From Candidatus Dormiibacterota bacterium (GTDB lineage: Bacteria > Chloroflexota > Dormibacteria > Aeolococcales > Aeolococcaceae): a stretch of DNA of 64,000 nucleotides. The stretch spans positions 2,430-66,429 of the forward strand of contig CAVVVH010000008.1 of NCBI GenBank assembly GCA_963751755.1, given 5' to 3'. Each line of letters begins with the position of its first letter. Position 1 is the stretch's first letter. The notes below the pieces were generated by a model, which saw nothing but the letters and a program-made list of their open reading frames with translations, was not told where the DNA came from and searched no databases. Below are positions 1 to 64,000 of the stretch, one piece after another. A program made the translations under genes and the position numbers.

Positions 1-1886
1 GGGCCCGCTTCGACGAATTCTCCACGGGGCTGCCGGCGAACAGCGGGCTGAACAGCATCACCCGCGGGCCCAGCGGTGACACCAACCTCTACTTCACCAT
101 GTCGACCGCGGCCAAGCTCGGCAAGATCAGCACCGGGGCCTCACCGGCGATCACCATCCTCCCCACCGTCCTCACGAACACGTGGCTGCCGAGCGGCATC
201 GTGACCGGCCCTGACGGACACATGTGGGTGACACTCGCGGGCGTCAGCCACGTGATCTCCGTGGCCACCGACGGCACCAGCCCGACCCTCCATCCACTGC
301 CGACGTCAAACGCCCACCCGGTGGGCATCGCCGCCGACGCGGCCGGCAACCTCTACGTCACCGGCGCGGGGAAACTGTCGAAGGTGCACTTCGTCTCCAA
401 CGTCTTCAGCTACATCGCCGACATACCGATGACCGTGAACGGCGGCTCGCAGGGCATCTACAACGTTGGCTGGGGGGCTGTGGCGACTGATGCAGCCAAC
501 GACGCGTGGTTCTCGCAATGGATCACGTACAGCCCGACGAACATCAGCGGGTACCTCTACGAGTACCAGATCACCGGCGCACCGACCCCGGGGCTCAGCC
601 CCGGCACGCCCGTGCAGTTCGGCAACCAGGCCGACAACACCTTCAGCGGCGACTACTCCGAGTACCTGTACAACAGCGGGACCAACGACGCTCATATCAC
701 CGCAACGACCTTTGGCGGCTCCGGCGCCGCGTTCTTCCATCTCACCTCGAATGGGTGTCTTGGGCACGCCCTGCCGCCCGGCCAGTCGTGCCCGGTTAGC
801 GTGGCCTTCAGCCCCGGCGCCATCCAGGCCTATGCGGCGACCCTGACGTTCACGATGACCAACCAATTCGGCGGTGCCATCCCATCGATCGTGCAGAACC
901 TCGCTGGGACGGGCACCGCGCAGGCGCCGATGAGCCAGTTCCCGATCCACGCCACAGCGTTCGGTCCGTACTGCGCGGGCTACTGCTCGTCGACCAACCT
1001 GATCGCCAACGGCCCGAACAGCATCGTATTCGCTGAGCCGAACATCAACCGGGTGGGGATGATGACCACAAGTGGCGTTCTGAGCCAGTGGGTGCTGCCC
1101 ACCAGCAACGCCGGACCGATCGGAATCGCCTGGGACGGGACGACCCCGGGCACACTCTGGTTCACCGAGTCCAACGCCGGGCTGATCGGCCGGCTGAACC
1201 TCTCCACACACGTGATCAGTGAATTCCCGGTGCCGACCGGGGACGCAACTCCCATCTCGATCGTCTTCGACCCGGCCAATAACCTGTGCTATTTCACGGC
1301 AACGGGCAGAGAGGGCGCCTTCATCGACAGCATCAACAGCAGCGGGGTGATCACGGAGTACCTCCAGCCCAACGCGTACTTCCCGGGACGGGTGATCGTC
1401 GGCGGCGACGGCAACATCTGGGCCGAGACCAGCGGTCAGCTGCTGAAGATGACCCCCACCGGCACGTTCCTGGTCTCGCCACCCACCACCGGTCCCCTGG
1501 GCACGGGCCTGGCCAACGGCCCGATCGTCAGCGGCCAGCCGACCATCTGGTACGCCTCCGGCAGCCAGGTGAGCTACGTGACCGCCGATGGCACGACAGC
1601 CCAGGGCACCTACGTGGAACCGATCAGCTTTGGATCCATCCAGGGCCTGACGCAGGGCACCGGCAACACCATGTACTTCACGATCGGGAGCGGCCAGTAC
1701 GGTGGGATGGGCGACGCCAACAAGGTTGCCAAGGTGGTCGTGACAGGAACGACCATAGGCGGGTTCCTTGATCAGTCCATCGTGCATGAGGACTCCTCGC
1801 CCACCGGCATCACACTGGGCCCGGACGGGAACGTGTGGTGGCTCGAGCAGAATCCCGGCTCGCTCGGGCGGGGGGCTCCGTTCTGA
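1..1886 (+). CDS. Vgb (streptogramin lyase)-like beta-propeller repeat protein, 5'-partial; internal ASH/choice-of-anchor-D-like Ig segment
   Basis: Frame 3 is open from nt 3 through the annotated 99..1886 ORF, so the gene starts upstream of the window. Vgb-type blade motifs recur through the protein (ITGPDGHMWVT, PVGIAADAAGNLYVT, PIGIAWDGTTPGTLWFTE, ITLGPDGNVWWLE). A central segment (FHLTSNGCLGHALPPGQSCPVSVAFSPG...LTFTMTN) resembles an ASH/Ig-like domain. Confidence 0.6.
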   Translation, partial: ARFDEFSTGLPANSGLNSITRGPSGDTNLYFTMSTAAKLGKISTGASPAITILPTVLTNTWLPSGIVTGPDGHMWVTLAGVSHVISVATDGTSPTLHPLPTSNAHPVGIAADAAGNLYVTGAGKLSKVHFVSNVFSYIADIPMTVNGGSQGIYNVGWGAVATDAANDAWFSQWITYSPTNISGYLYEYQITGAPTPGLSPGTPVQFGNQADNTFSGDYSEYLYNSGTNDAHITATTFGGSGAAFFHLTSNGCLGHALPPGQSCPVSVAFSPGAIQAYAATLTFTMTNQFGGAIPSIVQNLAGTGTAQAPMSQFPIHATAFGPYCAGYCSSTNLIANGPNSIVFAEPNINRVGMMTTSGVLSQWVLPTSNAGPIGIAWDGTTPGTLWFTESNAGLIGRLNLSTHVISEFPVPTGDATPISIVFDPANNLCYFTATGREGAFIDSINSSGVITEYLQPNAYFPGRVIVGGDGNIWAETSGQLLKMTPTGTFLVSPPTTGPLGTGLANGPIVSGQPTIWYASGSQVSYVTADGTTAQGTYVEPISFGSIQGLTQGTGNTMYFTIGSGQYGGMGDANKVAKVVVTGTTIGGFLDQSIVHEDSSPTGITLGPDGNVWWLEQNPGSLGRGAPF

Positions 1887-1976
1887 TCGGCTGACCTGGG
1901 AGGTGGGATCGAGGCAGGAGTGGGCGGACCGTCCGCCGCTCCTGCCTCACGTTGTTCGGTGGCTACGATTGGCGCC

Positions 1977-3038
1977 ATGAACCGCCTGCGCGGAGGCTGC
2001 AGGTCACACGTGAGTCGAACCGCCGTCATGGCCGCTCTGGCAACGACCTTCAGCGCTTCCATGGTGGGATGCGGATCGGCACCGGCACTTCAATCGCCGA
2101 CCGGGCACATCACGCCGGTCTCAGCGACACGCGAGAGCGGCGAGATCACGTACATGACCGACGGCTATACCGCGCACACGTGCAACGGCCGCGACGGCAG
2201 GCTGACCTACGTGGTCTTCAGCCCGAACAGCGCCGGCCCTCACCCGGTGGTGTTCGGCATGATGGGCACCGGCTTCGGCGGCTCACAGGAATGCGATGCA
2301 AAGACCGGGAAGCCGCTGTACCGTGCCATGGACCCCGTGATGAAGGAATGGGCCGAGGCCGGGTTCGTGGCCGTGAACATCGGCTACCACGGCGTGTCGA
2401 ACGGGCTGTACGGCGACCTCTCCTACCCGGGAACCGAGTGGGGCACCGTCGCCGACGGAACCGTCGAGCTCAACGTCAAGCCCGCCGTGCAGTACTTCCT
2501 CGACCACAACCCCGCCCAGTACGGGGCCGACCCCTCCAAGGGACTGATCGCGTTCGGGAGCTCTTCGGGTGCTCACAACGCCTACATGCTCGCCAACACC
2601 GGGCTGCCAGACGCTCACTTCGCTGCTGCCATCGGGTGGTCGGGCTTTCCCGATGTGGGAGCAGCAGGCAACTACATCAAGGGACTCTTTCTCAACTACA
2701 TGCGCGCCAAGCCGGGCAGCGACACCGCCAACTTCGGCGACGCGATCAGTCGCATCGCCGCCTCATCACCCGCGCAGTACGTCGCCAACGGAAGAGGCGA
2801 GCTCGTCGCGCCCGCCAATGCGAGTGAGTACTGGCAGCGCTGCCAAGACCTGGGCATCTCGATGTGCTGGCTGCGCGTCCCGACAACCGCTGGGCACGCC
2901 AACGCGTACGAGCACTACGTGTTCAACGGCAAGGACCCCGAGCGCACCATCCCCCCTGCTGCTGTCGGAGCCACCGTGATCGCGGAACTCCATCGCGTTC
3001 GCCCAGGACGTCACCTGAGGCTGCGGCTCCCGTCGTGA
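1977..3038 (+). CDS. secreted lipoprotein, alpha/beta-hydrolase (esterase/lipase-like)
   Basis: ATG at 1977 is followed by a signal peptide with lipobox (AALATTFSASMVGCGS). GSSSG nucleophile-elbow motif (GSSSGAHNAYM). Confidence 0.55.
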   Translation: MNRLRGGCRSHVSRTAVMAALATTFSASMVGCGSAPALQSPTGHITPVSATRESGEITYMTDGYTAHTCNGRDGRLTYVVFSPNSAGPHPVVFGMMGTGFGGSQECDAKTGKPLYRAMDPVMKEWAEAGFVAVNIGYHGVSNGLYGDLSYPGTEWGTVADGTVELNVKPAVQYFLDHNPAQYGADPSKGLIAFGSSSGAHNAYMLANTGLPDAHFAAAIGWSGFPDVGAAGNYIKGLFLNYMRAKPGSDTANFGDAISRIAASSPAQYVANGRGELVAPANASEYWQRCQDLGISMCWLRVPTTAGHANAYEHYVFNGKDPERTIPPAAVGATVIAELHRVRPGRHLRLRLPS

Positions 3039-3135
3039 GGTCGCGAGGCCACCGGCCCTCGGTGCAAGTCTGACCGATGAATTTTCCGCGCCTTGTTGGT
3101 CTGATGCCGAACACCCACCCACGGGAGGCTGACGC

Positions 3136-3699
3136 TTGCGGAAACTGACCTTTGGCATGAACCTGAGCCTGGACGGCTACATCGCCGCGCCCGGCGACGA
3201 CCTCGGCTGGAGCGTGCCGAGCGACGAGCTGTTCCAGTGGTGGTCCGACCGGGTGGGGGCGACGGGCCTGGCGCTGTACGGCCGCAAGCTGTGGGAGACG
3301 ATGAGCTCCCACTGGCCGACTGCCGACCAGCAGCCTGGCGCCACACCGGCGCAGATCGAGTTCGCCCGCCGCTGGCGGGACATGCCGAAGGTGGTGTTCT
3401 CCTCGACGACCAGCGCGGTCGACTGGCACGCCCGCCTGGTCACCGGTGACGCTGTCACCGAGATCAAGCGGCTCAAGACCGAGGATGGCGGTCCCATGGA
3501 CGTCGGCGGCGCCACCCTCGCCGCGGCGGCCATGCGGGCCGGGCTGATCGACGAGTACGCGATGGTCACCCACCCGGTCCTGGTGGGCGGCGGCACGCCG
3601 TTCTTCACGGCCCTGGACAACTGGGTGAACCTGAACTTGGTGGAGACCCGGACGTTCCCCGACGGCGTGCTCCTGACCAGGTACGAGACGAGGCGCTGA
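3136..3699 (+). CDS. dihydrofolate-reductase-like (RibD C-terminal domain family) reductase
   Basis: TTG start. N-terminus MRKLTFGMNLSLDGYIA and C-terminus GGGTPFFTALDNWVNLNLVETRTFPDGVLLTRYE are typical of the RibD_C/YwjB family. Confidence 0.6.
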   Translation: MRKLTFGMNLSLDGYIAAPGDDLGWSVPSDELFQWWSDRVGATGLALYGRKLWETMSSHWPTADQQPGATPAQIEFARRWRDMPKVVFSSTTSAVDWHARLVTGDAVTEIKRLKTEDGGPMDVGGATLAAAAMRAGLIDEYAMVTHPVLVGGGTPFFTALDNWVNLNLVETRTFPDGVLLTRYETRR

Positions 3700-3705
3700 A
3701 CCGGC

Positions 3706-4323
3706 TCAGATGGCGAGCCCGTACAGGGAGTGGATGCGGCTGCGCAGGTCGTCCTGGCTGATGGCGCCCAGGACCACCGTCATCAGGCGGCCATTGCTGT
3801 CGTAGAAAGCGGTCAGGGGCATGCCCCGGGCCCCGAGGGCGTCGTGCAGCCCACTCGCCTGAGTGCCGCCGACGTCGCGGGCGAGCGGCCACGTGTCGAC
3901 GCCGTACTGCCGGGCCATGGCGAGGCCGTCGCCCGTCTCCTGCGAGTCGATGCCCGCGAACGTGACCCTGCCGGCGAGCTGGCGCGCCAGGGCGGCCATC
4001 CCCGGGAGCTCGCCCCGGCACGCCGTGCACCAGGATGCGAAGAAGTCGAGCACGACAGGGTGGCCGCGGAGGTCGGCGAGCCGCAGGGTGCCGGTGCCGT
4101 TGAGCTTGGGGAGCTCCCAGCTGGTGGGCTGGGTGGACGTGCTCGGCGGCTGCTGGGTGGAGCTGGTGCCGCGGACGGCGAGAGTGACCGCCGCCGCGAT
4201 CACGATGGTCACGACCACGGCGCGCAGCGCCAGTGCGCGGGTGGGCCGGTGGATCACGATGGCGATTGTCCCACCGAGGTCGCGGCGAGCACCCCTCCGA
4301 GTGGTGCGCTCAACAAAAAGCAT
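3706..4323 (-). CDS. membrane-anchored TlpA/ResA-like thiol-disulfide oxidoreductase
   Basis: Thioredoxin fold with WCTAC active site (VVLDFFASWCTACRGELP). N-terminal TM helix. Start chosen at the internal ATG (MLFVERT...), because the longer ORF N-terminus is Arg/Pro-rich junk. Confidence 0.65.
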   Translation of the reverse strand: MLFVERTTRRGARRDLGGTIAIVIHRPTRALALRAVVVTIVIAAAVTLAVRGTSSTQQPPSTSTQPTSWELPKLNGTGTLRLADLRGHPVVLDFFASWCTACRGELPGMAALARQLAGRVTFAGIDSQETGDGLAMARQYGVDTWPLARDVGGTQASGLHDALGARGMPLTAFYDSNGRLMTVVLGAISQDDLRSRIHSLYGLAI

Positions 4324-4379
4324 CGCCCCCGGTGGCCGCGGTGGCCTCCGGGGGCGATGGGCGTTTGGGGCTGTGTGTC

Positions 4380-5606
4380 TTAGCCGGTGACCGGGAGGTC
4401 GGTGCCGGAGCCGGCGCAGTAGCCGAGGCCACCTGCCGAGTTGTTGCTCCAGAGCGACTGGACCGCGAACTTGCTGCCCTTGTTGCCGGTGATGTTGGCG
4501 ACCGCGCCCGGGAAGTGCGGGACGGGCTCGGGGCCGGACCCGGTGATCAGGAAGAGCGGATCGGTGCCGACCCACGCGCACTTGTCGCCGTTCTCGTACT
4601 GGTTCATGTCGTACCAGGCGCCGAGCTTGGTGCCGTTGGGTCCGGGATCCTCCGCGCCCGGATCGGTGACGGTCTCCTCGATCTCGTGGCCCAGCACGAT
4701 GGTGGTGCCGTCGAGCTTGCCGGCCGCGCCCGCGTTCACGCTGTTCTGGCCGCAGCTGGTGCCCTGGTTCAGGACGTAGGGCATGTTGGTGAACGAGATG
4801 TTGGGCGTGACGCCGTTGTAGATGCCGTGCTCGATGCCGGGCTCGGTGTAGTCATGCCACGCGCAGTACCCCACCGACGAGGCGAGCGGGTCGGAGTAGT
4901 TCTGCGGCTCGATGACGATGAACTGGCTGTTGAGCAGGTCCTTGGCCGCGAAGTGCACGACGCCGCGGGCCGCCTCCTGGGCGATCTCGGTGTAGGTCAT
5001 CTTGTGGTCGATCGGCGAGGTGTTGTCGTACCAGACGCCACCGAACTGGTTGGCGGGGTTCTGGATGAACACCTTCTTGCCCTTGACGATCTCGTAGTAC
5101 TGGGTCTGCACGCCGGCCCAGTGAGTGCCGCCCATCTGCTGGACGAAGCTCAGCATCCGCTGGCCCGCACCGCTGGGGTCGCAGGGCACGGGGTCGCCGG
5201 CGGGACGTGTCGCGCAGGAGGTGCTGAAGGCGCCGGGGCGGCCCCAGCCGTAGAAGATCAGGAAGATCTTCGGGGTGACCTGGACGTGGCCGCCGAAGTA
5301 CGCCATGTTGACCGGCCAGGGCTCGCCGGCGGGAGGCGCGGGGGGCACGCAGCCCGGGATCGGCGACGGGGGCGTCACCGGCAGGCAGGCGAGGATCGGC
5401 GGTGGCTGCACCGCCGGGCGGACGACCGTGGTGTCGCCGTTGATGGCGGCTGTCTGGCCGATCGTGTACATGATCGCCGGCTGGTGGTACGGAACGGCGG
5501 CGGCCGCCGAGTCCGCGTGGGCGGTGGCGCCGGGGGCGTTGGCGGCGAGCCCGAGGGCTCCGACCAGCGCGATCCCGGGCGCCAGCAAGCTGATGCGTCG
5601 TTTCAC
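4380..5606 (-). CDS. secreted protein of unknown function (signal peptide; HEIEE motif)
   Basis: Intact 408-aa ORF with signal peptide MKRRISLLAPGIALVGALGLAANAPGATAHA. Contains GHEIEETVTDPG and several W/Y-rich conserved-looking blocks. No confident family assignment. Confidence 0.5.
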   Translation of the reverse strand: MKRRISLLAPGIALVGALGLAANAPGATAHADSAAAAVPYHQPAIMYTIGQTAAINGDTTVVRPAVQPPPILACLPVTPPSPIPGCVPPAPPAGEPWPVNMAYFGGHVQVTPKIFLIFYGWGRPGAFSTSCATRPAGDPVPCDPSGAGQRMLSFVQQMGGTHWAGVQTQYYEIVKGKKVFIQNPANQFGGVWYDNTSPIDHKMTYTEIAQEAARGVVHFAAKDLLNSQFIVIEPQNYSDPLASSVGYCAWHDYTEPGIEHGIYNGVTPNISFTNMPYVLNQGTSCGQNSVNAGAAGKLDGTTIVLGHEIEETVTDPGAEDPGPNGTKLGAWYDMNQYENGDKCAWVGTDPLFLITGSGPEPVPHFPGAVANITGNKGSKFAVQSLWSNNSAGGLGYCAGSGTDLPVTG

Positions 5607-5713
5607 CTGTCTCTCCTCGGTCTGACGGTGGTCCTCAGCCGGCTCCAGTGAGGCGGCTATCTCTCAGGACGACGCCGCGGGGAAAAACTTGCGCGCGGTT
5701 AAGTGCTAGGATG

Positions 5714-5729
5714 TTGATCATATGATCAA
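5714..5729. promoter_or_regulatory. perfect 16-bp palindrome TTGATCATATGATCAA overlapping the tetR start codon (candidate TetR operator)
   Basis: Seen directly in the divergent intergenic region 5607..5721/5722. The ATG of the TetR gene lies inside the palindrome. A TAGGAT -10-like hexamer sits just upstream. Confidence 0.4.
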
Positions 5730-6405
5730 GTCAAACGATCAACAAACGCGCGCTCCCCGAAGGGGCCGGGCCCGCGGACCCGGGGTGCACACGCGCGAAC
5801 GCATCCTCGAGGCAGCGCTCGGCGCCCTCGGCGAGCACGGCTACGCGGGGACAACCGGCCGGGTCATCGCCGCGCGCGGCGGCTTCCCGATGGCGCTGAT
5901 CTTCTATCACTTCGGCACGCTCGACGACCTGCTGCTCGCCGTCCTCGACCACACCAGCGCGGCCCGGCTGCCGCTCTGGCAGGGGGCGCTGGCGGACGTC
6001 GCTGACGTCGTCACCCTGCTGGAGCGCATGCGCGAGCTCTATGAAGAGGACGTGGCGTCGGCCCACGCGCTGGCGGTGCGGGAGCTGGTCGCCAACGGCC
6101 GCTTCTCCGAGCGCCTGGCGCCCGCCCTGGCGGCGCGGATGGAGCCGTGGTTCGCGCTCGCCGAGGACGTCGCCGGGCGTGTGCTCGCCGGCTCGCCCGT
6201 GCTGGGGCTGCTGTCCCCGCGCGAGCTGGCTGTGACCACGGTCGCGCTGTACCTCGGCCTCGAGACGGTGTCGCGCCTGAGTGGCGAGCCGGCGTCGGCT
6301 GCGGCGCTGTTCGCCGCCGGCGCGCAGCTGGCGCCGCTGCTGGGTGCGCTGGGGGCGCGGGGGCCTGGGCGGCCGGTGCGTCCCACACGTGTGTCAATCG
6401 ACTGA
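5722..6405 (+). CDS. TetR family transcriptional regulator
   Basis: N-terminal TetR HTH (RERILEAALGALGEHGYAGTTGRVIAARGGFPMALIFYHFGTLDDLL). Intact 227 aa. Confidence 0.8.
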   Translation: MIKSNDQQTRAPRRGRARGPGVHTRERILEAALGALGEHGYAGTTGRVIAARGGFPMALIFYHFGTLDDLLLAVLDHTSAARLPLWQGALADVADVVTLLERMRELYEEDVASAHALAVRELVANGRFSERLAPALAARMEPWFALAEDVAGRVLAGSPVLGLLSPRELAVTTVALYLGLETVSRLSGEPASAAALFAAGAQLAPLLGALGARGPGRPVRPTRVSID

Positions 6406-6432
6406 ATCCGTTGGTATCGGGAGGAGCTCGTC

Positions 6433-6855
6433 ATGGTCCTGGTCACCTTCACCGTCATCGCCGTCGGGGGGCTACTGGCCTCGCTGCTCGTGGAGCGGCT
6501 GCTTCGCGGGCACCTGAAGCGCGTGCTCACCGACCTGTGCGAGACAGAGGCACGCAGCGGGTTCTGGGTGACAGTGGCGGGGCTGTCGATCGTGCTCACC
6601 GGGCTGCTCGCGGCCACCTCGACGCTCGGGTACTCCGATCCGTCCGTTGGCGGATTCGACCTCTTCCTCGGCGCCATGACCCAGGCGCGGGTGCTGCTGT
6701 TCGGGCTGCTCGGCATCGTGCTGGTGCTGGCGATGTTCCTGCTCAGCTCGATCCGCCGCTTCGAGGGCCGGGCGGCCGCGTATGGCCGTCAGCGGGTGCC
6801 GGCAGGGCCGTGGACACCGGCTGACACGGCGACGCCTCCCCCACCCGCGCCGTGA
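6433..6855 (+). CDS. small membrane protein (3 predicted TM helices), paralog A
   Basis: RBS GGAGGAG upstream. Hydrophobic segments. Shares the motif L(L/V)xxLLRGxLxxVLT(D/E)LC...FW with the next ORF. Confidence 0.45.
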   Translation: MVLVTFTVIAVGGLLASLLVERLLRGHLKRVLTDLCETEARSGFWVTVAGLSIVLTGLLAATSTLGYSDPSVGGFDLFLGAMTQARVLLFGLLGIVLVLAMFLLSSIRRFEGRAAAYGRQRVPAGPWTPADTATPPPPAP

Positions 6856-7190
6856 TCTCCGCCATCGTCGGGGCGGCGCTTGGCGCCGCCCTGGTGGGTG
6901 CGGTGCTGGCGGTGCTTCGTGGACCTCTGCTGGTCGTGCTCACCGAGCTGTGCGCCGCCTCGGACGCGGCTCACTTCTGGTGGCGCATCGTGGCCGTCGA
7001 GATGGTGGGCGGCACTGCGCTGTGCGCCTCGCTCGCCCTGGTGCTGACACCGCGCGCGGATGGGTGGCGGTGGGGTGCCGTGGTGGTGCAGGCGAGCGCC
7101 GCCGGTGTGCTGGTCAGCCTCGCTGTGGTGATGGTGGCCGTGATGGCGTTTGCTCGATCGCGCGGTGTTGGCGCTGGGCGCTTGGGGTGA
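6852..7190 (+). CDS. small membrane protein, paralog B of 6433..6855
   Basis: Overlaps the previous stop (ATGA). Similar TM layout and the shared VLTELC...HFWW motif. Confidence 0.4.
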   Translation: MISAIVGAALGAALVGAVLAVLRGPLLVVLTELCAASDAAHFWWRIVAVEMVGGTALCASLALVLTPRADGWRWGAVVVQASAAGVLVSLAVVMVAVMAFARSRGVGAGRLG

Positions 7191-7216
7191 GCTGACCTAC
7201 GACGGGAGTAGCGGCC

Positions 7217-8030
7217 TCACGATCCGCGGATGTCGCGCGAATCGATGGTGTAGCGCAGCAGGAGGTGGTCGTGCGCGCGCCGAATGGACCGGAGCTCGCC
7301 CGGCCGGGACAGGGCCGGGAGGGCAACGCCCTCCACCAGGCTGCGGCGCTCGGTGGACTCCGCGCTGCGTCCAGCCAGCTGGGGTGCGAGGGTGAGGAAC
7401 AGGTCCAGCGGGACGGCGCCATCGAGGAGGGCACCGAACAGGCGGGGACCTCCCTCGCACAGCACCGGCCCGCCGCGCCCCAGGTCCCGGGCCGCGGCGA
7501 CGATGCCCGCTGCGGGGATGCGTGGCTCCGCTGCGGCTGCGCCCTGCTGGTGGCGTGCGATCGCCGACTGCGCGTCGACGACGCCGGCAGCCGCGAGGAC
7601 GTGCACCGGCACAGCGGGGCGGGCGACAGCGTCGGCGTCAGCCGGGAATGTCACCGCTGGCGCTGACCACCAGCAGCGGTGCGGGTTCTGCAGGGCGACC
7701 CGACACGGCGCGCAACGCGGCGAGGTCGGCGGCCCTCTCGCGAGCCAGCGCCTGCGGCGTCCACTGGTGGTTGCGGGTGGCGCGCAGCGTTCCCGCGCCG
7801 ACCACGATGACGCCGGCAACGGCGCGCAGCATCGCCATCAGCGTGCGGTCGGCCGGCACTCCCCCACCGACGGCGCGGGAGTCGTCCGCGTCCATGCCGA
7901 AGCTGACGATGCCGTCGATGGTGCTGACGAAGTTGACCGCCACCCGCTCGCTGTCGAGCAGCAGCGCGGCGCCGTACTCCTCCTCCAGCGCGCAGCGGGG
8001 CGGCGACGGGTCGCGCTCGAGCGAGCACGT
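7217..8030 (-). CDS. RibD C-terminal domain-like reductase, interrupted by a 1-nt frameshift near 7640
   Basis: The N-part (VAVNFVSTIDGIVSFG...IVVGAGTLRAT...LLVVSASGD) in the frame of ORF 7638..8282 continues in the frame of ORF 7217..7819 (ADADAV...EGGPRLFGALLDGAVPLDLFLTLAPQLAG). The 5' end is uncertain. Confidence 0.45.
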
Positions 8031-8053
8031 CGAAGAGGCCGGGCGGCGGCACG

Positions 8054-8799
8054 TCAGGCGCCGGTGTGGGTCCCGACCAGGTTGCCGATGCCGTACGTCA
8101 CCGCCGCGACCACCGCGGCGATGCCCAGCTGGCGCAGCGCGGTGCGCACGTAGGAGCGGCCCGGTGAAGTAGGCGACCGACGCGCCCACGGCGAGCGCCG
8201 CGACGGCGCCGAGGACGATCGACGCCAGCACGCGCGGCGTCGCCGCTGCTGAAGAACCAGGGCAGCAGCGGCACCAGGGCACCGAGGGCGAAGGCGACGA
8301 ACGACGATGCGGCGGCGGCCGGCGGCGAGCCGATCGAGCCGGGGTTGACCCCCAGCTCCTCGCGGGTGTGCACCTCGAGCGCCAGCTCAGGATCCTTGCT
8401 CAGCGCGGTCGCGACCTCCTCGGCCGCGCCGACGGGAACGCCGCGCGACACGTAGAGCGCCACCAGCTCGCGGTGCTCGGACTCGGGGTGGCGGCGCAGC
8501 TCCTCGCGCTCGATGGCCACCTCGCGCTGGATGAGCTCGCGCTGGGCGCTCATCGAGACGAACTCGCCGGCCGCCATCGAGAACGCGCCGGCCACCAGGC
8601 CGGCGAGCCCGGCGAGCCGGACCACGCCGGCGGCGGGGTGCGCGCCGGCGACGCCGAGGATCAGCGAGACGTTGGTGAGCAGGCCGTCGCTGACCCCGAA
8701 CACCGCGGCCCGGGCGGCGCCGCCCTGGACGTCGCGATGGTGCTCGGGGCGGTGCGCCGGCACCTGCATCGGGACCGCCGGGCTGACCTTGAGCTCCAC
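8054..8799 (-). CDS. VIT1/CCC1-family Fe/Mn transporter, two frameshifts in the C-terminal region
   Basis: VIT signature FGVSDGLLTNVSLILGVAGA. C-terminus is recovered by hopping frames: LLPWFFSSGDAA / RVLASIVLGAVAALAVGASVAYFTGPLL / VRTALRQLGIAAVVAAVTYGIGNLVGTHTGA, ending at the stop at 8054. Confidence 0.55.
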
Positions 8800-8809
8800 G
8801 CTCGAGAGA

Positions 8810-10155
8810 TTACTTGGCCAGCGGGAGAAGGCGGACTCGGCCCGCGTCGTTGGTCGGCAAGGCTGTCGGCGCCCGGCGCCACCGCACGGACGGCCTCACC
8901 AGGGCGTCCGAAGTAGTAGCCCTGGGCGCAGTGGACGCCCGAGCCGCTTCAGCGCCTCGGCCTCCTCGATGGTCTCGACACCCTCGGCGACGGCGGTGGC
9001 GTTGATCTGCTCGATGAAGTAGATGAGACCGTGGAGCAGGGCGCGCCGGGCGAGGTCACGATGGATGTCGCGGATCAGGGACATGTCGAGCTTGACGATG
9101 TCGGGCTTGGTGCTGAGGATGTGGCTGAAGGTGGCGAAACCGGCGCCCGCGTCGTCGACCGCGTAGCGCATGCCCCGGAATCGCAGCCGCGCCACCGAGC
9201 TGTTGAACTGCGGGTAGTCGCCGATGGCGGCGTGCTCGGTGACCTCGATGACGATGCGATCGGTGCCGCCCTCGATGAGCACCGCGAACTCGCTGCTGAC
9301 CGCGGTCTCCGGGGAGACGTTGAGCGAGAGGTACGTGTCGGCGGGCAGGGTGTCGAGGTGGTCGAGCGCGGACCTCACGGCCGCGAGCTCGAGCTCCAGG
9401 CCGAGGCCGACGCTGCCGGCGGCGGCGAACCAGACGTCCGGCGGCTGCGGCGTCTCGCCCTCGAAGCGGGCCAGCGCCTCGTAGCCGACGGCGGCGCCGC
9501 TGACCAGGTCGACGATGGGTTGCAGGACGGTGGTGAGACGGCCCTCGCGCAGCACCGCGCGGATCTGGGCGCGCTTCTGGCGGCGGGCGACCGCCTCGCG
9601 CTCCTCGCGCTCCAGCTGCTCGGCGTAGATGCGCGCCAGCATGCGCATGAAGCGCACGTCGCGCTTGCCGACGCTGTGGTCGGGGCGGCGGCTGACGCAC
9701 GCCATCGACCCCCAGATGCGGCCGTCGGGAAGGCTCACCGGCACGCCGACGTAGCTGCCGATGTTGGCCTCGAGGGTGACCTCCATCGCCGAGGCGACGG
9801 GGTCGGCGGCGGTGTCGGGGATGGCCTCGCTGAGGACGCCCTCGGTCATCGCCTTGCAGTACATCCAGCCCAGCGGCACGCGCAGCTCGGAGCTGAGCCG
9901 GAAGAGCGCCGCGTCTCCGGCGACGTGGCGGAAGACCTGCTCGCCCCCGGCGAACTCCGCGACGAAGGCCACGTCGGTGTCGAGGTACTCGCGGGCCGCC
10001 TCGAGGATGTCGTCGATCAGCATCCGGGCAGGCTCTTCGAGCGCGAGCGCGGTCAGCGCGCTGTCGCCGGGCGTGCTCTCTCCGGCGATCACATTCCGTC
10101 CACGTGGATTCTGCGGATCCGTCACAGCCGACACTCTGTGCTGTATACGTGCCAC
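8810..10155 (-). CDS. GAF-EAL domain protein (c-di-GMP phosphodiesterase-like)
   Basis: EAL motifs (VLQPIVDL, GYEALARF, YAVDDAGAGFATFSHI, DIVKLDMSL, GVETIEEAEALKRLG). The canonical C-terminal GVHCAQGYYFGRP is only reached after a 1-nt frameshift near 8945. Confidence 0.7.
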
Positions 10156-10211
10156 CGCCCGCGGTTTCCGCTCTGCGACAGACCTGTCACCGGGTGGACG
10201 GCAGTTCTGAG

Positions 10212-11138
10212 TCAGCGGGCGGTCGATCGGACGCCCGGCTCGTGGAGCAGGGCCTCGCCGTCGAGGCCGCCCGCCGGGCAGGCCGGGCGCCTCGCACTGC
10301 TCGTGCCCGCGGCCGACCTCGGCGTTGAGCGCGCCGCCCGAGCATGATGATCTGCGAGAGCAGGAAGAAGTAGAAGAGGAGCACGAACACCAGCCCGAAC
10401 GTCTGTCCCCACTGCGGGCTGTTGGTGACCAGCTTGAAGTAGAGCGGGAACACCAGGGTGAGCGCCTCGAAGAGCACGCCGGCGGCGATGGCGCCCCCGA
10501 GGATGTCGCGCACGTGCTGTTTGCGGTGCGGCACCACGTAGTAGATGATCCCGAACAGCAGGGACGCGTCGACGACGCCGGCGCCGACCTGGATGAGCAG
10601 CCCGGCGACGCCGCCGTGAAGGAAGCCGGGCAGGCCGGGGATGGACTGCAGCAGCGAGAGCAGGCTCCCGCTGAGCAGCAGCGGCAGCGCCATCACCAGG
10701 AACACGACCACCATCCCGATCGACATCAGCTTCTGCGCAGGAAGTCGCGCGACTTGCACGGGTACAGGCTGTTGAGGCCGTTCTCGATGGCGCTGAAGAG
10801 GCTGGCGCCGGACCACACCAGGCCGAGGATGCCGATGACGGCGAACAGCCCGGTGCTCTTGCGGAAGTCGTCGAGCGCGGTGATGATCTGGCAGGAGCCG
10901 CCGCCCGCTCTGCTGCGCGCGGCACGACGGGAACGCGGCCAGCACCTGCTGCTCGATGGTGGCCCGCGTGCCCGGGGTCGTGCAGCGCCAGCCCCACCAC
11001 GGTGATCACCAGGAACACCATCGGGAAGAAGGCGAAGAAGAGGTTCCAGGCGATGATGGTCGCCCAGTTGGGTCCCTGGGCGCCGAGGAAGCGGCCGACC
11101 GCGCGCACCGGCAGCGACCTGGCGAGCCTCTCCTTCAC
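10212..11138 (-). CDS. YihY/BrkB family membrane protein, frameshifted
   Basis: N-terminus MKERLARSLPVRAVGRFLGAQGPNWATIIAWNLFFAFFPMVFLV. C-terminal LGAALNAEV is recovered in another frame. At least two frame changes. Confidence 0.55.
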   Translation of the reverse strand: MKERLARSLPVRAVGRFLGAQGPNWATIIAWNLFFAFFPMVFLVITVVGLALHDPGHAGHHRAAGAGRVPVVPRAAERAAAPARSSPRSTTSARAPGCSPSSASSAWCGPAPASSAPSRTASTACTRASRATSCAEADVDRDGGRVPGDGAAAAAQREPALAAAVHPRPARLPSRRRRRAAHPGRRRRRRRVPAVRDHLLRGAAPQTARARHPRGRHRRRRALRGAHPGVPALLQAGHQQPAVGTDVRAGVRAPLLLLPALADHHARAARSTPRSAAGTSSARRPACPAGGLDGEALLHEPGVRSTAR

Positions 11139-11148
11139 GCCAGCGATG

Positions 11149-11703
11149 CTACGGGATGGGGGCGATGCGCTCCGCGTACAGCGGGTGGTCGCGGAACACG
11201 GCCATCATCTCGACGTCGATGAGCGCGCCGTTGCTCCAGTAGTGGCGGCGGCGGATGCCCTCGCTGACGAAGCCCGCCTTCTCGTAGCTGCGCCGCGCGC
11301 GGTCATTGCCCTGGTACACGTACAGCCACACCTTCTCCATCGCCAGGTACGCGGAAGGCGTACTCGACGCTGAGCATGCACGCCTCGGTGCCGTAGCCGT
11401 GGCCCCAGCGGTCGGGCGGTCCGGTCCAGATGCCCCAGCCGCAGTGCCGGTTGCGGTGGTCGATGCCGTGGAACCCGGTGGTGCCGAGGAACGCGCCGTC
11501 ATCGATGCACTCGATCGCCCAGTGCAGCTCGTCAGGCAGGCGTCGCCGCGACCCACTGCTGCGCCTGCTCGACGGTGTACGGCGCATGCGACCACTGCGC
11601 CAGCCCGGCGACGACGCGCGGGTCGGCGAGGATCTCTGCGATGCGCGGGGCGTCGTCGATGCGGAGCGCGCGCAGGCGCACCAGCCGTCCGGTGACGTCC
11701 ATG
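11149..11703 (-). CDS. GNAT (RimJ/RimL-like) N-acetyltransferase, one frameshift near 11340
   Basis: N-part [49 protein letters not shown] and C-part [27 protein letters not shown] lie in different frames. ATG at 11703 is 1 nt from the upstream stop. Confidence 0.55.
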
Positions 11704-11704
11704 T

Positions 11705-12806
11705 CAGCGCGCGACGGGCGCCTTCTGCAGCTCGGCGATGATCGCGTCGGCGACCTGCGAGGTGCCGACGGCGGTGGGGTCGTCGCGGCTCGGCTTCATG
11801 TCGTAGGTGACGTTCGCTGCCCTCGGCGATGACCGCGGCGATGGCCGCCTCGAGACGATCGCCCGCGTCCTTCTCGCCGATGTGGCGCAGCATCATCATG
11901 CCGCTGAGCATCATCGCCATCGGGTTGGCGACGTTCTTGCCCGCGTACTTCGGCGCGCTGCCGTGGGTGGCCTCGAAGAGCGCGATCTCGTCGCCGGTGT
12001 TGGCGCCCGGCGCCAGGCCGAGGCCGCCGACCAGGCCGGCGCAGAGGTCGCTGAGGATGTCGCCGAAGAGGTTGGGCATCACCATGACGTCGTACAGCTC
12101 AGGCTTCTGCACCAGCTGCATGGCCATGTTGTCGACGATGCGGTCGTCGAACTCGATGTCGGGGAACTCCTTGGCGACGTCCTGCGCCACGCGCAGCCAC
12201 AGTCCCTCGGTGTACTTCATGATGTTGGCCTTGTGCACGCAGGTCACCTTGCGGCGGCCGTTGTCGATGGCCCACTGGAAGGCGAACCGGAAGACGCGCT
12301 GCGTGCCGGTGATGCTGGTCGGCTTGATGCTGATCCCGGAGTCGGGGCGGATGGTGCGCCCGCTGAAGCCGCTCGATGGTGCCGATGACCTCGCGCGTCT
12401 CCTCCTTGCCCTCCTCGAACTCGATGCCCGCGTAGAGGTCCTCGGTGTTCTCGCGGACGACCACCAGGTCGACGTCCTGGTAGCGGCTGCGCACGCCGGG
12501 GTACCACTTGGTGGGGCGCACCAGCGCGAAGAGGTCGAGCTCGCGGCGCAGCGCGACGTTGACGCTGCGGATGCCGTGCCCGATGGGTGTGGTCAGCGGC
12601 CCTTTGATCGCCACCTTGTTCTTGCGGATCGACTCGAGCACGTGGTCGGGCATCGGCTGCCCGTACTGCTCGACGACGTCGAGCCCCGCGTTCTGCACGT
12701 CCCAGTCGATCTCGACGCCGGTGGCGTCGATGACGCGGCGCGCCGCCTCGCTGACCTCGTAGCCGATCCCGTCGCCGGGGATCAACGTGATGCTGTGGCG
12801 CGCCAT
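11705..12806 (-). CDS. isocitrate/isopropylmalate dehydrogenase family enzyme (NAD-IDH-like), two frameshifts
   Basis: [18 protein letters not shown]..., [76 protein letters not shown]. The C-terminal NVTYDM...[15 protein letters not shown] is in a third frame. Confidence 0.65.
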
Positions 12807-12873
12807 GGTGGAAGCCTCCTTCGATCGAACGTGGGTGCCCGAGTGTCGCAAATCGGCCTGTGGCGGGACCCTC

Positions 12874-13581
12874 TCAGCGTGGTGACCAGACCGGCTGACG
12901 GTGCTGCGTGCTGATCGCCCACTGCAGTGTCGCGACGACGTGCTGCAGATGGTTCGCCATCGCCGCCTCGCACGCGTCGGGATCGCGCCGCGCGATGGCG
13001 GCGACGATGGCCTCGTGCTCGCGAAGGGACTCCGCCGAGCGACCGGGGCGCAGCATGGTGCGGTACTGGAACCTGATGCTCTGCGACTTCAGTGTGGTCA
13101 GCAGGTTGCCCGCGATCTGGTGCTCGGCGATGGCCCAGATGCGCTGGTGGAACCGGGCGTTGAGCTCGGAGTAGCCGAGCGAGTCACCGACGTCGACGCG
13201 CTGGCGCATCTCCTCCACCATCGTCTCCAGCTCGGCGATGTCTGCGTCGGTGGCGCGCTCGCCGGCGAGGCGCGCCATCAGCCTCTCCAGCGCGATGCGC
13301 ACCTGCTCGATCTCGACGGCCTCACGGTCGGAGATGAGCCGGACGCGGGCGCCGCGGTTGTGCTCACGGCTGACCAGGCCCTCCTGGTGAAGTCGCGTGA
13401 GGGCCGAGCGGATCGAGGTGCGCCCGGCTTGGAAGGCCACCACCAGGTCGGCCTCGATCAGCCGCTGGTTGGGCTGGAACTGGCCGCTGACGATCGCGTC
13501 GCGGAGCTCCCGGTACACGTCGCCGGGCACCGGCGACAGCTGCTCACCCGGCCGAGCCCCCTTGTGGACAGTCGTGGCCAT
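12874..13581 (-). CDS. GntR family (FadR/FCD subfamily) transcriptional regulator
   Basis: Winged-HTH segment [31 protein letters not shown] followed by an FCD-like C-domain. Intact 235 aa. Divergent from the ABC operon. Confidence 0.75.
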
Positions 13582-13612
13582 GTGGCTAGATTAGCGTCAT
13601 CCTTGTCGCTAC

Positions 13613-13626
13613 GATTGTCGACAATC
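13613..13626. promoter_or_regulatory. 14-bp palindrome GATTGTCGACAATC (GntR-type operator consensus GT-N-AC core)
   Basis: Sits in the 81-bp divergent region between the gntR start (13581) and the livK-like start (13663). The AGGAGG RBS for livK lies at 13651..13656. Confidence 0.4.
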
Positions 13627-13662
13627 AATCCGACCCATCCGCCCGAGGCGAGGAGGCACGTG

Positions 13663-14989
13663 ATGCAGGCACGAGGTCAACGGATCGGTCGCCGGGTTGG
13701 GCTGCTCCTCTCCGGGGTCACCCTGGTGCTCGCCGGGTGCGGCAGCGGGGGCGGCAGTCCAGCAGCGCTGCGACGGACACCTCCCCTCTCCTGATCGGCA
13801 TCGTCGCGCCCTTCACGGGGGCGGACGCGGCGCTCGGACCGGCGTACTTCGCGGCGTGCCTGCCCGCGGCCCGGGCCATCAACAACGGCGGCGGGATCAT
13901 GGGCCACACGGTGAGCTGCCAGCAGTTCGACACGCGCGGTGAGCCGGCGGACGCGGTGCCCGCAGCCCAGCAGATGGTGGCCAGCCATTCCAACCTGATG
14001 GCGGTGGTCGGGTGCACCTCCGACGAGGCCTCGAGCGTGGTGCCGATCATCGACCACGCCCACATCCCCATGTTCTGCATGACCGGCCAGTCGGAGTTCA
14101 ACAAGTCGAACTTCAGCTACTTCCACCGGCTGGTGCCGCCGGACGCCTTCGACTCCTACGCGCTGGTGGGCAGCGCGCTGGACTACGCGCACTACACCAA
14201 GGTGGCGCTGGTGTTCGGCAACGACATCGGCTCCCAGGCGTTCGTTGGCCCCGCGCAGCGCGCGCTGACAGCGCTCGGCGCGACGGTCACCATCAACCAG
14301 TCGATCGCGCTCGGACAGTCCTCGTACCGTACTGAGGTGACGGCGATGCTGGCCACGCACCCGGACGTGATCTTCACCGAGGCGCTCGGCCCCACAGACG
14401 CCACCTACCTCGCCGAGGTCAAGCAGCTCAACGGCTCGACGCTGCCGTTCATGGGCACCTCGGCGACCATCGACCCGGTGTGGTTCTCGGCGGTGACCGG
14501 CGCCATCGGGGTGCAGGACGTTCTCAACAAGTTCACCGCCGTCGACCTGGGGGTGAGCTTCAGCGGTCCCGGCTACACGGAGTTCAAGACCAACCTCGGT
14601 GGCCTCGGCCTCGCAATTCGCCGACGCTCCCAAGTACTCGCAGCGCGGCGCGACGCTGCATCTCTACGACGGCATCATCCAGGCCGCGCTGGCCATGGAC
14701 GAGACCAAGAGCATCGACCCCACCGTCTACAACGCCAAGATCAAGGACGTCGGCAACGGCGTCAGCGGCGCGGTGACGGTGAACACCTACAAGGACGGCG
14801 TCGCGGCCATCAACAGCGGCAAGTCGGTGCGCTGGGTGGGCGCCGGCGGCCAGACCAACTACGACCAGTACAACAACTCCCAGCAGGGCTACATCATCGT
14901 CAAGTACGACGCCCAGGGGAACGAGGTGACCATCGGCCACCTGACGCAGGCAGCAGACCGCCGCAGTGATCCAGGCCGGCGGTGGCTGA
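13663..14989 (+). CDS. livK: branched-chain amino-acid ABC transporter substrate-binding lipoprotein (LivK/Peripla_BP_6-like), two frameshifts
   Basis: Lipoprotein signal (LLLSGVTLVLAGCGSGGG). Body LLIGIVAPFTGADAALGP...VVGCTSDEA...ALVFGNDIGSQ in a second frame. C-terminal third in the frame of ORF 14599..15765. Confidence 0.65.
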
Positions 14990-15016
14990 GACCGGCAGTG
15001 TCCCCGGGGGGCGGCG

Positions 15017-15901
15017 ATGAGCCTGTTCATCGCCGCCCTCGGCTTCGGCCTGGTCAGCGCCTCGATCATCGCCATCGCGGCGGTGGGGTTCACGATGCAG
15101 TTCGGCATCACCAACATGATCAACCTGGCCTACGGGCAGGTGATGATCGCCTCGGCGTACGCCACGTACGCGCTCAACCGCACCGGCGTGAACATCTGGG
15201 TCGCGCTGATCGCGGGGGCGCTGTTCGGCGCGGTGATGTCCTTCGTGCTCAACCGCGTGGTGTACGCGCCGTTCCAGCGCAAGGGCACCAACCTGATCGG
15301 CATGGTGATCATCTCGCTGGCGGTGGGGCTGCTCATCGCCAACGTGATGCTGCCGATCGTCGGCTACTACAGCGTGTCGTACCACGTCGACACCGGGTCC
15401 ACGTTCCACCTCGGGTCGATCGCGCTCACCGGCATCCAGCTGCTGATCATGGCGGTGGCGGTGGTGACCATGCTGGTGATCCACGCGCTGCTCACCCTCA
15501 CCCGGCTCGGCAAGGCGATGCGCGCCACCGCCGCCAACCCCACGCTGGCGCGAAACTGCGGCATCCCCACGCGCCGCGTCGTCGACCTGGCATGGCTGAT
15601 CACCGGTGCGCTCTGCGGCATCGCCGGCACCGTCGCCGGGATCAACTCCGACTCCTTCTCGGTGGCCAACGGCTCGGAGTTCCTGATCCCGATCATCGCG
15701 GCGTCGGTTCTCGGCGGCGCCGGCCACCCGTACGGCGCGATGATCGGCGCGGTGATCATCGGTGAGATGACCGAGATCAGCGCGGCGCTCATCTCCCCGC
15801 AGTACAAGCAGGTGGCGGCCTTCGCGGTGCTGGTCCTGGTGATGATCCTGCGACCCCAGGGCCTGCTCGCCAAGCGCGGCACGCTGGCGGCCGCCGGATG
15901 A
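15017..15901 (+). CDS. livH: branched-chain amino-acid ABC transporter permease (LivH-like)
   Basis: Intact 294 aa, multi-TM, MSLFIAALGFGLVSASIIAIAAVGFTMQFGITNMINLAYGQ. Confidence 0.8.
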   Translation: MSLFIAALGFGLVSASIIAIAAVGFTMQFGITNMINLAYGQVMIASAYATYALNRTGVNIWVALIAGALFGAVMSFVLNRVVYAPFQRKGTNLIGMVIISLAVGLLIANVMLPIVGYYSVSYHVDTGSTFHLGSIALTGIQLLIMAVAVVTMLVIHALLTLTRLGKAMRATAANPTLARNCGIPTRRVVDLAWLITGALCGIAGTVAGINSDSFSVANGSEFLIPIIAASVLGGAGHPYGAMIGAVIIGEMTEISAALISPQYKQVAAFAVLVLVMILRPQGLLAKRGTLAAAG

Positions 15902-16885
15902 CCTACTACCTGACGACGCTGCTGGTGTACGCGGGGGTCGACATCCTCGCCTGCCTGGCGATCTCGCTGCAGTTCGGGCTGTCGGGCATCGTCAACTTCA
16001 GCTTCATCATCTTCCAGGCGGCGGGCGCGTACACCGCCGCGGTGCTGTCGCTTCCGCCGGACAGCGCCAACGGCGGCTTCCAGACGTACATCCTCGGGCT
16101 CAACCTCTCCTTCCCCATCCCGTGGATCGCGGCCATGGTGGTGTCCGCCCTGCTCGCGCTGCCGGTGGGGCTGGTGGTGCTGCGCCGCCTGCGCAGCGAC
16201 TACCAGGCGATCGCCATGCTGGTGCTGTCGGTCATCGCCAGCCTGATGGTCACGAACACCCCGCGCTTCCTCGGCGGCGCCGCCGGGTTGTCGCTGATCC
16301 CGCAGCCGCTCTCCGACCGGCTCAACCCGTACTCCAGCTCGTACCTCTGGCTGTACTCGGCTGTGACACTGGTGCTGGCTGCGGTGATCTTCGTCGTGGC
16401 CCAGCGGATCATGAACTCGCCGTACGGGCGCTCCCTGCGCGCGCTGCGCGAGCACGAGCTCGCCGCCAACGCGCTGGGGAAGAACTCGGTGGCGCTCAAG
16501 CTCACCGTCTTCGTGGTCGGCGGCGCCATCGCCGGGACTGAGCGGGGCCATCCTGGTGGGCTTCATCACCATCTGGGCGCCGTCGACATGGCTCTACCCG
16601 GAGACGCTCATCCTGTTCGCGGCGGTGATCGTCGGCGGCCGCGGCAACAACTACGGCGCAGTTCTCGGCGCGCTGCTCGTGCCCGTGGGCTTCGAGGAGG
16701 TCACCCGCTACCTGCCGCCGTTCGGGCCGCCGGGCCTCATCCCCGCGTTGGAGTGGGTGTGCATCGCCGGGCTGATCCTCGGCTTCCTCTGGTTCCGGCC
16801 GCGCGGCGTGTTCCCTGAGCGCCGCCGGCTGTTCCCACCGCGCGTGACGGCCACTGCGGCCGTGGAGAACGCCGGTGGCGGCTGA
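15898..16885 (+). CDS. livM: branched-chain amino-acid ABC transporter permease (LivM-like), frameshift near 16540
   Basis: ATGA overlap with livH. N-part in ORF 15898..16818, C-part (GFITIWAPSTWLYPETLILFAAVIVGGRGNNYGAVLGALLV) in ORF 16556..16885. Confidence 0.65.
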
Positions 16886-17690
16886 CGCGCTCACCGCCGA
16901 CCGCCCGCGCGGCGGTGAGCCTTCGGCTGCCACCGCGCCACTGCTCGTCGCCACCGACATCCATCGCCACTTCGAGGGCATGCACGCCGTCGACGGGGTG
17001 ACCATCGAGGTGCTGCCCGGCCGCATCACCGGGCTGATCGGTCCCAACGGGGCCGGCAAGTCGACGCTGCTGGCGGTGCTGGCCGGGACCCTGCCCGCGT
17101 CGGAGGGCACGATCGTCTTCGACGGCGAGGACATCACCCAGCTGCCGGCGTACAAGCGCGCGCGGCGCGGCATGGTGCGCACCTTCCAGCTGCCCTCGGA
17201 GTTCGCCCAGCTCACCGTGCTCGAGAACCTCATGGTGGCGGCGCCGAAGAACCGCGGCGACTCGCTGGTGGGCGCGATGCTCGGCAAGCGCTACTGGCGC
17301 GGCGACGAGGCGGTGCTGGTGGAGCGCGCCCGCGGGCTGCTCGACCGCTTCAACATGAGCGCCAAGGAGTCCGACTACGCGGGCTCACTGAGCGGCGGCC
17401 AGAAGCGCCTCGTGGAGATCATGCGTGCGCTGATGCTCGAGCCCCGGCTGCTGCTGCTCGACGAGCCGATGTCCGGCGTGCACCCGTCGATCATCGGCGA
17501 GATCGCCGCCTACTGCGAGGCGCTCCGCGACGAGGGCCTGACCATCGTCATGGTGGAGCACGAGCTGCACATGATCGAGCGGATGTGTGACCCGGTCATC
17601 GTCATGGCCCAGGGACGGGTGATCGGCCAGGGCTCGATGGCCCAGTTGCGCCAGCAGCGTGAGATCGTTGACGCCTACCTTGTCGGATAG
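16875..17690 (+). CDS. livG: ABC transporter ATP-binding protein (LivG-like)
   Basis: Walker A GPNGAGKST. Intact 271 aa. Confidence 0.8.
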   Translation: MAADALTADRPRGGEPSAATAPLLVATDIHRHFEGMHAVDGVTIEVLPGRITGLIGPNGAGKSTLLAVLAGTLPASEGTIVFDGEDITQLPAYKRARRGMVRTFQLPSEFAQLTVLENLMVAAPKNRGDSLVGAMLGKRYWRGDEAVLVERARGLLDRFNMSAKESDYAGSLSGGQKRLVEIMRALMLEPRLLLLDEPMSGVHPSIIGEIAAYCEALRDEGLTIVMVEHELHMIERMCDPVIVMAQGRVIGQGSMAQLRQQREIVDAYLVG

Positions 17691-18471
17691 CGCCGCGACG
17701 CCGGCGGTGCGCCCGGCCCCGCTGCTGCGGGCCGAGGGGATCACCGCGGGCTACGGCGGCGTGCCGATCGTGCGCGACGTCGGCCTCAGCGTCGGCCCGG
17801 GCGAGATCGTGGCCGTGATCGGCCCCAACGGCGCCGGCAAGAGCACGCTGCTGAAGGCGCTGGTGGGCATCCTCCGCGTGACCTCCGGCCACATCCTCCT
17901 CGACGACGGCGAGGTGACCAACAAGCCCCCCGAGGAGCTGGCGCGGCGTGGCGTGGGCTACGTGCCCCAGGTGCAGGACATCTTCGAGCCGCTGACCGTC
18001 CTCGAGAACCTCGACATGGGCGGGTACCTGCTGCCCAAGGCGCAGATCCACGCGCGCGTCGACGAGGTGCTCGAGGTGTTCCCGCAGCTGAAGCCGATGC
18101 TGAAGCGTCGCGCCGACAAGCTGAGCGGCGGCGAGCGAAAGATGCTGGCGATCGCGCGCGTGCTGATGCTCGACCCGCGCGTGCTCATCCTCGACGAGCC
18201 CACCGCCAACCTGGCCCCGCAGCTGGCCGACCGGCTGCTGCGCGAGCAGATCAAGGGGCTCGGTGCGCTGGGCAAGGCGGTGCTCCTGGTGGAGCAGCGC
18301 GCCCGGGCCGCGCTCGACATCGCCGCGTGGACGTGCGTTCTTGTGTCCGGCTCCGTCCGCATGGAGGGCCGGTCAGGCGAACTTCTCGATCGCCAGGACT
18401 TCGAGGAACTGTTCTTGGGAGCCGCGACCACCCTGACGGCGGTCGGCGGCGTGGAGGCAAGAGACCGATGA
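17659..18471 (+). CDS. livF: ABC transporter ATP-binding protein (LivF-like)
   Basis: Walker A GPNGAGKST, signature LSGGERKML. Intact 270 aa. Confidence 0.8.
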   Translation: MRSLTPTLSDSAATPAVRPAPLLRAEGITAGYGGVPIVRDVGLSVGPGEIVAVIGPNGAGKSTLLKALVGILRVTSGHILLDDGEVTNKPPEELARRGVGYVPQVQDIFEPLTVLENLDMGGYLLPKAQIHARVDEVLEVFPQLKPMLKRRADKLSGGERKMLAIARVLMLDPRVLILDEPTANLAPQLADRLLREQIKGLGALGKAVLLVEQRARAALDIAAWTCVLVSGSVRMEGRSGELLDRQDFEELFLGAATTLTAVGGVEARDR

Positions 18472-19369
18472 GATTGCTGATGTTCCGAGAGGGGGCTGGT
18501 CGCCGACTCGGTGTGGGCCGGGTCGATGCCGACGATGATCGTCGACGTGGCCGCGACACCCGGCGGGGACTCGCTGCCGCCCGACATCGTCGGGGTCATC
18601 GACGGCGGTCGACGCCGTCCTGCCGCGGCTCGGCGAGCTGGCGGCCTCGGCCTCGGGGCCGGCCGTGCGGCGCATCGCCGACCTCGAGCTGCTGGCGCCG
18701 TTCGACCCGCCGCGCGGCAACGTGCTCTGCATCGGGCGCAACTACCAGAAGCACGCCGAGGAGGGCGCCCGCGCGTTGCAAGACGGAGGTGGGGCCGCCG
18801 ACCATCTTCACCAAGGCGATCACCACCATCAACAGCCCGTACGGCGACGTGCCCATCAACCCGGCGGTGAGCACCAAGCATCGACTGGGAGGTGGAGCTC
18901 GGCGTGGTCATCGGACGGGCCGGCTCCAACATCAAGCGCGCCGGCGCCATGGAGCACGTCTTCGGCTACACCGTGATCAACGACGTCACCGCGCGCGACA
19001 TCCAGAACGGCTGGGGCGGCCAGTGGTTCAAGGGCAAGAGCCTCGACGGCTCGTGCCCGATGGGCCCATGGGTGATCACCGCGGACGAGGTCCCCGACGT
19101 CCAGGCGCTGCAGCTGCAGCTGCGCGTCAACGGTGTCGTCAAGCAGGACGCCAACACCCGCGACATGATCTACCCGGTCGACGCCATCATCGAGTGGCTG
19201 TCCGTCGGCATGACCCTGCTGCCGGGCATGGTCATCGCCAGCGGGACGCCCGAGGGCGTCGGCTTCGCGCGCACGCCGCCGGAGTTCCTGCACGCCGGCG
19301 ACGTCATGGAGAGCGAGGTGCGAGGGGGTGGGGCTGCTGCGCAACACCATCGTCGAGCTTCCCTCCTAG
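18468..19369 (+). CDS. fumarylacetoacetate hydrolase (FAH) family hydratase/isomerase, several frameshifts
   Basis: MRLLMFREGAGRRLGV...; VLCIGRNYQKHAEE; PTIFTKAITTINSPYGDVPI; WEVELGVVIGRAG...VFGYTVINDVTARDIQ...; C-terminal EGVGLLRNTIVELPS. Pieces lie in three frames. ATGA overlap with the livF stop. Confidence 0.55.
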
Positions 19370-19376
19370 CTCGCTG

Positions 19377-20019
19377 GTGGAGAACCCGCCGGTGCGCGCG
19401 GGCGCCCGGCGTGGTGGCGCGCCTCGCCGCGGTGGGCGTGACCACCGTGCACGAGGCGCAGGGCCGGCGCGGCCTGCTGGATCCCTCCGTGCGTCCCATC
19501 CAGGAGGGAACCCGGCTGGCGGGCACGGCGGTGACCGTGCTCTGCCAGCCGGGCGACAACCTGATGATCCACCTCGCCGTCGAGCGCTGCCGGGAGGGCG
19601 ACGTGCTCGTCGTCGCCATGGCCGAGCCGAGCAACGCCGGCGTGCTCGGCGAGCTGCTGGCCACCTCGCTGCGCGCCCACGGGGTGGTGGCGGCGATCGT
19701 CGACGCCGGGGTGCGCGACGTCGCCGAGCTGCGCGCCATGGGCTTCCCCGTGTGGTCGCGGTGGATCAGCGCGCAGGGCACCACCAAGGTCGGCGCCGGT
19801 ACCGTCAACGAGACCGTCGTGTGCGGCGGCCAGGCGGTCTCGGCCGGCGACGTCATCGTGGCCGACGACGACGGCGTGGTGTGCGTCGCCGCCGCGGCGG
19901 CGGCCGCGGTCGCGGACGCTGCCGAGGAGCGGGCGCTGCACGAGGGCGAGCTGCGCGGCCGGCTCGCCGCCGGCGAGCTGACCCTGGACCTCCTCGACCT
20001 GCGCTCCCACTCCTCGTGA
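19377..20019 (+). CDS. RraA-like protein (HMG/CHA aldolase / demethylmenaquinone methyltransferase-like family)
   Basis: GVVARLAAVGVTTVHEAQGRRGLLDPSVRPI...GDNLMIHLAVERCREGDVLVVA...VDAGVRDVAELRAMGFPVWSR. Exact start uncertain, probably a 5' frameshift. Confidence 0.5.
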
Positions 20020-20781
20020 TCCACCTCGACGCCGCACGCCTGCTGCTGGTGGCAGGCGCCGCGCTGCTGGCCGGCGCCGTCAACGCGGTCGCGGGCGGCG
20101 GCACGCTCCTCTCCTTCCCTGCGTTGCTGCTGCTCGGCTTCCCCGCGCTGACCGCCAACGTCACCAGCACGATCGGGCTGCTGCCCGGCTACGCCGGTGG
20201 GACGCTGGCGTACCGCCAGGAGCTGTCGCTGCAGCGCGCCCGCGTGCTCTTCCTCGGGCCGATCAGCGTGGTCGGCGCCGTCGGTGGCGCCATCCTGCTG
20301 ACGCGCACCTCCAACGCCGTGTTCGCGCGCGGTGGTGCCGTGGCTGATCCTGCTGGCGTGCGCGCTGCTGCTGGTGCAGCCGGTGGTGACGTCGCGGGTG
20401 CGGTCGCGGCGGCCCGAGCGCGAGCAGCACCGCTCGCCGGTGCTCGCGGTGGCGCAGTTCCTCGGCGGCATCTACGGCGCCTTCTTCGGCGCCGGGCTCG
20501 GGGTGATGATGCTCGCCGTGCTCGGCCTCTTCATCCGCGACGACCTGCAGCGCATCAACGCGCTCAAGTCGATGATGTCGCTGGTCATCAACGTCGTCGC
20601 GGCGCTGTACTTCATCGTGTTCGGCCCGGTGTCGTGGGTGGCCGCGGCGGTGATGGTGCCGGCGAGCGCGGTCGGCGGCTTCGCCGGCGTGTCGCTGGCG
20701 CGCCGGCTGCGGCCGGCGGTGCTGCGCGCGGTGGTGGTGGCCTTCGGCGTGGCCTTCGCGCTGCACCAGCTGCTGTCGTGA
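20016..20781 (+). CDS. TauE/SafE family sulfite-exporter-like membrane protein, frameshift near 20330
   Basis: GTGA overlap with the previous stop. LLAGAVNAVAGGGTLLSFPALLLLGFPALTANVTSTIGLLPG and C-terminal GGIYGAFFGAGLGVMMLAVLGLF... Confidence 0.6.
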
Positions 20782-21968
20782 CCGCGGCCCTTCGTCCCCC
20801 ACGACCTGCGCGAGCCCCTGCGCGGCGACGGACGACGGGCCGCTGGCGGGGCTGACCGTCGCGGTCAAGGACTGCTACGACATCGCCGGGGAGCGCACGG
20901 GCATCGGCAGCCCTGAATGGCTCGCGGACCATGCGCCGGCAGCGGTGACGCGCCGACGCCGTGCGCCGGGTTCTCGACGCCGGCGCGACGGTGGTCGGCA
21001 AGACGATCTGCGACGAGTTCATGTACAGCATCACCGGCGCCAACGCGCACTACGGGACGCCGCTGAACCCGCGCGCACCCGACCGCCTCCCGGGGGGCTC
21101 GTCGAGCGGCTCGGCGAGCGCCGTCGCCGGGGGCGCGTGCGACCTGGCACTGGGCACCGACACGGGCGGGTCGATCCGCGTGCCGGCGTCGGTGTGCGGG
21201 TTGTACGGGCTGCGCACCACGCACGGGCGTGTCGACATGGCGGGGGTCCAGGCGATGGCGCCGTCCTTCGACTCCGCGGGCTGGCTGGCGGGCGGCCCCG
21301 GCGTGCTGCGCGCGGCGGGCGCGGTGCTGCTGGGCGGCGAGCGGCGTGCCGGGCGCGCGTCGGAGCGCGTGCTGCTGGCGGCCGATCTGCTGGACGCGGC
21401 CGGACCCGCCGCCGGCGCAGGTGGTCGACCGACTTCCTCGCGCGCGCCGGCGGCGACCTGCCGGTGCCGGAGCCCCTGACGCTCTCCGCGGAGGGCGCTG
21501 GCGGAGTGGGCGGAGTGCTTCCGTGTCGTGCAGGCGTACGAGACGTGGCAGACGTTCGGCGGCGTGGATCACCGCACATCACCCGCGGCTGGGGCCGGGG
21601 ATCGACGAGCGGATGGCGTACGCGTCGACCGTGGAGCGGCGAGGTGGCAGAACCCGCGCGGGAGCGGGTCGGCGACGCTGCGCGCGCGGCTGCGCGACCT
21701 GGTGCGGCCCGGGACGGTGGTGGTGCTGCCGACCACGCCGGGTCCCGGCGCCGCTGCTGTCGGCGCCGCCCGAGCGTCGTGCAGGAGTTCCGCGGCCGGT
21801 CGCATGCTGCTGACATGCGCCGCGGGGATCGGCGGGCTGCCGCAGCTGTCGCTCCCCGCCGGCCGGGTGGACTCCGCGCCCGTCGGCGTCTCCCTGCTCG
21901 GCTGGGCGGGCGGCGACGAGGCGCTGCTCGACCTGGCCTGCGCGCTGGGACGACATGCCGGCGTGTAG
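20780..21968 (+). CDS. amidase-signature family amidase, multiple frameshifts
   Basis: GPLAGLTVAVKDCYDIAGERTGIGSPEW; GGSSSGSASAVAGGACDLALGTDTGGSIRVPASVCGLYGLRTTHGRV. Fragments are scattered over all three frames. Confidence 0.5.
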
Positions 21969-22071
21969 CACCGGCGGCGCCCGCGCGTCTCGTACCGTCG
22001 CGGGCGATGTGGACCGACGGGCTCGAGCAGTGGTTCGCGCGCCGAGGGACGTCACCACCTGCCGTGGCGGC

Positions 22072-22876
22072 ATGACCACGGACCCGTGGGCCGTGCTGGT
22101 CAGCGAGGTGATGCTGCAGCAGACGTCGGTGGCGCGCGTGCTGCCGCGCTGGAGCCGCTTCCTCGAGCGCTGGCCGACCGCCGACGGCATGTGCCGCGGC
22201 GCTCGCTCGACGACGTGCTGCGCGAGTGGCAGGGGCTCGGCTACCCGCGCCGCGCCCGGGCGCTCTGGCTGCTCGCCGCGCACGTCGCCGAGCACGGCTG
22301 GCCGCGCGACGAGGCGGGGCTGCGCGCGCTGCCCGGGGTCGGCGCGTACACGGCGCGCGCGCTGCTCGCGTTCAGCGACGTCGGCGCGTGCCGCGGAGGC
22401 ACCGCCACGCGACGTCAACCTCGGCCGGGTGGCGGCGCGCGCCGCGCTCGGCTGCGAGCCGCACGAGGCGACGCCGGCCGTGCTCGACGCGACGCTCCGC
22501 GCGACGGCCGGCCGCGGCGCATGGCGGTGCGCGAGTACACGTACGCGCTGTTCGACGTCGGGGCCTCTGCACTGCCGCGCCCGTCCGGTCGTGCGACGGG
22601 TGCCCGCTGCGGGACCGGTGCGCGTGGCGGGCGCGCGGCCTCGACCTGCGGCCGCGCCGCGCCGCCGCGACGGCAGAGCGCCTACGCGGGCAGCCTCCGC
22701 CAGCTGCGCGGCGCGGTGCTGGCGGAGGCGCTGCGCTCGCCGCGGCGCCGCCGCCGGCGGAGCTGGTCGCGGCGGTGCGCGCGGTGCCCGGCGCCACGCC
22801 CGAGCGGATGCGCTCCGCGATCGACGGGCTGGTCGCCGACGGGCTGATGCCGGGCGAATCGGCGCCGCGGCGCTAG
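22072..22876 (+). CDS. HhH-GPD superfamily base-excision DNA glycosylase (MutY/Nth-like) with 4Fe-4S cluster loop, frameshifted
   Basis: EVMLQQTSVARVLPRWSRFLERWPT; EWQGLGYPRRARALW; LPGVGAYTARALLAFS; Cys ladder CTAAPVRSCDGCPLRDRCAWRA. Three frames are used. Confidence 0.55.
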
Positions 22877-23004
22877 GATTCGGCGGTGGCGACCGTCTCC
22901 CCCGCTCTGGACGCCGTCCAGGAGCACGCTGTGGGAGCGGGCCGAGTTCTCCTTCATCCCCGACCGCGACCTGCCGCCGCTGGAGGGCACGGCGACGCAG
23001 CGGC

Positions 23005-23869
23005 GGTGGGCCGCGGGTGCTGTTCGCGGGCTTCCCGTCCGACTACAGCCTGGCCTTCCTGCTGGCGCTGCTCGAGCTCGACGTCGAGGTGGTCGGCGCT
23101 GCTCACCTCGCCGGGCGCGCACGAGGCCATCCTCGGCGACAACGCGCTGAGCCGGATCGCCGACCACCTCGAGCGTCCCGCTGCTGCGCGCCTGGCGCGT
23201 CAACGACGAGCACTCCATCCTCGACCTCGCGCGCGCTCCGGCTCGACGGCGTGGTCATGGCCAGCTTTGACCAGATCATCGGTTCGCGCGCCCTGGCGGT
23301 CCCCGCGCACGGCTGGATGAACATCCACCCCAGCGCGCTGCCGGCGCGGCGCGGGCCGGAGCCCGTGTACTGGACCATCGCCGACGGCGACCCCATCGCC
23401 GGGATCACCCTGCACCGCGCGGTGCCGAAGGTGGACGCCGGGCCGATCCTCGCGCAGCGCACCGTCGAGGTGTCGGAGGACGACACCTCGGGGACGCTGA
23501 CCCGGCGCCTCTGCGAGCTGGGGACGGCGGCGCTCGGCGAGGCGGTGGACCGCCTGCTCACCGACTGGCCGGGCGAGCCCATCGACATGACGGGCGCGAC
23601 CTACGCGCCGTCGGTGGGACATCGCCACGTCGACGCCGCCCCGTCCGCCGACGGCGGGCCTGCGCATGGTCCGTGCCGGCGTGCCCAACATGCCGGCGTG
23701 GACCATGGTGGACGGCCGGGTCGCCTACGTGCTGCGCGCGCACCTCGGGGCCGCGCAGGAGGGCCAGCCGGCGATCGCGTTCGCCGACGGGATCATCGCC
23801 ATCGACGAGCTCCGGGACGAGTGCGGATGTCATCACAATCTTGTTTCCTGCCCGCACCGTCAGGAATGA
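23005..23869 (+). CDS. formyltransferase (Fmt / ArnA-N / sugar N-formyltransferase-like) with C-terminal domain, frameshifted
   Basis: [29 protein letters not shown]; GWMNIHPSALPARRGPEPVYWTIADGDPIAGITLHRAVPKVDAGPILAQRTVEV (formyl-transferase core); a C-terminal domain follows in another frame. Confidence 0.5.
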
Positions 23870-23888
23870 GCCGGTAGGATCACCGCCG

Positions 23889-24328
23889 ATGGAAGCCTCG
23901 CCGATCCTGGTCGTCGAGGACGACGACCTCGTTCGATCGTTCCTGTGCCGGGCGCTCACGGGCGTGGCCGGCGACGTCGACGCCTGCGCAACCGGCGCCG
24001 AGGCGATGCAGCGCGGTCGAGCGCCGGCGGTTCGGCGCCATCCTGCTCGACGGGCTGCTGCCCGACACCCACGGCCTCGACCTCGCCAAGAAGATGGTCG
24101 GCGCACCGCAACGCGAGCGCACAGCGGGATCTGCTTCGTCAGCGGCTCGCTGCGCCACCCGCTGGCCATGCGCGACGGGGTCAGCGCGCTGCCCAAGCCG
24201 CTGCGCCTGCGCGAGCTGCTCGACGCGGCCGGGCTGCTGCTGACCTGGTCGCGGGCGAGCGCCGGCGCGCCGCGGCGGCGCGGCTCGCGGCGCTGGACAC
24301 GCTCGCCGCCGACCTGCTGGTGTCCTGA
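23889..24328 (+). CDS. single-domain response regulator (CheY-like receiver) with short C-terminal tail, one frameshift
   Basis: MEASPILVVEDDDLVRSFLCRAL...ILLDGLLPDTHGLDLAKKM...LPKPLRLRELLDAAGLLL. No cognate histidine kinase in the window. Confidence 0.5.
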
Positions 24329-24341
24329 CGCGGTGGCCTCG

Positions 24342-24620
24342 ATGGAGCTGCCGCCGATCTCCCAGCTGCCCTGGGCGGTGGGCCACGACCGCTTCCTCGC
24401 CGCCGCCGGGGCGGTGACCGGCGAGGGCGCCTGCTGCCTCTTCGTCATCGACGAGGCCATCCCGGCGAGCGCCCGGTCCGGCTACGCCGCCCTGGTGATC
24501 GCCTACGCGCGCGCCAACGAGCCCGTGACCATCCTCGAGGGCGGCGCGGCCGCGCTGCTGATCCGCGACGGCGGCGTCGCCTCGGGCCAGGTGGCGGCGC
24601 GCGCCTGCTCGGGCAGATGA
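24342..24620 (+). CDS. hypothetical small protein (92 aa)
   Basis: ATG-initiated ORF immediately after the response regulator. No recognisable motif. High-GC third-position bias is consistent with coding. Confidence 0.25.
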   Translation: MELPPISQLPWAVGHDRFLAAAGAVTGEGACCLFVIDEAIPASARSGYAALVIAYARANEPVTILEGGAAALLIRDGGVASGQVAARACSGR

Positions 24621-24812
24621 GCCGGCTGGGCCTCCAGGAGACGCTGCGCGCCGGCGTCGCCCCGCTCGGCGGCGGCGTCGACGGCGCCATCGCCAGGGCG
24701 CGGGAGCTGGCCGTCGCGGCCGCCGCCGGCGAGGTCGCGATCGCCTGACCGCGCTGCCCGCTCGTGGCCGACGCCACGCCGGGCGTCCCCGCACCTGTCA
24801 GAGTCCGCGCAC

Positions 24813-25655
24813 GTGTCGAGTGACCACGTCGTCGAGCGGGAGGGGACCGCGCGCCGGCGGCCGGCACCGGACCCGCCGACGAGCGCGAGGCCGGCCTGAT
24901 CGCGGCCGAGCAGGCGCTGGTGGTGCTGGCGACCTACAACGAGCGCGAGAACCTGCCGATCGTCCTCGAGCGGATCTGGGCGGCCATCGACATCGACGTG
25001 CTGGTGGTGGACGACAACTCGCCGGACGGCACCGGGGCCGTGGCCGACCGGATCGCCGCCGCGAGCCGCGGCTGACGGTCATCCACCGAGCCGGCAAGGC
25101 CGGGCTGGCCAGCGCGCTGTTCGCCGGGCTATCACCACGCCTTCGACCGCGGCTACGAGCTGGCCATCGAGATGGACGCCGACCTGTCGCATCCCCCCGA
25201 GGACCTGCCCGCGCTGGTCGCGGCGTGCGACCGCGCCGACGTGGCCATCGGGTCGCGCCGGGTGCCGGGCGGCCGGGTGGTGGGGCGGCCCGCGTGGCGG
25301 ATCGCACTGACCGCCGGGCGCGTGCATCTGGGCGCGGACCGTGCTGGGCCTGCCGATGCACGACTGCACCAGCGGCTACCGCTGCATCCGCACTGACGCG
25401 CTGCGGGTCATCGACTTCAGCCGCATCCGGTCGAGCGGCTACGGCTTCCTCATCGAGCTCGACTGGGCGATCAAGCGCGCCGGGCAACGGGTCGTCGAGA
25501 TCCCGATCACCTTCAACGACCGCGCCTACGGCCTCTCCAAGATGCGCATCGGGATGATCCCCGAGGCCATGATCATGGTGCTCAAGCTCCGCCTCGGCCT
25601 GGTCCGCCCGGCACTTCTCGACCGCGCCGGGGTGGCGGCCGCCCCCTCGCACTGA
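24813..25655 (+). CDS. GT2 polyprenol-phosphate sugar synthase (Ppm1/DPM1/ArnC-like), frameshifted
   Basis: [17 protein letters not shown]...[10 protein letters not shown]; [16 protein letters not shown]; [18 protein letters not shown]; [12 protein letters not shown]; [36 protein letters not shown]. At least four frame changes. Confidence 0.55.
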
Positions 25656-25716
25656 GCCCCGACGGGCGCGCGGCCGGGGTCCCGGAGCGGTCGCAGTGCA
25701 CTAGGCTCACGGCGAG

Positions 25717-27152
25717 ATGCGATCCTGGTTCAACGGGAATCGTCCGCGCGCGCTCGCGCTCGTGGCGATCGGCGTCGTGGTGATCGGGACGGTGGTCAGC
25801 CGGCTGCCTGTGCTCGGGGTCGGCGAGATCGACTGGGACGAGGGCGTGTACTGGCTCTCGATGCAGTCGATGCGCAGCGGCCACGCCCTGTTCACCTCCG
25901 TGTACAGCTCGCAGCCGCCGGCGTTCCTGCTCTTCGCGGAGCCGCCCTGGGCGCTGCTCGGCGGAGGCATCGTCGCCGCGCGGGCCGTGATGCTGGCGTG
26001 GGGTGCGGTCGCCGTCGCGGCGGGGGGGGTGATCGGCTGGCGGCTCGCCGGGCCGGTGGCCGGCGTGGCCGCGGCGGCGACGCTGGCCGTCGACCCGCTC
26101 ATGGTCCATCAGTCGCTCGTGCTGCAGGCCGACGGGCCGTCGACGTCGCTCGCGATCTCTCGCTGTGGCCCTGGCAGCGCTCGCCATCACCACGCGCGGC
26201 CGGCGCTGGAGCACCTCGGCTGCGGCGCTGGCCGGAGCGGTGCTGGTGGTCGGCGTGCTCACCAAGCTCCTTGACGTGGCGCGGGGCCGGCCCTGCTGAC
26301 CGTCCTCGCCGTGCGTGGCGAGTGGCGCCGGCTGGTGGTGGCCGCGTCGGCGGGCGGGCTCCTCGCCGCCGCCGCGATCCTCCTGCCACTGCACGACGCC
26401 TGGAGCGCGATGTGGAACCAGGCCGTGGGGCTGCACCTGGACACGCAGTCGGCGCAGTCGGGCATCAGCCTCGGGCAGGCGCTCGGGCTGCGCTGGCACC
26501 TGGCGGTGCTGGCGGCGATCGGCGCCGCGGTGGGCTGGCGACGGCACCCGCGCCTCGTGGTCACCGGCGTGGTGTGGTTCCTGGGCGCGGTGGCGGTGAT
26601 GGCGCTGACGCATCCGCTGTGGCCACACCACGGCGTGGTCACCTCGCCGGCGTACGCGCTGCTCTGCGCGGCGGGAGTGTCGGCGGCGTTCGCCTGGCTG
26701 CGGCGGCGTTGTGCCGCGCGAGTTCCCCGCCGCGGCTGCGCTCGCCGGCGCTGGGTTGTGCGTGGCGGCGGGGCTGTTCCTCTGGTCGGGACTGCGCGGC
26801 CTGGGATCGGGGAGTGACTTCGGCGCCGAGGCGAACGCGCTGCGGGCGCACACGTCCCCGTCCGCGCAGCTGGTCGGCGACGACCAGTACGCGCAGGCCC
26901 TGGCCGGCCGGCCGGCGCCTCCGCGCTATGTCGACACGTCGAACACCCGGATGTACGCCGAGCCCGGGGCGGTGCAGGGCCTGGAGGCCATCACCGACAG
27001 GCACGCCGCCGGTGTGCGCGGTGCTCTCCTCGAGTGGACGGCTGTCCCGCCTCCCCGGCTTCGCGGCGTGGGTGTCGGCGCACTACCCGGTGGCTGTCAG
27101 CCTCGGTGGCTCGCGCTACCTCTACATCGCTCCCGGGATGCGCGTGACGTGA
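25717..27152 (+). CDS. GT-C fold membrane glycosyltransferase (PMT_2 / ArnT / GT39-83-like), frameshifted
   Basis: First-loop acidic motif EIDWDEGVYWLSMQSMRSGHALFTSVYSSQPPAFLL. About 9 or more TM segments across ORFs 25717..26274, 26311..26817 and 25998..27152. Soluble C-terminal domain. Confidence 0.5.
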
Positions 27153-28330
27153 CGCTGGTGCGGCGGTCGACCGGGGGTGGTGGCGCCATGCGGGTCCGCT
27201 CGCCGGCGTGCTGGCCGCCGGCCTGGTGGTCCGCGCGATCCTCGTCCCGATCACCCACGGACCCGACTTCGCAGTGTGGGACCTCGCCTCGCGCGCGACG
27301 CTCGATGGTGTCAACGTCTACGCACACCACCCCGCGTACACGGGTGGCCCGTACACGTACCTGCCGCTCTTCCTGTACATCGAGCTGCCCTTCCAGTGGA
27401 TCGCGATGCACACAGGTGTGCCATTCACCATCCTCGGCAAGCTGCCCATCGTTGCCGCGGACCTGGCCGCGACGCTGCTGATCGCCGTGGAGCTTCGCCG
27501 CACGGGGCGCCGGTGAACGCGCGGTCGGCGTCGCGGCGGCGCTGTTCTTCCTCAACCCGCTGGTGCTGTACAACGGGGCGTTCTACGGGCGGTTCGACAG
27601 CGTGGCGGTCGCCCTGCTCCTTCTCGCCGTGCACATGTGGCACGGCCGGACCGCCGGCGCCGGCTGGCGTTTCTCGGCGACATACGCGCTCGCCATCGCC
27701 GCCAAGACCTACCCGGTCTTCCTCCTGCCCTGGGTGATTCGACATGCGCGGCGCAACGTCGTGCGCGTGCGTCGCGGTGCGTCACCGTCGTGCTCCTGGT
27801 GATCGCTGCGCCGTACCTGATCACTGAGTCCCGGAGCGTTGGCGACCGACCTCCTCTACAGCGCCGACAAGCTGCCCGGTGGACTGTCATGGCAGGTGGT
27901 GCTGCATGGTCTCCCGGCGGCGGCGCAGGTCGACATCGGCGACGTCCTGCTCGGCGCGTTCGTGGTCGCTGCGATCGCGCTGGCGGCCGTCGAGGACGTC
28001 ACCGTGGCGGCGGCCGCGATCCTCGTGCTGTTCCTGCTGCTCAGCAAGCAGGTGATCGAGCAGTACCTTCTCTGGCCGCTCCCCTTCCTGGTGGTGCTCG
28101 CCGTGGGCCGCGGATCGCGCGCGGCCTGGTGGCTGGTCGGCGAGATGACGGTGGCCGGCATGCTCGTCAACGCGCACTTCCACCCCTTCGGGGTGCAGCC
28201 CGCCGCCTTCAACGTGGTGTTCGCGCTCGCCGTGGCGCGTCAGCTGGTGCGCCTGCTGGCGACCGAACGCACGCCTGCGGAGTGGCAGGGTCACCGGTGG
28301 GACGCGCGGTGCCTCCAACCCGGCCGTCGG
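27149..28330 (+). CDS. GT87 / DUF2029-family membrane mannosyltransferase-like protein (PimE/MptA-like), frameshifted
   Basis: GTGA overlap with the previous stop. DFAVWDLASRATLDGVNVYAHHPAYTGGPYTYLPLFLYIELP matches the GT87 signature. Further TM pieces lie in ORFs 27563..27802 and 27839..28363. Confidence 0.45.
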
Positions 28331-28343
28331 GTCGGGCGCGTAG

Positions 28344-29890
28344 GTGGACCACGCAGTGGATGACGCCCCGTCCTTGACCAGCGCGGCGCTGCCAGACGTC
28401 CATGACGAGCGCATGACCCGGCTCATCATCGCGACCATGACGGCGCTGGCCGGGGCACTGTCGCTGTATCAGCTGAGCCGTCCCAACATGCTCTTCGGGG
28501 TGACCGAGTACGACGACGGCGCCTACTTCGGCTCGGCGCTCCGTCTGGTGCACGGTGCGCTGCCGTATCGCAACTTCGTGATGGTTCAACCGCCCGGGTT
28601 CACACTGCTGTCCAGCCCGCTGGCCCTGCTCTCCCGAGCCATCGGGACGCGCGACGCGCTCGCCATCGCGCGGCTGTTCATGCCGCTGGTGGCGGCGCTG
28701 AACGTCATGATGGTGGGGATGCTGGTCCGTCATCGCGGGCTGGCTCGCAACGCTTGTCGCGGCCGGCTTGATGGCGGTCTTTCCAGCGGAGGTGCACGCC
28801 ACGCACACGCTGCTGCTCGAGCCCATCCTCGACCTCTTCTGCCTCCTTGGCGCAGTGCTGATCTTCCAGGGAGAGAGGCTGCGCGACAGCGGCCGACGCC
28901 TGCTGCTCGGTGGGGTCGCTCTCGGATTCGCAGGGACGATCAAGGGCTGGGCACTCATCCCTGTGGTGGTGGTGCTCCTCTTGTGCCTGCCGCACGTGCG
29001 ACGCAGGCTCGTCCCGATCGCGGCCGGCGTCGTCGCCGGGTTCGCGATCCCCACCCTGCCGTTTGCGCGTCCTCGCGCCGGGCTCGTTCTACCGCGAGGT
29101 GATCGCCACGCAGCTGCGCCGGATCGGCGGCTCGGGGCGAGTGCCGGCCGGGACCACGTCTGGGTGATCTCACCGGGTCGTCGTCGCTGACCCCGGGATC
29201 GACGTCGAGCCTCGCGCTGGCCGCGGCCCTCCTCGCCGTGATGGCGGCGCTCGTCGCCGCCAGCCTGCTGCTGCCTCGTCGGCGGCCCACCACCTTCGAG
29301 TGGTTCAGCCTCGGGTCCATGCTCGCCATCGGCGTCCTGCTGCTGGCGCCCGCGGAGTTCTATGACCACTACGCGGCGTTCTTCGCGCCGTTCCTTGCGC
29401 TGGCGCTCGGTGGGGCGGTCGGGCAGCTCTGGCGATGGCCGACCCTGCGCGCCACGCGCACCGGGCTCGCGGTGGTGGGCGTGTTCGTGGTCGCGCTCGC
29501 CGCCAACCAGCTGCGCATCTCGAGCAGCGCGCATGGAACCGATCTGACCGGCACCGTCGGCGCGGTCATCCCTGCGGGTGCATGCGCCCTCTCGGACAGC
29601 TCGGCGTACCTCATCACGGTCAATCGCTTCGTGTCGACGGATCCGGCCTGCACCAACGACGATCGCCGACCCGTATGGGACCACCATCTCCTACGGCGGT
29701 CACACACCCGAGGCGGTGTCCGTGTGGCAGCAGCAGATCGCCGGCGTGGACTACCTGGTGCTGTACTCGCTGCGCAACGGGCGCATCCCGCTGGTGACCT
29801 CGCTGCGCGCGCAGATCGCGCACGACTTCACGCTCGTGCGCGCGGGCAACCTGCTCGTGTACGTGCGGCACGGGTTCCCGCACCGGGTGA
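28344..29890 (+). CDS. second GT-C fold glycosyltransferase (PMT_2/ArnT-like; paralog of 25717..27152), frameshifted
   Basis: GVTEYDDGAYFGSALRLVHGALPYRNFVMVQPPGFTLL (DE-type loop-1 motif). TM-rich body in ORFs 28768..29190 and 29238..29993. C-terminal part in the frame of ORF 29578..30384, ending before the tRNA. Confidence 0.45.
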
Positions 29891-29904
29891 GGTGGTCAGA
29901 TCGA

Positions 29905-29979
29905 GGTGCCGAGGGACAGGATCGAACTGTCGACACCAGGTTTTTCAGACCTGTGCTCTACCAACTGAGCTACCTCGGC
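29905..29979 (-). tRNA. tRNA-Phe (anticodon GAA)
   Basis: Manual cloverleaf: GCCGAGG-TA-GCTC-AGTTGGTA-GAGC-A-CAGGT-CTGAAAA-ACCTG-GTGTC-GACAG-TTCGATC-CTGTC-CCTCGGC-ACC. Confidence 0.9.
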
Positions 29980-30061
29980 GCGAGCGCGCGTAGTGTAGCG
30001 GGGCCTCCCCGCCACCCTCTCCCGGCGGCGCGGCGCGGCTCGCGCCTCCTACAATCGGGCG

Positions 30062-30700
30062 ATGAGCCGGGTCATCCAGGTGCGCGTCCGCGGCGCTCGA
30101 CGCGGCCGCGCGCGACGCGACTGCACGAACGATTCGCCGAACTGGTTGGCGGCCGCGACTGGCGCGACGGCACTCCCTGGCTGGCCGACCGCGCTCGTCC
30201 GGGCTGCTCGCCCAGCTGTTCTTCGACCAGGCTCAGGCGGAGGCGCGCGCCGCGGCCGGCGAGCGCGCCGCTGTCGGCCGCCGCGTTCGTGCGCATCGCG
30301 GGTGACGAGGCCGATGCCCTGGCGCTGGCGTTCATCGCTCCGAGACATCTCCGAGCGCTTCGCGGTCGAGGTCGAGCTCCGTGACCCGGACAACCCGATC
30401 GCCAAGCTGCGCCACGTGGAGCTTGTCGACGGCCGGCTCCGTAACGGACGCCCGCTGGAGAGCGATCCTGGTGCGCCGGGTCATCTACCGGCGCATGCCG
30501 GACGGCTCGCGCATGGAGATGATCCCGCCGCACGGCCGAGGGTCAGCCTTCGGGCAACCCGTCGGTGCAGGACGGCGAACGCGGCTGGAGCTTCATCGTC
30601 CACGACATCCGCGTCGTCGAGAACTCGTTCCTCGACGCCGAGGCAGAGGCCATGCGCATCTTCCGTGGCTTTCGCGCCCTTGCCAACAGACGATCGCACA
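30062..30700 (+). CDS. unassigned coding region (hypothetical protein, frame uncertain)
   Basis: Coding-like GC3 skew and conserved-looking blocks in different frames (RFAVEVELRDPDNPIAKLRHVELVDG; PDGSRMEMIPPHGRGSAF; GERGWSFIVHDIRVVENSFLDAEAEAMRIFRGF). No family recognised. Confidence 0.2.
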
Positions 30701-31168
30701 TGAGGGCGGTCGTGCAGCGCACCGCTCGAGCCTCCGTCCGCGTCGATGGCTCGACGATCGGGGAGATCGGCGCCGGACTGTTGGTCCTGCTCAGCGTCGG
30801 CCCGAGTGACACCGAAGCGGTGGCCGGGCGTCTGGCCGGCCGCGTCGCCACCCTGCGGGTCTTCGCCGACGAGCGCCGGTCGCATGAATCTCGACCTCGC
30901 CCAGGCCGGCGGCTCGGTGCTCGTGGTGAGCCAGTTCACCCTGCACGCGGACACCTCCCGCGGCCACCGGCCGTCGTTCATTCGCGCCGCGGGCGCCGGC
31001 CGAAGCCGAGCGTCTGTGCGACGGTGTTCGTGCGAGCGCCAGGGACGGGGCATCCCCGTGCAAACGGGCAGCTTCGGCGCCCACATGGAGGTGGAGCTGG
31101 TGAACGACGGCCCCGTGACTCTGGTGCTGACCAGCGGCGAGCCGCCCTGGGAGGCCGACGCCGGCTGA
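30699..31168 (+). CDS. dtd: D-aminoacyl-tRNA deacylase
   Basis: [37 protein letters not shown]...; [20 protein letters not shown]; [27 protein letters not shown]. Frameshifts near 30875 and 31000. Confidence 0.65.
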
Positions 31169-31189
31169 GTCGGCCAATTGTCAGGTCGC

Positions 31190-31945
31190 CGCGCCGTGCC
31201 CGCAGCGAGACCAGTTGCTCGTTCTCGCCGCCGGTGCCGGCGTAGCGGAAGAGCTCGGGCGGCCGTCCGCCCGTGCCGGCCGGGGAGCGGAAGCGGGGCA
31301 CCCTCGCCCGCAGCGCCGCCACCTCGCGCTCCGCGACGGGCCGCAGCAGGCCGCTGTCGCGCAACTCCTGGATGCGGCGCCGGAAGGTGCGGTCGCTGCC
31401 CTCAGGGCCGCCGTGGAGCGCCACATGCACGCGCAGGAGGTCGTCGCCAGTGAAGACGTCGCCGAGGAGCGCCGCGGCGCCGCCGACCTGGCGGGCGTCC
31501 TGGCGTAGGCGCTCGGTGGCCTGGCGCAGCGCGGCGGTGTCGCGTGCGTCGAGCCGCAGCCCGCGACCCGTCGGCGACCAGGCGCCCGGCCCTGCGACGT
31601 CGCCGAGCGGGGCGGTGGCGTAGTACCAGGCGGTCACGGTGCGGGCGCCGCGGCCGGGGTCGTCGTCGATGTCGACCAGATGGAGGCGATCGCTGCGGCC
31701 GCCGCGTTTGGCGGCGAGGTCGACCCCGGCCGCGGCGGCCAGGCGGATCGCCGCGGCGGTGAAGCGCTCGCGGCCCTCGAGCTCCCCGCGGGCAGCCCGC
31801 GGCGCAGGATGAGCACCTGGAGGGCACGGCTCGGGGGCACCCCCGGGTCGGCGTCGAAGCCGAACACCGCAATACCCGCCGCGATCGCCGCCTGTGCTCC
31901 CCGAGCCATCACCATACCTCCTTGTTTAGGCTGATGATGGCACAA
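31190..31945 (-). CDS. 2H-phosphoesterase / LigT-like protein (low confidence), frameshifted
   Basis: Start MVMARGAQAAIAAGIAVFGFDADPGVPP. Later H-x-[TS]-x-like segment RVHVALHGG. Convergent with dtd. Confidence 0.3.
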
Positions 31946-32287
31946 ACTGGGCGCTCGTCGCGGCGTGACCGCGCGTCTTCGACCGGCTCATCGCCGATCC
32001 TCCCGTACGCGCTCAAGAACCGGCGAGCGTCCCCGCGCATCCACACGCGCTCACGGATGCGTTGCCGTCGAAGTGGCTGCCTCTGAGACTGGTAGTTCTC
32101 GAGGGCGGCCCGCTCCGTTCGGTCTGTTTGTTCGAGACGGGTGACTGACGATTGGTCGTTTGAGGCGATCGTCGCTCACGATCTGCCTCCATCTGTCCTG
32201 CCTGCGGGACTGCGGCGTAGTCACGGCCGTCCTGCCCTGCGTTGGGCGTTGCCGTCGTGGCGCCGATTGCCAGCGGGCGTCAGCCGG

Positions 32288-32361
32288 TGGGCGGGGCAGG
32301 GATCGAACCCGCGGCCTTCTCGGTGTAAGCGAGACGCTCTGACCAGCTGAGCTACCCGCCC
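32288..32361 (-). tRNA. tRNA-Val (anticodon TAC)
   Basis: Manual cloverleaf: GGGCGGG-TA-GCTC-AGCTGGTCA-GAGC-G-TCTCG-CTTACAC-CGAGA-...-TTCGATC-...-CCCGCCC-A. Confidence 0.9.
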
Positions 32362-32382
32362 AGGCGGGGCACTGTACCGCCG

Positions 32383-32646
32383 CTATCGAGGCGGCGGCAG
32401 TTCGTCCACCTGAGCCGCCGCCAGCGTCGTGTGGATGGCGTCCACGTCGATGCGGCCGATCTGCGCGGCGACGATCTCGCGCTCCTCACCGACGATCGGC
32501 AGCCCGTGCCGGACGGCGACCCCGTGGAAGATGTCGGCGCCCTCGTCGGCGAGCACACGCGACACCGTGCCGATCTCCGCGCCGTCGCGGTCCAGCACCC
32601 GGTGCCCGTGCTTGATGGCTCTCCAGGCGAGCGTCTCCTCGGCCAT
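32383..32646 (-). CDS. small PRC-barrel-like domain protein (87 aa)
   Basis: AGGAGG RBS 5 nt before the ATG. GHRVLDRDGAEIGTVSRVLADEGADIFHGVAV pattern. Intact. Confidence 0.5.
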   Translation of the reverse strand: MAEETLAWRAIKHGHRVLDRDGAEIGTVSRVLADEGADIFHGVAVRHGLPIVGEEREIVAAQIGRIDVDAIHTTLAAAQVDELPPPR

Positions 32647-32681
32647 GCGGCCACCTCCTGACTGCGCGGTCACGACCGCGC

Positions 32682-33384
<703 letters not shown>

Positions 33385-33431
33385 CAGCCGCAGGCTATCA
33401 GGCCACCCGCGGCGCAGGGCGACCCGGCAGC

Positions 33432-33754
33432 TCAGGCGATGCGGCGGCGCATGTCCTCGAAGGCGACGCAGCTGGTCGGCACCCTCGCGGCTGGCGCATG
33501 TACGCCTCCTGCACGCCGAAGATCGCCTCGATGAGCTCGGCGGGGTTCACACCCGGTCGGGCGATGACACCGCGCCGGCGCAGCGCGATGAGCACACGGC
33601 TGGGAACGGCGCCACCGCGGAGGTTCACCTCCTCGAGCTGGGTGAGCAGGCCGTCGAGCTCGCACAGCACATCGCGGCGCGACAGCCGTCTCTCCTCCTC
33701 CTCCTCCGCCCAGGTCAGCTGATTGAGCACGCGGTTGCGGACGAAGGTTGCCAT
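33432..33754 (-). CDS. hypothetical small protein, frameshift near C-terminus
   Basis: MATFVRNRVLNQLTWAEEEEERRLSRRDVLCELDGLLTQLEEVNLRGGAVPSRVLIALRRRGVIARPG... No family assigned. Confidence 0.3.
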
Positions 33755-33894
33755 CGCAGGATCCCTCGGGAAGCGCGTCCACTCGGGGGGTGGGAGTGAT
33801 GTGGAGAAGAACGATCCGAGCGGGTGGGCGATCCTGGAGCGGCATGGTAGCTGTTGCGGACAGCTTTGACCAGAGGTTTGTGGGTTTGCGCCGG

Positions 33895-34697
33895 CTAGTT
33901 GGCGAGGAACTGGTCATCCGTGGACAAATCGCCAGGGCTGTGTGACCGCCACCGCACCCAGTCAGACGGTGACCGCAGACGCCTCCGCGATCGCCGACCG
34001 CACCGCGCTCTCCGGCCCGCCGCGGCTGGCGTCCGACCACCCGCGCCAGCTCGGTGGCGAAGCGCACCGCCGACGTCGTGCAGCCGCGGCGCCGGGCGCA
34101 CCCCGAGCGACGACAGCGACGCCACCCCGGCGCCCTCGATCCCGCAGGGGATGACCTCACCGAACCAGGCGAGGTCCGTGGTGACGTTCAGCGCCGCCCC
34201 GTGGGTGGTGACACCCGATGCCAGCTTGACGCCGATCGCCGCGAGCTTCTGCTCGCCCACCCAGATCCCCGTGTACGGCGGCCGCCGGGTGGCGACGACG
34301 TCGTATGCGCCGACCGTCGCGATGAGCGCCTCCTCGAGCGCGCGGAGGTGGGCGAGCGACGTCGCCCCGCGCGGGGTCGGACGCCATCGGGAAGACACCG
34401 GCGATCTGCGAGGATCGGGTAGGCCACGAGCTGGCCGGGCCCGTGGAAGGTCACCGAGCCCGCCACGGTCCACGTCGACGTACTCGGCACCCAGGGAGCG
34501 CAGGTGGTCGGCGCCGCTGCCGGCACGTGCGCCGGCGACCCGTTGCGACCCATCGTGTACACCGGCGGGTGCTCGACGAGCAGGACGACGTCGCCGATGT
34601 CGCCGCGTGCTCGCGCCGCGGCCAGGTGACCCTGCAGCACCCACGCGTCGCCGTACGGGACACGCCCGAGCCAGAGGTACTCGAGGACGCCGGCGCT

Positions 34698-34701
<4 letters not shown>
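33895..34701 (-). CDS. lipB: octanoyltransferase LipB, frameshifted
   Basis: GTG start overlapping the lipA stop (GTGA). [18 protein letters not shown]...[15 protein letters not shown]; [37 protein letters not shown]. Confidence 0.6.
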
Positions 34702-37359
<2,658 letters not shown>

Positions 37360-37393
37360 TGTCACAAGCGCTCTCAGCGCGCCACCAGCGCCG

Positions 37394-39357
37394 TCAGGAA
37401 CGCGCCTGCCACGCGAACGCGAGCGGCGACGACACAGTGAGGTCAAGCGCCGGCTCGACCGTGGACCAGGACTGCACGTTGTCCTGGTAGACGGCGGTCG
37501 CGCTGTTGAAGGCGGCAAAGCTGTCGCCGCCGCGGGGTGGGCAGCGGCGCATGCCGCTCACCACGCCGGTCGCCGCGAAGCTGTTCGGCCCCTCCACCAC
37601 GGCGCCGGCGAGGACCGGGGGAGAGCCGTCGCGCGAGCCGACCAGGTTGGTCACCTGGTGCTGCATGCAGTCGGGGAACGTGCGTGCCGTCGCCGACGAT
37701 GAGCGAGGTGCCCCACGCGTTGGCGCCGAGGATGTCGTCGAGCTGCCGCGTCGCGAAGGCGGCGTACGTCTGCCGGCCTGTCGAGCGCTGCGTACTCGGC
37801 GGCGGTGACCACCAGCCCTGCGCCGTGGCTGGTGGTGTCGAACGCGCTCCAGGGAAAGCCGAAGCCGAACGGGTCGGCCGCCGCCGTGGACCTGGCGCCG
37901 TCGAGCTGCTTGCGCAGGTCCGACGACCAGCTGGGCGCGCGTCACCTCGAGGCCGGCGGTGGGCGCGGCCTCCAGCGCGCGCGCCAGGTCGTAGTGCGCG
38001 ACGGCGCTGTCGTCGTAGAGGTTGAGCGTGTCGACGGCGTCGTTGGGTCCCGTGATGTACGCGTGTGCCCAGTGCGCGGCCTCGCGCAGGTACGCCCCCG
38101 CGTCGCGGTGCGGGACACCGGGCGGCACCGGCCCCGCGGCGAGTGCCTTGTAGAGCTCCGTCGCGCCCCACTCGAGGTCGTCGCGCCACTCGGTCTCCGG
38201 GTAGAAGTCGAAGGCGATGGCCGTCTGCAGCCGGCCGGGGTGCGTGTTGGCCAGGTCGAAGATGTGCTCGGCGTTGATGAGGCACCGCCTGGCCTGCGCA
38301 GGCTCGGTCACGCGCTCGAGCTGGTAGCACAGCGCGAAGTCGGCCGCCAGCCGCCCCGCCAGGTTGGGGCTGATCAACGACCCGGGCGGCCCGGCCCGGA
38401 AGACGGGACGATCGCGGATGTACCGCGTCGCCGGGTCGGATCCACCGTAGGCGTCGTCGGCCTGCGGGAGTCGCCAGATGTCGTGGTCGCCGACGATCTT
38501 GCTGTTGCCGTTGCCGATGCCCACCTCGAAGTACAGCGTCCTGGTCGCGTCGTCCCACATCCTGGTGAGGAAGTCGAGGCCGAATGCCGCCTCGGCGGTG
38601 AGGTTCGCGGTCGGCGAGCCGGGCGCCGAGCTGGCCCGGGAAGTCGCGGACGCCTGTCTCCATCATCGCCACCACGTAGCTGTCGGTCTCGACGAACTTC
38701 AGGTAGTCGCCCGCGTCCCACCACGCGCCGGAGGCGTCGACGCGTTTGCCGAGCGGCTTGAGGTCGCCGACAAGCCCGTCGTTGGAGTCCAGCGTGGGGA
38801 TGAGGTACGTCATCGCGTTGGCGTCGTTGAGGTGCGCGGGCTGCGAGCGCAGCGCCGACGGGATGAAGTTGGCGCCGTCACGCTCGTTCTGGAAGAACGA
38901 CAGCGAGTTGGCCATCGCGCGCGCATACAGCGTCCGCGCGGTGTCGATGGGAAACGCGGGTGAGCGGGCGCTGTCGGGACCCTGGACCACGATCCTGTAC
39001 GTGCCGCGACGCGCCAGCGCGTCGAAGGTGAGCGCGTACACGTGCGGGTACGACGCGCTCCAGCTGCCCCTCGTCGTCGGTGACAGCGCCGCGGAACACC
39101 GCGTCTCCCGCCGTGTCGACGACGGCGAAGGTCGCACCCGTCTCCGACCGCGGCGCCATCAGGTAGGCCCGCTTGGTCCCGTCGAGCCGGTATCCCAGCT
39201 GGTCGACGCGCAGCACCGCCGCCCCGGGCGCGGAGGCGGCGGCCGGCTGCTGGCCGGCAGCCACCAGCGGCAGCAGCAGCCCGGCCGCCACCAGCACAGC
39301 CAGCGACCGCCGGCGCAACCCCGCCCGTGCGTTCAACCGCCATGCGGCACCCCACAC
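37394..39357 (-). CDS. secreted glycoside hydrolase family 9 (endoglucanase-like; possibly exo-glucosaminidase) with N-terminal Ig-like domain, frameshifted
   Basis: Signal peptide. SGAWWDAGDYLKFVETDSYVVAMM; GH9 C-terminal block HCMQHQVTNLVGSRDGSPPVLAGAVVEGPN...AFNSATAVYQDN. Confidence 0.6.
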
Positions 39358-39432
39358 CCCACTGGTCGATCAGTAGAATAGGAAACCTACCTGACTATTA
39401 CGTCCACCGTCAAGGCCTGGAGGTCCTCGCCG

Positions 39433-40133
39433 TTGACCACGCTGGTGGTCTCGCCCCACCTCGACGACGCGGTGCTCAGCGCCGGCCTCTTCCTGCTCAC
39501 CGAGCCGGGCGCGGTCGTCGCCACCGTGATGGCCGGGCACCCGGGTCCCGGCGTCCTGTCCGACTGGGATCGTGCCTGCGGCTTCGTGGACGGCGACGAC
39601 CCGGTGGCGCGCCGGCGCGACGAGGACCGCGCCGCGCTGGCCATCCTCGGCGCCCGGCCGCATCACCTGGAGTTCCTCGATCAGCCGTACCGTGCCGGGC
39701 GCGCGGCGGACGAGGGAGGGTCGGTCGACGCCGGGCGACGTCGCCGGCCGGCTGGTCGAGCTGGTGCGCGACGTGCAACCAGTGCGGCTCCTCATCCCGC
39801 TCGGCCTGCTCCACCCCGACCACGTCCTGACCCACCGGGCGGGCGTCCTCCTGCGCCGCCGCACGCAGGTCGAGACATGGGCGTACCAGGACCTTCCCTA
39901 CGCCTTTGCCCGCCCCGACCTGGTGGTGACGCAGCTGGACGGCCTCGAGCGCCAGGGGGTGCACGCCACCCCCGTGCCCGCCGCCGATCCGCCGAGCCGC
40001 CGAGCGCAAGCTCGCGGCGATCGCCTGCTACGCGTCCCAGGTGGACGCGGTCAGGGACGACCTCGGCCACGACGCCTGGGAGCGCACCCTGGGGCCGGGG
40101 AGCGAACGCCTCTGGCGACTGACGGACGTGTAG
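39433..40133 (+). CDS. PIG-L/LmbE family N-acetylglucosaminyl deacetylase, frameshifted
   Basis: MTTLVVSPHLDDAVLSAG...; LHPDHVLTHRAG; C-terminal LAAIACYASQVDAV in a third frame. Confidence 0.6.
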
Positions 40134-40153
40134 CCGGGCGGCGCCACCGGCCG

Positions 40154-41173
40154 TCAGTAGGTCGACGTGACCTTGCTGAGACCCGCCGGGCAGTCGGGGT
40201 CGAGACCGCGGCGCGCCGCGAGGGTCGCAGCGACCTGCTGCCCGCGCACCGACATCACGATCGGCAGCAGAGCTTCGGCGATGCCGCCGGGCACGGTGAT
40301 GTCGGCGTCGCCCGCATCCGAGACCGTGTGCACCACGGCACCGCGACCGCGCAGCTGCCGCACCACCTCATCGATGTCCGCACGCGTGCTCGCGTTGCTC
40401 ATCGCCAGCACGGGGTGGCCGGCTGCGACTGCGGCGATGGGGCCATGGCGCAGGTCGGCGGACGACATCCCCTCCGCCAGCAGCCCCGACGTCTCCCGGA
40501 CCTTGAGCGCCGTCTCCAGGGCCGCGACGAGCAGCAGCCCGCGCGCGGTGACCAGCACCCTGTCACAGCCGTCGAGCTGAGCGGCGACCGCGTCCACGCC
40601 GCCGCCGTCGCCAAGGACGTCCTCGACCTGGGCCGGCAGCATCCGCAGCGCGCCCTCCGGCCACAGCGGCGGGCCGAGAGCCTCGGCCACCAGCGCCACC
40701 GCCAGGAGGGTGGCCGTGAAGCTCTTGGTCGCGGGGACGGCGGCCTCGGGTCCGGCGCCGATGTCGATGGCCACGTCCGCCGCGTCGCCCAGTGGGCTGC
40801 CCGCGCCGTTGACGATGGCCACCGTGCGCGCCCCCTGCCGGCGCATCGCCTCGAGCACCCGGACGATCTCGGGGGTCTGTCCCGACTGGCTGATGCCGAC
40901 GGCGAGGTAGCCGGAGTAGTCGACGGCGCTGCCGTGCACGGTGTGGATGCTGGGGGCGGCCAGCCCGGCGGGACGTGCGGCGGCCATCTCGAGCAGGTAG
41001 CGTCCGTACACCGCGGCGTGGTCGGACGACCCGCGCGCCACCAGGCTGATGCCCGCCAGGTGTCGCGGGAGCACCGCCCTGACCGCGCCGGTGATCTCCG
41101 CCCGCCGCCGCGCCAGGGCCGCCAGCACCGCGGGCTGCTCGGCCATCTCGGCGGCGGTGACCTCGCCCCTCAT
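40154..41173 (-). CDS. SIS-domain sugar-phosphate isomerase/deaminase (AgaS/GlmS-C-like)
   Basis: Intact 339 aa, two SIS repeats (ISLVARGSSDHAAVYG; VGISQSGQTPEIV). ATGA/GTGA coupling with the upstream gene. Confidence 0.7.
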   Translation of the reverse strand: MRGEVTAAEMAEQPAVLAALARRRAEITGAVRAVLPRHLAGISLVARGSSDHAAVYGRYLLEMAAARPAGLAAPSIHTVHGSAVDYSGYLAVGISQSGQTPEIVRVLEAMRRQGARTVAIVNGAGSPLGDAADVAIDIGAGPEAAVPATKSFTATLLAVALVAEALGPPLWPEGALRMLPAQVEDVLGDGGGVDAVAAQLDGCDRVLVTARGLLLVAALETALKVRETSGLLAEGMSSADLRHGPIAAVAAGHPVLAMSNASTRADIDEVVRQLRGRGAVVHTVSDAGDADITVPGGIAEALLPIVMSVRGQQVAATLAARRGLDPDCPAGLSKVTSTY

Positions 41174-42189
41174 GGCGGGCTGTCGCGCCGGCCGGCCGGC
41201 CGCTCAGCCGCGAGCTCGGCGCGGGCGCGCACCAGCGCCGCCTCGGTCGCGCCGGCGCGCCGGAGCACGGCGACCGCAGCACCGGCGACGGGCCGGCCGC
41301 GCCATACCACCAGCTCGGCTCGCGGGGCGGCCGCGGCAACCCCCGCGCGCACCCGGTCGACCAGCCGTGCCGGGGCGGCGGCGACGACGGATCCTCCGAT
41401 GACCACCGTGACCGCGTCCCGTTCCTGGCGCGTCCGGCGCAGCGCCGCCACCGCGAAGCCCACCACCTCGTCCGCCTGGCGGTCCACGATGGCGAGCGCC
41501 GGCGCGTCGCCGGCGTTCGCCGCGACGAAGACCAGCGGCGCCAGCTCATCCAGCCGCTGTTCGGCGAGCTGTCCTCGGTGGATGGCGAGAGCGACGCGCA
41601 GCGCGCTGGGCTGGCCGAAGTGGCCGGCGATCATCGCTCTCAGCGCGGTGTCGTCGGCGCGTCCCTCCTCGCTTCGCACCGCCGCGCCGAGCGCGGCCAG
41701 GCCGATACCGCCGCCGCCTCCCCAGTCCCCGGTGATCGACCCCAGCGAACCGAAGTGCGCCTCGGCGCCGGACTCGGCGCGGCCCACCCCGTTGACGCCG
41801 GCGCCCACCACCACGGCCGCGCCGAACCCGCTGGGGCTGCCCGCCCAGAGGAGGGCGAGGGTGTCGTTGCCCACCAGCGCGCTGGCGACCCAGCCGCGCG
41901 AGCAGATCGCTTCCTCCAGGCCCGACACCTCGTCGGGCTGGTCGGCGCCGGCGAGGAGGAACGCCCCGGCCGGCAACGTGGGACGGGGCGCCACCGGGTC
42001 CTCGGCCGCCTGTCGCCACGCCTCCTCGATGAGGGCTTCGATGACGTCCAGGGCGCCGTCGACGCCCGTTGCGTGCGGGTTGGACCCCGGTCCGCGCACC
42101 GTGGCGGCGACGCCGCCGTCGGTCGTCACCAGCGCCACGTCCGTCTTCGAGTTGCCCCCGTCCACGGCCACCAGGAGGTCACGTGTCAT
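41170..42189 (-). CDS. BadF/BadG/BcrA/BcrD-type ATPase (N-acetylglucosamine kinase-like)
   Basis: MTRDLLVAVDGGNSKTDVALVTTDG...GAGVNGVG...VIGGSV. Intact about 340 aa. Start overlaps the GH4 stop (ATGA). Confidence 0.65.
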   Translation of the reverse strand: MTRDLLVAVDGGNSKTDVALVTTDGGVAATVRGPGSNPHATGVDGALDVIEALIEEAWRQAAEDPVAPRPTLPAGAFLLAGADQPDEVSGLEEAICSRGWVASALVGNDTLALLWAGSPSGFGAAVVVGAGVNGVGRAESGAEAHFGSLGSITGDWGGGGGIGLAALGAAVRSEEGRADDTALRAMIAGHFGQPSALRVALAIHRGQLAEQRLDELAPLVFVAANAGDAPALAIVDRQADEVVGFAVAALRRTRQERDAVTVVIGGSVVAAAPARLVDRVRAGVAAAAPRAELVVWRGRPVAGAAVAVLRRAGATEAALVRARAELAAERPAGRRDSPP

Positions 42190-43449
42190 CGCCACATGGC
42201 CGGCAGCAGGTCGCGGTGAGCGTGCAGCAGGTCGGCGAGGAGAGCCTCGGCCCTGCCCCACTGGGCGATCAGTGGGTGGGCGAGCAGCGCGCGGAGAGCC
42301 ACGTCCCTGGCGCCGGTGCGCGCGGCCTCGACGGTGAGGCGCTCGTACGCCGCGACCTGGCGCATGAGCGCGAGCTCGGGCTCGTCGGGGGGCGGCACGG
42401 CGACCGCCGCCGGGCCGTTGCGGCCGATCATGGCCGGAACCTCGACGACGGCGTCGTCCGGCAGGGCTGCGATGGTTCCGTTGTTGCGCATGTCGACCAC
42501 CTGTACATCGCCGCCGTCCTGGGTGAGCGAGGTCAGCAGGTTCAGCGCGGCGTCGCTGTAATGCGCGCCGCCGCGGCTGCTGAGCAGGTCGGGGCTGCGC
42601 TCCAGGGCGGGGTCGGCGTACAGCGCGAGCAGCCTCTCCTCCACCTCGCGCACCTGCTCGGCGCGCGACGGGGAGGTGCGCAGCTCCCGCACCACCTCGT
42701 CGTGCATGTAGAAGTAGCGCAGGTAGTACGAGGGCACCGCGTGCAGGAGGCGCAGCAGGGGCGACGGGCAGCTCGACGTGGTCCGCGAGCTCCTGCGCGC
42801 GCGCAGCCAGCAGCTCGGGGAGCAGATCCTCGCCGTCGACGACCACCGACCGGATCCAGGTGAGGTGGTTGAGCCCGGCGTGGCCCAGGCCGACGCGATC
42901 GGGTGGCACACCGAGCCACTCCGCGAAGAGCCTCTGGAACCCGATGGCGACGTTGCACAGCCCCACCGCGCGGTGACCGGCGTCGAGCAGGGCGCGGGTC
43001 ACGATGCCGACGGGGTTGGTGAAGTCGATGATCCACGCCTCGGGACCGGCGCGCCGGCGCACCGTCTCGGCGATGTCGAGGATGACCGGGACGGTGCGCA
43101 GCGCCTTGGAGAAACCGCCGGCGCCGGTGGTCTCCTGGCCGACGCACCCGCAGGCGAGAGGGATGGTCTCGTCGAGCTGGCGTGCATCCTGGCCGCCGAC
43201 GCGGATCTGCAGGAGCACGGCCGCGGCCGAGTCGACGGCGCGGTCGAGGTCGGTGGTCGCGATGACCGTGCCGTCCCACCCCTGGGCGCGCAGGATCCGG
43301 GTGGCTGCGGAGCCGACCACGTCCAGGCGCGCGGGGTCGGTGTCATGCAGTGCCAGCTCGGAGATCGGCAGGGTGTCGCGGAGGCGCACCACGCCCTCCA
43401 CGAGCTCGGGCGTGTACGTGCTCCCCGCGCCGACGACGGTGACCTTCAC
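42186..43449 (-). CDS. glycoside hydrolase family 4 (6-phospho-beta-glucosidase / ChbF-like), one internal frameshift near 42900
   Basis: MKVTVVGAGSTYTPELVEGV (NAD-binding N-terminus); CNVAIGFQ; C-terminal half in ORF 42186..42911 (YYLRYFYMHDEVV...). Confidence 0.65.
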
Positions 43450-44390
43450 GCGGTCACCTCGTCGCGGACGGCGTCGACGGCGAGAGCGAGCGCGCCGCGC
43501 AGGGGCGCGTCACGAAGGAACCTGGCGGGCACGACGTCCGGCGGGAAAGGCACCGCCGCTCTGACGCGCCGCGCCACGGCGCCGACGACTCGCTCAGCGC
43601 TGCCCATCAGCCCGCCGCCGAGCGAGATGCGCTCCGGGTCCAGCAGGATGGCGCTGTTGGCGATGTGCAGCGAGAGGGTGTCGAGCACCTCATCCACCTG
43701 CTTCCGCACGCGGGGGTCGTCGTGCGCGAACGCCTGCGCGGTGGTCACCTCCTCACCGAGCAGCGCGCTCGCTCGCTCGGCGATGGCGCGGCCGCCGACG
43801 AGCTCTTCGAGCGGGGCGCGCCCGGCGGCCACGCCCGGGGAGGTTGGACTGCCGTCCAGCAGGTACGCGATCTCCCCCGCGGCGCCGTGCGCGCCCTCCA
43901 GCACGCGACCCGTGGTGACGATGGCGGCGGCGACGCCGGTGCCGACGTTGACGTACAGCGCGGGGTCGCAGTCGCGCAGGCTTCCCCACCGGGTCTCCGC
44001 CATCGCCGCCGCTTTGACGTCGTTGCCCATCGCCAGGCAGGGCAGCCCGCTGGTCCGCTCGAAGTACGTGCGAAGGTTGACGTCGCCCAGCCCCGGGAGG
44101 TTGGGGGTCAGCACCATGGTCTCGGCGCGCACCACGCCCGGCGCCACCAGCGCAAAGCCGCGGCACGGGCCCGCGCTCTCCAGCTGATCCGTCTCCGCCA
44201 CCAGCGCCAGCGCGCACTCCGCGGCACGCTCCAACGCCTGGTCCGCACCCCTGTCGACGGCTGTCGCGATGCGGTCGCTGCGCAGCACGCGCCCCTGTCG
44301 GTCGGCGGTGGCGAGCGCGATCTTGGTGCCGCCGATGTCGAGCCCGAGGATGTATCCAGTCATGCGCGCAGCCCGGCGGGTTGCCGCCAA
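43446..44390 (-). CDS. ROK family sugar kinase
   Basis: Intact 314 aa. YILGLDIGGTKIALA; ROK-type GNDVKAAAMAE...; no N-terminal HTH, so kinase-type rather than regulator. Confidence 0.7.
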   Translation of the reverse strand: MAATRRAARMTGYILGLDIGGTKIALATADRQGRVLRSDRIATAVDRGADQALERAAECALALVAETDQLESAGPCRGFALVAPGVVRAETMVLTPNLPGLGDVNLRTYFERTSGLPCLAMGNDVKAAAMAETRWGSLRDCDPALYVNVGTGVAAAIVTTGRVLEGAHGAAGEIAYLLDGSPTSPGVAAGRAPLEELVGGRAIAERASALLGEEVTTAQAFAHDDPRVRKQVDEVLDTLSLHIANSAILLDPERISLGGGLMGSAERVVGAVARRVRAAVPFPPDVVPARFLRDAPLRGALALAVDAVRDEVTA

Positions 44391-45442
44391 CCGTCGTCGT
44401 GCGCCGGCCGTCCGGTGCCCTGTGGGTCAGCGAGGTGACACGCCGCCTGGTGGCCGGCGCCGACGTGACGAAGCCGGGGCGTCTCCACCGAGCACCGGGC
44501 GACCGCGATGGGACAGCGGAACCTGAACCGGCAGCCCGGGCCGGGGTCGATGACGCGCGGTGGCTCGCCGACGTCCGACGCGGACGCCAGGCCCAGCGGC
44601 GCGCGGGGATCGGGCACCGCGGACAGGAGCAGCTGGGTGTAGGGGTGCCGCGGTCCTTCCAACACCTGGCCGGCGGGGCCCTGCTCCACGACGTGACCCG
44701 CGTACAACACCACGATGGAGTCGGCGACGTAGCGCGCGCTGGCGATGTCGTGCGTGATGTACAGGCAGGAGACCCGCTCACGCGCGCGCAGGTCGAGCAT
44801 GAGGTTGAGGATCCCGGCCCGGATGGACACGTCGAGCATGGACACGGGCTCGTCCGCGAGGATCAGCTTGGGGCGCAACGCCAGCGCCTGTGCGAACCCC
44901 ACCCGCTGCCGCTGGCCGCCGCTCATCTCATAGGGGAATTTGCGCAGGAATGCCGCTGCAGGGAGCAGGCCGACCGCGCCGAACACCCTTTCCGCCTCGG
45001 CGCGCCGCTCGTCGCGGCTCAGCTCGCGCCGGTGCAGCTTCATCGCCCTGTGCACGGCGTGGCCGACGCGGAAGGCGGGGTTCAGCGAGCTGAAGGGATC
45101 CTGGAAGACCATCGGCACCTTGCCGCGGTACGCCAGGGTTTCCGCGCGCGACCTCCGCGCCTTCAGCGATCGACCCTCGAAGAGGATGTCCCCGGCGGTC
45201 GGCCGGTGCACCATGGCGAGCAGGCGCGCGACGGTGCTCTTGCCGCTACCGCTCTCGCCGACCAGGGCGACGATCTCCTGGGCGCCGATGGTGAGGTCCA
45301 CCTCGTCGAGCGCGTGCAGGGTGCGCCGCGACAGCAGCCCTCCCACCCGGAAGTGCTTGGTGAGGCCGACGGTCTGCACCAGCGGCACGGCCTGCTCGGC
45401 GCCGGGCGCGGCCGTCTCAACCATGGGCGTGCTCGCGCGCAT
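44360..45442 (-). CDS. oligopeptide/dipeptide-type ABC transporter ATP-binding protein (DppF/OppF-like)
   Basis: Walker A GESGSGKST. Intact 360 aa with C-terminal oligopeptide-ABC extension. Confidence 0.8.
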   Translation of the reverse strand: MRASTPMVETAAPGAEQAVPLVQTVGLTKHFRVGGLLSRRTLHALDEVDLTIGAQEIVALVGESGSGKSTVARLLAMVHRPTAGDILFEGRSLKARRSRAETLAYRGKVPMVFQDPFSSLNPAFRVGHAVHRAMKLHRRELSRDERRAEAERVFGAVGLLPAAAFLRKFPYEMSGGQRQRVGFAQALALRPKLILADEPVSMLDVSIRAGILNLMLDLRARERVSCLYITHDIASARYVADSIVVLYAGHVVEQGPAGQVLEGPRHPYTQLLLSAVPDPRAPLGLASASDVGEPPRVIDPGPGCRFRFRCPIAVARCSVETPRLRHVGAGHQAACHLADPQGTGRPAHDDGWRQPAGLRA

Positions 45443-46403
45443 CGCCGGCGTCCGCGTAGAGCAGGCAACGCACCCGCTCGGTGTCGACGTCGTAGAGGTC
45501 GGGCTCCACGATGTGGCACTGCGGCATCACCACCGGGCAGCGCGGATGGAAGCGACACCCGGCCGGCGGCCGGGCGAGGTCGGGCGGGCTGCCGGGGATG
45601 CCCGTGAGGTGCACCCGCTCGCCGCGGATGGACGGGAACGCATCCAGCAATCCCTTGCTGTACGGGTGCAGGGGCGCGTCGAACACCTTGCGCGTCCCGC
45701 CCAGCTCGGCGACCTGGCCGGCGTACATCACCGCCAGGCGATCCGAGAAGTGGCTCACCAGTGACATGTCGTGCGTGACGAAGATGATCGCGAAGCCCAG
45801 CAGGCGCTGCAGATCCTTGATCTGCATCATCAGCGACCGTTGCGCGACCACGTCGAGGGCCGAGGTCGGCTCGTCCATGAGGATGAGCTCGGGCGTCAGC
45901 AGCAACGCCATCGCGATCATGGCGCGCTGCCGCATCCCGCCGGAGAGCTGGTGAGGGTAGCTCTTGAGGTGGACCGCGTCGATGCCGACCAGGTGCAGCA
46001 CCTCGGCGGCGCGCTCGCGGATGGCGGCATCCGACGTCTGCCCGTGCGCCCGCATCGCGTCGGCGAACTGGGCCTCGATGCTCTTCATCGGGTTGAGCGC
46101 GTTCATCGCGCTCTGCATGACCACCGAGTAGTCGCGCCAGCGCACGCGTCGGAGCTCCTCCTGTGACAGCCGTGTCATCTCCTGGCCCTTGAAGTGGATG
46201 GTGCCGCCGGTCACCTCCGCCGGCGGCGCGAGCAGCTGGGCGATGGCGAACAGCAACGTCGACTTGCCGCACCCGGACTCCCCCACGATCGCCACGAACT
46301 CACCGGCGGCGACGTCCAGGTCCACGCGGTCGACGGCGCGGACATCGCCCGAGTCGGTGACGTAGGCGACCGAGAGGTCGCGCACCTCAAGCAGGCTGGG
46401 CAC
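45417..46403 (-). CDS. oligopeptide/dipeptide-type ABC transporter ATP-binding protein (DppD/OppD-like)
   Basis: Walker A GESGCGKST, signature LSGGMRQR. Intact 328 aa. Confidence 0.8.
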   Translation of the reverse strand: MPSLLEVRDLSVAYVTDSGDVRAVDRVDLDVAAGEFVAIVGESGCGKSTLLFAIAQLLAPPAEVTGGTIHFKGQEMTRLSQEELRRVRWRDYSVVMQSAMNALNPMKSIEAQFADAMRAHGQTSDAAIRERAAEVLHLVGIDAVHLKSYPHQLSGGMRQRAMIAMALLLTPELILMDEPTSALDVVAQRSLMMQIKDLQRLLGFAIIFVTHDMSLVSHFSDRLAVMYAGQVAELGGTRKVFDAPLHPYSKGLLDAFPSIRGERVHLTGIPGSPPDLARPPAGCRFHPRCPVVMPQCHIVEPDLYDVDTERVRCLLYADAGDAREHAHG

Positions 46404-47324
46404 GCCGTCTCCTGACCGGGCGGAGCGCGGGGTTGCCGATCTCGTCGAACGCGTAGTTGAGCAGCGCGAAGGCGGTTCCCAGCAGGGCGACGGCGATGCC
46501 CGGAGCGAGCGCCCACAACGGGTTGCCGGCGGCCAGGGCCTCGTTCTGCTGCGCGTCGTGCAGCATGGTTCCCCAGGTGATCTGGTCGGTGGTGCCGAGG
46601 CCGAGGTACTGGAGTCCCGCGGCCGTGGCGACGACGTACACGGAGATGCTGAGGAAGCTCGCGACGATCAGCGAGATCATCGTGGGCAGGATCTCGACGA
46701 CGATGATGTAGAGGCGGCGCTCCCCGCGCACACGCGCGGCTTCGAGGAAGTCACGGGAGCGCAGGGAGAGCGCCTGCGCGCGGACCTGGCGCGCGCCGAA
46801 GGCCCAGCTCGTGACCACGAGCGCGCCGATGATTGCGATGGTGCCCGCACCGGTCAGGTAGGCCGCGAGGATGATCAGCAGCGGCAGGGTCGGGATGATC
46901 AGGAACACGTCCGTCAGCAGTGAGAGCGCGCGGTCCGCCCAGCCGCCGACGTAGCCCGCGGTGACCCCGATGAGGATCGAGACCGCGGTGGAGAACAGCC
47001 CGACGACGACGGTGATGATCAGCGTGAGCCGCGTGCCCCAGATCAGCTGGGCGAAGACGTCCTGGCCCACCTGCGTGGTGCCGAGGAGGTGTGCGGCTGA
47101 CGGCGCCGGCCTGCTGGTCGTAGATGGCCGCCGAGGGATCGTCATGGGCGATCAGGCCGGGGAAGGCCGCCACCAGGGCGATGACGAGCAGCAGCACCAC
47201 GCCTGCCGTCGCCTTGCGGTTGTGCAGCACCGCGCGCACCAGTCGCCCGGCGACGTCATTGCGCGGGTCGTTGGCTGACCACGTCAGCGGTCCCGGCCTC
47301 CGGTGCGATCGCAGGGGTCGCCAT
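46387..47324 (-). CDS. ABC transporter permease (DppC/OppC-like), one frameshift near 47270
   Basis: ATG at 47324 just after the DppB-like stop. BPD-transport fold in ORF 46387..47145. Confidence 0.65.
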
Positions 47325-47333
47325 CGCGGTGCC

Positions 47334-48308
47334 TCACGCCTCCCGCGTTCGCGGGTCGAGCACGGCGGTGGCCAGGTCGGCCACCAGGACACACACCAGG
47401 ACGGCGACCGTGTAGAAGAGGAACAGGGCCTCCTGCAGCCCCAGGTCGTGCAGCTCCGTGCCGGTCACGAACAGGTAGCCGACGCCGGGGTACGAGAACG
47501 TGTACTCGACGAGGATGGCGCCGCCCAGCACGTAGCCCATCTGCATGGCGAACCCGGTGAGGTTGGGAAGGATGGCGTTGCGCGCCGAGTAGTCCAGCAT
47601 GATCCGCCACGGCCGGAGCCCCTTGGCGCGGGCCATGCGCACGTAGTCCTCGGCCAGCGTGGTGACCATGTTGTTGCGCATCGTGTAGATCCACGTGCCC
47701 GCCAGCGAGAGCACCAGCGTGGCCCCGGGAAGGATGGCGTGGCGGATGACGTCCCAGATGAAGGACAGCGACAGCTCAGGGGTGGCGTCGATGCTGTAGT
47801 TCGACTGGATCGGGAACCAGTTGAGCGTCACCGCCAGCAGGTACAGGAGCAGCAGCGCGATGAAGAACACCGGGAAGGCGGTGATGATGAACAGCAACGG
47901 CGGGAAGACGCTGTCGAGGCGGCCGCCGCGCCGCCAGGCGCTCACCACCCCCAGCGACGTTCCGAGCACGAAGGAGATGACGGTGCTGACCCCCACCAGC
48001 CCGATCGTCCACGGCAGGCTCTGCAGGATCACCGTGGTGACCGGGGTGCGCGTGGCCGCTGTGAGACCGAACTGACCGGTGAAGCAGTTGCCCAGGTACT
48101 GGAAGTAGCTGAGCAGGACGTTCTGGTGATCGTTGACACCGAACTCGACCTGCAGCGCGTGGAGGATCGCCGGGTTCACGTTCCTGAACTGCGCGTAGAC
48201 CGCGGTCGCCTCGTTCCCCGGCATCAGCCGGGGGAGCAGGAAGTTGATGGTCAGCGCCGCCCACAGCGTCACCAGGAAGAGGCCCAGCCGCTTGGCGATG
48301 AATCTCAC
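47334..48308 (-). CDS. ABC transporter permease (DppB/OppB-like)
   Basis: Intact 324 aa, MRFIAKRLGLFLVTLWAALTINFLLPRLMPGN. Confidence 0.8.
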   Translation of the reverse strand: MRFIAKRLGLFLVTLWAALTINFLLPRLMPGNEATAVYAQFRNVNPAILHALQVEFGVNDHQNVLLSYFQYLGNCFTGQFGLTAATRTPVTTVILQSLPWTIGLVGVSTVISFVLGTSLGVVSAWRRGGRLDSVFPPLLFIITAFPVFFIALLLLYLLAVTLNWFPIQSNYSIDATPELSLSFIWDVIRHAILPGATLVLSLAGTWIYTMRNNMVTTLAEDYVRMARAKGLRPWRIMLDYSARNAILPNLTGFAMQMGYVLGGAILVEYTFSYPGVGYLFVTGTELHDLGLQEALFLFYTVAVLVCVLVADLATAVLDPRTREA

Positions 48309-48348
48309 GGCTGGACCCTATGTCCTGGCGTGCCCGGTGCGCCCGCGA

Positions 48349-50043
48349 CTACCCGAGAGGGTAGAGATGGGTCAGCACCACCCCGTTGTCTGGCAGAGCC
48401 CACACCGGTGGCTGCGCGTACGGGTCGGACGGCGTCGGCCAGCCGCCGATGTTCGAGGTGTCGTACTGGTACCAGTCGACGCCCTCGGTGACGGGCACGA
48501 AGGGGATCTGGCTGGCCATGACCGACGAGATCTGGTGGATGATCTGCACCTGCTGTGACGGGCTCGCCGAGGCGTACTGGTTGAAGAGGGCGTCCGTGCT
48601 CGGCGAGTTGTACCGCGAGTAGTTGGTGGAGCCGATGTTGCCGCTGAAGAGCATCTGGCGCAACTCGTAGTACGGGGCTGGACCGCCGGTCTCCTCACCG
48701 TAGGCGAGCGTGAACTTGCCGGCCTGGAGGTTGGGGACGTACACGCTGCCGTTGTCCTCGTCGACGACCTTCACGTCGATGCCTGCCGCCTGCAGCTCCT
48801 GCTGGATCACCTGCAGGGACGAGTCCCAGTCGGTGTAGCCGCTGATGGTCTGGATGGTGAAGGAGAGCCGCTGCCCGCTCGAGCTCTGGAAGATCCCGTC
48901 GGATCCCTTGGTGTACCCCGCGGCCTGGAGGGTCTGCGCGGCCTTGGCTGGGCTGAAGGACGTGTTGTCGATCGACTTGTCGTACCAGGCCTGGTAGGTG
49001 GGCAGGATGATGCCGGTCTGGTTGGCCGCGTTCTGGTAGCCGTCCTCGCCGCGCTGAGCCACGTTGTGCCGGTCGATGGCCAGCGCGATGGCCTGGCGCA
49101 CCGGCAGCTGGCTGAGCACAGGGTCGGCGGTGTTCAGGAAGAGGCCGACGTTGGCCACCGGCGGGAACCAGTAGTGGCGGTGAGCGCTGTCCGCGGCGAC
49201 GTAGTACTGCTGGATGTTGGGGATGTACTGCGCGCCCCACTGGGCTCCGCCCTGGTGCAGCAGCAGGTTGGCGGGCGTGTTGCTCAGGAACGCCGGGTAG
49301 TCGACCTCCTGGATCTGCGGCACCGGGTGGCCCGGCTGGCTCTGCCAGTACTTGCCGTTGCGCGTGTACTTGATGTTGTTCGCCGAGCAGCTCGACACCA
49401 CGTAGGGGCCGGTGCCCACCGGCTGGCTGTCCGCGTTGGCGTCGAGGTTGGCCTGGTCCAGCGTCTGCCAGATGTGCTGAGGGATGATCGGGGTCTGGTC
49501 CGCGACATAGAAGAAGTACGTCTGCGCCGGCCCGGAGAAGGTGACCACCACCTGGTTGGTGCCCTGGGCCGCCACGTTGGTCACCGGCCCACCGTCCGAC
49601 TGCCAGAGGGCGTTGACGTCGAGCTTGGAGTCGACCTTCATCGCGTTGAACGTGTAGACCACGTCCTGGGCGCTGAACGGCGTGCCGTCAGTCCACTGCA
49701 CGCCGTTGCGGATGGTGAACGTCAGCGTCGTGTACGCGCTGTCCCACGTGTATGCCGTGGCCAGCCAGGGGGTCACCTTGTTGCTGCCGTCCGGGTTGGT
49801 GGCCAGCGCGTCGACGAAGTACAGCGGCTCGTACGTGAACCCGATCGACGTGCCGCTCACACCCGAGTTGAACGGGTTGAACTGGCAGCTCCACGTGCCA
49901 CCACTCTCGTTGTCGATGACCAGCTTGCCGCCGATCTTCCCGCTGTTCTGCTGCACGGCGCTTGCCCCGCCGCTCGGGGACCCGCATGCGGTGGCCAGCA
50001 ACCCTGCGGCGATCATGAATGAGAACGCCCTCGACCGTTTCAT
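48349..50043 (-). CDS. ABC transporter substrate-binding lipoprotein, SBP family 5 (DppA/OppA-like)
   Basis: Start taken at the internal ATG giving lipoprotein signal MKRSRAFSFMIAAGLLATACGS. Intact. Confidence 0.75.
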   Translation of the reverse strand: MKRSRAFSFMIAAGLLATACGSPSGGASAVQQNSGKIGGKLVIDNESGGTWSCQFNPFNSGVSGTSIGFTYEPLYFVDALATNPDGSNKVTPWLATAYTWDSAYTTLTFTIRNGVQWTDGTPFSAQDVVYTFNAMKVDSKLDVNALWQSDGGPVTNVAAQGTNQVVVTFSGPAQTYFFYVADQTPIIPQHIWQTLDQANLDANADSQPVGTGPYVVSSCSANNIKYTRNGKYWQSQPGHPVPQIQEVDYPAFLSNTPANLLLHQGGAQWGAQYIPNIQQYYVAADSAHRHYWFPPVANVGLFLNTADPVLSQLPVRQAIALAIDRHNVAQRGEDGYQNAANQTGIILPTYQAWYDKSIDNTSFSPAKAAQTLQAAGYTKGSDGIFQSSSGQRLSFTIQTISGYTDWDSSLQVIQQELQAAGIDVKVVDEDNGSVYVPNLQAGKFTLAYGEETGGPAPYYELRQMLFSGNIGSTNYSRYNSPSTDALFNQYASASPSQQVQIIHQISSVMASQIPFVPVTEGVDWYQYDTSNIGGWPTPSDPYAQPPVWALPDNGVVLTHLYPLG

Positions 50044-50214
50044 CACAGGTCTCCCCTTGCTAACCCCGGTGCCCGGGCGCTGCCCGCGCACCTCGTCATC
50101 GGCGTCGCCGGTCACCCTCGGGTGAGGACGGTATAATGCTCAGGAAAGTTACCTGAAAGAATCCGCATAGGTCAAGCGCCGGGCTCACCGGCCGCAGGGC
50201 GCGAGGAGGTAGAG

Positions 50215-51405
50215 GTGGCCGAGGGCGCACAACCCAGCCTGCTGCGGGCGATCAACCTGCGCGCGACGTTCGACGTCGTCCGGGCGCGCGGGCCGGTCGG
50301 GGCGCCCCACGTCGTCCGTGAGGCGCGGCTGTCGCGGCCCACCGTCGGCGAGGTCATCAACCAGCTCCTCGACCTCGGGCTGATCCAGAAGGTCGGCCTC
50401 AGCCGCGGCCAGCGCGGGCCGAGCGCGCAGATGTACGGCGTCAACCCGCGCGCCGGCTGGGTGCTGAGCGTGGACGTCGGACGCGAGTGGCTGCGCGCGG
50501 CACTCAGCGACCTCGCGGGCGCGGTGGTTGCCCAGAGCGCCGAGCGCACGCGCACCTCTGCGAAGGCGGTGATCGCGCAGATCAGAGGCGCCGCGGACGA
50601 TCTCGCCGCCGACGCCGGCATCACTCGGACGCAGCTCACCCAGGTGGTGGTCGGCACCCCTGGCGTCATCCTGCCGGGCGACGACCACCTCTCGCTCGCA
50701 CCGCAGCTGCCGGGCTGGGAACGGCCGCGAGTGCTCACTGCGATTCGCGATCAGCTGGAGGCGCCGGTGGTCTTCGAGAACGACGTCAAGCTGTCCGCAG
50801 TCGGAGAGCACGTCGACGGCATCGCCAAGGGCACCGACGACTTCGTGCTCATCTCGCTCGGCACCGGCATCGGCATGGCGGCCTTCGTGGAGGGAGCGCT
50901 GCGCCGCGGCGCCTCCGGGCTCGCCGGGGAGATCGGCTACCTGCCACTGAAGGTGGAGGGTGGCCGGCCGCACGCGCAGGGGGCGGTGTGGGGCGCAGGG
51001 GCGTTCGAGCGCCTGGTCAGCTCGTCGGGGATCGCGGCCCTGGCCCAGCGCAACGGTCTTCCCGTCGACGCCGGCGCGGCCGGGATCTTCAGCGCGGCGC
51101 GCACCGGTGACGCGCGCGCCCGCCGCGTGGTCGAACGCGTGGCCACCCGGCTCGCGTACGCGGTCGCCAGCGTGGTCGCGGTTCTCGACCCGGAGCTTGT
51201 CGTGCTCGGCGGCGGCGTCGGTGCGGGCGGCGGGGACATGCTGCTGCCGCATCTGCGGTCGGCGATGGCGTCGGTGTCGCCGTTCTCGCCGAGACTGGAG
51301 GTGTCCACGTTGGGCGCTGACGCGGTCATCAGAGGCGCACAGGCGACCGGTCTGCGCATGGCGCTCGACCGGATCTTCGGGGCTGAGGCGTCAGTGGAGG
51401 TCTGA
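50215..51405 (+). CDS. ROK family transcriptional regulator (NagC/XylR-like)
   Basis: N-terminal HTH (LLRAINLRATFDVVRARGPVGAPHVVREARLSRPTVGEVINQLLDLGLIQK) followed by a ROK kinase-like domain. Intact 396 aa. Divergent from the ABC operon. Confidence 0.7.
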   Translation: MAEGAQPSLLRAINLRATFDVVRARGPVGAPHVVREARLSRPTVGEVINQLLDLGLIQKVGLSRGQRGPSAQMYGVNPRAGWVLSVDVGREWLRAALSDLAGAVVAQSAERTRTSAKAVIAQIRGAADDLAADAGITRTQLTQVVVGTPGVILPGDDHLSLAPQLPGWERPRVLTAIRDQLEAPVVFENDVKLSAVGEHVDGIAKGTDDFVLISLGTGIGMAAFVEGALRRGASGLAGEIGYLPLKVEGGRPHAQGAVWGAGAFERLVSSSGIAALAQRNGLPVDAGAAGIFSAARTGDARARRVVERVATRLAYAVASVVAVLDPELVVLGGGVGAGGGDMLLPHLRSAMASVSPFSPRLEVSTLGADAVIRGAQATGLRMALDRIFGAEASVEV

Positions 51406-51630
51406 TCGCCCTGCTCGGGACGCGCTCGCCGGCCGTTCGCGTGGCACGACGGCGAGGTGGTCGTCTCGATCGGACTTTCCGTCAGGGACCGGAGGTGACG
51501 GAGACGGTCCAGGGCTGGCGTGGGCGCCGTGGCGGCGACGTTGGCGAGGAGGGCGATGCAGCCATACACTGGGCCATGACCGAGAACAGCGACACCGAGA
51601 CCCGCCGGCTTCCGGCGCTCCGCAGTCGAC

Positions 51631-52169
51631 GTGGATCCCCCCGCTGACGACACCTTCTTGATGGGAGTGAGCGGCGAGGAGCAGGTGCTCGCCGAGGTCG
51701 CGCGGGCGGAGCCCAGTTGGAGTCCGGTGAGCCTCCCGATGGCGATGACGCAGGGGCCGTCGTCTGAGTACAGGTCTGCCGCGAGGCGGACCCCGGCACC
51801 GTCCGTGACGGCCCAACACCCGGCCGCCCACCTGCTGGCCTTCGCGCTGACGCTGCCTGAGGCGTGGGAGGACCTCCCCTGGGAGGAGGACCTGGTGGCC
51901 AAGGTCGGCAAGAAGGTGTTCGTGTTCTTCGGCAGCGCGACGCGCCCACTCGCCGTCCGGCGTCAAGCTGCCCCGGAGCGCGCCGTTCGCGCTCTCCCTG
52001 CCCATGCGCCGAGCCGTCCGGGTACGGCCTCGGCCGTCACGGGTGGGTCACCGTCCACCTCGACGGTGACGACGCGCCCGACGACGAACTCGTTCACGAC
52101 TGGATCGTCGAGAGCTACTCCGCGATCGCGCCGAAGAAGCTGGTCGCCTTGCTGCCTGCTCGACGCTGA
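51631..52169 (+). CDS. MmcQ/YjbR family protein, frameshifted
   Basis: AHLLAFALTLPEAWEDLPWEEDLVAKVGKKVFVFFG in one frame and GWVTVHLDGDDAPDDELVHDWIVESYSAIAPKKLVALL in another. Confidence 0.4.
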
Positions 52170-52170
52170 C

Positions 52171-53738
52171 CTACAGAAGCGCCCCGCTCTCGTCGATGGT
52201 CTCGAGCAGTTCCTTCACCCTCTTGACGAACCGGGTCGCCTGGAGGCCGTCGTTGATGCGGTGGTCGAAGCTCAGCCCGATGTTCATCATCGGGCTGATC
52301 GCGATGGCGTCGTTGACGACGACAGCGCGCTTGACCACCGCGTCCATGGCGAGGATGCCGGCCTGCGGCTGGTTGATGATCGCCTGCGTCAGCACCGTGC
52401 CGAGCGCGCCGGTGTTGTTCAGCGTGAAGGTTCCACCCTGGATCTCGTCGAGCTTGAGCTTGTTGCTGCGGGCGCGATCGCCGAGGTCCTGCATGATCGC
52501 CGCCAGCCCCGCGATGCTGAGCCGGTCGGCGTTGCGGATCACCGGCACGATGAGGCTTCCTCCAGCGCCACCGCGATGCCGAGGTTGAGGTCGCGACGAA
52601 CGATGATGCCCTCGTCACTCCACGAGGCGTTCAGCGTGGGGTGCTGACGGAGCGCGTCGCAGACAGCGCGCGCCACGAAGGGCAGGTAGGTCAGCTTGAC
52701 GCCGTAGCGCTGCTCGAACTCGGCACGACGAGCCGTGCGCAGCTTGGCCACGCGTGACATGTCGACCTCCATGGTCAGCCACGCGTGCGGTGCCGTGTGG
52801 CGGCTGCGCACCATGTGCTCGGCGATGGCCCGGCGCGTCGGGGTCAACGGGATGAGCTCGTCGCCATCGGCACGCTGCGGTTGCGGCTGGGCGGCGGGTT
52901 GCTGTCGGGCAGCGACCTGCGGCTCTGGCTGCTGCGGCGCAGGTGCGGCGGGTGCCTGCGGCGCGGGTGCGGCCGCCTGCGGCGCGGGTGCGGCCGCCTG
53001 CGGCGCGGGCGCGGACGCCTGCTGCGTAGGTGCGGGCTGCTGCTGCGGTTGTGCCGGCGCGCTGGGGCGCTGGCCACCACCGGCGTCACGACGCTGCACG
53101 TAGTCGAGAACGTCCTTCTTGGAGATCCGTCCCTCGAGCCCGGTTCCCTGCACCTGCCCGAGGTCCACCTCGTGCTCGCGCACCAGCATCCGCACCGCCG
53201 GGGTGAGGTGGTACTGCACCGCGCCCGCGCTGTTGCCGTTGCCATTCGTCGACTGCGCGGGCGCGGGCTGCGCGCTCGCGGACTGAGCCTGCGCCGCCGG
53301 CGCCTGCTGCGCACCCGCCGCCACCGCCTGCTGTTCCTGCGGCTGGCGCTCCTCCTGCTGCACCACCTCGGGCTGGCCCGGCTGCTCGGCGGCCGGCTGC
53401 TCCGGCGTCTGCTGCGACTGTTCGGCGACGCTCACCGTGTCGCTCTGCACTGGCGCCGCGTCGTCACCCTGGTGCCACGCCGAGTTGGCCTGGCCCTGCT
53501 CCACCGTCTCGATGGTGCAGATGGGCTGTCCGACCGCGATCACGTCGCCCTCCTTGGCGATGTGCTCGCCCATGCTGCCTTCGGCCGGGGATGGGATCTC
53601 GGCGTTCACCTTGTCGGTGACCACCTCGGCGATCGACTCGTACTTGGCGACCAGCTCGCCCGGCTGCTTGAGCCAGCGGGCGATGGTGCCCTCGGTGACG
53701 CTCTCACCGAGCTGCGGCATGTTGACTGTCATGGCCAT
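52171..53738 (-). CDS. 2-oxoacid dehydrogenase E2 component (dihydrolipoamide acyltransferase), frameshift near 52545
   Basis: Lipoyl domain MPQLGESVTEGTIARWLK...VVTDKVNAEIPSP. Ala/Pro/Gln linker. E3-binding domain. Catalytic C-terminus DHRINDGLQATRFVKRVKELLE (in ORF 52171..52548). Confidence 0.7.
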
Positions 53739-53750
53739 GGTGTGATGTCC

Positions 53751-54734
53751 TCAGTATGCGGCCAGCTTGCGCAACGCAGCCTCTAGCTTGTCAGGTGTGA
53801 CCAGGTAGAACTCCTCGAGCGCGTGGGCGAACGGCATCGCCGGGATCTCCGGGCCGCCGATGCGCATCACCGGCGCGTCGAGGTATTCGAAGCAGTCCTC
53901 GGCGACGATCGCCGCCACCTCGGACGAGATGCTGACCGCGAGGTTCGGCTCCTGCGCCACCATCACCTTGCCGCATTTGCGCGCGCTGGTGATGATCGCC
54001 TCGCGGTCGAGCGGGCGGAGGGTGCGCAGGTCGACCACCTCGCACTCGAACCCGTCGGCAGCGAGCCGATCGGCCGCCTCGAGCGCGTGTGCACCATGAT
54101 CCCGTACGTGAAGATGGCGATGTCGCGACCCTCGCGCACCACCGCGGCCTTGCCGATCGGAACCGTGTACTCCTCCTCCGGCACCTCGCCCTTGACCGAC
54201 CGGTAGGCGCGCTTGTGCTCGAAGAAGAGCACCGGGTCGGGGTCGCGCATCGCGCTGATCAGCAGGCCCTTGGCGTCGTACGGCGTGCTCGGCACCACCA
54301 CCTTGAGACCGGGTACACCGCAGAACATCGCCTCGATGCGACTGCGAGTGGTACAGCGCGCCGTGCACGCCCCCGCCGAAGGGCGCGCGAAGCACCATCG
54401 GCACGCTCCATGCGTTGTTGCTGCGGTAGCGCATCTTGGCGGCCTCGCTGACGATCTGGTCGACCGCGGGCATGATGAAGTCCTGGAACTGGATCTCCGC
54501 GATGGGGCGCAGCCCGTACAGCGCGGCGCCGATGCACACGCCGACGATGCACGACTCCGCCAGCGGCGAGTCCATGACGCGCCACTCGCCGAACTCGGCC
54601 TGCAGGCCCTCCGTGGTGCCGAAGACGCCGCCCTTGGCGCCGACGTCCTCGCCGAGGATCATCACCCGCTCGTCGCGGCGCATCTCCTCGCGCATGCCAT
54701 CGCGGATCGCCTCGAGGTAGGTCTTGCTGGCCAT
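53751..54734 (-). CDS. 2-oxoacid dehydrogenase E1 component beta subunit, two internal frameshifts
   Basis: [32 protein letters not shown]...; middle [33 protein letters not shown] is in another frame. Confidence 0.65.
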
Positions 54735-55742
54735 CACCCGTCCTCCGCGTAGACGTGGAGGAGGGCTGTGTCGGCGCTCTGGACCAGCGGCCTGTTCTGC
54801 GTACCGCGTGGCCTCGTCGAGCTCCGCCACCAGCTCGGTGCGCATGGCCTCGGCGTCGCCCGCCGCGAGCACGCCGAGGTCCTCGAGCATGGCCCGGAAA
54901 TGAGGCAGGCAGTCCTGGCGCCGCTCGGCCTCGAGGTCCTCGGCGCTGCGGTAGCGACGCTGGTCGTCGTCGGAGCTGTGCGACGTCAGCCGGTGCACCT
55001 TGGCCTCGAGCAGAGTGGGGCCCTCGCCGGCGCGGGCTCGCTGCATGGCGTCGCGGGCCACCCGGTAGCAGGCGATGGCGTCGTTGCCGTCGACGCTGAT
55101 GCCGGGGATGCCGTACGCCAGCGCGCGGTCCGACACGTCGGGCGTGGCCATCTGCTTCTCGACGGGGACGCTGATGGCGTAGCCGTTGTTCTCCACGACG
55201 AACACCACGGCCAGCTTGTGCGTGGCGGCGAAGTTGAGCGCCTCGTGGAAGTCGCCGCCGCTGGTGCTGCCCTCGCCGATCGCGGTGACGCAGACGGAGT
55301 CCTCGCCACGCATGCGCATCGCCAGGGCGATGCCCGTGGCGTGAAGCAGCTGGGTGGTCACCGGGGAGCCTGTGCTGATGATGTTGTGAGCGCGCGACCC
55401 GTAGTGCGCGGGCATCTGCCTGCCGCCGCTGTTGGGGTCCTCGGCCTTGGCGAGCACCGAGAGCAGGTGGTCACGCGGGGTCATCCCCAGCACCAGGGTC
55501 AGGGCGAGGTCGCGGTAGTACGGGGCCAGCCAGTCCTTGCCGGGCTCCATGTTCATTCCGACGGCGACCTGGATCGCCTCGTGGCCCATGGCGCTGATCC
55601 AGAAGGGCGCCACACCCTGGCGGTTGAGCACCCACATGCGCTCGTCGAGCACGCGGGACCGCAGCATGTGCCGGTACATGCTCCGCAACGTCGGCGCGTC
55701 GAGGTTCTCCCTGTTGACGGGGTCTGTCTTCGCCACTGCCAC
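54734..55742 (-). CDS. 2-oxoacid dehydrogenase E1 component alpha subunit (TPP-binding), C-terminal frameshift
   Basis: YRHMLRSRVLDERM...; GEGSTSGGDFHEALNFAATHKLAVVFVVENNGYAIS. Stop overlaps the E1beta ATG. Confidence 0.65.
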
Positions 55743-55759
55743 GTCTGTCTGCTCCTCTC

Positions 55760-57163
55760 TTAGATGTGCAGGGCATCGCCCGACACCGCCATGGCGGCCT
55801 CGGCGAGCGACTCACTGAGGGTTGGATGCGGAGCCACCGCTCGCGACATCTCGAAGGGGGTCGACTCGAGCAGCGCACCGAGCGCCGGGCCGTAGATGAG
55901 CTCGGTCACCTCGTGGCCGATGATGTGCACGCCGAGCACGCTGTTCGTTGAGCTGTCGGCCACCACCTTGGTGAACCCACCCGTCTCGCCCCACACCACC
56001 GCCCGCGCGTTGCCGCGGAAGGGGAACACGCCGACAGCGACGTCGTGGCCGGCGGCGCGCGCCTCCGCCTCGCTGAGGCCGAGCGACGCGACCTGTGGCG
56101 CGCAGTACGTGGTGCGGGTCACCAGGCGCGGGTCGAGCGGGTGCGGATGCCGTCCGGCGATCGCCTCGATCGCGATCACGCCCTCGTGCATGGCTTTGTG
56201 GGCGAGCTGGTAGCCGCCCGCGCAGTCGCCGATGGCGCTGACCCCGGCCACACTGGTGCGCTGTTCCCCGTCGACGCTGACGGCGCCGCGCTCGACGGTC
56301 ACGCCGGCCTCCTCGAGGCCGATGCCCTCGACGTTGCCGGCGCGCCCCACCGCCACGAGGAGGACCGTTGCCTGGAGACGCTGCTCACCGTCGTCGCCGC
56401 GCACCGTCACAGCCACGCCGCCCTCGTTGCGCTCCACGCTCGAGGGGTCGAGCGTGGTGCCCACCAGGCAGCGGATCCCGCGCGCCTCGAACTGCTTGCG
56501 CAGCTCGCGGCCGACGGCCTCGTCCTCGAGCGGGACGAGGTGCGGCGCCATCTCGACGAGAGTCACCTCGCTGCCGGCGCTGCGCCAGAAGGACGCGAAC
56601 TCCACCCCCACCGCGCCCGCACCGAGGACGATCGCACTCGGCGGCACGGTCTCGAGAAAGAGCGCGTCGTCGCTGGTGAGCAGCTGACGGCCGTCGGTCG
56701 GCATGTCTGGCAGCTGGCGCGCCCGGGAGCCGGTGGCCACGATGACGTGCGCGCCCTCCAGCTCCATCTGGTCCGCGCCGGCGTCGGACGCCACGGCGAC
56801 CTGCCCGGGCCCCGCGATCCGTCCCCGGCCACGCACGACCGTTGCCTTGTTCTTACGGAGCAGGCCCTCGACGCCCTTGTGCAGCGTGCTCACCACCTCG
56901 TCGCGCCGGCGCGACGCCACCCCGTAGTCGAAGCTCACCTCACCGGTGTTGACGCCGAGCCTGTGCCCGTCGCGCACCTGGTCGAGAAGCGCGGCGCTCT
57001 GCAGCAGTGCCTTGGTGGGGATGCAGCCCCGGTGCAGGCATGTGCCCCCCACCTTGTCGGCCTCGACGACAGCGGTGCGGAGGCCCAGCTGGCCCGCCCG
57101 GATGGCCGCCACATACCCGCCCGAGCCGCCGCCCAGGATGACCACGTCGAAGCGCTCTGGCAC
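55760..57163 (-). CDS. lpd: dihydrolipoyl dehydrogenase (E3)
   Basis: Intact 467 aa. FAD-binding GGGSGGY; redox-active disulfide GGTCLHRGCIPTK; NAD-binding and dimerisation domains. Confidence 0.85.
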   Translation of the reverse strand: MPERFDVVILGGGSGGYVAAIRAGQLGLRTAVVEADKVGGTCLHRGCIPTKALLQSAALLDQVRDGHRLGVNTGEVSFDYGVASRRRDEVVSTLHKGVEGLLRKNKATVVRGRGRIAGPGQVAVASDAGADQMELEGAHVIVATGSRARQLPDMPTDGRQLLTSDDALFLETVPPSAIVLGAGAVGVEFASFWRSAGSEVTLVEMAPHLVPLEDEAVGRELRKQFEARGIRCLVGTTLDPSSVERNEGGVAVTVRGDDGEQRLQATVLLVAVGRAGNVEGIGLEEAGVTVERGAVSVDGEQRTSVAGVSAIGDCAGGYQLAHKAMHEGVIAIEAIAGRHPHPLDPRLVTRTTYCAPQVASLGLSEAEARAAGHDVAVGVFPFRGNARAVVWGETGGFTKVVADSSTNSVLGVHIIGHEVTELIYGPALGALLESTPFEMSRAVAPHPTLSESLAEAAMAVSGDALHI

Positions 57164-57232
57164 GCGCCCGAGTATAGGTCTGGACTGCCGTGCCGGACCG
57201 CGAGACGAGCTTCCACGCCGCCTGGTCAGCCG

Positions 57233-57314
57233 GTGTGCAGGACGTCACTCCCTACAGGGCTGAGCGCCTCTACTCACCCACCGCTCGTGGGCGGATCAGC
57301 GAGTGTGCAGGACG
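57233..57314. repeat. 12-bp exact direct repeat GTGTGCAGGACG x2, 70 bp apart, flanking a short hairpin-capable segment
   Basis: Copies at 57233..57244 and 57303..57314, between the lpd start and the RDD gene 3' end. The second copy overlaps the RDD stop region. Confidence 0.35.
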
Positions 57315-57802
57315 AAGCTGCCCGCGATCTTGTCGTGCCAGCCCTGCTTGCGCGCATCGAAACCGGCCCAGATGAGGCCGATGTAGATGGGGATGCTGGC
57401 GATGATCATGCCCACGTATCGGAGGAGTGACCGGCCGATCCCGAGGTTGCCACCCGTCTGCGCGTTGACGACGCGCAGGCCGAGTGCGCGCTGGCCGAGC
57501 GTCCCCCCGACCGCCCACAGGAGGACGTCGTAGAGGACTGGCAGCAACAGGATGACGTAAAACAGGGGCGATATCTGCGCTGGACCGCACGATGGATCGC
57601 CGGCGTTGGTCACACCCGGAGGGCAGAGCACAGTGATCACGCCCGTGGCCTTGATGAGTCCGAACGTGACGGCACCGACGATGATCGAGTCGATGATGTA
57701 CGCGACCAGGCGGATCCAGAACCCGGCGAACCGGGCGCCCTGCGGGGCGGCGTACTGCGGCGCGTACGGCGCAGCGGGGGGCGGCGGCGGTTGCAGGGCC
57801 AT
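57296..57802 (-). CDS. RDD family membrane protein
   Basis: Pro-rich N-terminus, then FWIRLVAYIIDSII...RDD-type TM core. Start taken at the internal ATG. Confidence 0.55.
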   Translation of the reverse strand: MALQPPPPPAAPYAPQYAAPQGARFAGFWIRLVAYIIDSIIVGAVTFGLIKATGVITVLCPPGVTNAGDPSCGPAQISPLFYVILLLPVLYDVLLWAVGGTLGQRALGLRVVNAQTGGNLGIGRSLLRYVGMIIASIPIYIGLIWAGFDARKQGWHDKIAGSFVLHTR

Positions 57803-57839
57803 TCGTGCTCCTTCGGTTCTTCTCGGCTGCCCATCGTCG

Positions 57840-58394
57840 GGCGGGCGCAGGGTAGGGCTTTGGCCTCCCCCAGTGTCAACGCACGTTCGTGCGCGCGTGG
57901 CTGTGCTTGTCCCGCCGCCACCGCAACACACGCGACGTCTGGAATTTGTTTGGCATCAACAGCTCGAAGCACGCGTGCAGCCAGGAGGGCCCCCAGCGCG
58001 ACCACGGTGACGATGATCAGCGACCACAGACCCCAGCCCGGTCCGGCGGGGGCCACCGTGACCAGCGCGATCCCACACGAGAGCAGGATGAGGATCGCGT
58101 ACATGCGGTGGCGGCGAAGGTGTTGTGGCTGAGGAGCGCGATTCGTTGCAACCGCGTGCTCACCGTCATGCCGGGATTTTTCTCGAGCTCGGTGGCACGG
58201 TGAACGGCCTCGCGCAGCAGCACCCACCAGTACCTGTCCATCAGGAACAGGACCAGCACCAGCACCGTCACCACCGACGACGCGGCGGCGCGATCGGCCA
58301 CCGGGTTGGCGGTGGTGATCAGCGCGCTCGCCGTGAGCAGCAGGGTCACCAGGCTGAAGCCGTACTTGCGGATGTCGGCGAGGACGCTGTCCAT
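57840..58394 (-). CDS. hypothetical membrane protein, frameshifted
   Basis: Hydrophobic segments in two frames (LVTLLLTASALITTANPV...; MYAILILLSCGIALVTVAPAGPGWGLWSLIIVTVVALGALLAAR). No family. Confidence 0.3.
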
Positions 58395-58587
58395 GCGGCC
58401 GATCGTGGTTCCGGCACTCGGCCCACTCGTCCTTGGTGTAATCCGGCGGCTCGCTGGCCACGATGTCCGCCCCAGCGTCGTCACCCGGTCATGGTATGCG
58501 TGTCAGCCTCCCAGCGCCGGCTGCGCCGCCTGCTGCTGGGCGTCGCCCCTATGGCGTGATTGTCTGGAGTCGGTGAGGCCGGGCGAT

Positions 58588-60861
58588 CTATGCATATCGC
58601 TCAGCCAACCCAACGTTCCGACCCGTGTAGTACCCGATCTCCATGTATCCGACCGCTGCGCATGTGGTCGAAGTGGCACATGACACAGCGTTCAGGAAGT
58701 TCTGCGCGCCGCCGCTCAGGTTGGGGGTGGGCTGGACGGACCAACGAGTCCCGTTCCAAGTCTCCGCGAGGGTCAAGTCTGCATCCGCACTCGTATTGTG
58801 GTAGAAGCCAACCGCAGTGCAAGCGTTCGCGGCCGTGCACGATTCGCCGGTGAGCTCGCTCGTTGGCCCGGGGCTGGGAGTTGACTGGATCGTCCACGAC
58901 GTGCCGTCCCAGAATTCCGCCAACGTGGCGTCTGTCACCACGTCGTTGAGGTAGTGACCCACGGCGGTGCACGCGGTGGAGGTTGTGCAGACGAGGCCCG
59001 GCAGCATGGTGTGCTTCGCCCCAGGGGGGTTGGGCATTGGCTGCATGACCCACCCGGATCCCTGCCAGCGTTCGGCCATGGCGTAGGTACCGTTGACGGT
59101 GGTGTAGTCCCCCACGGCGGTGCAGTTGGTAGGCGATACACAGGACACGGCCGTGAGGATGGCGGCGTTCGCCCCAGCCGGTCGCGTCGTGGGCTGGACC
59201 GACCACGTGACGCCGTTCCAGTGCTCGGCCAGTGGCATCGTGACCCCGCTGCTGTAGTAAGAGCCGACGGCAGTGCAGCTGACAGCGCTGGCACACGACA
59301 CGCTGGTCAGGCCGGCGCCCGACGCGCCCGAGGCGCTCGGGGCAGGCATCAGGGACCACTGAGATCCGTCCCACTTCTCGACCAATGGCACCCCGACTTG
59401 GGAGCTGCTCAAGTAATTGCCGACGGCCATGCACTGCGTGCCGACACATGCCACACCGTAGAAGTACGTCTGCGACGCTCCTGCCGGAATCGCCGGCGAC
59501 CGGAACGTCCAGCGGCTTCCGTCCCAAGCCTCGGTCAACATCTGCCTGACCGAATAATCGTCCGTATACCAGCCGACGGCTATGCAGGACGACGTCACCA
59601 CGCACGAGACGCCGGTCAGCTGCGTGACCGCTGTTCCCGCCGCCTGCGGGACATCCTGCAGCCCCCAGCCCGTCCCGTTCCACCTCTCTGCCACGCCGGC
59701 GTATGTGACGGGATAGTCGAAGCCGACGAGCGTGCAGGCGGACGATGCGGAACAGGAGACGTCTGTCGCGCTGCCCCCGGACGGGTACAGCCGTGGGGTG
59801 GCGTCGATGGTCCAGGCGTGGCCTTCCCAACGCGCCGCGAACACCTCCGTGGAGTAACCGTTTTGAGCCCACCCGGCCGCTGTACAGCTTGACCGCGACG
59901 CGCACGACACCCCGTTCAAGCTGCTGGACTTTCCGGGTGCGGGGTTGGGTGTCGCCTGACTCTTCCAGCTGATCCCGTCCCAAGTTTCACTCATCGCGGT
60001 CCCGAGGCCGGCGGCATCTGTCGAGTACCCCACCGCCATGCACGAGCCGATGGCGGCGCACGACACGCCCGCCAGGAGGCCGCCTTTCGCACCGGAGGGG
60101 AGCGGCGCGAGATCAACTGCCCAGCTCGTGCCGTCCCAGCGCTCCACGAGAGGCTGAGTGGATTGGTAGTTGTCACCGTAGCTGCCAACCGCCACGCAGT
60201 TTGTGGCTGCGGCGCAGGAGATGCTCGACAGGGACGTGGTAACCGCGCCGGGCGGGATGGGAGGAGCCGCGCTCGACCACGCGGTGCCGTTCCATTGTTC
60301 GACGAGCAGCCGGTATCCGCTGTCCAAGGTGGTCTTCCCGACCGCCATGCACGCCGTGGAGGCGCCGCACGAGACTGCGCTGAGGATGTTGAAGGATGGG
60401 TTTGGGTTGACGGTGGGCTGGACTGACCATCGGGTGCCGTTCCAGGTCTCTGCCAATGTGCGATACCCCGCGTAGCCCGGACTGTTGACCTGGTAGTCGC
60501 CTACGGCTGTACATGCGGTCGAAGAGGTGCAGGACACGCCGTTCAGAACGCTCTGAGAAGCGCCGTATGAGGTGGGGCCGGGTGTGGGCTGGATGGTCCA
60601 CCGGGAACCGTCCCACGCCTCCGCCAGTGTCCGATCGTCGGCGGGCGGACTCAATGAAGAGTGAAAGTTTCCGTAGTAGCCGACCGCCGTGCATGTGGCT
60701 GGACCCACGCAGGACACACCATTCAGGGACCATTCCGTGCGGACAGTCGGATTGGGGTTGTTCACCATCGACCACGCCGGTCCATTGGCGGAAAGGACGT
60801 CGGCGGGCCACGCAGCCATGACCACTGCCGCCATGCCGATGATCGCCAAGCTTCTCGTCAT
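58588..60861 (-). CDS. secreted 14-blade Kelch-like beta-propeller repeat protein with two conserved Cys per blade (unknown function)
   Basis: Intact 757 aa. Signal peptide MTRSLAIIGMAAVVMAAWPADVLSA. 14 tandem ~50-aa repeats, consensus L-x-G-V-S-C-x3-[ST]-x-C-[TM]-A-V-G-x-Y-x(6-10)-L-A-E-x-W-[DN]-G-[TS]-x-W-x3-P-x-P. Confidence 0.6.
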   Translation of the reverse strand: MTRSLAIIGMAAVVMAAWPADVLSANGPAWSMVNNPNPTVRTEWSLNGVSCVGPATCTAVGYYGNFHSSLSPPADDRTLAEAWDGSRWTIQPTPGPTSYGASQSVLNGVSCTSSTACTAVGDYQVNSPGYAGYRTLAETWNGTRWSVQPTVNPNPSFNILSAVSCGASTACMAVGKTTLDSGYRLLVEQWNGTAWSSAAPPIPPGAVTTSLSSISCAAATNCVAVGSYGDNYQSTQPLVERWDGTSWAVDLAPLPSGAKGGLLAGVSCAAIGSCMAVGYSTDAAGLGTAMSETWDGISWKSQATPNPAPGKSSSLNGVSCASRSSCTAAGWAQNGYSTEVFAARWEGHAWTIDATPRLYPSGGSATDVSCSASSACTLVGFDYPVTYAGVAERWNGTGWGLQDVPQAAGTAVTQLTGVSCVVTSSCIAVGWYTDDYSVRQMLTEAWDGSRWTFRSPAIPAGASQTYFYGVACVGTQCMAVGNYLSSSQVGVPLVEKWDGSQWSLMPAPSASGASGAGLTSVSCASAVSCTAVGSYYSSGVTMPLAEHWNGVTWSVQPTTRPAGANAAILTAVSCVSPTNCTAVGDYTTVNGTYAMAERWQGSGWVMQPMPNPPGAKHTMLPGLVCTTSTACTAVGHYLNDVVTDATLAEFWDGTSWTIQSTPSPGPTSELTGESCTAANACTAVGFYHNTSADADLTLAETWNGTRWSVQPTPNLSGGAQNFLNAVSCATSTTCAAVGYMEIGYYTGRNVGLAERYA
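58620..60740 (-). repeat. tandem ~150-nt coding repeat array (14 units) inside the propeller gene
   Basis: Protein-level periodicity is seen directly. The nucleotide units are divergent (no long identical stretches noticed). Confidence 0.5.
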
Positions 60862-60991
60862 GGTCCCCCGTGGGCGAACTCGCCTTCCCTCGACCGCGAC
60901 AGCTTACGCGCCCGCACCTCAACCGTCTGTGGTGACTGAGCCTGTCCGCCCATTTGGCCTGTGGACTGTTCTCGGCGATGACCTATGCGGG

Positions 60992-62340
60992 TCAGCCGCC
61001 GAGCGCCGCCAGCGCAGCCTGCACCTGGGCGTCGGCGCTGGCCGGCGCCGACTGGGCGTCGAGCTGGAAGCGGGAGTCCGGGTTGGCCAGCGACACCGGG
61101 CGGTCCGGGGTGATCCCGCTGCCCTCGATGCTCTCGCCGTTGGGCCCGTACCAGCGCTCCACCGTGAGGTGGAGGTCGGCACCGTCGGGAAGTGGGAAGT
61201 CCACCTGCACGGATCCCTTGCCGAACGTCCGGTCGCCGACGACTGTCGCACGGTGATAGTCGCGCAGCGCAGCCGCGGTGATCTCGGCGGCGCTCGCGGA
61301 GTCTCCGTCGACGAGGACGGCCATCGGCTGCGTCAGTGCGACACCCCCCGGCTGGATGGCGTCGTTCGAAACCTCCTGCGCGCTGCTGAGGTTGCCATCG
61401 GCGGTGAGCCGCCCGCGGCGGATCACCACGTACTTGTGGGTTGACGTCGGCGCCACGAACTCGCTGACCAGCGACTGCGCCGCGCTGACGTAGCCGCCGC
61501 CGTTCTGTCGCAGGTCGAGGATGATCGATGTCGCCCCGGCCGCGAGACCCTGCTGCAACTGGGTCCGCGCCAGCGCGCCCGTGTCGGTGTCGAATCCGGT
61601 CACCTGGATGAAGAGCACGTGCCCGATGGTCCGTGAGTAGACGGAGGGGATCTGAAGGTTGGCGCGCACCGCGGTGAGCGTCAGCTGCGAGCTGCCTCGC
61701 TTCACTGTGAGCGAGACCGTGCTGCTCACCGCTCCGCGCACCAGTGTGGCCGCCTTGTCGATGCGAGTGGTCTCATCGCTGCCCAGGGAGGCGAGCGTGG
61801 TGCCGTCAACGGCGATGAGCTCGTCGCCTCGGTGGATGCCCGCGCGGTCGGCGGGCTGATTGACCAGGACGTTCTCGATGATGGCCCGGTCGGGGGTCTG
61901 CCCCGCGGCGCACACCGCGCCGCCGGCGCACCGCGCTTCGACAGCGATGCCGATGCTGCCATCCCGCCTCCCCCCGAGGGTGGAGTTCAGCTCCTGGTAC
62001 TGCGCCGCGGAGAGGTACGCGGAGAACCTGTCGTTGTACTTGTCATGGAGGACCTGCACCATGCCCTGCTCGGCGCCCTGCGTGCCCTGCGTCTGCGGCA
62101 GGTTGCGGATCACGTAGTTCTGCTGGATCGCCTGCCACTCAGCCGCGATGCTGGTCTGGTCGATGGGCGGGCCGCCGAGGTGGGGAAAGATGCGGTTGAC
62201 GAATCCCGCCCACGATGAGGTGGACAGGTTCACCACCAGCAGCGCCGTGAGGTAGCAGGCGGCAACGACGCCGAGCGTGCGCAGCACGGCGCCCGAGGGA
62301 CGGGGAATCCGCCGGCGTGCGGGCGCGGTCCCGGGCGACC
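60992..62340 (-). CDS. ctpA: C-terminal processing peptidase (S41, CtpA-like) with PDZ domain
   Basis: PDZ segment (GDELIAVDGTTLASL); S41 core (ILDLRQNGGGYV; VLVDGDSASAAEITAAALRDYHRATVVGDRTFGKGSVQ). The 5' end is uncertain, since the ORF-track N-terminus is Arg-rich junk. Confidence 0.65.
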
Positions 62341-62385
62341 ATCCCACCGCTGCGTCAGGCTCGTTCCCGGCGCCCGGCGGTCCGT

Positions 62386-63642
62386 TCACGACAGGTATGC
62401 GAACGGGTTCTTGGGAATCTTGTTGAGGTCGATCTCGAAGTGCAGGTGAGGTCCACTGCTGTTGCCGCTGCTGCCCTCGTAGCCGATCAGCTGGCCACGC
62501 TGTACAGCCTGGCCATTGCGCAGCCCGGGAGCGTAGCTCGAGAGGTGTCCGTACACGCTGTCCCACCCGTTGCCGTGATAGATGATGAGGTGCGTCCCGT
62601 AGCCGTACGGATCGTACGGCTCGAAGTTGAGAATGCCGCTGTCGGCTGCGTGCACCGGGGTGCCGTACGGAGCAGCGATGTCGATGCCCCAATGGAAGTG
62701 GCCGCTCCGGCAGGGTGGATAGCCGGGTGGCGGGCCGGGCTCGTAGGGGTAATCGGTGCATCCGAAGCCCTGGCTGATCGGGCCCGTCTCCGGCCACGCG
62801 AACTGGCCGTTGCCACCCCCCGCGGCAAGGGCCGCGGCCTCCTCCGCCCACAGCTGGACGATCTGCGCGTGCAGCGCGGCGGTGGACGCCACCGCCTGTG
62901 CGATGAGCTGCTGGTCGCGGGCCTGCAGCGCCTTCTCCTGCACGACCGCCTGCTGCTGAGCCGCGAGCGCGTCCGACAGCTGGGCACGCGTTCCCTGCAG
63001 GGTGGCCAGCAGCTGCGTCTTCTGTGACTTCTCGGTGGCGATCTGCGCCACCTCGCTCTGCATGCTCGCCTGCTCCGCGGTCACGTTGACGATCAACTGC
63101 TGCTCGCTCGTCCGCAGGCGGTTGACATCGAGAACGTGCTGCCAGAGGCTGTTGAAGTCCCCGGAGTTGAGGAAGTTGCTGAAGTCGTTGGAGGCGTTCT
63201 GCGACTTGTACAGCACCACCAGCTCCAGGGTGAGCTGGTGCTGATCCGACTGCAGACGGATCCTCGTTTCCACCAGGTTGGTCTGTGCGATGGACAGGCG
63301 CATCTCGACATCAGCCACCTGGTGCTGGGCATCGGTGATCTGGGCGCGGATCACGGTGATCTGGGCGTCGAGCGCGGCGATGGTGCGCTGCAGGTCCGCC
63401 TCCGTGTTCGCCGACGCGGCGAGCTGTGCTCGAAGCTGTGCGATGCGAGCCGTGTCCGCGGCGAGAGTGTGGCCGGCCGCGGCGATCTTGTCGGTGATGG
63501 CGTCGGCGGTGACGTGGCGCTGGTCGGGGCCGAGCGCGCTCACCGCCATGATCGCCGCTCCCACCACCACTGCCGCGGCGACGCGGGTCAGCCGCGTGTA
63601 GCGATGGTGGTCGCCCGCGGGCGCGCTGCGGAGGGGTCGCAT
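62386..63642 (-). CDS. M23 family metallopeptidase with long N-terminal coiled-coil (EnvC/RipC-like)
   Basis: Intact 418 aa. Coiled-coil heptads (AQLRAQLAASANTEADLQRTIAALDAQITVIRAQITDAQHQ...). C-terminal M23 core HWGIDIAAPYGTPVHAA...GSSGNSSGPHLHFEI. Confidence 0.7.
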   Translation of the reverse strand: MRPLRSAPAGDHHRYTRLTRVAAAVVVGAAIMAVSALGPDQRHVTADAITDKIAAAGHTLAADTARIAQLRAQLAASANTEADLQRTIAALDAQITVIRAQITDAQHQVADVEMRLSIAQTNLVETRIRLQSDQHQLTLELVVLYKSQNASNDFSNFLNSGDFNSLWQHVLDVNRLRTSEQQLIVNVTAEQASMQSEVAQIATEKSQKTQLLATLQGTRAQLSDALAAQQQAVVQEKALQARDQQLIAQAVASTAALHAQIVQLWAEEAAALAAGGGNGQFAWPETGPISQGFGCTDYPYEPGPPPGYPPCRSGHFHWGIDIAAPYGTPVHAADSGILNFEPYDPYGYGTHLIIYHGNGWDSVYGHLSSYAPGLRNGQAVQRGQLIGYEGSSGNSSGPHLHFEIDLNKIPKNPFAYLS

Positions 63643-63666
63643 CGCTGGGTCATCGCTCTCGCGCCG

Positions 63667-64000
63667 TCAGGCGGCGAGGAAGCGACGCACTCCCAGATAG
63701 CTGCCGATGGCTCCGATGATCGCGCCGCCGACGAACAGCCCCGCCACCACGATGATGGTGAAGACGCCGTCGAAGGGGATCGCGAAGAGCGCCCCGGAGG
63801 TGAGCGACACCACCAGGCGGTAGACGCCGAGCACGACGAGGCCGGCGAGGATCGCCCCGAGAACGCCGCCGAAGATGCCCTCGAGGAGGAACGGCCAGCG
63901 CACGAACCAGTCCGTGGCGCCCACCAGCTTCATGATCTCGATCTCCGTGCGGCGCGCGTACACTGCCGTGCGGATGGTGTTCATGATGATCACCAGGCTC
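63667..64000 (-). CDS. ftsX: cell-division ABC transporter permease FtsX, 3'-partial (continues beyond window end)
   Basis: C-terminal FtsX TM region EIEIMKLVGATDWFVRWPFLLEGIFGGVLGAILAG. The gene body lies past nt 64000. Confidence 0.7.
   Translation of the reverse strand, partial: SLVIIMNTIRTAVYARRTEIEIMKLVGATDWFVRWPFLLEGIFGGVLGAILAGLVVLGVYRLVVSLTSGALFAIPFDGVFTIIVVAGLFVGGAIIGAIGSYLGVRRFLAA

Follow-up and report, generated by a model that had tools for sequence, protein, structure and literature searches.

Gene content and layout of the locus

The 64-kb stretch of DNA analyzed here (the window) carries a block of twelve genes at positions 37394-51405, where Pfam and NCBIfam searches found all twelve gene families at the places assigned to them by an earlier sequence-only reading. 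Pfam recognized SBP_bac_5, a ROK kinase, both GH4 domains, BcrAD_BadFG, SIS (twice), a ROK regulator, PIG-L, and GH9 with CelD_N, and NCBIfam identified DppB-, DppD-, and DppF-type proteins, with no protein of the locus reaching an NCBIfam equivalog cutoff. The predicted nine-gene order on the minus strand, i.e., binding protein (SBP), DppB, DppC, DppD, DppF, ROK kinase, GH4, BadF, and SIS, was borne out, as was a ROK regulator divergent from this operon on the plus strand (50215-51405). GH9 and LmbE, in contrast, do not precede the operon as had been proposed; both lie beyond its 3' end, with LmbE on the plus strand, in convergent orientation to SIS and in divergent orientation to GH9. The proposed translational coupling was found as GTGA at 43449/43446 and as ATGA at 42189/42186 and 41173/41170, but 47324/47334 is a 9-nt spacer with no overlap; at 44390/44360, the start at 44390 gave way to ATG 44363, the likeliest ROK kinase start, which forms an ATGA overlap with the DppF stop. 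DppF, ROK kinase, GH4, BadF, and SIS are thus joined into one unit by stop/start overlaps.

The binding protein (48349-50043, minus strand; Pfam SBP_bac_5, 9.4e-64) is a family-5 lipoprotein of the sugar-binding Opp subgroup and carries a lipobox-like LLATAC. Compared to proteins in the PDB, it scored 160-187 bits against oligosaccharide-binding Opp-family members, i.e., a Thermotoga mannoside binder and Vibrio chitooligosaccharide binders (the latter at 160-170 bits), but at most 92 bits against NikA and about 50 bits against DppA, in agreement with the earlier view of a sugar rather than a peptide locus. Its best solved relative is a mannoside binder, and the Thermotoga cellobiose and mannoside binders are both related to it. 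Two permeases follow on the minus strand, a DppB-type (47334-48308; NCBIfam Opp/Nik/Dpp B-type match) and a DppC-type (46387 to about 47324; frame analysis), both located by tblastn with the L083 permeases, together with a DppD-type (45417-46403) and a DppF-type (44360-45442) ABC ATPase. The two ATPases gave full-length NCBIfam DppF/OppD-type matches (4.9e-88 and 4.6e-85).

The downstream genes, all on the minus strand, encode enzymes of sugar metabolism. The ROK-family sugar kinase (43446-44363; Pfam ROK, 9.9e-36) has neither a DNA-binding domain nor the Cys-rich zinc motif, and its best NCBIfam matches, all far under their cutoffs, were NanK, allose kinase, glucokinase, and BglK. GH4 (42186-43449), with both Pfam GH4 domains, is an NAD+/Mn2+-type glycosidase; in the PDB score ranking it groups with the 6-phospho-beta-glucosidases (5C3M/1S6Y, 300 bits; BglT, 249 bits; AglA, 65 bits), which agrees with the ChbF type assigned earlier. 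Once its frame is corrected, the 420-aa protein can be aligned along its entire length (100%) with intact homologues, to which it is up to 85% identical. Coupled to it by ATGA is a BadF/BcrAD-family sugar kinase (41170-42189; Pfam, 3.7e-19), whose PDB matches include a MurNAc/GlcNAc kinase and human NAGK; in all related GH4 loci that were examined, a BadF gene comes after GH4. The last gene of the operon (40154-41173) encodes a double-SIS phosphosugar isomerase/deaminase of the NagB-II/GlmS C-terminal type, with NCBIfam scores of 184 bits against NagB_SO3506 (under its cutoff of 430), 172 bits against the GlmS isomerase, and a weak 61 bits against GlmD, and with 134 bits against the glucosamine-6-phosphate deaminase 8EOL in the PDB.

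Beyond the operon lies the gene of an exported glycoside hydrolase of family GH9 (37394-39343, minus strand), which bears a CelD_N Ig-like domain at its N terminus; Pfam detected both on the frame-corrected protein (GH9, 7.6e-62; CelD_N, 3.3e-14). Five tblastn segments in three frames match the intact 656-aa L083 orthologue at 60-68% identity, the N-terminal residues MAVERTGG..LRRRSLAV.. are similar to the signal peptide of L083, MSERSGRRRQRL, and the catalytic motifs DAGDY and EPALD are present. GH9 enzymes are mostly cellulases; this one belongs to a divergent subfamily, scoring at most about 52 bits against any solved GH9 and giving no match to the Vibrio exo-glucosaminidases. The PIG-L/LmbE-family deacetylase (39433-40133, plus strand; Pfam PIG-L, 3.2e-12) starts at TTG with GGAGG ahead, lacks a signal peptide, and retains the metal-site motifs SPHLDD and HPDH. 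Its nearest solved structures, Dbv21/Orf2, are deacetylases of GlcNAc glycosides, and together with the NagB-II-like SIS protein it fits the earlier hint of GlcNAc- or GlcN-containing substrates.

The ROK regulator and its candidate operators

The regulator combines an N-terminal DNA-binding region with a ROK sensor domain (Pfam ROK, 3e-42), matches NCBIfam NagC over residues 9-353 with 96 bits, and is 84% identical to its counterpart in L001, a Dormibacteraeota relative, and 62% to that in L083. The CsnR operator consensus AGGAAANTTTCCT, which was taken from Streptomyces (PMC6097792) and applied here to a Dormibacterota host, has exactly two matches with up to two mismatches in the 64-kb window, compared to 0.10 expected, and 0 of 100 shuffles gave two. 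A search of 50044-50214 had been suggested, and it revealed a near-perfect CsnR box, operator A (AGGAAAGTTACCT; 50142-50154), in the regulator/SBP intergenic region; it has one mismatch to the consensus and retains the critical positions 5 and 9. Operator B (AGGAAACCTACCT; 39380-39392) lies in the divergent promoter region of GH9 and LmbE. Both are identical in L001 while the surrounding spacers have diverged. A second Dormibacteraeota lineage also has a CsnR-type box, in the spacer between its SBP and GH9 genes, and actinobacterial and Chloroflexia loci carry variant boxes.

Promoter-like elements surround both operators. At A, a plus-strand TATAAT (50132-50137), read from the sequence, is a candidate for the regulator, and a minus-strand TTGACC (50175-50170) separated by 18 nt from TAACTT (50151-50146) is a candidate for the operon. 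At B, TAGAAT (39374-39379, plus strand), read in the same manner, is a candidate for LmbE, and TTGACG (39413-39408) followed after 18 nt by TAGGTT (39389-39384) on the minus strand is a candidate for GH9. The two sites share a layout, with the minus-strand candidate -10 inside the operator, and the elements around both are conserved in L001. A consensus promoter scan did not call those around operator B, and the promoter assignments at the two sites are putative. Another Streptomyces ROK regulator likewise uses AGG-N7-CCT (bioRxiv 10.1101/2023.09.20.558697), and a like operator does not prove a like effector.

Conservation and the proposed pathway

The twelve-gene set is colinear in L001 at about 80% nucleotide identity, with window positions 37406-51386 aligning to L001 2914-18121, so that the conserved block coincides with the gene cluster delimited above. 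The core recurs, rearranged, in at least eight further loci, and the set of SBP5-ABC, ROK regulator, GH4-BadF, SIS, PIG-L, and GH9 genes is found in other genomes in altered order, which is classic evidence for functional coupling. Judged by these comparisons, the grouping of the twelve genes goes beyond chance.

Our reading, which we consider rather likely, is that the locus forms a CsnR-type regulon for beta-1,4-linked glucosamine oligosaccharides, i.e., chitosan or partly acetylated chito-oligosaccharides. The ROK repressor CsnR is released by (GlcN)2 and controls secreted chitosanases as well as a cluster of ABC importer, GH4, and kinase genes (PMC6097792, PMC5635096). In the pathway we propose, the exported GH9 would attack polymer or oligomers outside the cell, and the SBP lipoprotein with its DppBCDF-type ABC importer would take up short oligomers, the presumed ligand. 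A kinase would then phosphorylate O6 of the non-reducing sugar; the BadF-type enzyme is the likeliest candidate, given its invariable coupling to GH4, and the kinase-before-GH4 order is unsettled even in the csn literature. GH4, a 6-phospho-beta-glycosidase by subgroup membership, would release GlcN-6-P and GlcN or GlcNAc, with the ROK kinase phosphorylating the freed monomer. The cytoplasmic PIG-L deacetylase may remove leftover N-acetyl groups, and the NagB-II-like SIS enzyme would convert GlcN-6-P to fructose-6-P and ammonia. GH9 enzymes preferring (GlcN)2 have a precedent in Vibrio, where they share a chitin operon with a Dpp-type importer (PMC6096475), and there is also precedent for ChbF acting on mono-deacetylated chitobiose-6-P, with ChbG deacetylating ahead of it in E. 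coli (PMC9402603). The divergent ROK repressor would bind the two AGGAAA-NN-TACCT operators, overlapping the predicted promoters of the operon, its own gene, GH9, and LmbE, and would be released by imported oligomer. Altogether, gene content and operators suggest, with fair probability, a 14-kb self-regulated cluster for the import and digestion of amino-sugar (chitosan-type) oligosaccharides, the substrate being a prediction.

Alternative readings and known systems

Use of chitin-derived N,N'-diacetylchitobiose, by Dpp-type (GlcNAc)2 import, mono-deacetylation by PIG-L, phosphorylation, GH4 cleavage, and SIS deamination, is a possible, albeit unlikely, explanation. Thermococcus Dac and E. coli ChbG carry out such a mono-deacetylation of (GlcNAc)2. 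The binding-protein scores against the Vibrio chitooligosaccharide binders, the predicted co-regulation of PIG-L through operator B, the activity of ChbF on monoacetylchitobiose-6-P (PMC9402603), and a related locus, L005, in which a GH20-like gene replaces GH4-BadF, all favor it. However, neither a GH18/GH19 chitinase nor NagA is encoded in the locus, its operator matches the chitosan (CsnR) box rather than a chitin (DasR) element, these regulons being reported as separate in Streptomyces (PMC6097792), and the Vibrio GH9 enzymes leave (GlcNAc)2 uncleaved (PMC6096475). PIG-L is, moreover, an accessory component, non-orthologous across related loci; the window's PIG-L gene and the one adjoining the second Dormibacteraeota locus are not orthologues. 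Distinctly unlikely is the use of cellobiose or beta-glucan, in which a secreted GH9 endoglucanase would supply cellodextrins for import, a BglK-like ROK kinase, and a GH4 6-phospho-beta-glucosidase. The source annotations (GH9 as endoglucanase, GH4 as 6-phospho-beta-glucosidase), the nearest solved GH4 enzymes, the Thermotoga relatives of the binding protein, and BglK among the kinase matches point this way, but the kinase scores 67 bits for BglK, whose cutoff is 550, and the NagB-II-like deaminase, PIG-L, the GlcNAc-kinase-like BadF partner, and the CsnR-type operators would be left unexplained. Of the chito-/gluco-oligosaccharide assignment made earlier, the amino-sugar half is favored and the gluco half is the weaker alternative.

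An ordinary peptide or nickel importer beside unrelated sugar genes is hardly credible: NCBIfam ranks nickel or oligopeptide names first for the binding protein and permeases, each far under its cutoff, but sugar-binding structures lead by about 70-140 bits, the ATPase gene is joined to the kinase and GH4 genes by ATGA/GTGA coupling, and the SBP5-ABC and GH4-BadF linkage recurs across many taxa. GH4 (one frameshift near 42765), DppC (one or two, at about 47100 and 47260), LmbE (two), and GH9 (at least five frame breaks) have no intact open reading frame in this assembly, a point that the earlier reading missed; this gives about 9-11 breaks in 14 kb, at least 7 of them in GH9 and LmbE, as a decaying relic with an inactive pathway might. 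Such decay is nevertheless very improbable, as each shifted segment is free of in-frame stops, retains a high GC3, and is still 55-68% identical to intact orthologues, and as the breaks in L001 sit in other genes (SBP and DppF). In L082, a long-read assembly, gene calls are fused or truncated that are intact in a second assembly, L083, which has the same GH4 protein. The frameshifts are probably assembly indel errors because housekeeping genes in the flanks (lipoyl synthase, LipB, aldehyde dehydrogenase, and RpiA) are split likewise, and the system is thus probably functional in the organism.

The CsnR-type reading also bears on the suggestion that ABC import with kinases and GH4 is atypical wiring. 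The csnREFGHK cluster, widely conserved in actinomycetes and induced by (GlcN)2, already has that design for (GlcN)n, with a ROK repressor, an ABC importer, the GH4 enzyme CsnH, and the putative oligosaccharide kinase CsnK (PMC6097792, PMC5635096, bioRxiv 10.1101/2023.09.20.558697), and the wiring is therefore not atypical. Shared with Streptomyces csnR-K are a ROK repressor at the cluster edge (PMC6097792, PMC5635096), a AGGAAANTTTCCT-type operator at the repressor's own promoter and before a secreted glycoside hydrolase gene, and an ABC importer followed by a GH4 hydrolase and sugar kinase; this likeness is one of families, gene layout, and operator. Here, a Dpp/Opp (PepT) importer has two ATPases of its own, whereas CUT1-type CsnEFG is energized by MsiK; two kinases (ROK and BadF), a NagB-II-like deaminase, and a PIG-L deacetylase within the regulon set the locus apart, as do a co-regulated GH9 instead of the GH46, GH2, GH5, and GH75 enzymes with reported boxes, a regulator transcribed divergently instead of heading the operon, and a host in Dormibacterota, probably an uncultured soil bacterium, rather than in Actinomycetota. 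The locus would be a transporter-swapped, extended variant of csnR-K, a useful case yet no new kind of system.

Resemblance to other systems is partial. The (GlcNAc)2 operon VC0611-VC0620 of Vibrio cholerae likewise has a Dpp/Opp-family importer, GH9, and hexosamine kinase (PMC6096475, PMC6520443), and the binding proteins of the two loci are closely related within one structural family; that operon, however, uses a phosphorylase and GH20, with no GH4 and no ROK/CsnR control, and its GH9 is exo-acting, whereas the GH9 here has a signal peptide and no detectable resemblance to it beyond the family. In E. coli chbBCARFG, a deacetylase acts before a GH4 6-phospho-beta-glycosidase whose substrate is a phospho-disaccharide containing GlcN (PMC9402603), as is predicted here. 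In the chb system, uptake and phosphorylation are by the PTS, the deacetylase (ChbG) is of the YdjC type, and the regulator is the AraC-type ChbR, unlike the ABC importer with ATP-dependent kinases, PIG-L, and ROK regulator of this locus. The archaeal chitin pathway of Thermococcus kodakarensis (Dac, GlmA, GlmD) has a PIG-L-family deacetylase, a SIS-type GlcN-6-P deaminase, a Dpp/Opp-type importer, and a GlcN kinase, and cleaves unphosphorylated sugar with a GH35-like exo-glucosaminidase. PIG-L, a SIS-type deaminase, a Dpp/Opp-type importer, and a kinase are also present here, with a kinase and GH4 pair in place of the GH35-like enzyme.

Gene content, conservation and reading frames

Spurious open reading frames are abundant in the window because of its G+C content of about 71%; genes were called by third-position GC and frame tracking first and by family searches second. 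Twelve genes lie within 37394-51405, ten on the minus strand and two on the plus strand. The minus strand encodes a family-5 substrate-binding lipoprotein (SBP; 48349-50043), DppB (47334-48308), DppC (46387 to approximately 47324), DppD (45417-46403), DppF (44360-45442), a ROK kinase (43446-44363), a GH4 protein (42186-43449), a BadF-type kinase (41170-42189), a double-SIS protein (40154-41173), and a GH9 protein with a CelD_N domain (37394-39343); the plus strand encodes a ROK regulator (50215-51405) and a PIG-L/LmbE deacetylase (39433-40133). Every family was confirmed by Pfam, and the transporter parts were named by NCBIfam, with none of the locus proteins reaching an equivalog cutoff.

What the sequence-only reading had observed here was largely right, but strand, position, overlaps and gene integrity needed correction. 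The 4-nt overlaps GTGA at 43449/43446 and ATGA at 42189/42186 and 41173/41170 were confirmed. An ATGA overlap also couples DppF to the ROK kinase if the kinase starts at the ATG at 44363, the proposed start at 44390 being less plausible, while the supposed DppB/DppC overlap at 47324/47334 is a 9-nt gap. The GH9 and LmbE genes, said to precede the operon, both follow it, with LmbE convergent with the SIS gene and divergent from GH9. No PTS genes occur in the 37.4- to 51.4-kb region, where every open reading frame is accounted for; an Rfam scan of 36.5-52.5 kb gave 0 matches at E ≤ 1 (no riboswitch and no glmS ribozyme), and a consensus promoter/terminator scan found no convincing internal terminator in the locus. 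A 7-nt inverted repeat (CTGACGG ... CCGTCAG, 40119-40159), running from the end of the LmbE coding sequence to that of SIS, spans the 20-nt gap between the two convergent stop codons; it has no T-run and is possibly a bidirectional terminator stem shared by these genes.

Species-representative genomes were scanned with the ROK kinase as query. The best match came from L001, a metagenome-assembled genome (MAG) labelled Candidatus Dormibacteraeota, in which 12 of the 12 genes are present in unchanged order. Positions 37406-51386 of the window align to 2914-18121 of L001 at about 77-80% nucleotide identity, and no similarity was found in the L001 flanks. Because L001 carries the 14-kb block amid unrelated flanks, the block behaves as a unit, and it looks to have been transposed or inserted as one. 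In the window it is flanked by the lipoate-synthesis genes lipB/lipA (33895-35730) and by a 2-oxoacid dehydrogenase complex (52539-57163; E2, fused E1, and E3), which are functionally related to each other.

Several genes are interrupted by frame changes: at least five in GH9, two in LmbE, one or two in DppC, and one in GH4, near 42765. Such switches occur commonly throughout the window, and they split the flanking lipoyl synthase, LipB, aldehyde dehydrogenase and RpiA as well. In every shifted segment GC3 stays high, in-frame stops are absent, and identity to unbroken orthologues is 55-68%. Once its frame is corrected, GH4 can be aligned over its full length to intact homologues of 420 aa. 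L001, the closest relative, is broken in other genes (SBP and DppF). L082, a long-contig assembly from a second Dormibacteraeota lineage, fuses BadF and SIS into one call of 675 aa, shortens an ATPase gene and truncates a tRNA synthetase gene; in L083, a separate assembly encoding a GH4 protein identical to that of L082, all of these are intact. The pair shows directly that gene breakage depends on the assembly in this group. Given the split housekeeping genes, the conserved shifted segments, the different breaks in L001 and the L082/L083 contrast, the frameshifts are likely assembly indel errors rather than marks of pseudogenes, and a cluster made up of real pseudogenes is unlikely. Frame errors are denser in GH9 and LmbE, however, and these two genes may therefore have undergone genuine decay. 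The alignment of the window with L001 contains indels in both assemblies, and at an identity of only about 80% it does not pinpoint individual ones.

Frame switching is dense over 20000-39500, where housekeeping genes lie in partial open reading frames (lipB, 33895-34931; lipA, 35150-35650; aldehyde dehydrogenase, 35725-37328), and 40-57 kb is much cleaner, which points to a consensus of uneven quality, such as an indel-prone long-read assembly would give, and not to gene decay.

The ROK regulator and its putative operators

The regulator matches Pfam ROK at 3e-42, shows a NagC-type match over residues 9-353, and is encoded divergently from the operon. The Cys-rich zinc motif that ROK kinases and repressors usually carry, CxCGxxGC, is absent from both ROK proteins (43446-44363 and 50215-51405), and the regulator contains no cysteine at all.

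CsnR is a ROK repressor of Streptomyces whose box precedes both chitosanase genes and the repressor's own cluster, csnREFGHK, which encodes the ABC importer CsnEFG (working with MsiK), the GH4 protein CsnH and the "putative oligosaccharide kinase" CsnK; the best in vitro effector of CsnR is (GlcN)2, and a conserved version of the cluster occurs in many actinomycetes (PMC6097792, PMC5635096, bioRxiv 10.1101/2023.09.20.558697, PMC6520443). The published box reads AGGAAANTTTCCT, and positions 5 and 9 of it matter most (PMC6097792). At up to two mismatches, the 64-kb window contains 2 matches versus an expectation of 0.10, and a pair of matches arose in 0 of 100 shuffles. Operator A (AGGAAAGTTACCT, 50142-50154, one mismatch to AGGAAANTTTCCT) lies in the regulator/SBP spacer, where the sequence-only reading had suggested searching for a NagC/ROK operator, and operator B (AGGAAACCTACCT, 39380-39392, two mismatches) lies in the GH9/LmbE spacer; both retain the critical A5 and T9. 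A CsnR-type box thus stands in the promoter of the cluster itself and ahead of the gene for a secreted hydrolase (GH9), as it does in Streptomyces, where the ROK repressor gene likewise belongs to the cluster.

The two operators share an identical layout, in which a plus-strand -10-like hexamer (TATAAT at A, TAGAAT at B) abuts the box and the -10 of a minus-strand TTGAC(C/G) - 18 nt - TA(A/G)(C/G)TT element falls inside it. A consensus promoter scan made no call at either operator, because the -10 elements are weak, and an inverted-repeat finder applied to both spacers missed the imperfect operator palindromes. In L001 both boxes and their hexamers are identical or nearly so, and the surrounding spacers have diverged. 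The box is also present in the SBP/GH9 spacer of L082/L083, and variants of it are found in the spacer separating the regulator from the first gene of five further loci (L008, L010-L012 and L024). With two boxes and the promoter-like elements that overlap them, four transcription units, namely the operon, the regulator gene, GH9 and LmbE, appear to be under the control of one repressor.

Neither a CsnR-like box nor an adjacent ROK regulator was found when looked for in L081 (Streptacidiphilus sp. MAP12-16). The motif AGTAA...TAACTAAC is common to the regions upstream of its SBP and GH9 genes (about 3115-3145 and about 14575-14600), which suggests that a different regulator co-regulates its ABC-GH4-BadF genes and GH9.

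Predicted functions of the encoded proteins

The family-5 SBP, two permeases and two ATPases are encoded in one operon. Among solved structures, in a score ranking rather than a phylogeny, the SBP matched the Thermotoga mannoside binder TM1223 best (187 bits), followed by the chitooligosaccharide binders VhCBP of V. harveyi (170 bits) and VcCBP of V. cholerae (160 bits), Thermotoga cellobiose-type binders (99 bits), NikA (92 bits) and DppA (about 50 bits). Oligosaccharide binders of the Opp family, not peptide binders, thus rank at the top, as the sugar-type assignment of the sequence-only reading had anticipated, and the label "peptide/nickel ABC transporter" is probably wrong for this importer.

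The GH4 protein contains both GH4 Pfam domains, and its GAGSTYTPE, GLCNV and GLNH segments, covering the NAD-binding GxGS, the Cys-Asn metal/catalytic motif and the His ligand, align to 5C3M/1S6Y; the C-N-V motif in GLCNV we take to be a GH4-subgroup marker. Its best matches are 6-phospho-beta-glucosidases (Geobacillus, 300 bits; BglT, 249 bits), compared to 176 bits for a 6-phospho-alpha-glucosidase and 65 bits for AglA. Score and motifs both place it in the 6-phospho-beta-glucosidase subgroup (BglT/LicH/ChbF), and BglT-type enzymes require a 6-phospho sugar (PMC10628242). GH4 and BadF are joined by the ATGA overlap, and the BadF kinase directly follows GH4 in every related GH4 locus examined, several of which have a 4-nt coordinate overlap.

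The ROK kinase travels with the transporter and occurs also in loci, such as L005 and L053, that have no GH4-BadF within the stretch seen. Its closest actinomycete homologues (41-48% identity), in Sphaerisporangium, Pseudonocardia, Actinomadura and Virgisporangium (L002, L004, L006 and L007), lie beside a ROK regulator and a different ABC ATPase, and no GH4 or family-5 SBP was detected near them within the stretch examined; these neighborhoods fit a role of the kinase on a monosaccharide.

For the SIS protein, the best NCBIfam match was NagB_SO3506 (184 bits, below the cutoff of 430), followed by the GlmS isomerase (172 bits), and it scored 134 bits against the deaminase PDB 8EOL. A fructosamine/Amadori enzyme (FrlB, only 29 bits) and a MurNAc enzyme (MurQ, about 35 bits) were considered and rejected. 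Thermococcus pairs a PIG-L deacetylase with a SIS deaminase. In E. coli, ChbG deacetylates chitobiose-6-P to give the ChbF substrate (PMC9402603); uptake and phosphorylation are carried out there by the PTS EIIABC, unlike in this PTS-free locus.

GH9 membership was confirmed by Pfam with intact catalytic motifs, but the protein belongs to a divergent clade, scoring at most about 52 bits against any solved GH9, even with a profile. Vibrio chitin-operon GH9s, which adjoin a Dpp-type importer, prefer (GlcN)2 over cellobiose and are inactive on (GlcNAc)2 (PMC6096475). The locus GH9 differs from these exo-acting glucosaminidases (VC0615/PBPRA0520; 6GDT/5DGR/3H7L), which it did not match in a single-sequence search of the PDB at E ≤ 1e-5; the three structures were also absent from a profile search of the PDB at E ≤ 1e-3. 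An AlphaFold2 model of the clade, built with 15 homologues, had a mean pLDDT of 47.8, too poor for fold search or for inspection of the extended blocking loops that mark the Vibrio type. By eye, the N-terminus, in the orthologue and in our reconstruction, looks like an RR-containing signal peptide. Dormibacterota and Chloroflexota contain many homologues, which carry the annotation "endoglucanase," a label that is probably wrong for the GH9 of this locus.

A candidate route for chitosan and its relatives

ABC import combined with kinases and GH4 had been called an atypical wiring, but it is not, because csnREFGHK already has this design; that interpretation was right in kind and wrong about novelty. 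In both systems GH4 is followed by a sugar kinase, a likeness to SCO2661/SCO2662 at the family level only. Unlike the CUT1 importer CsnEFG energised by MsiK, the importer here is of the Dpp/Opp class with its own DppD/F ATPases; two kinases and a putative NagB-II-like deaminase are present, and the PIG-L deacetylase and GH9 are placed under an operator. Each added part (GH9, deacetylase, SIS deaminase) has a precedent in known systems, and the locus is best described as a csnR-K-like regulon, probably of a Dormibacterota host, with the transporter class swapped and catabolic and extracellular parts added.

We tentatively propose, with somewhat less than even confidence, that GH4 and BadF form an uncharacterised two-enzyme module, an ATP-dependent oligosaccharide 6-kinase (BadF) feeding a 6-phospho-beta-glucosaminidase, which together with an exported, chitosan-active GH9 of a new type, a PepT-class (GlcN)n importer and a cross-phylum CsnR-type operator would permit PTS-independent use of chitosan. 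The mechanism we consider most likely runs as follows, its first and its third to sixth steps being drawn from family membership and context. GH9 would depolymerise or trim chitosan-type material extracellularly, and short GlcN-rich oligomers would be imported by the SBP and DppBCDF. BadF, chosen for this step because it is invariably coupled to GH4, would then make a 6-phospho-oligosaccharide, from which GH4 would release GlcN-6-P; the ROK kinase would phosphorylate free monomer, PIG-L would clear residual acetyl groups, and the SIS enzyme would yield fructose-6-P and ammonia. In the presence of oligomer, the ROK repressor would leave both operators. The roles of the two kinases could be reversed, and hydrolysis could precede phosphorylation, an order on which the csn literature is itself undecided.

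Among other substrates, acetylated chitobiose has a minor but real chance: a (GlcNAc)2-first pathway would suit the rank of the Vibrio chitooligosaccharide binders and the encoded deacetylase. Cellobiose or a beta-glucan, suggested by the names of the GH4 and GH9 relatives, is unlikely, as it leaves the deaminase, the deacetylase and the operator unexplained. Peptide transport, the function implied by the Dpp nomenclature, is scarcely credible given the low score of the SBP against DppA.

If the chitosan route holds, Dormibacterota, Chloroflexota and some Actinomycetota would have access to chitosan from fungal necromass, and Dormibacterota would gain an amino-sugar polymer niche; the CsnR/chitosan regulon would reach from Streptomyces to uncultured soil phyla with another transporter class, and the large GH9 clade would become a candidate for chitosan activity. 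To our knowledge, CsnH and CsnK have never been assayed, and their step would gain a testable model, kinase first and then GH4 6-phospho-glycosidase. We regard the GH4-BadF module, the uncharacterised GH9 clade and the cross-phylum operator as the most useful leads. A literature search for Dormibacterota with chitin, chitosan or glucosamine returned general chitin/chitosan papers only, none naming Dormibacterota.

Rearranged versions of the locus occur in further genomes, including Streptosporangiaceae and Binatia MAGs. L082/L083 have the ABC genes on one side and, in divergent orientation, GH9, the ROK regulator, GH4, BadF and SIS on the other, together with a PIG-L gene that is convergent; in L010 and L024 (uncultured Actinomycetes and Chloroflexia MAGs) the ROK regulator adjoins the series ROK kinase, SBP5, DppBCDF, GH4 and BadF. 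The Streptacidiphilus isolate L081 carries SBP5-ABC, GH4 and BadF, with a CBM-containing GH9 four genes off. Smaller sets were found in Nonomuraea (from a plasmid collection; the ROK regulator-GH4-BadF trio only) and in an Ilumatobacteraceae MAG (GH4 and BadF only).

Over 16500-20900 in L005, an Acidimicrobiaceae MAG, a fragment of a GH20-like gene and SIS come after the ROK kinase, SBP5 and DppBCDF in place of GH4-BadF, a gene order which hints that this transporter family serves both a hydrolase route and a kinase-plus-GH4 route.
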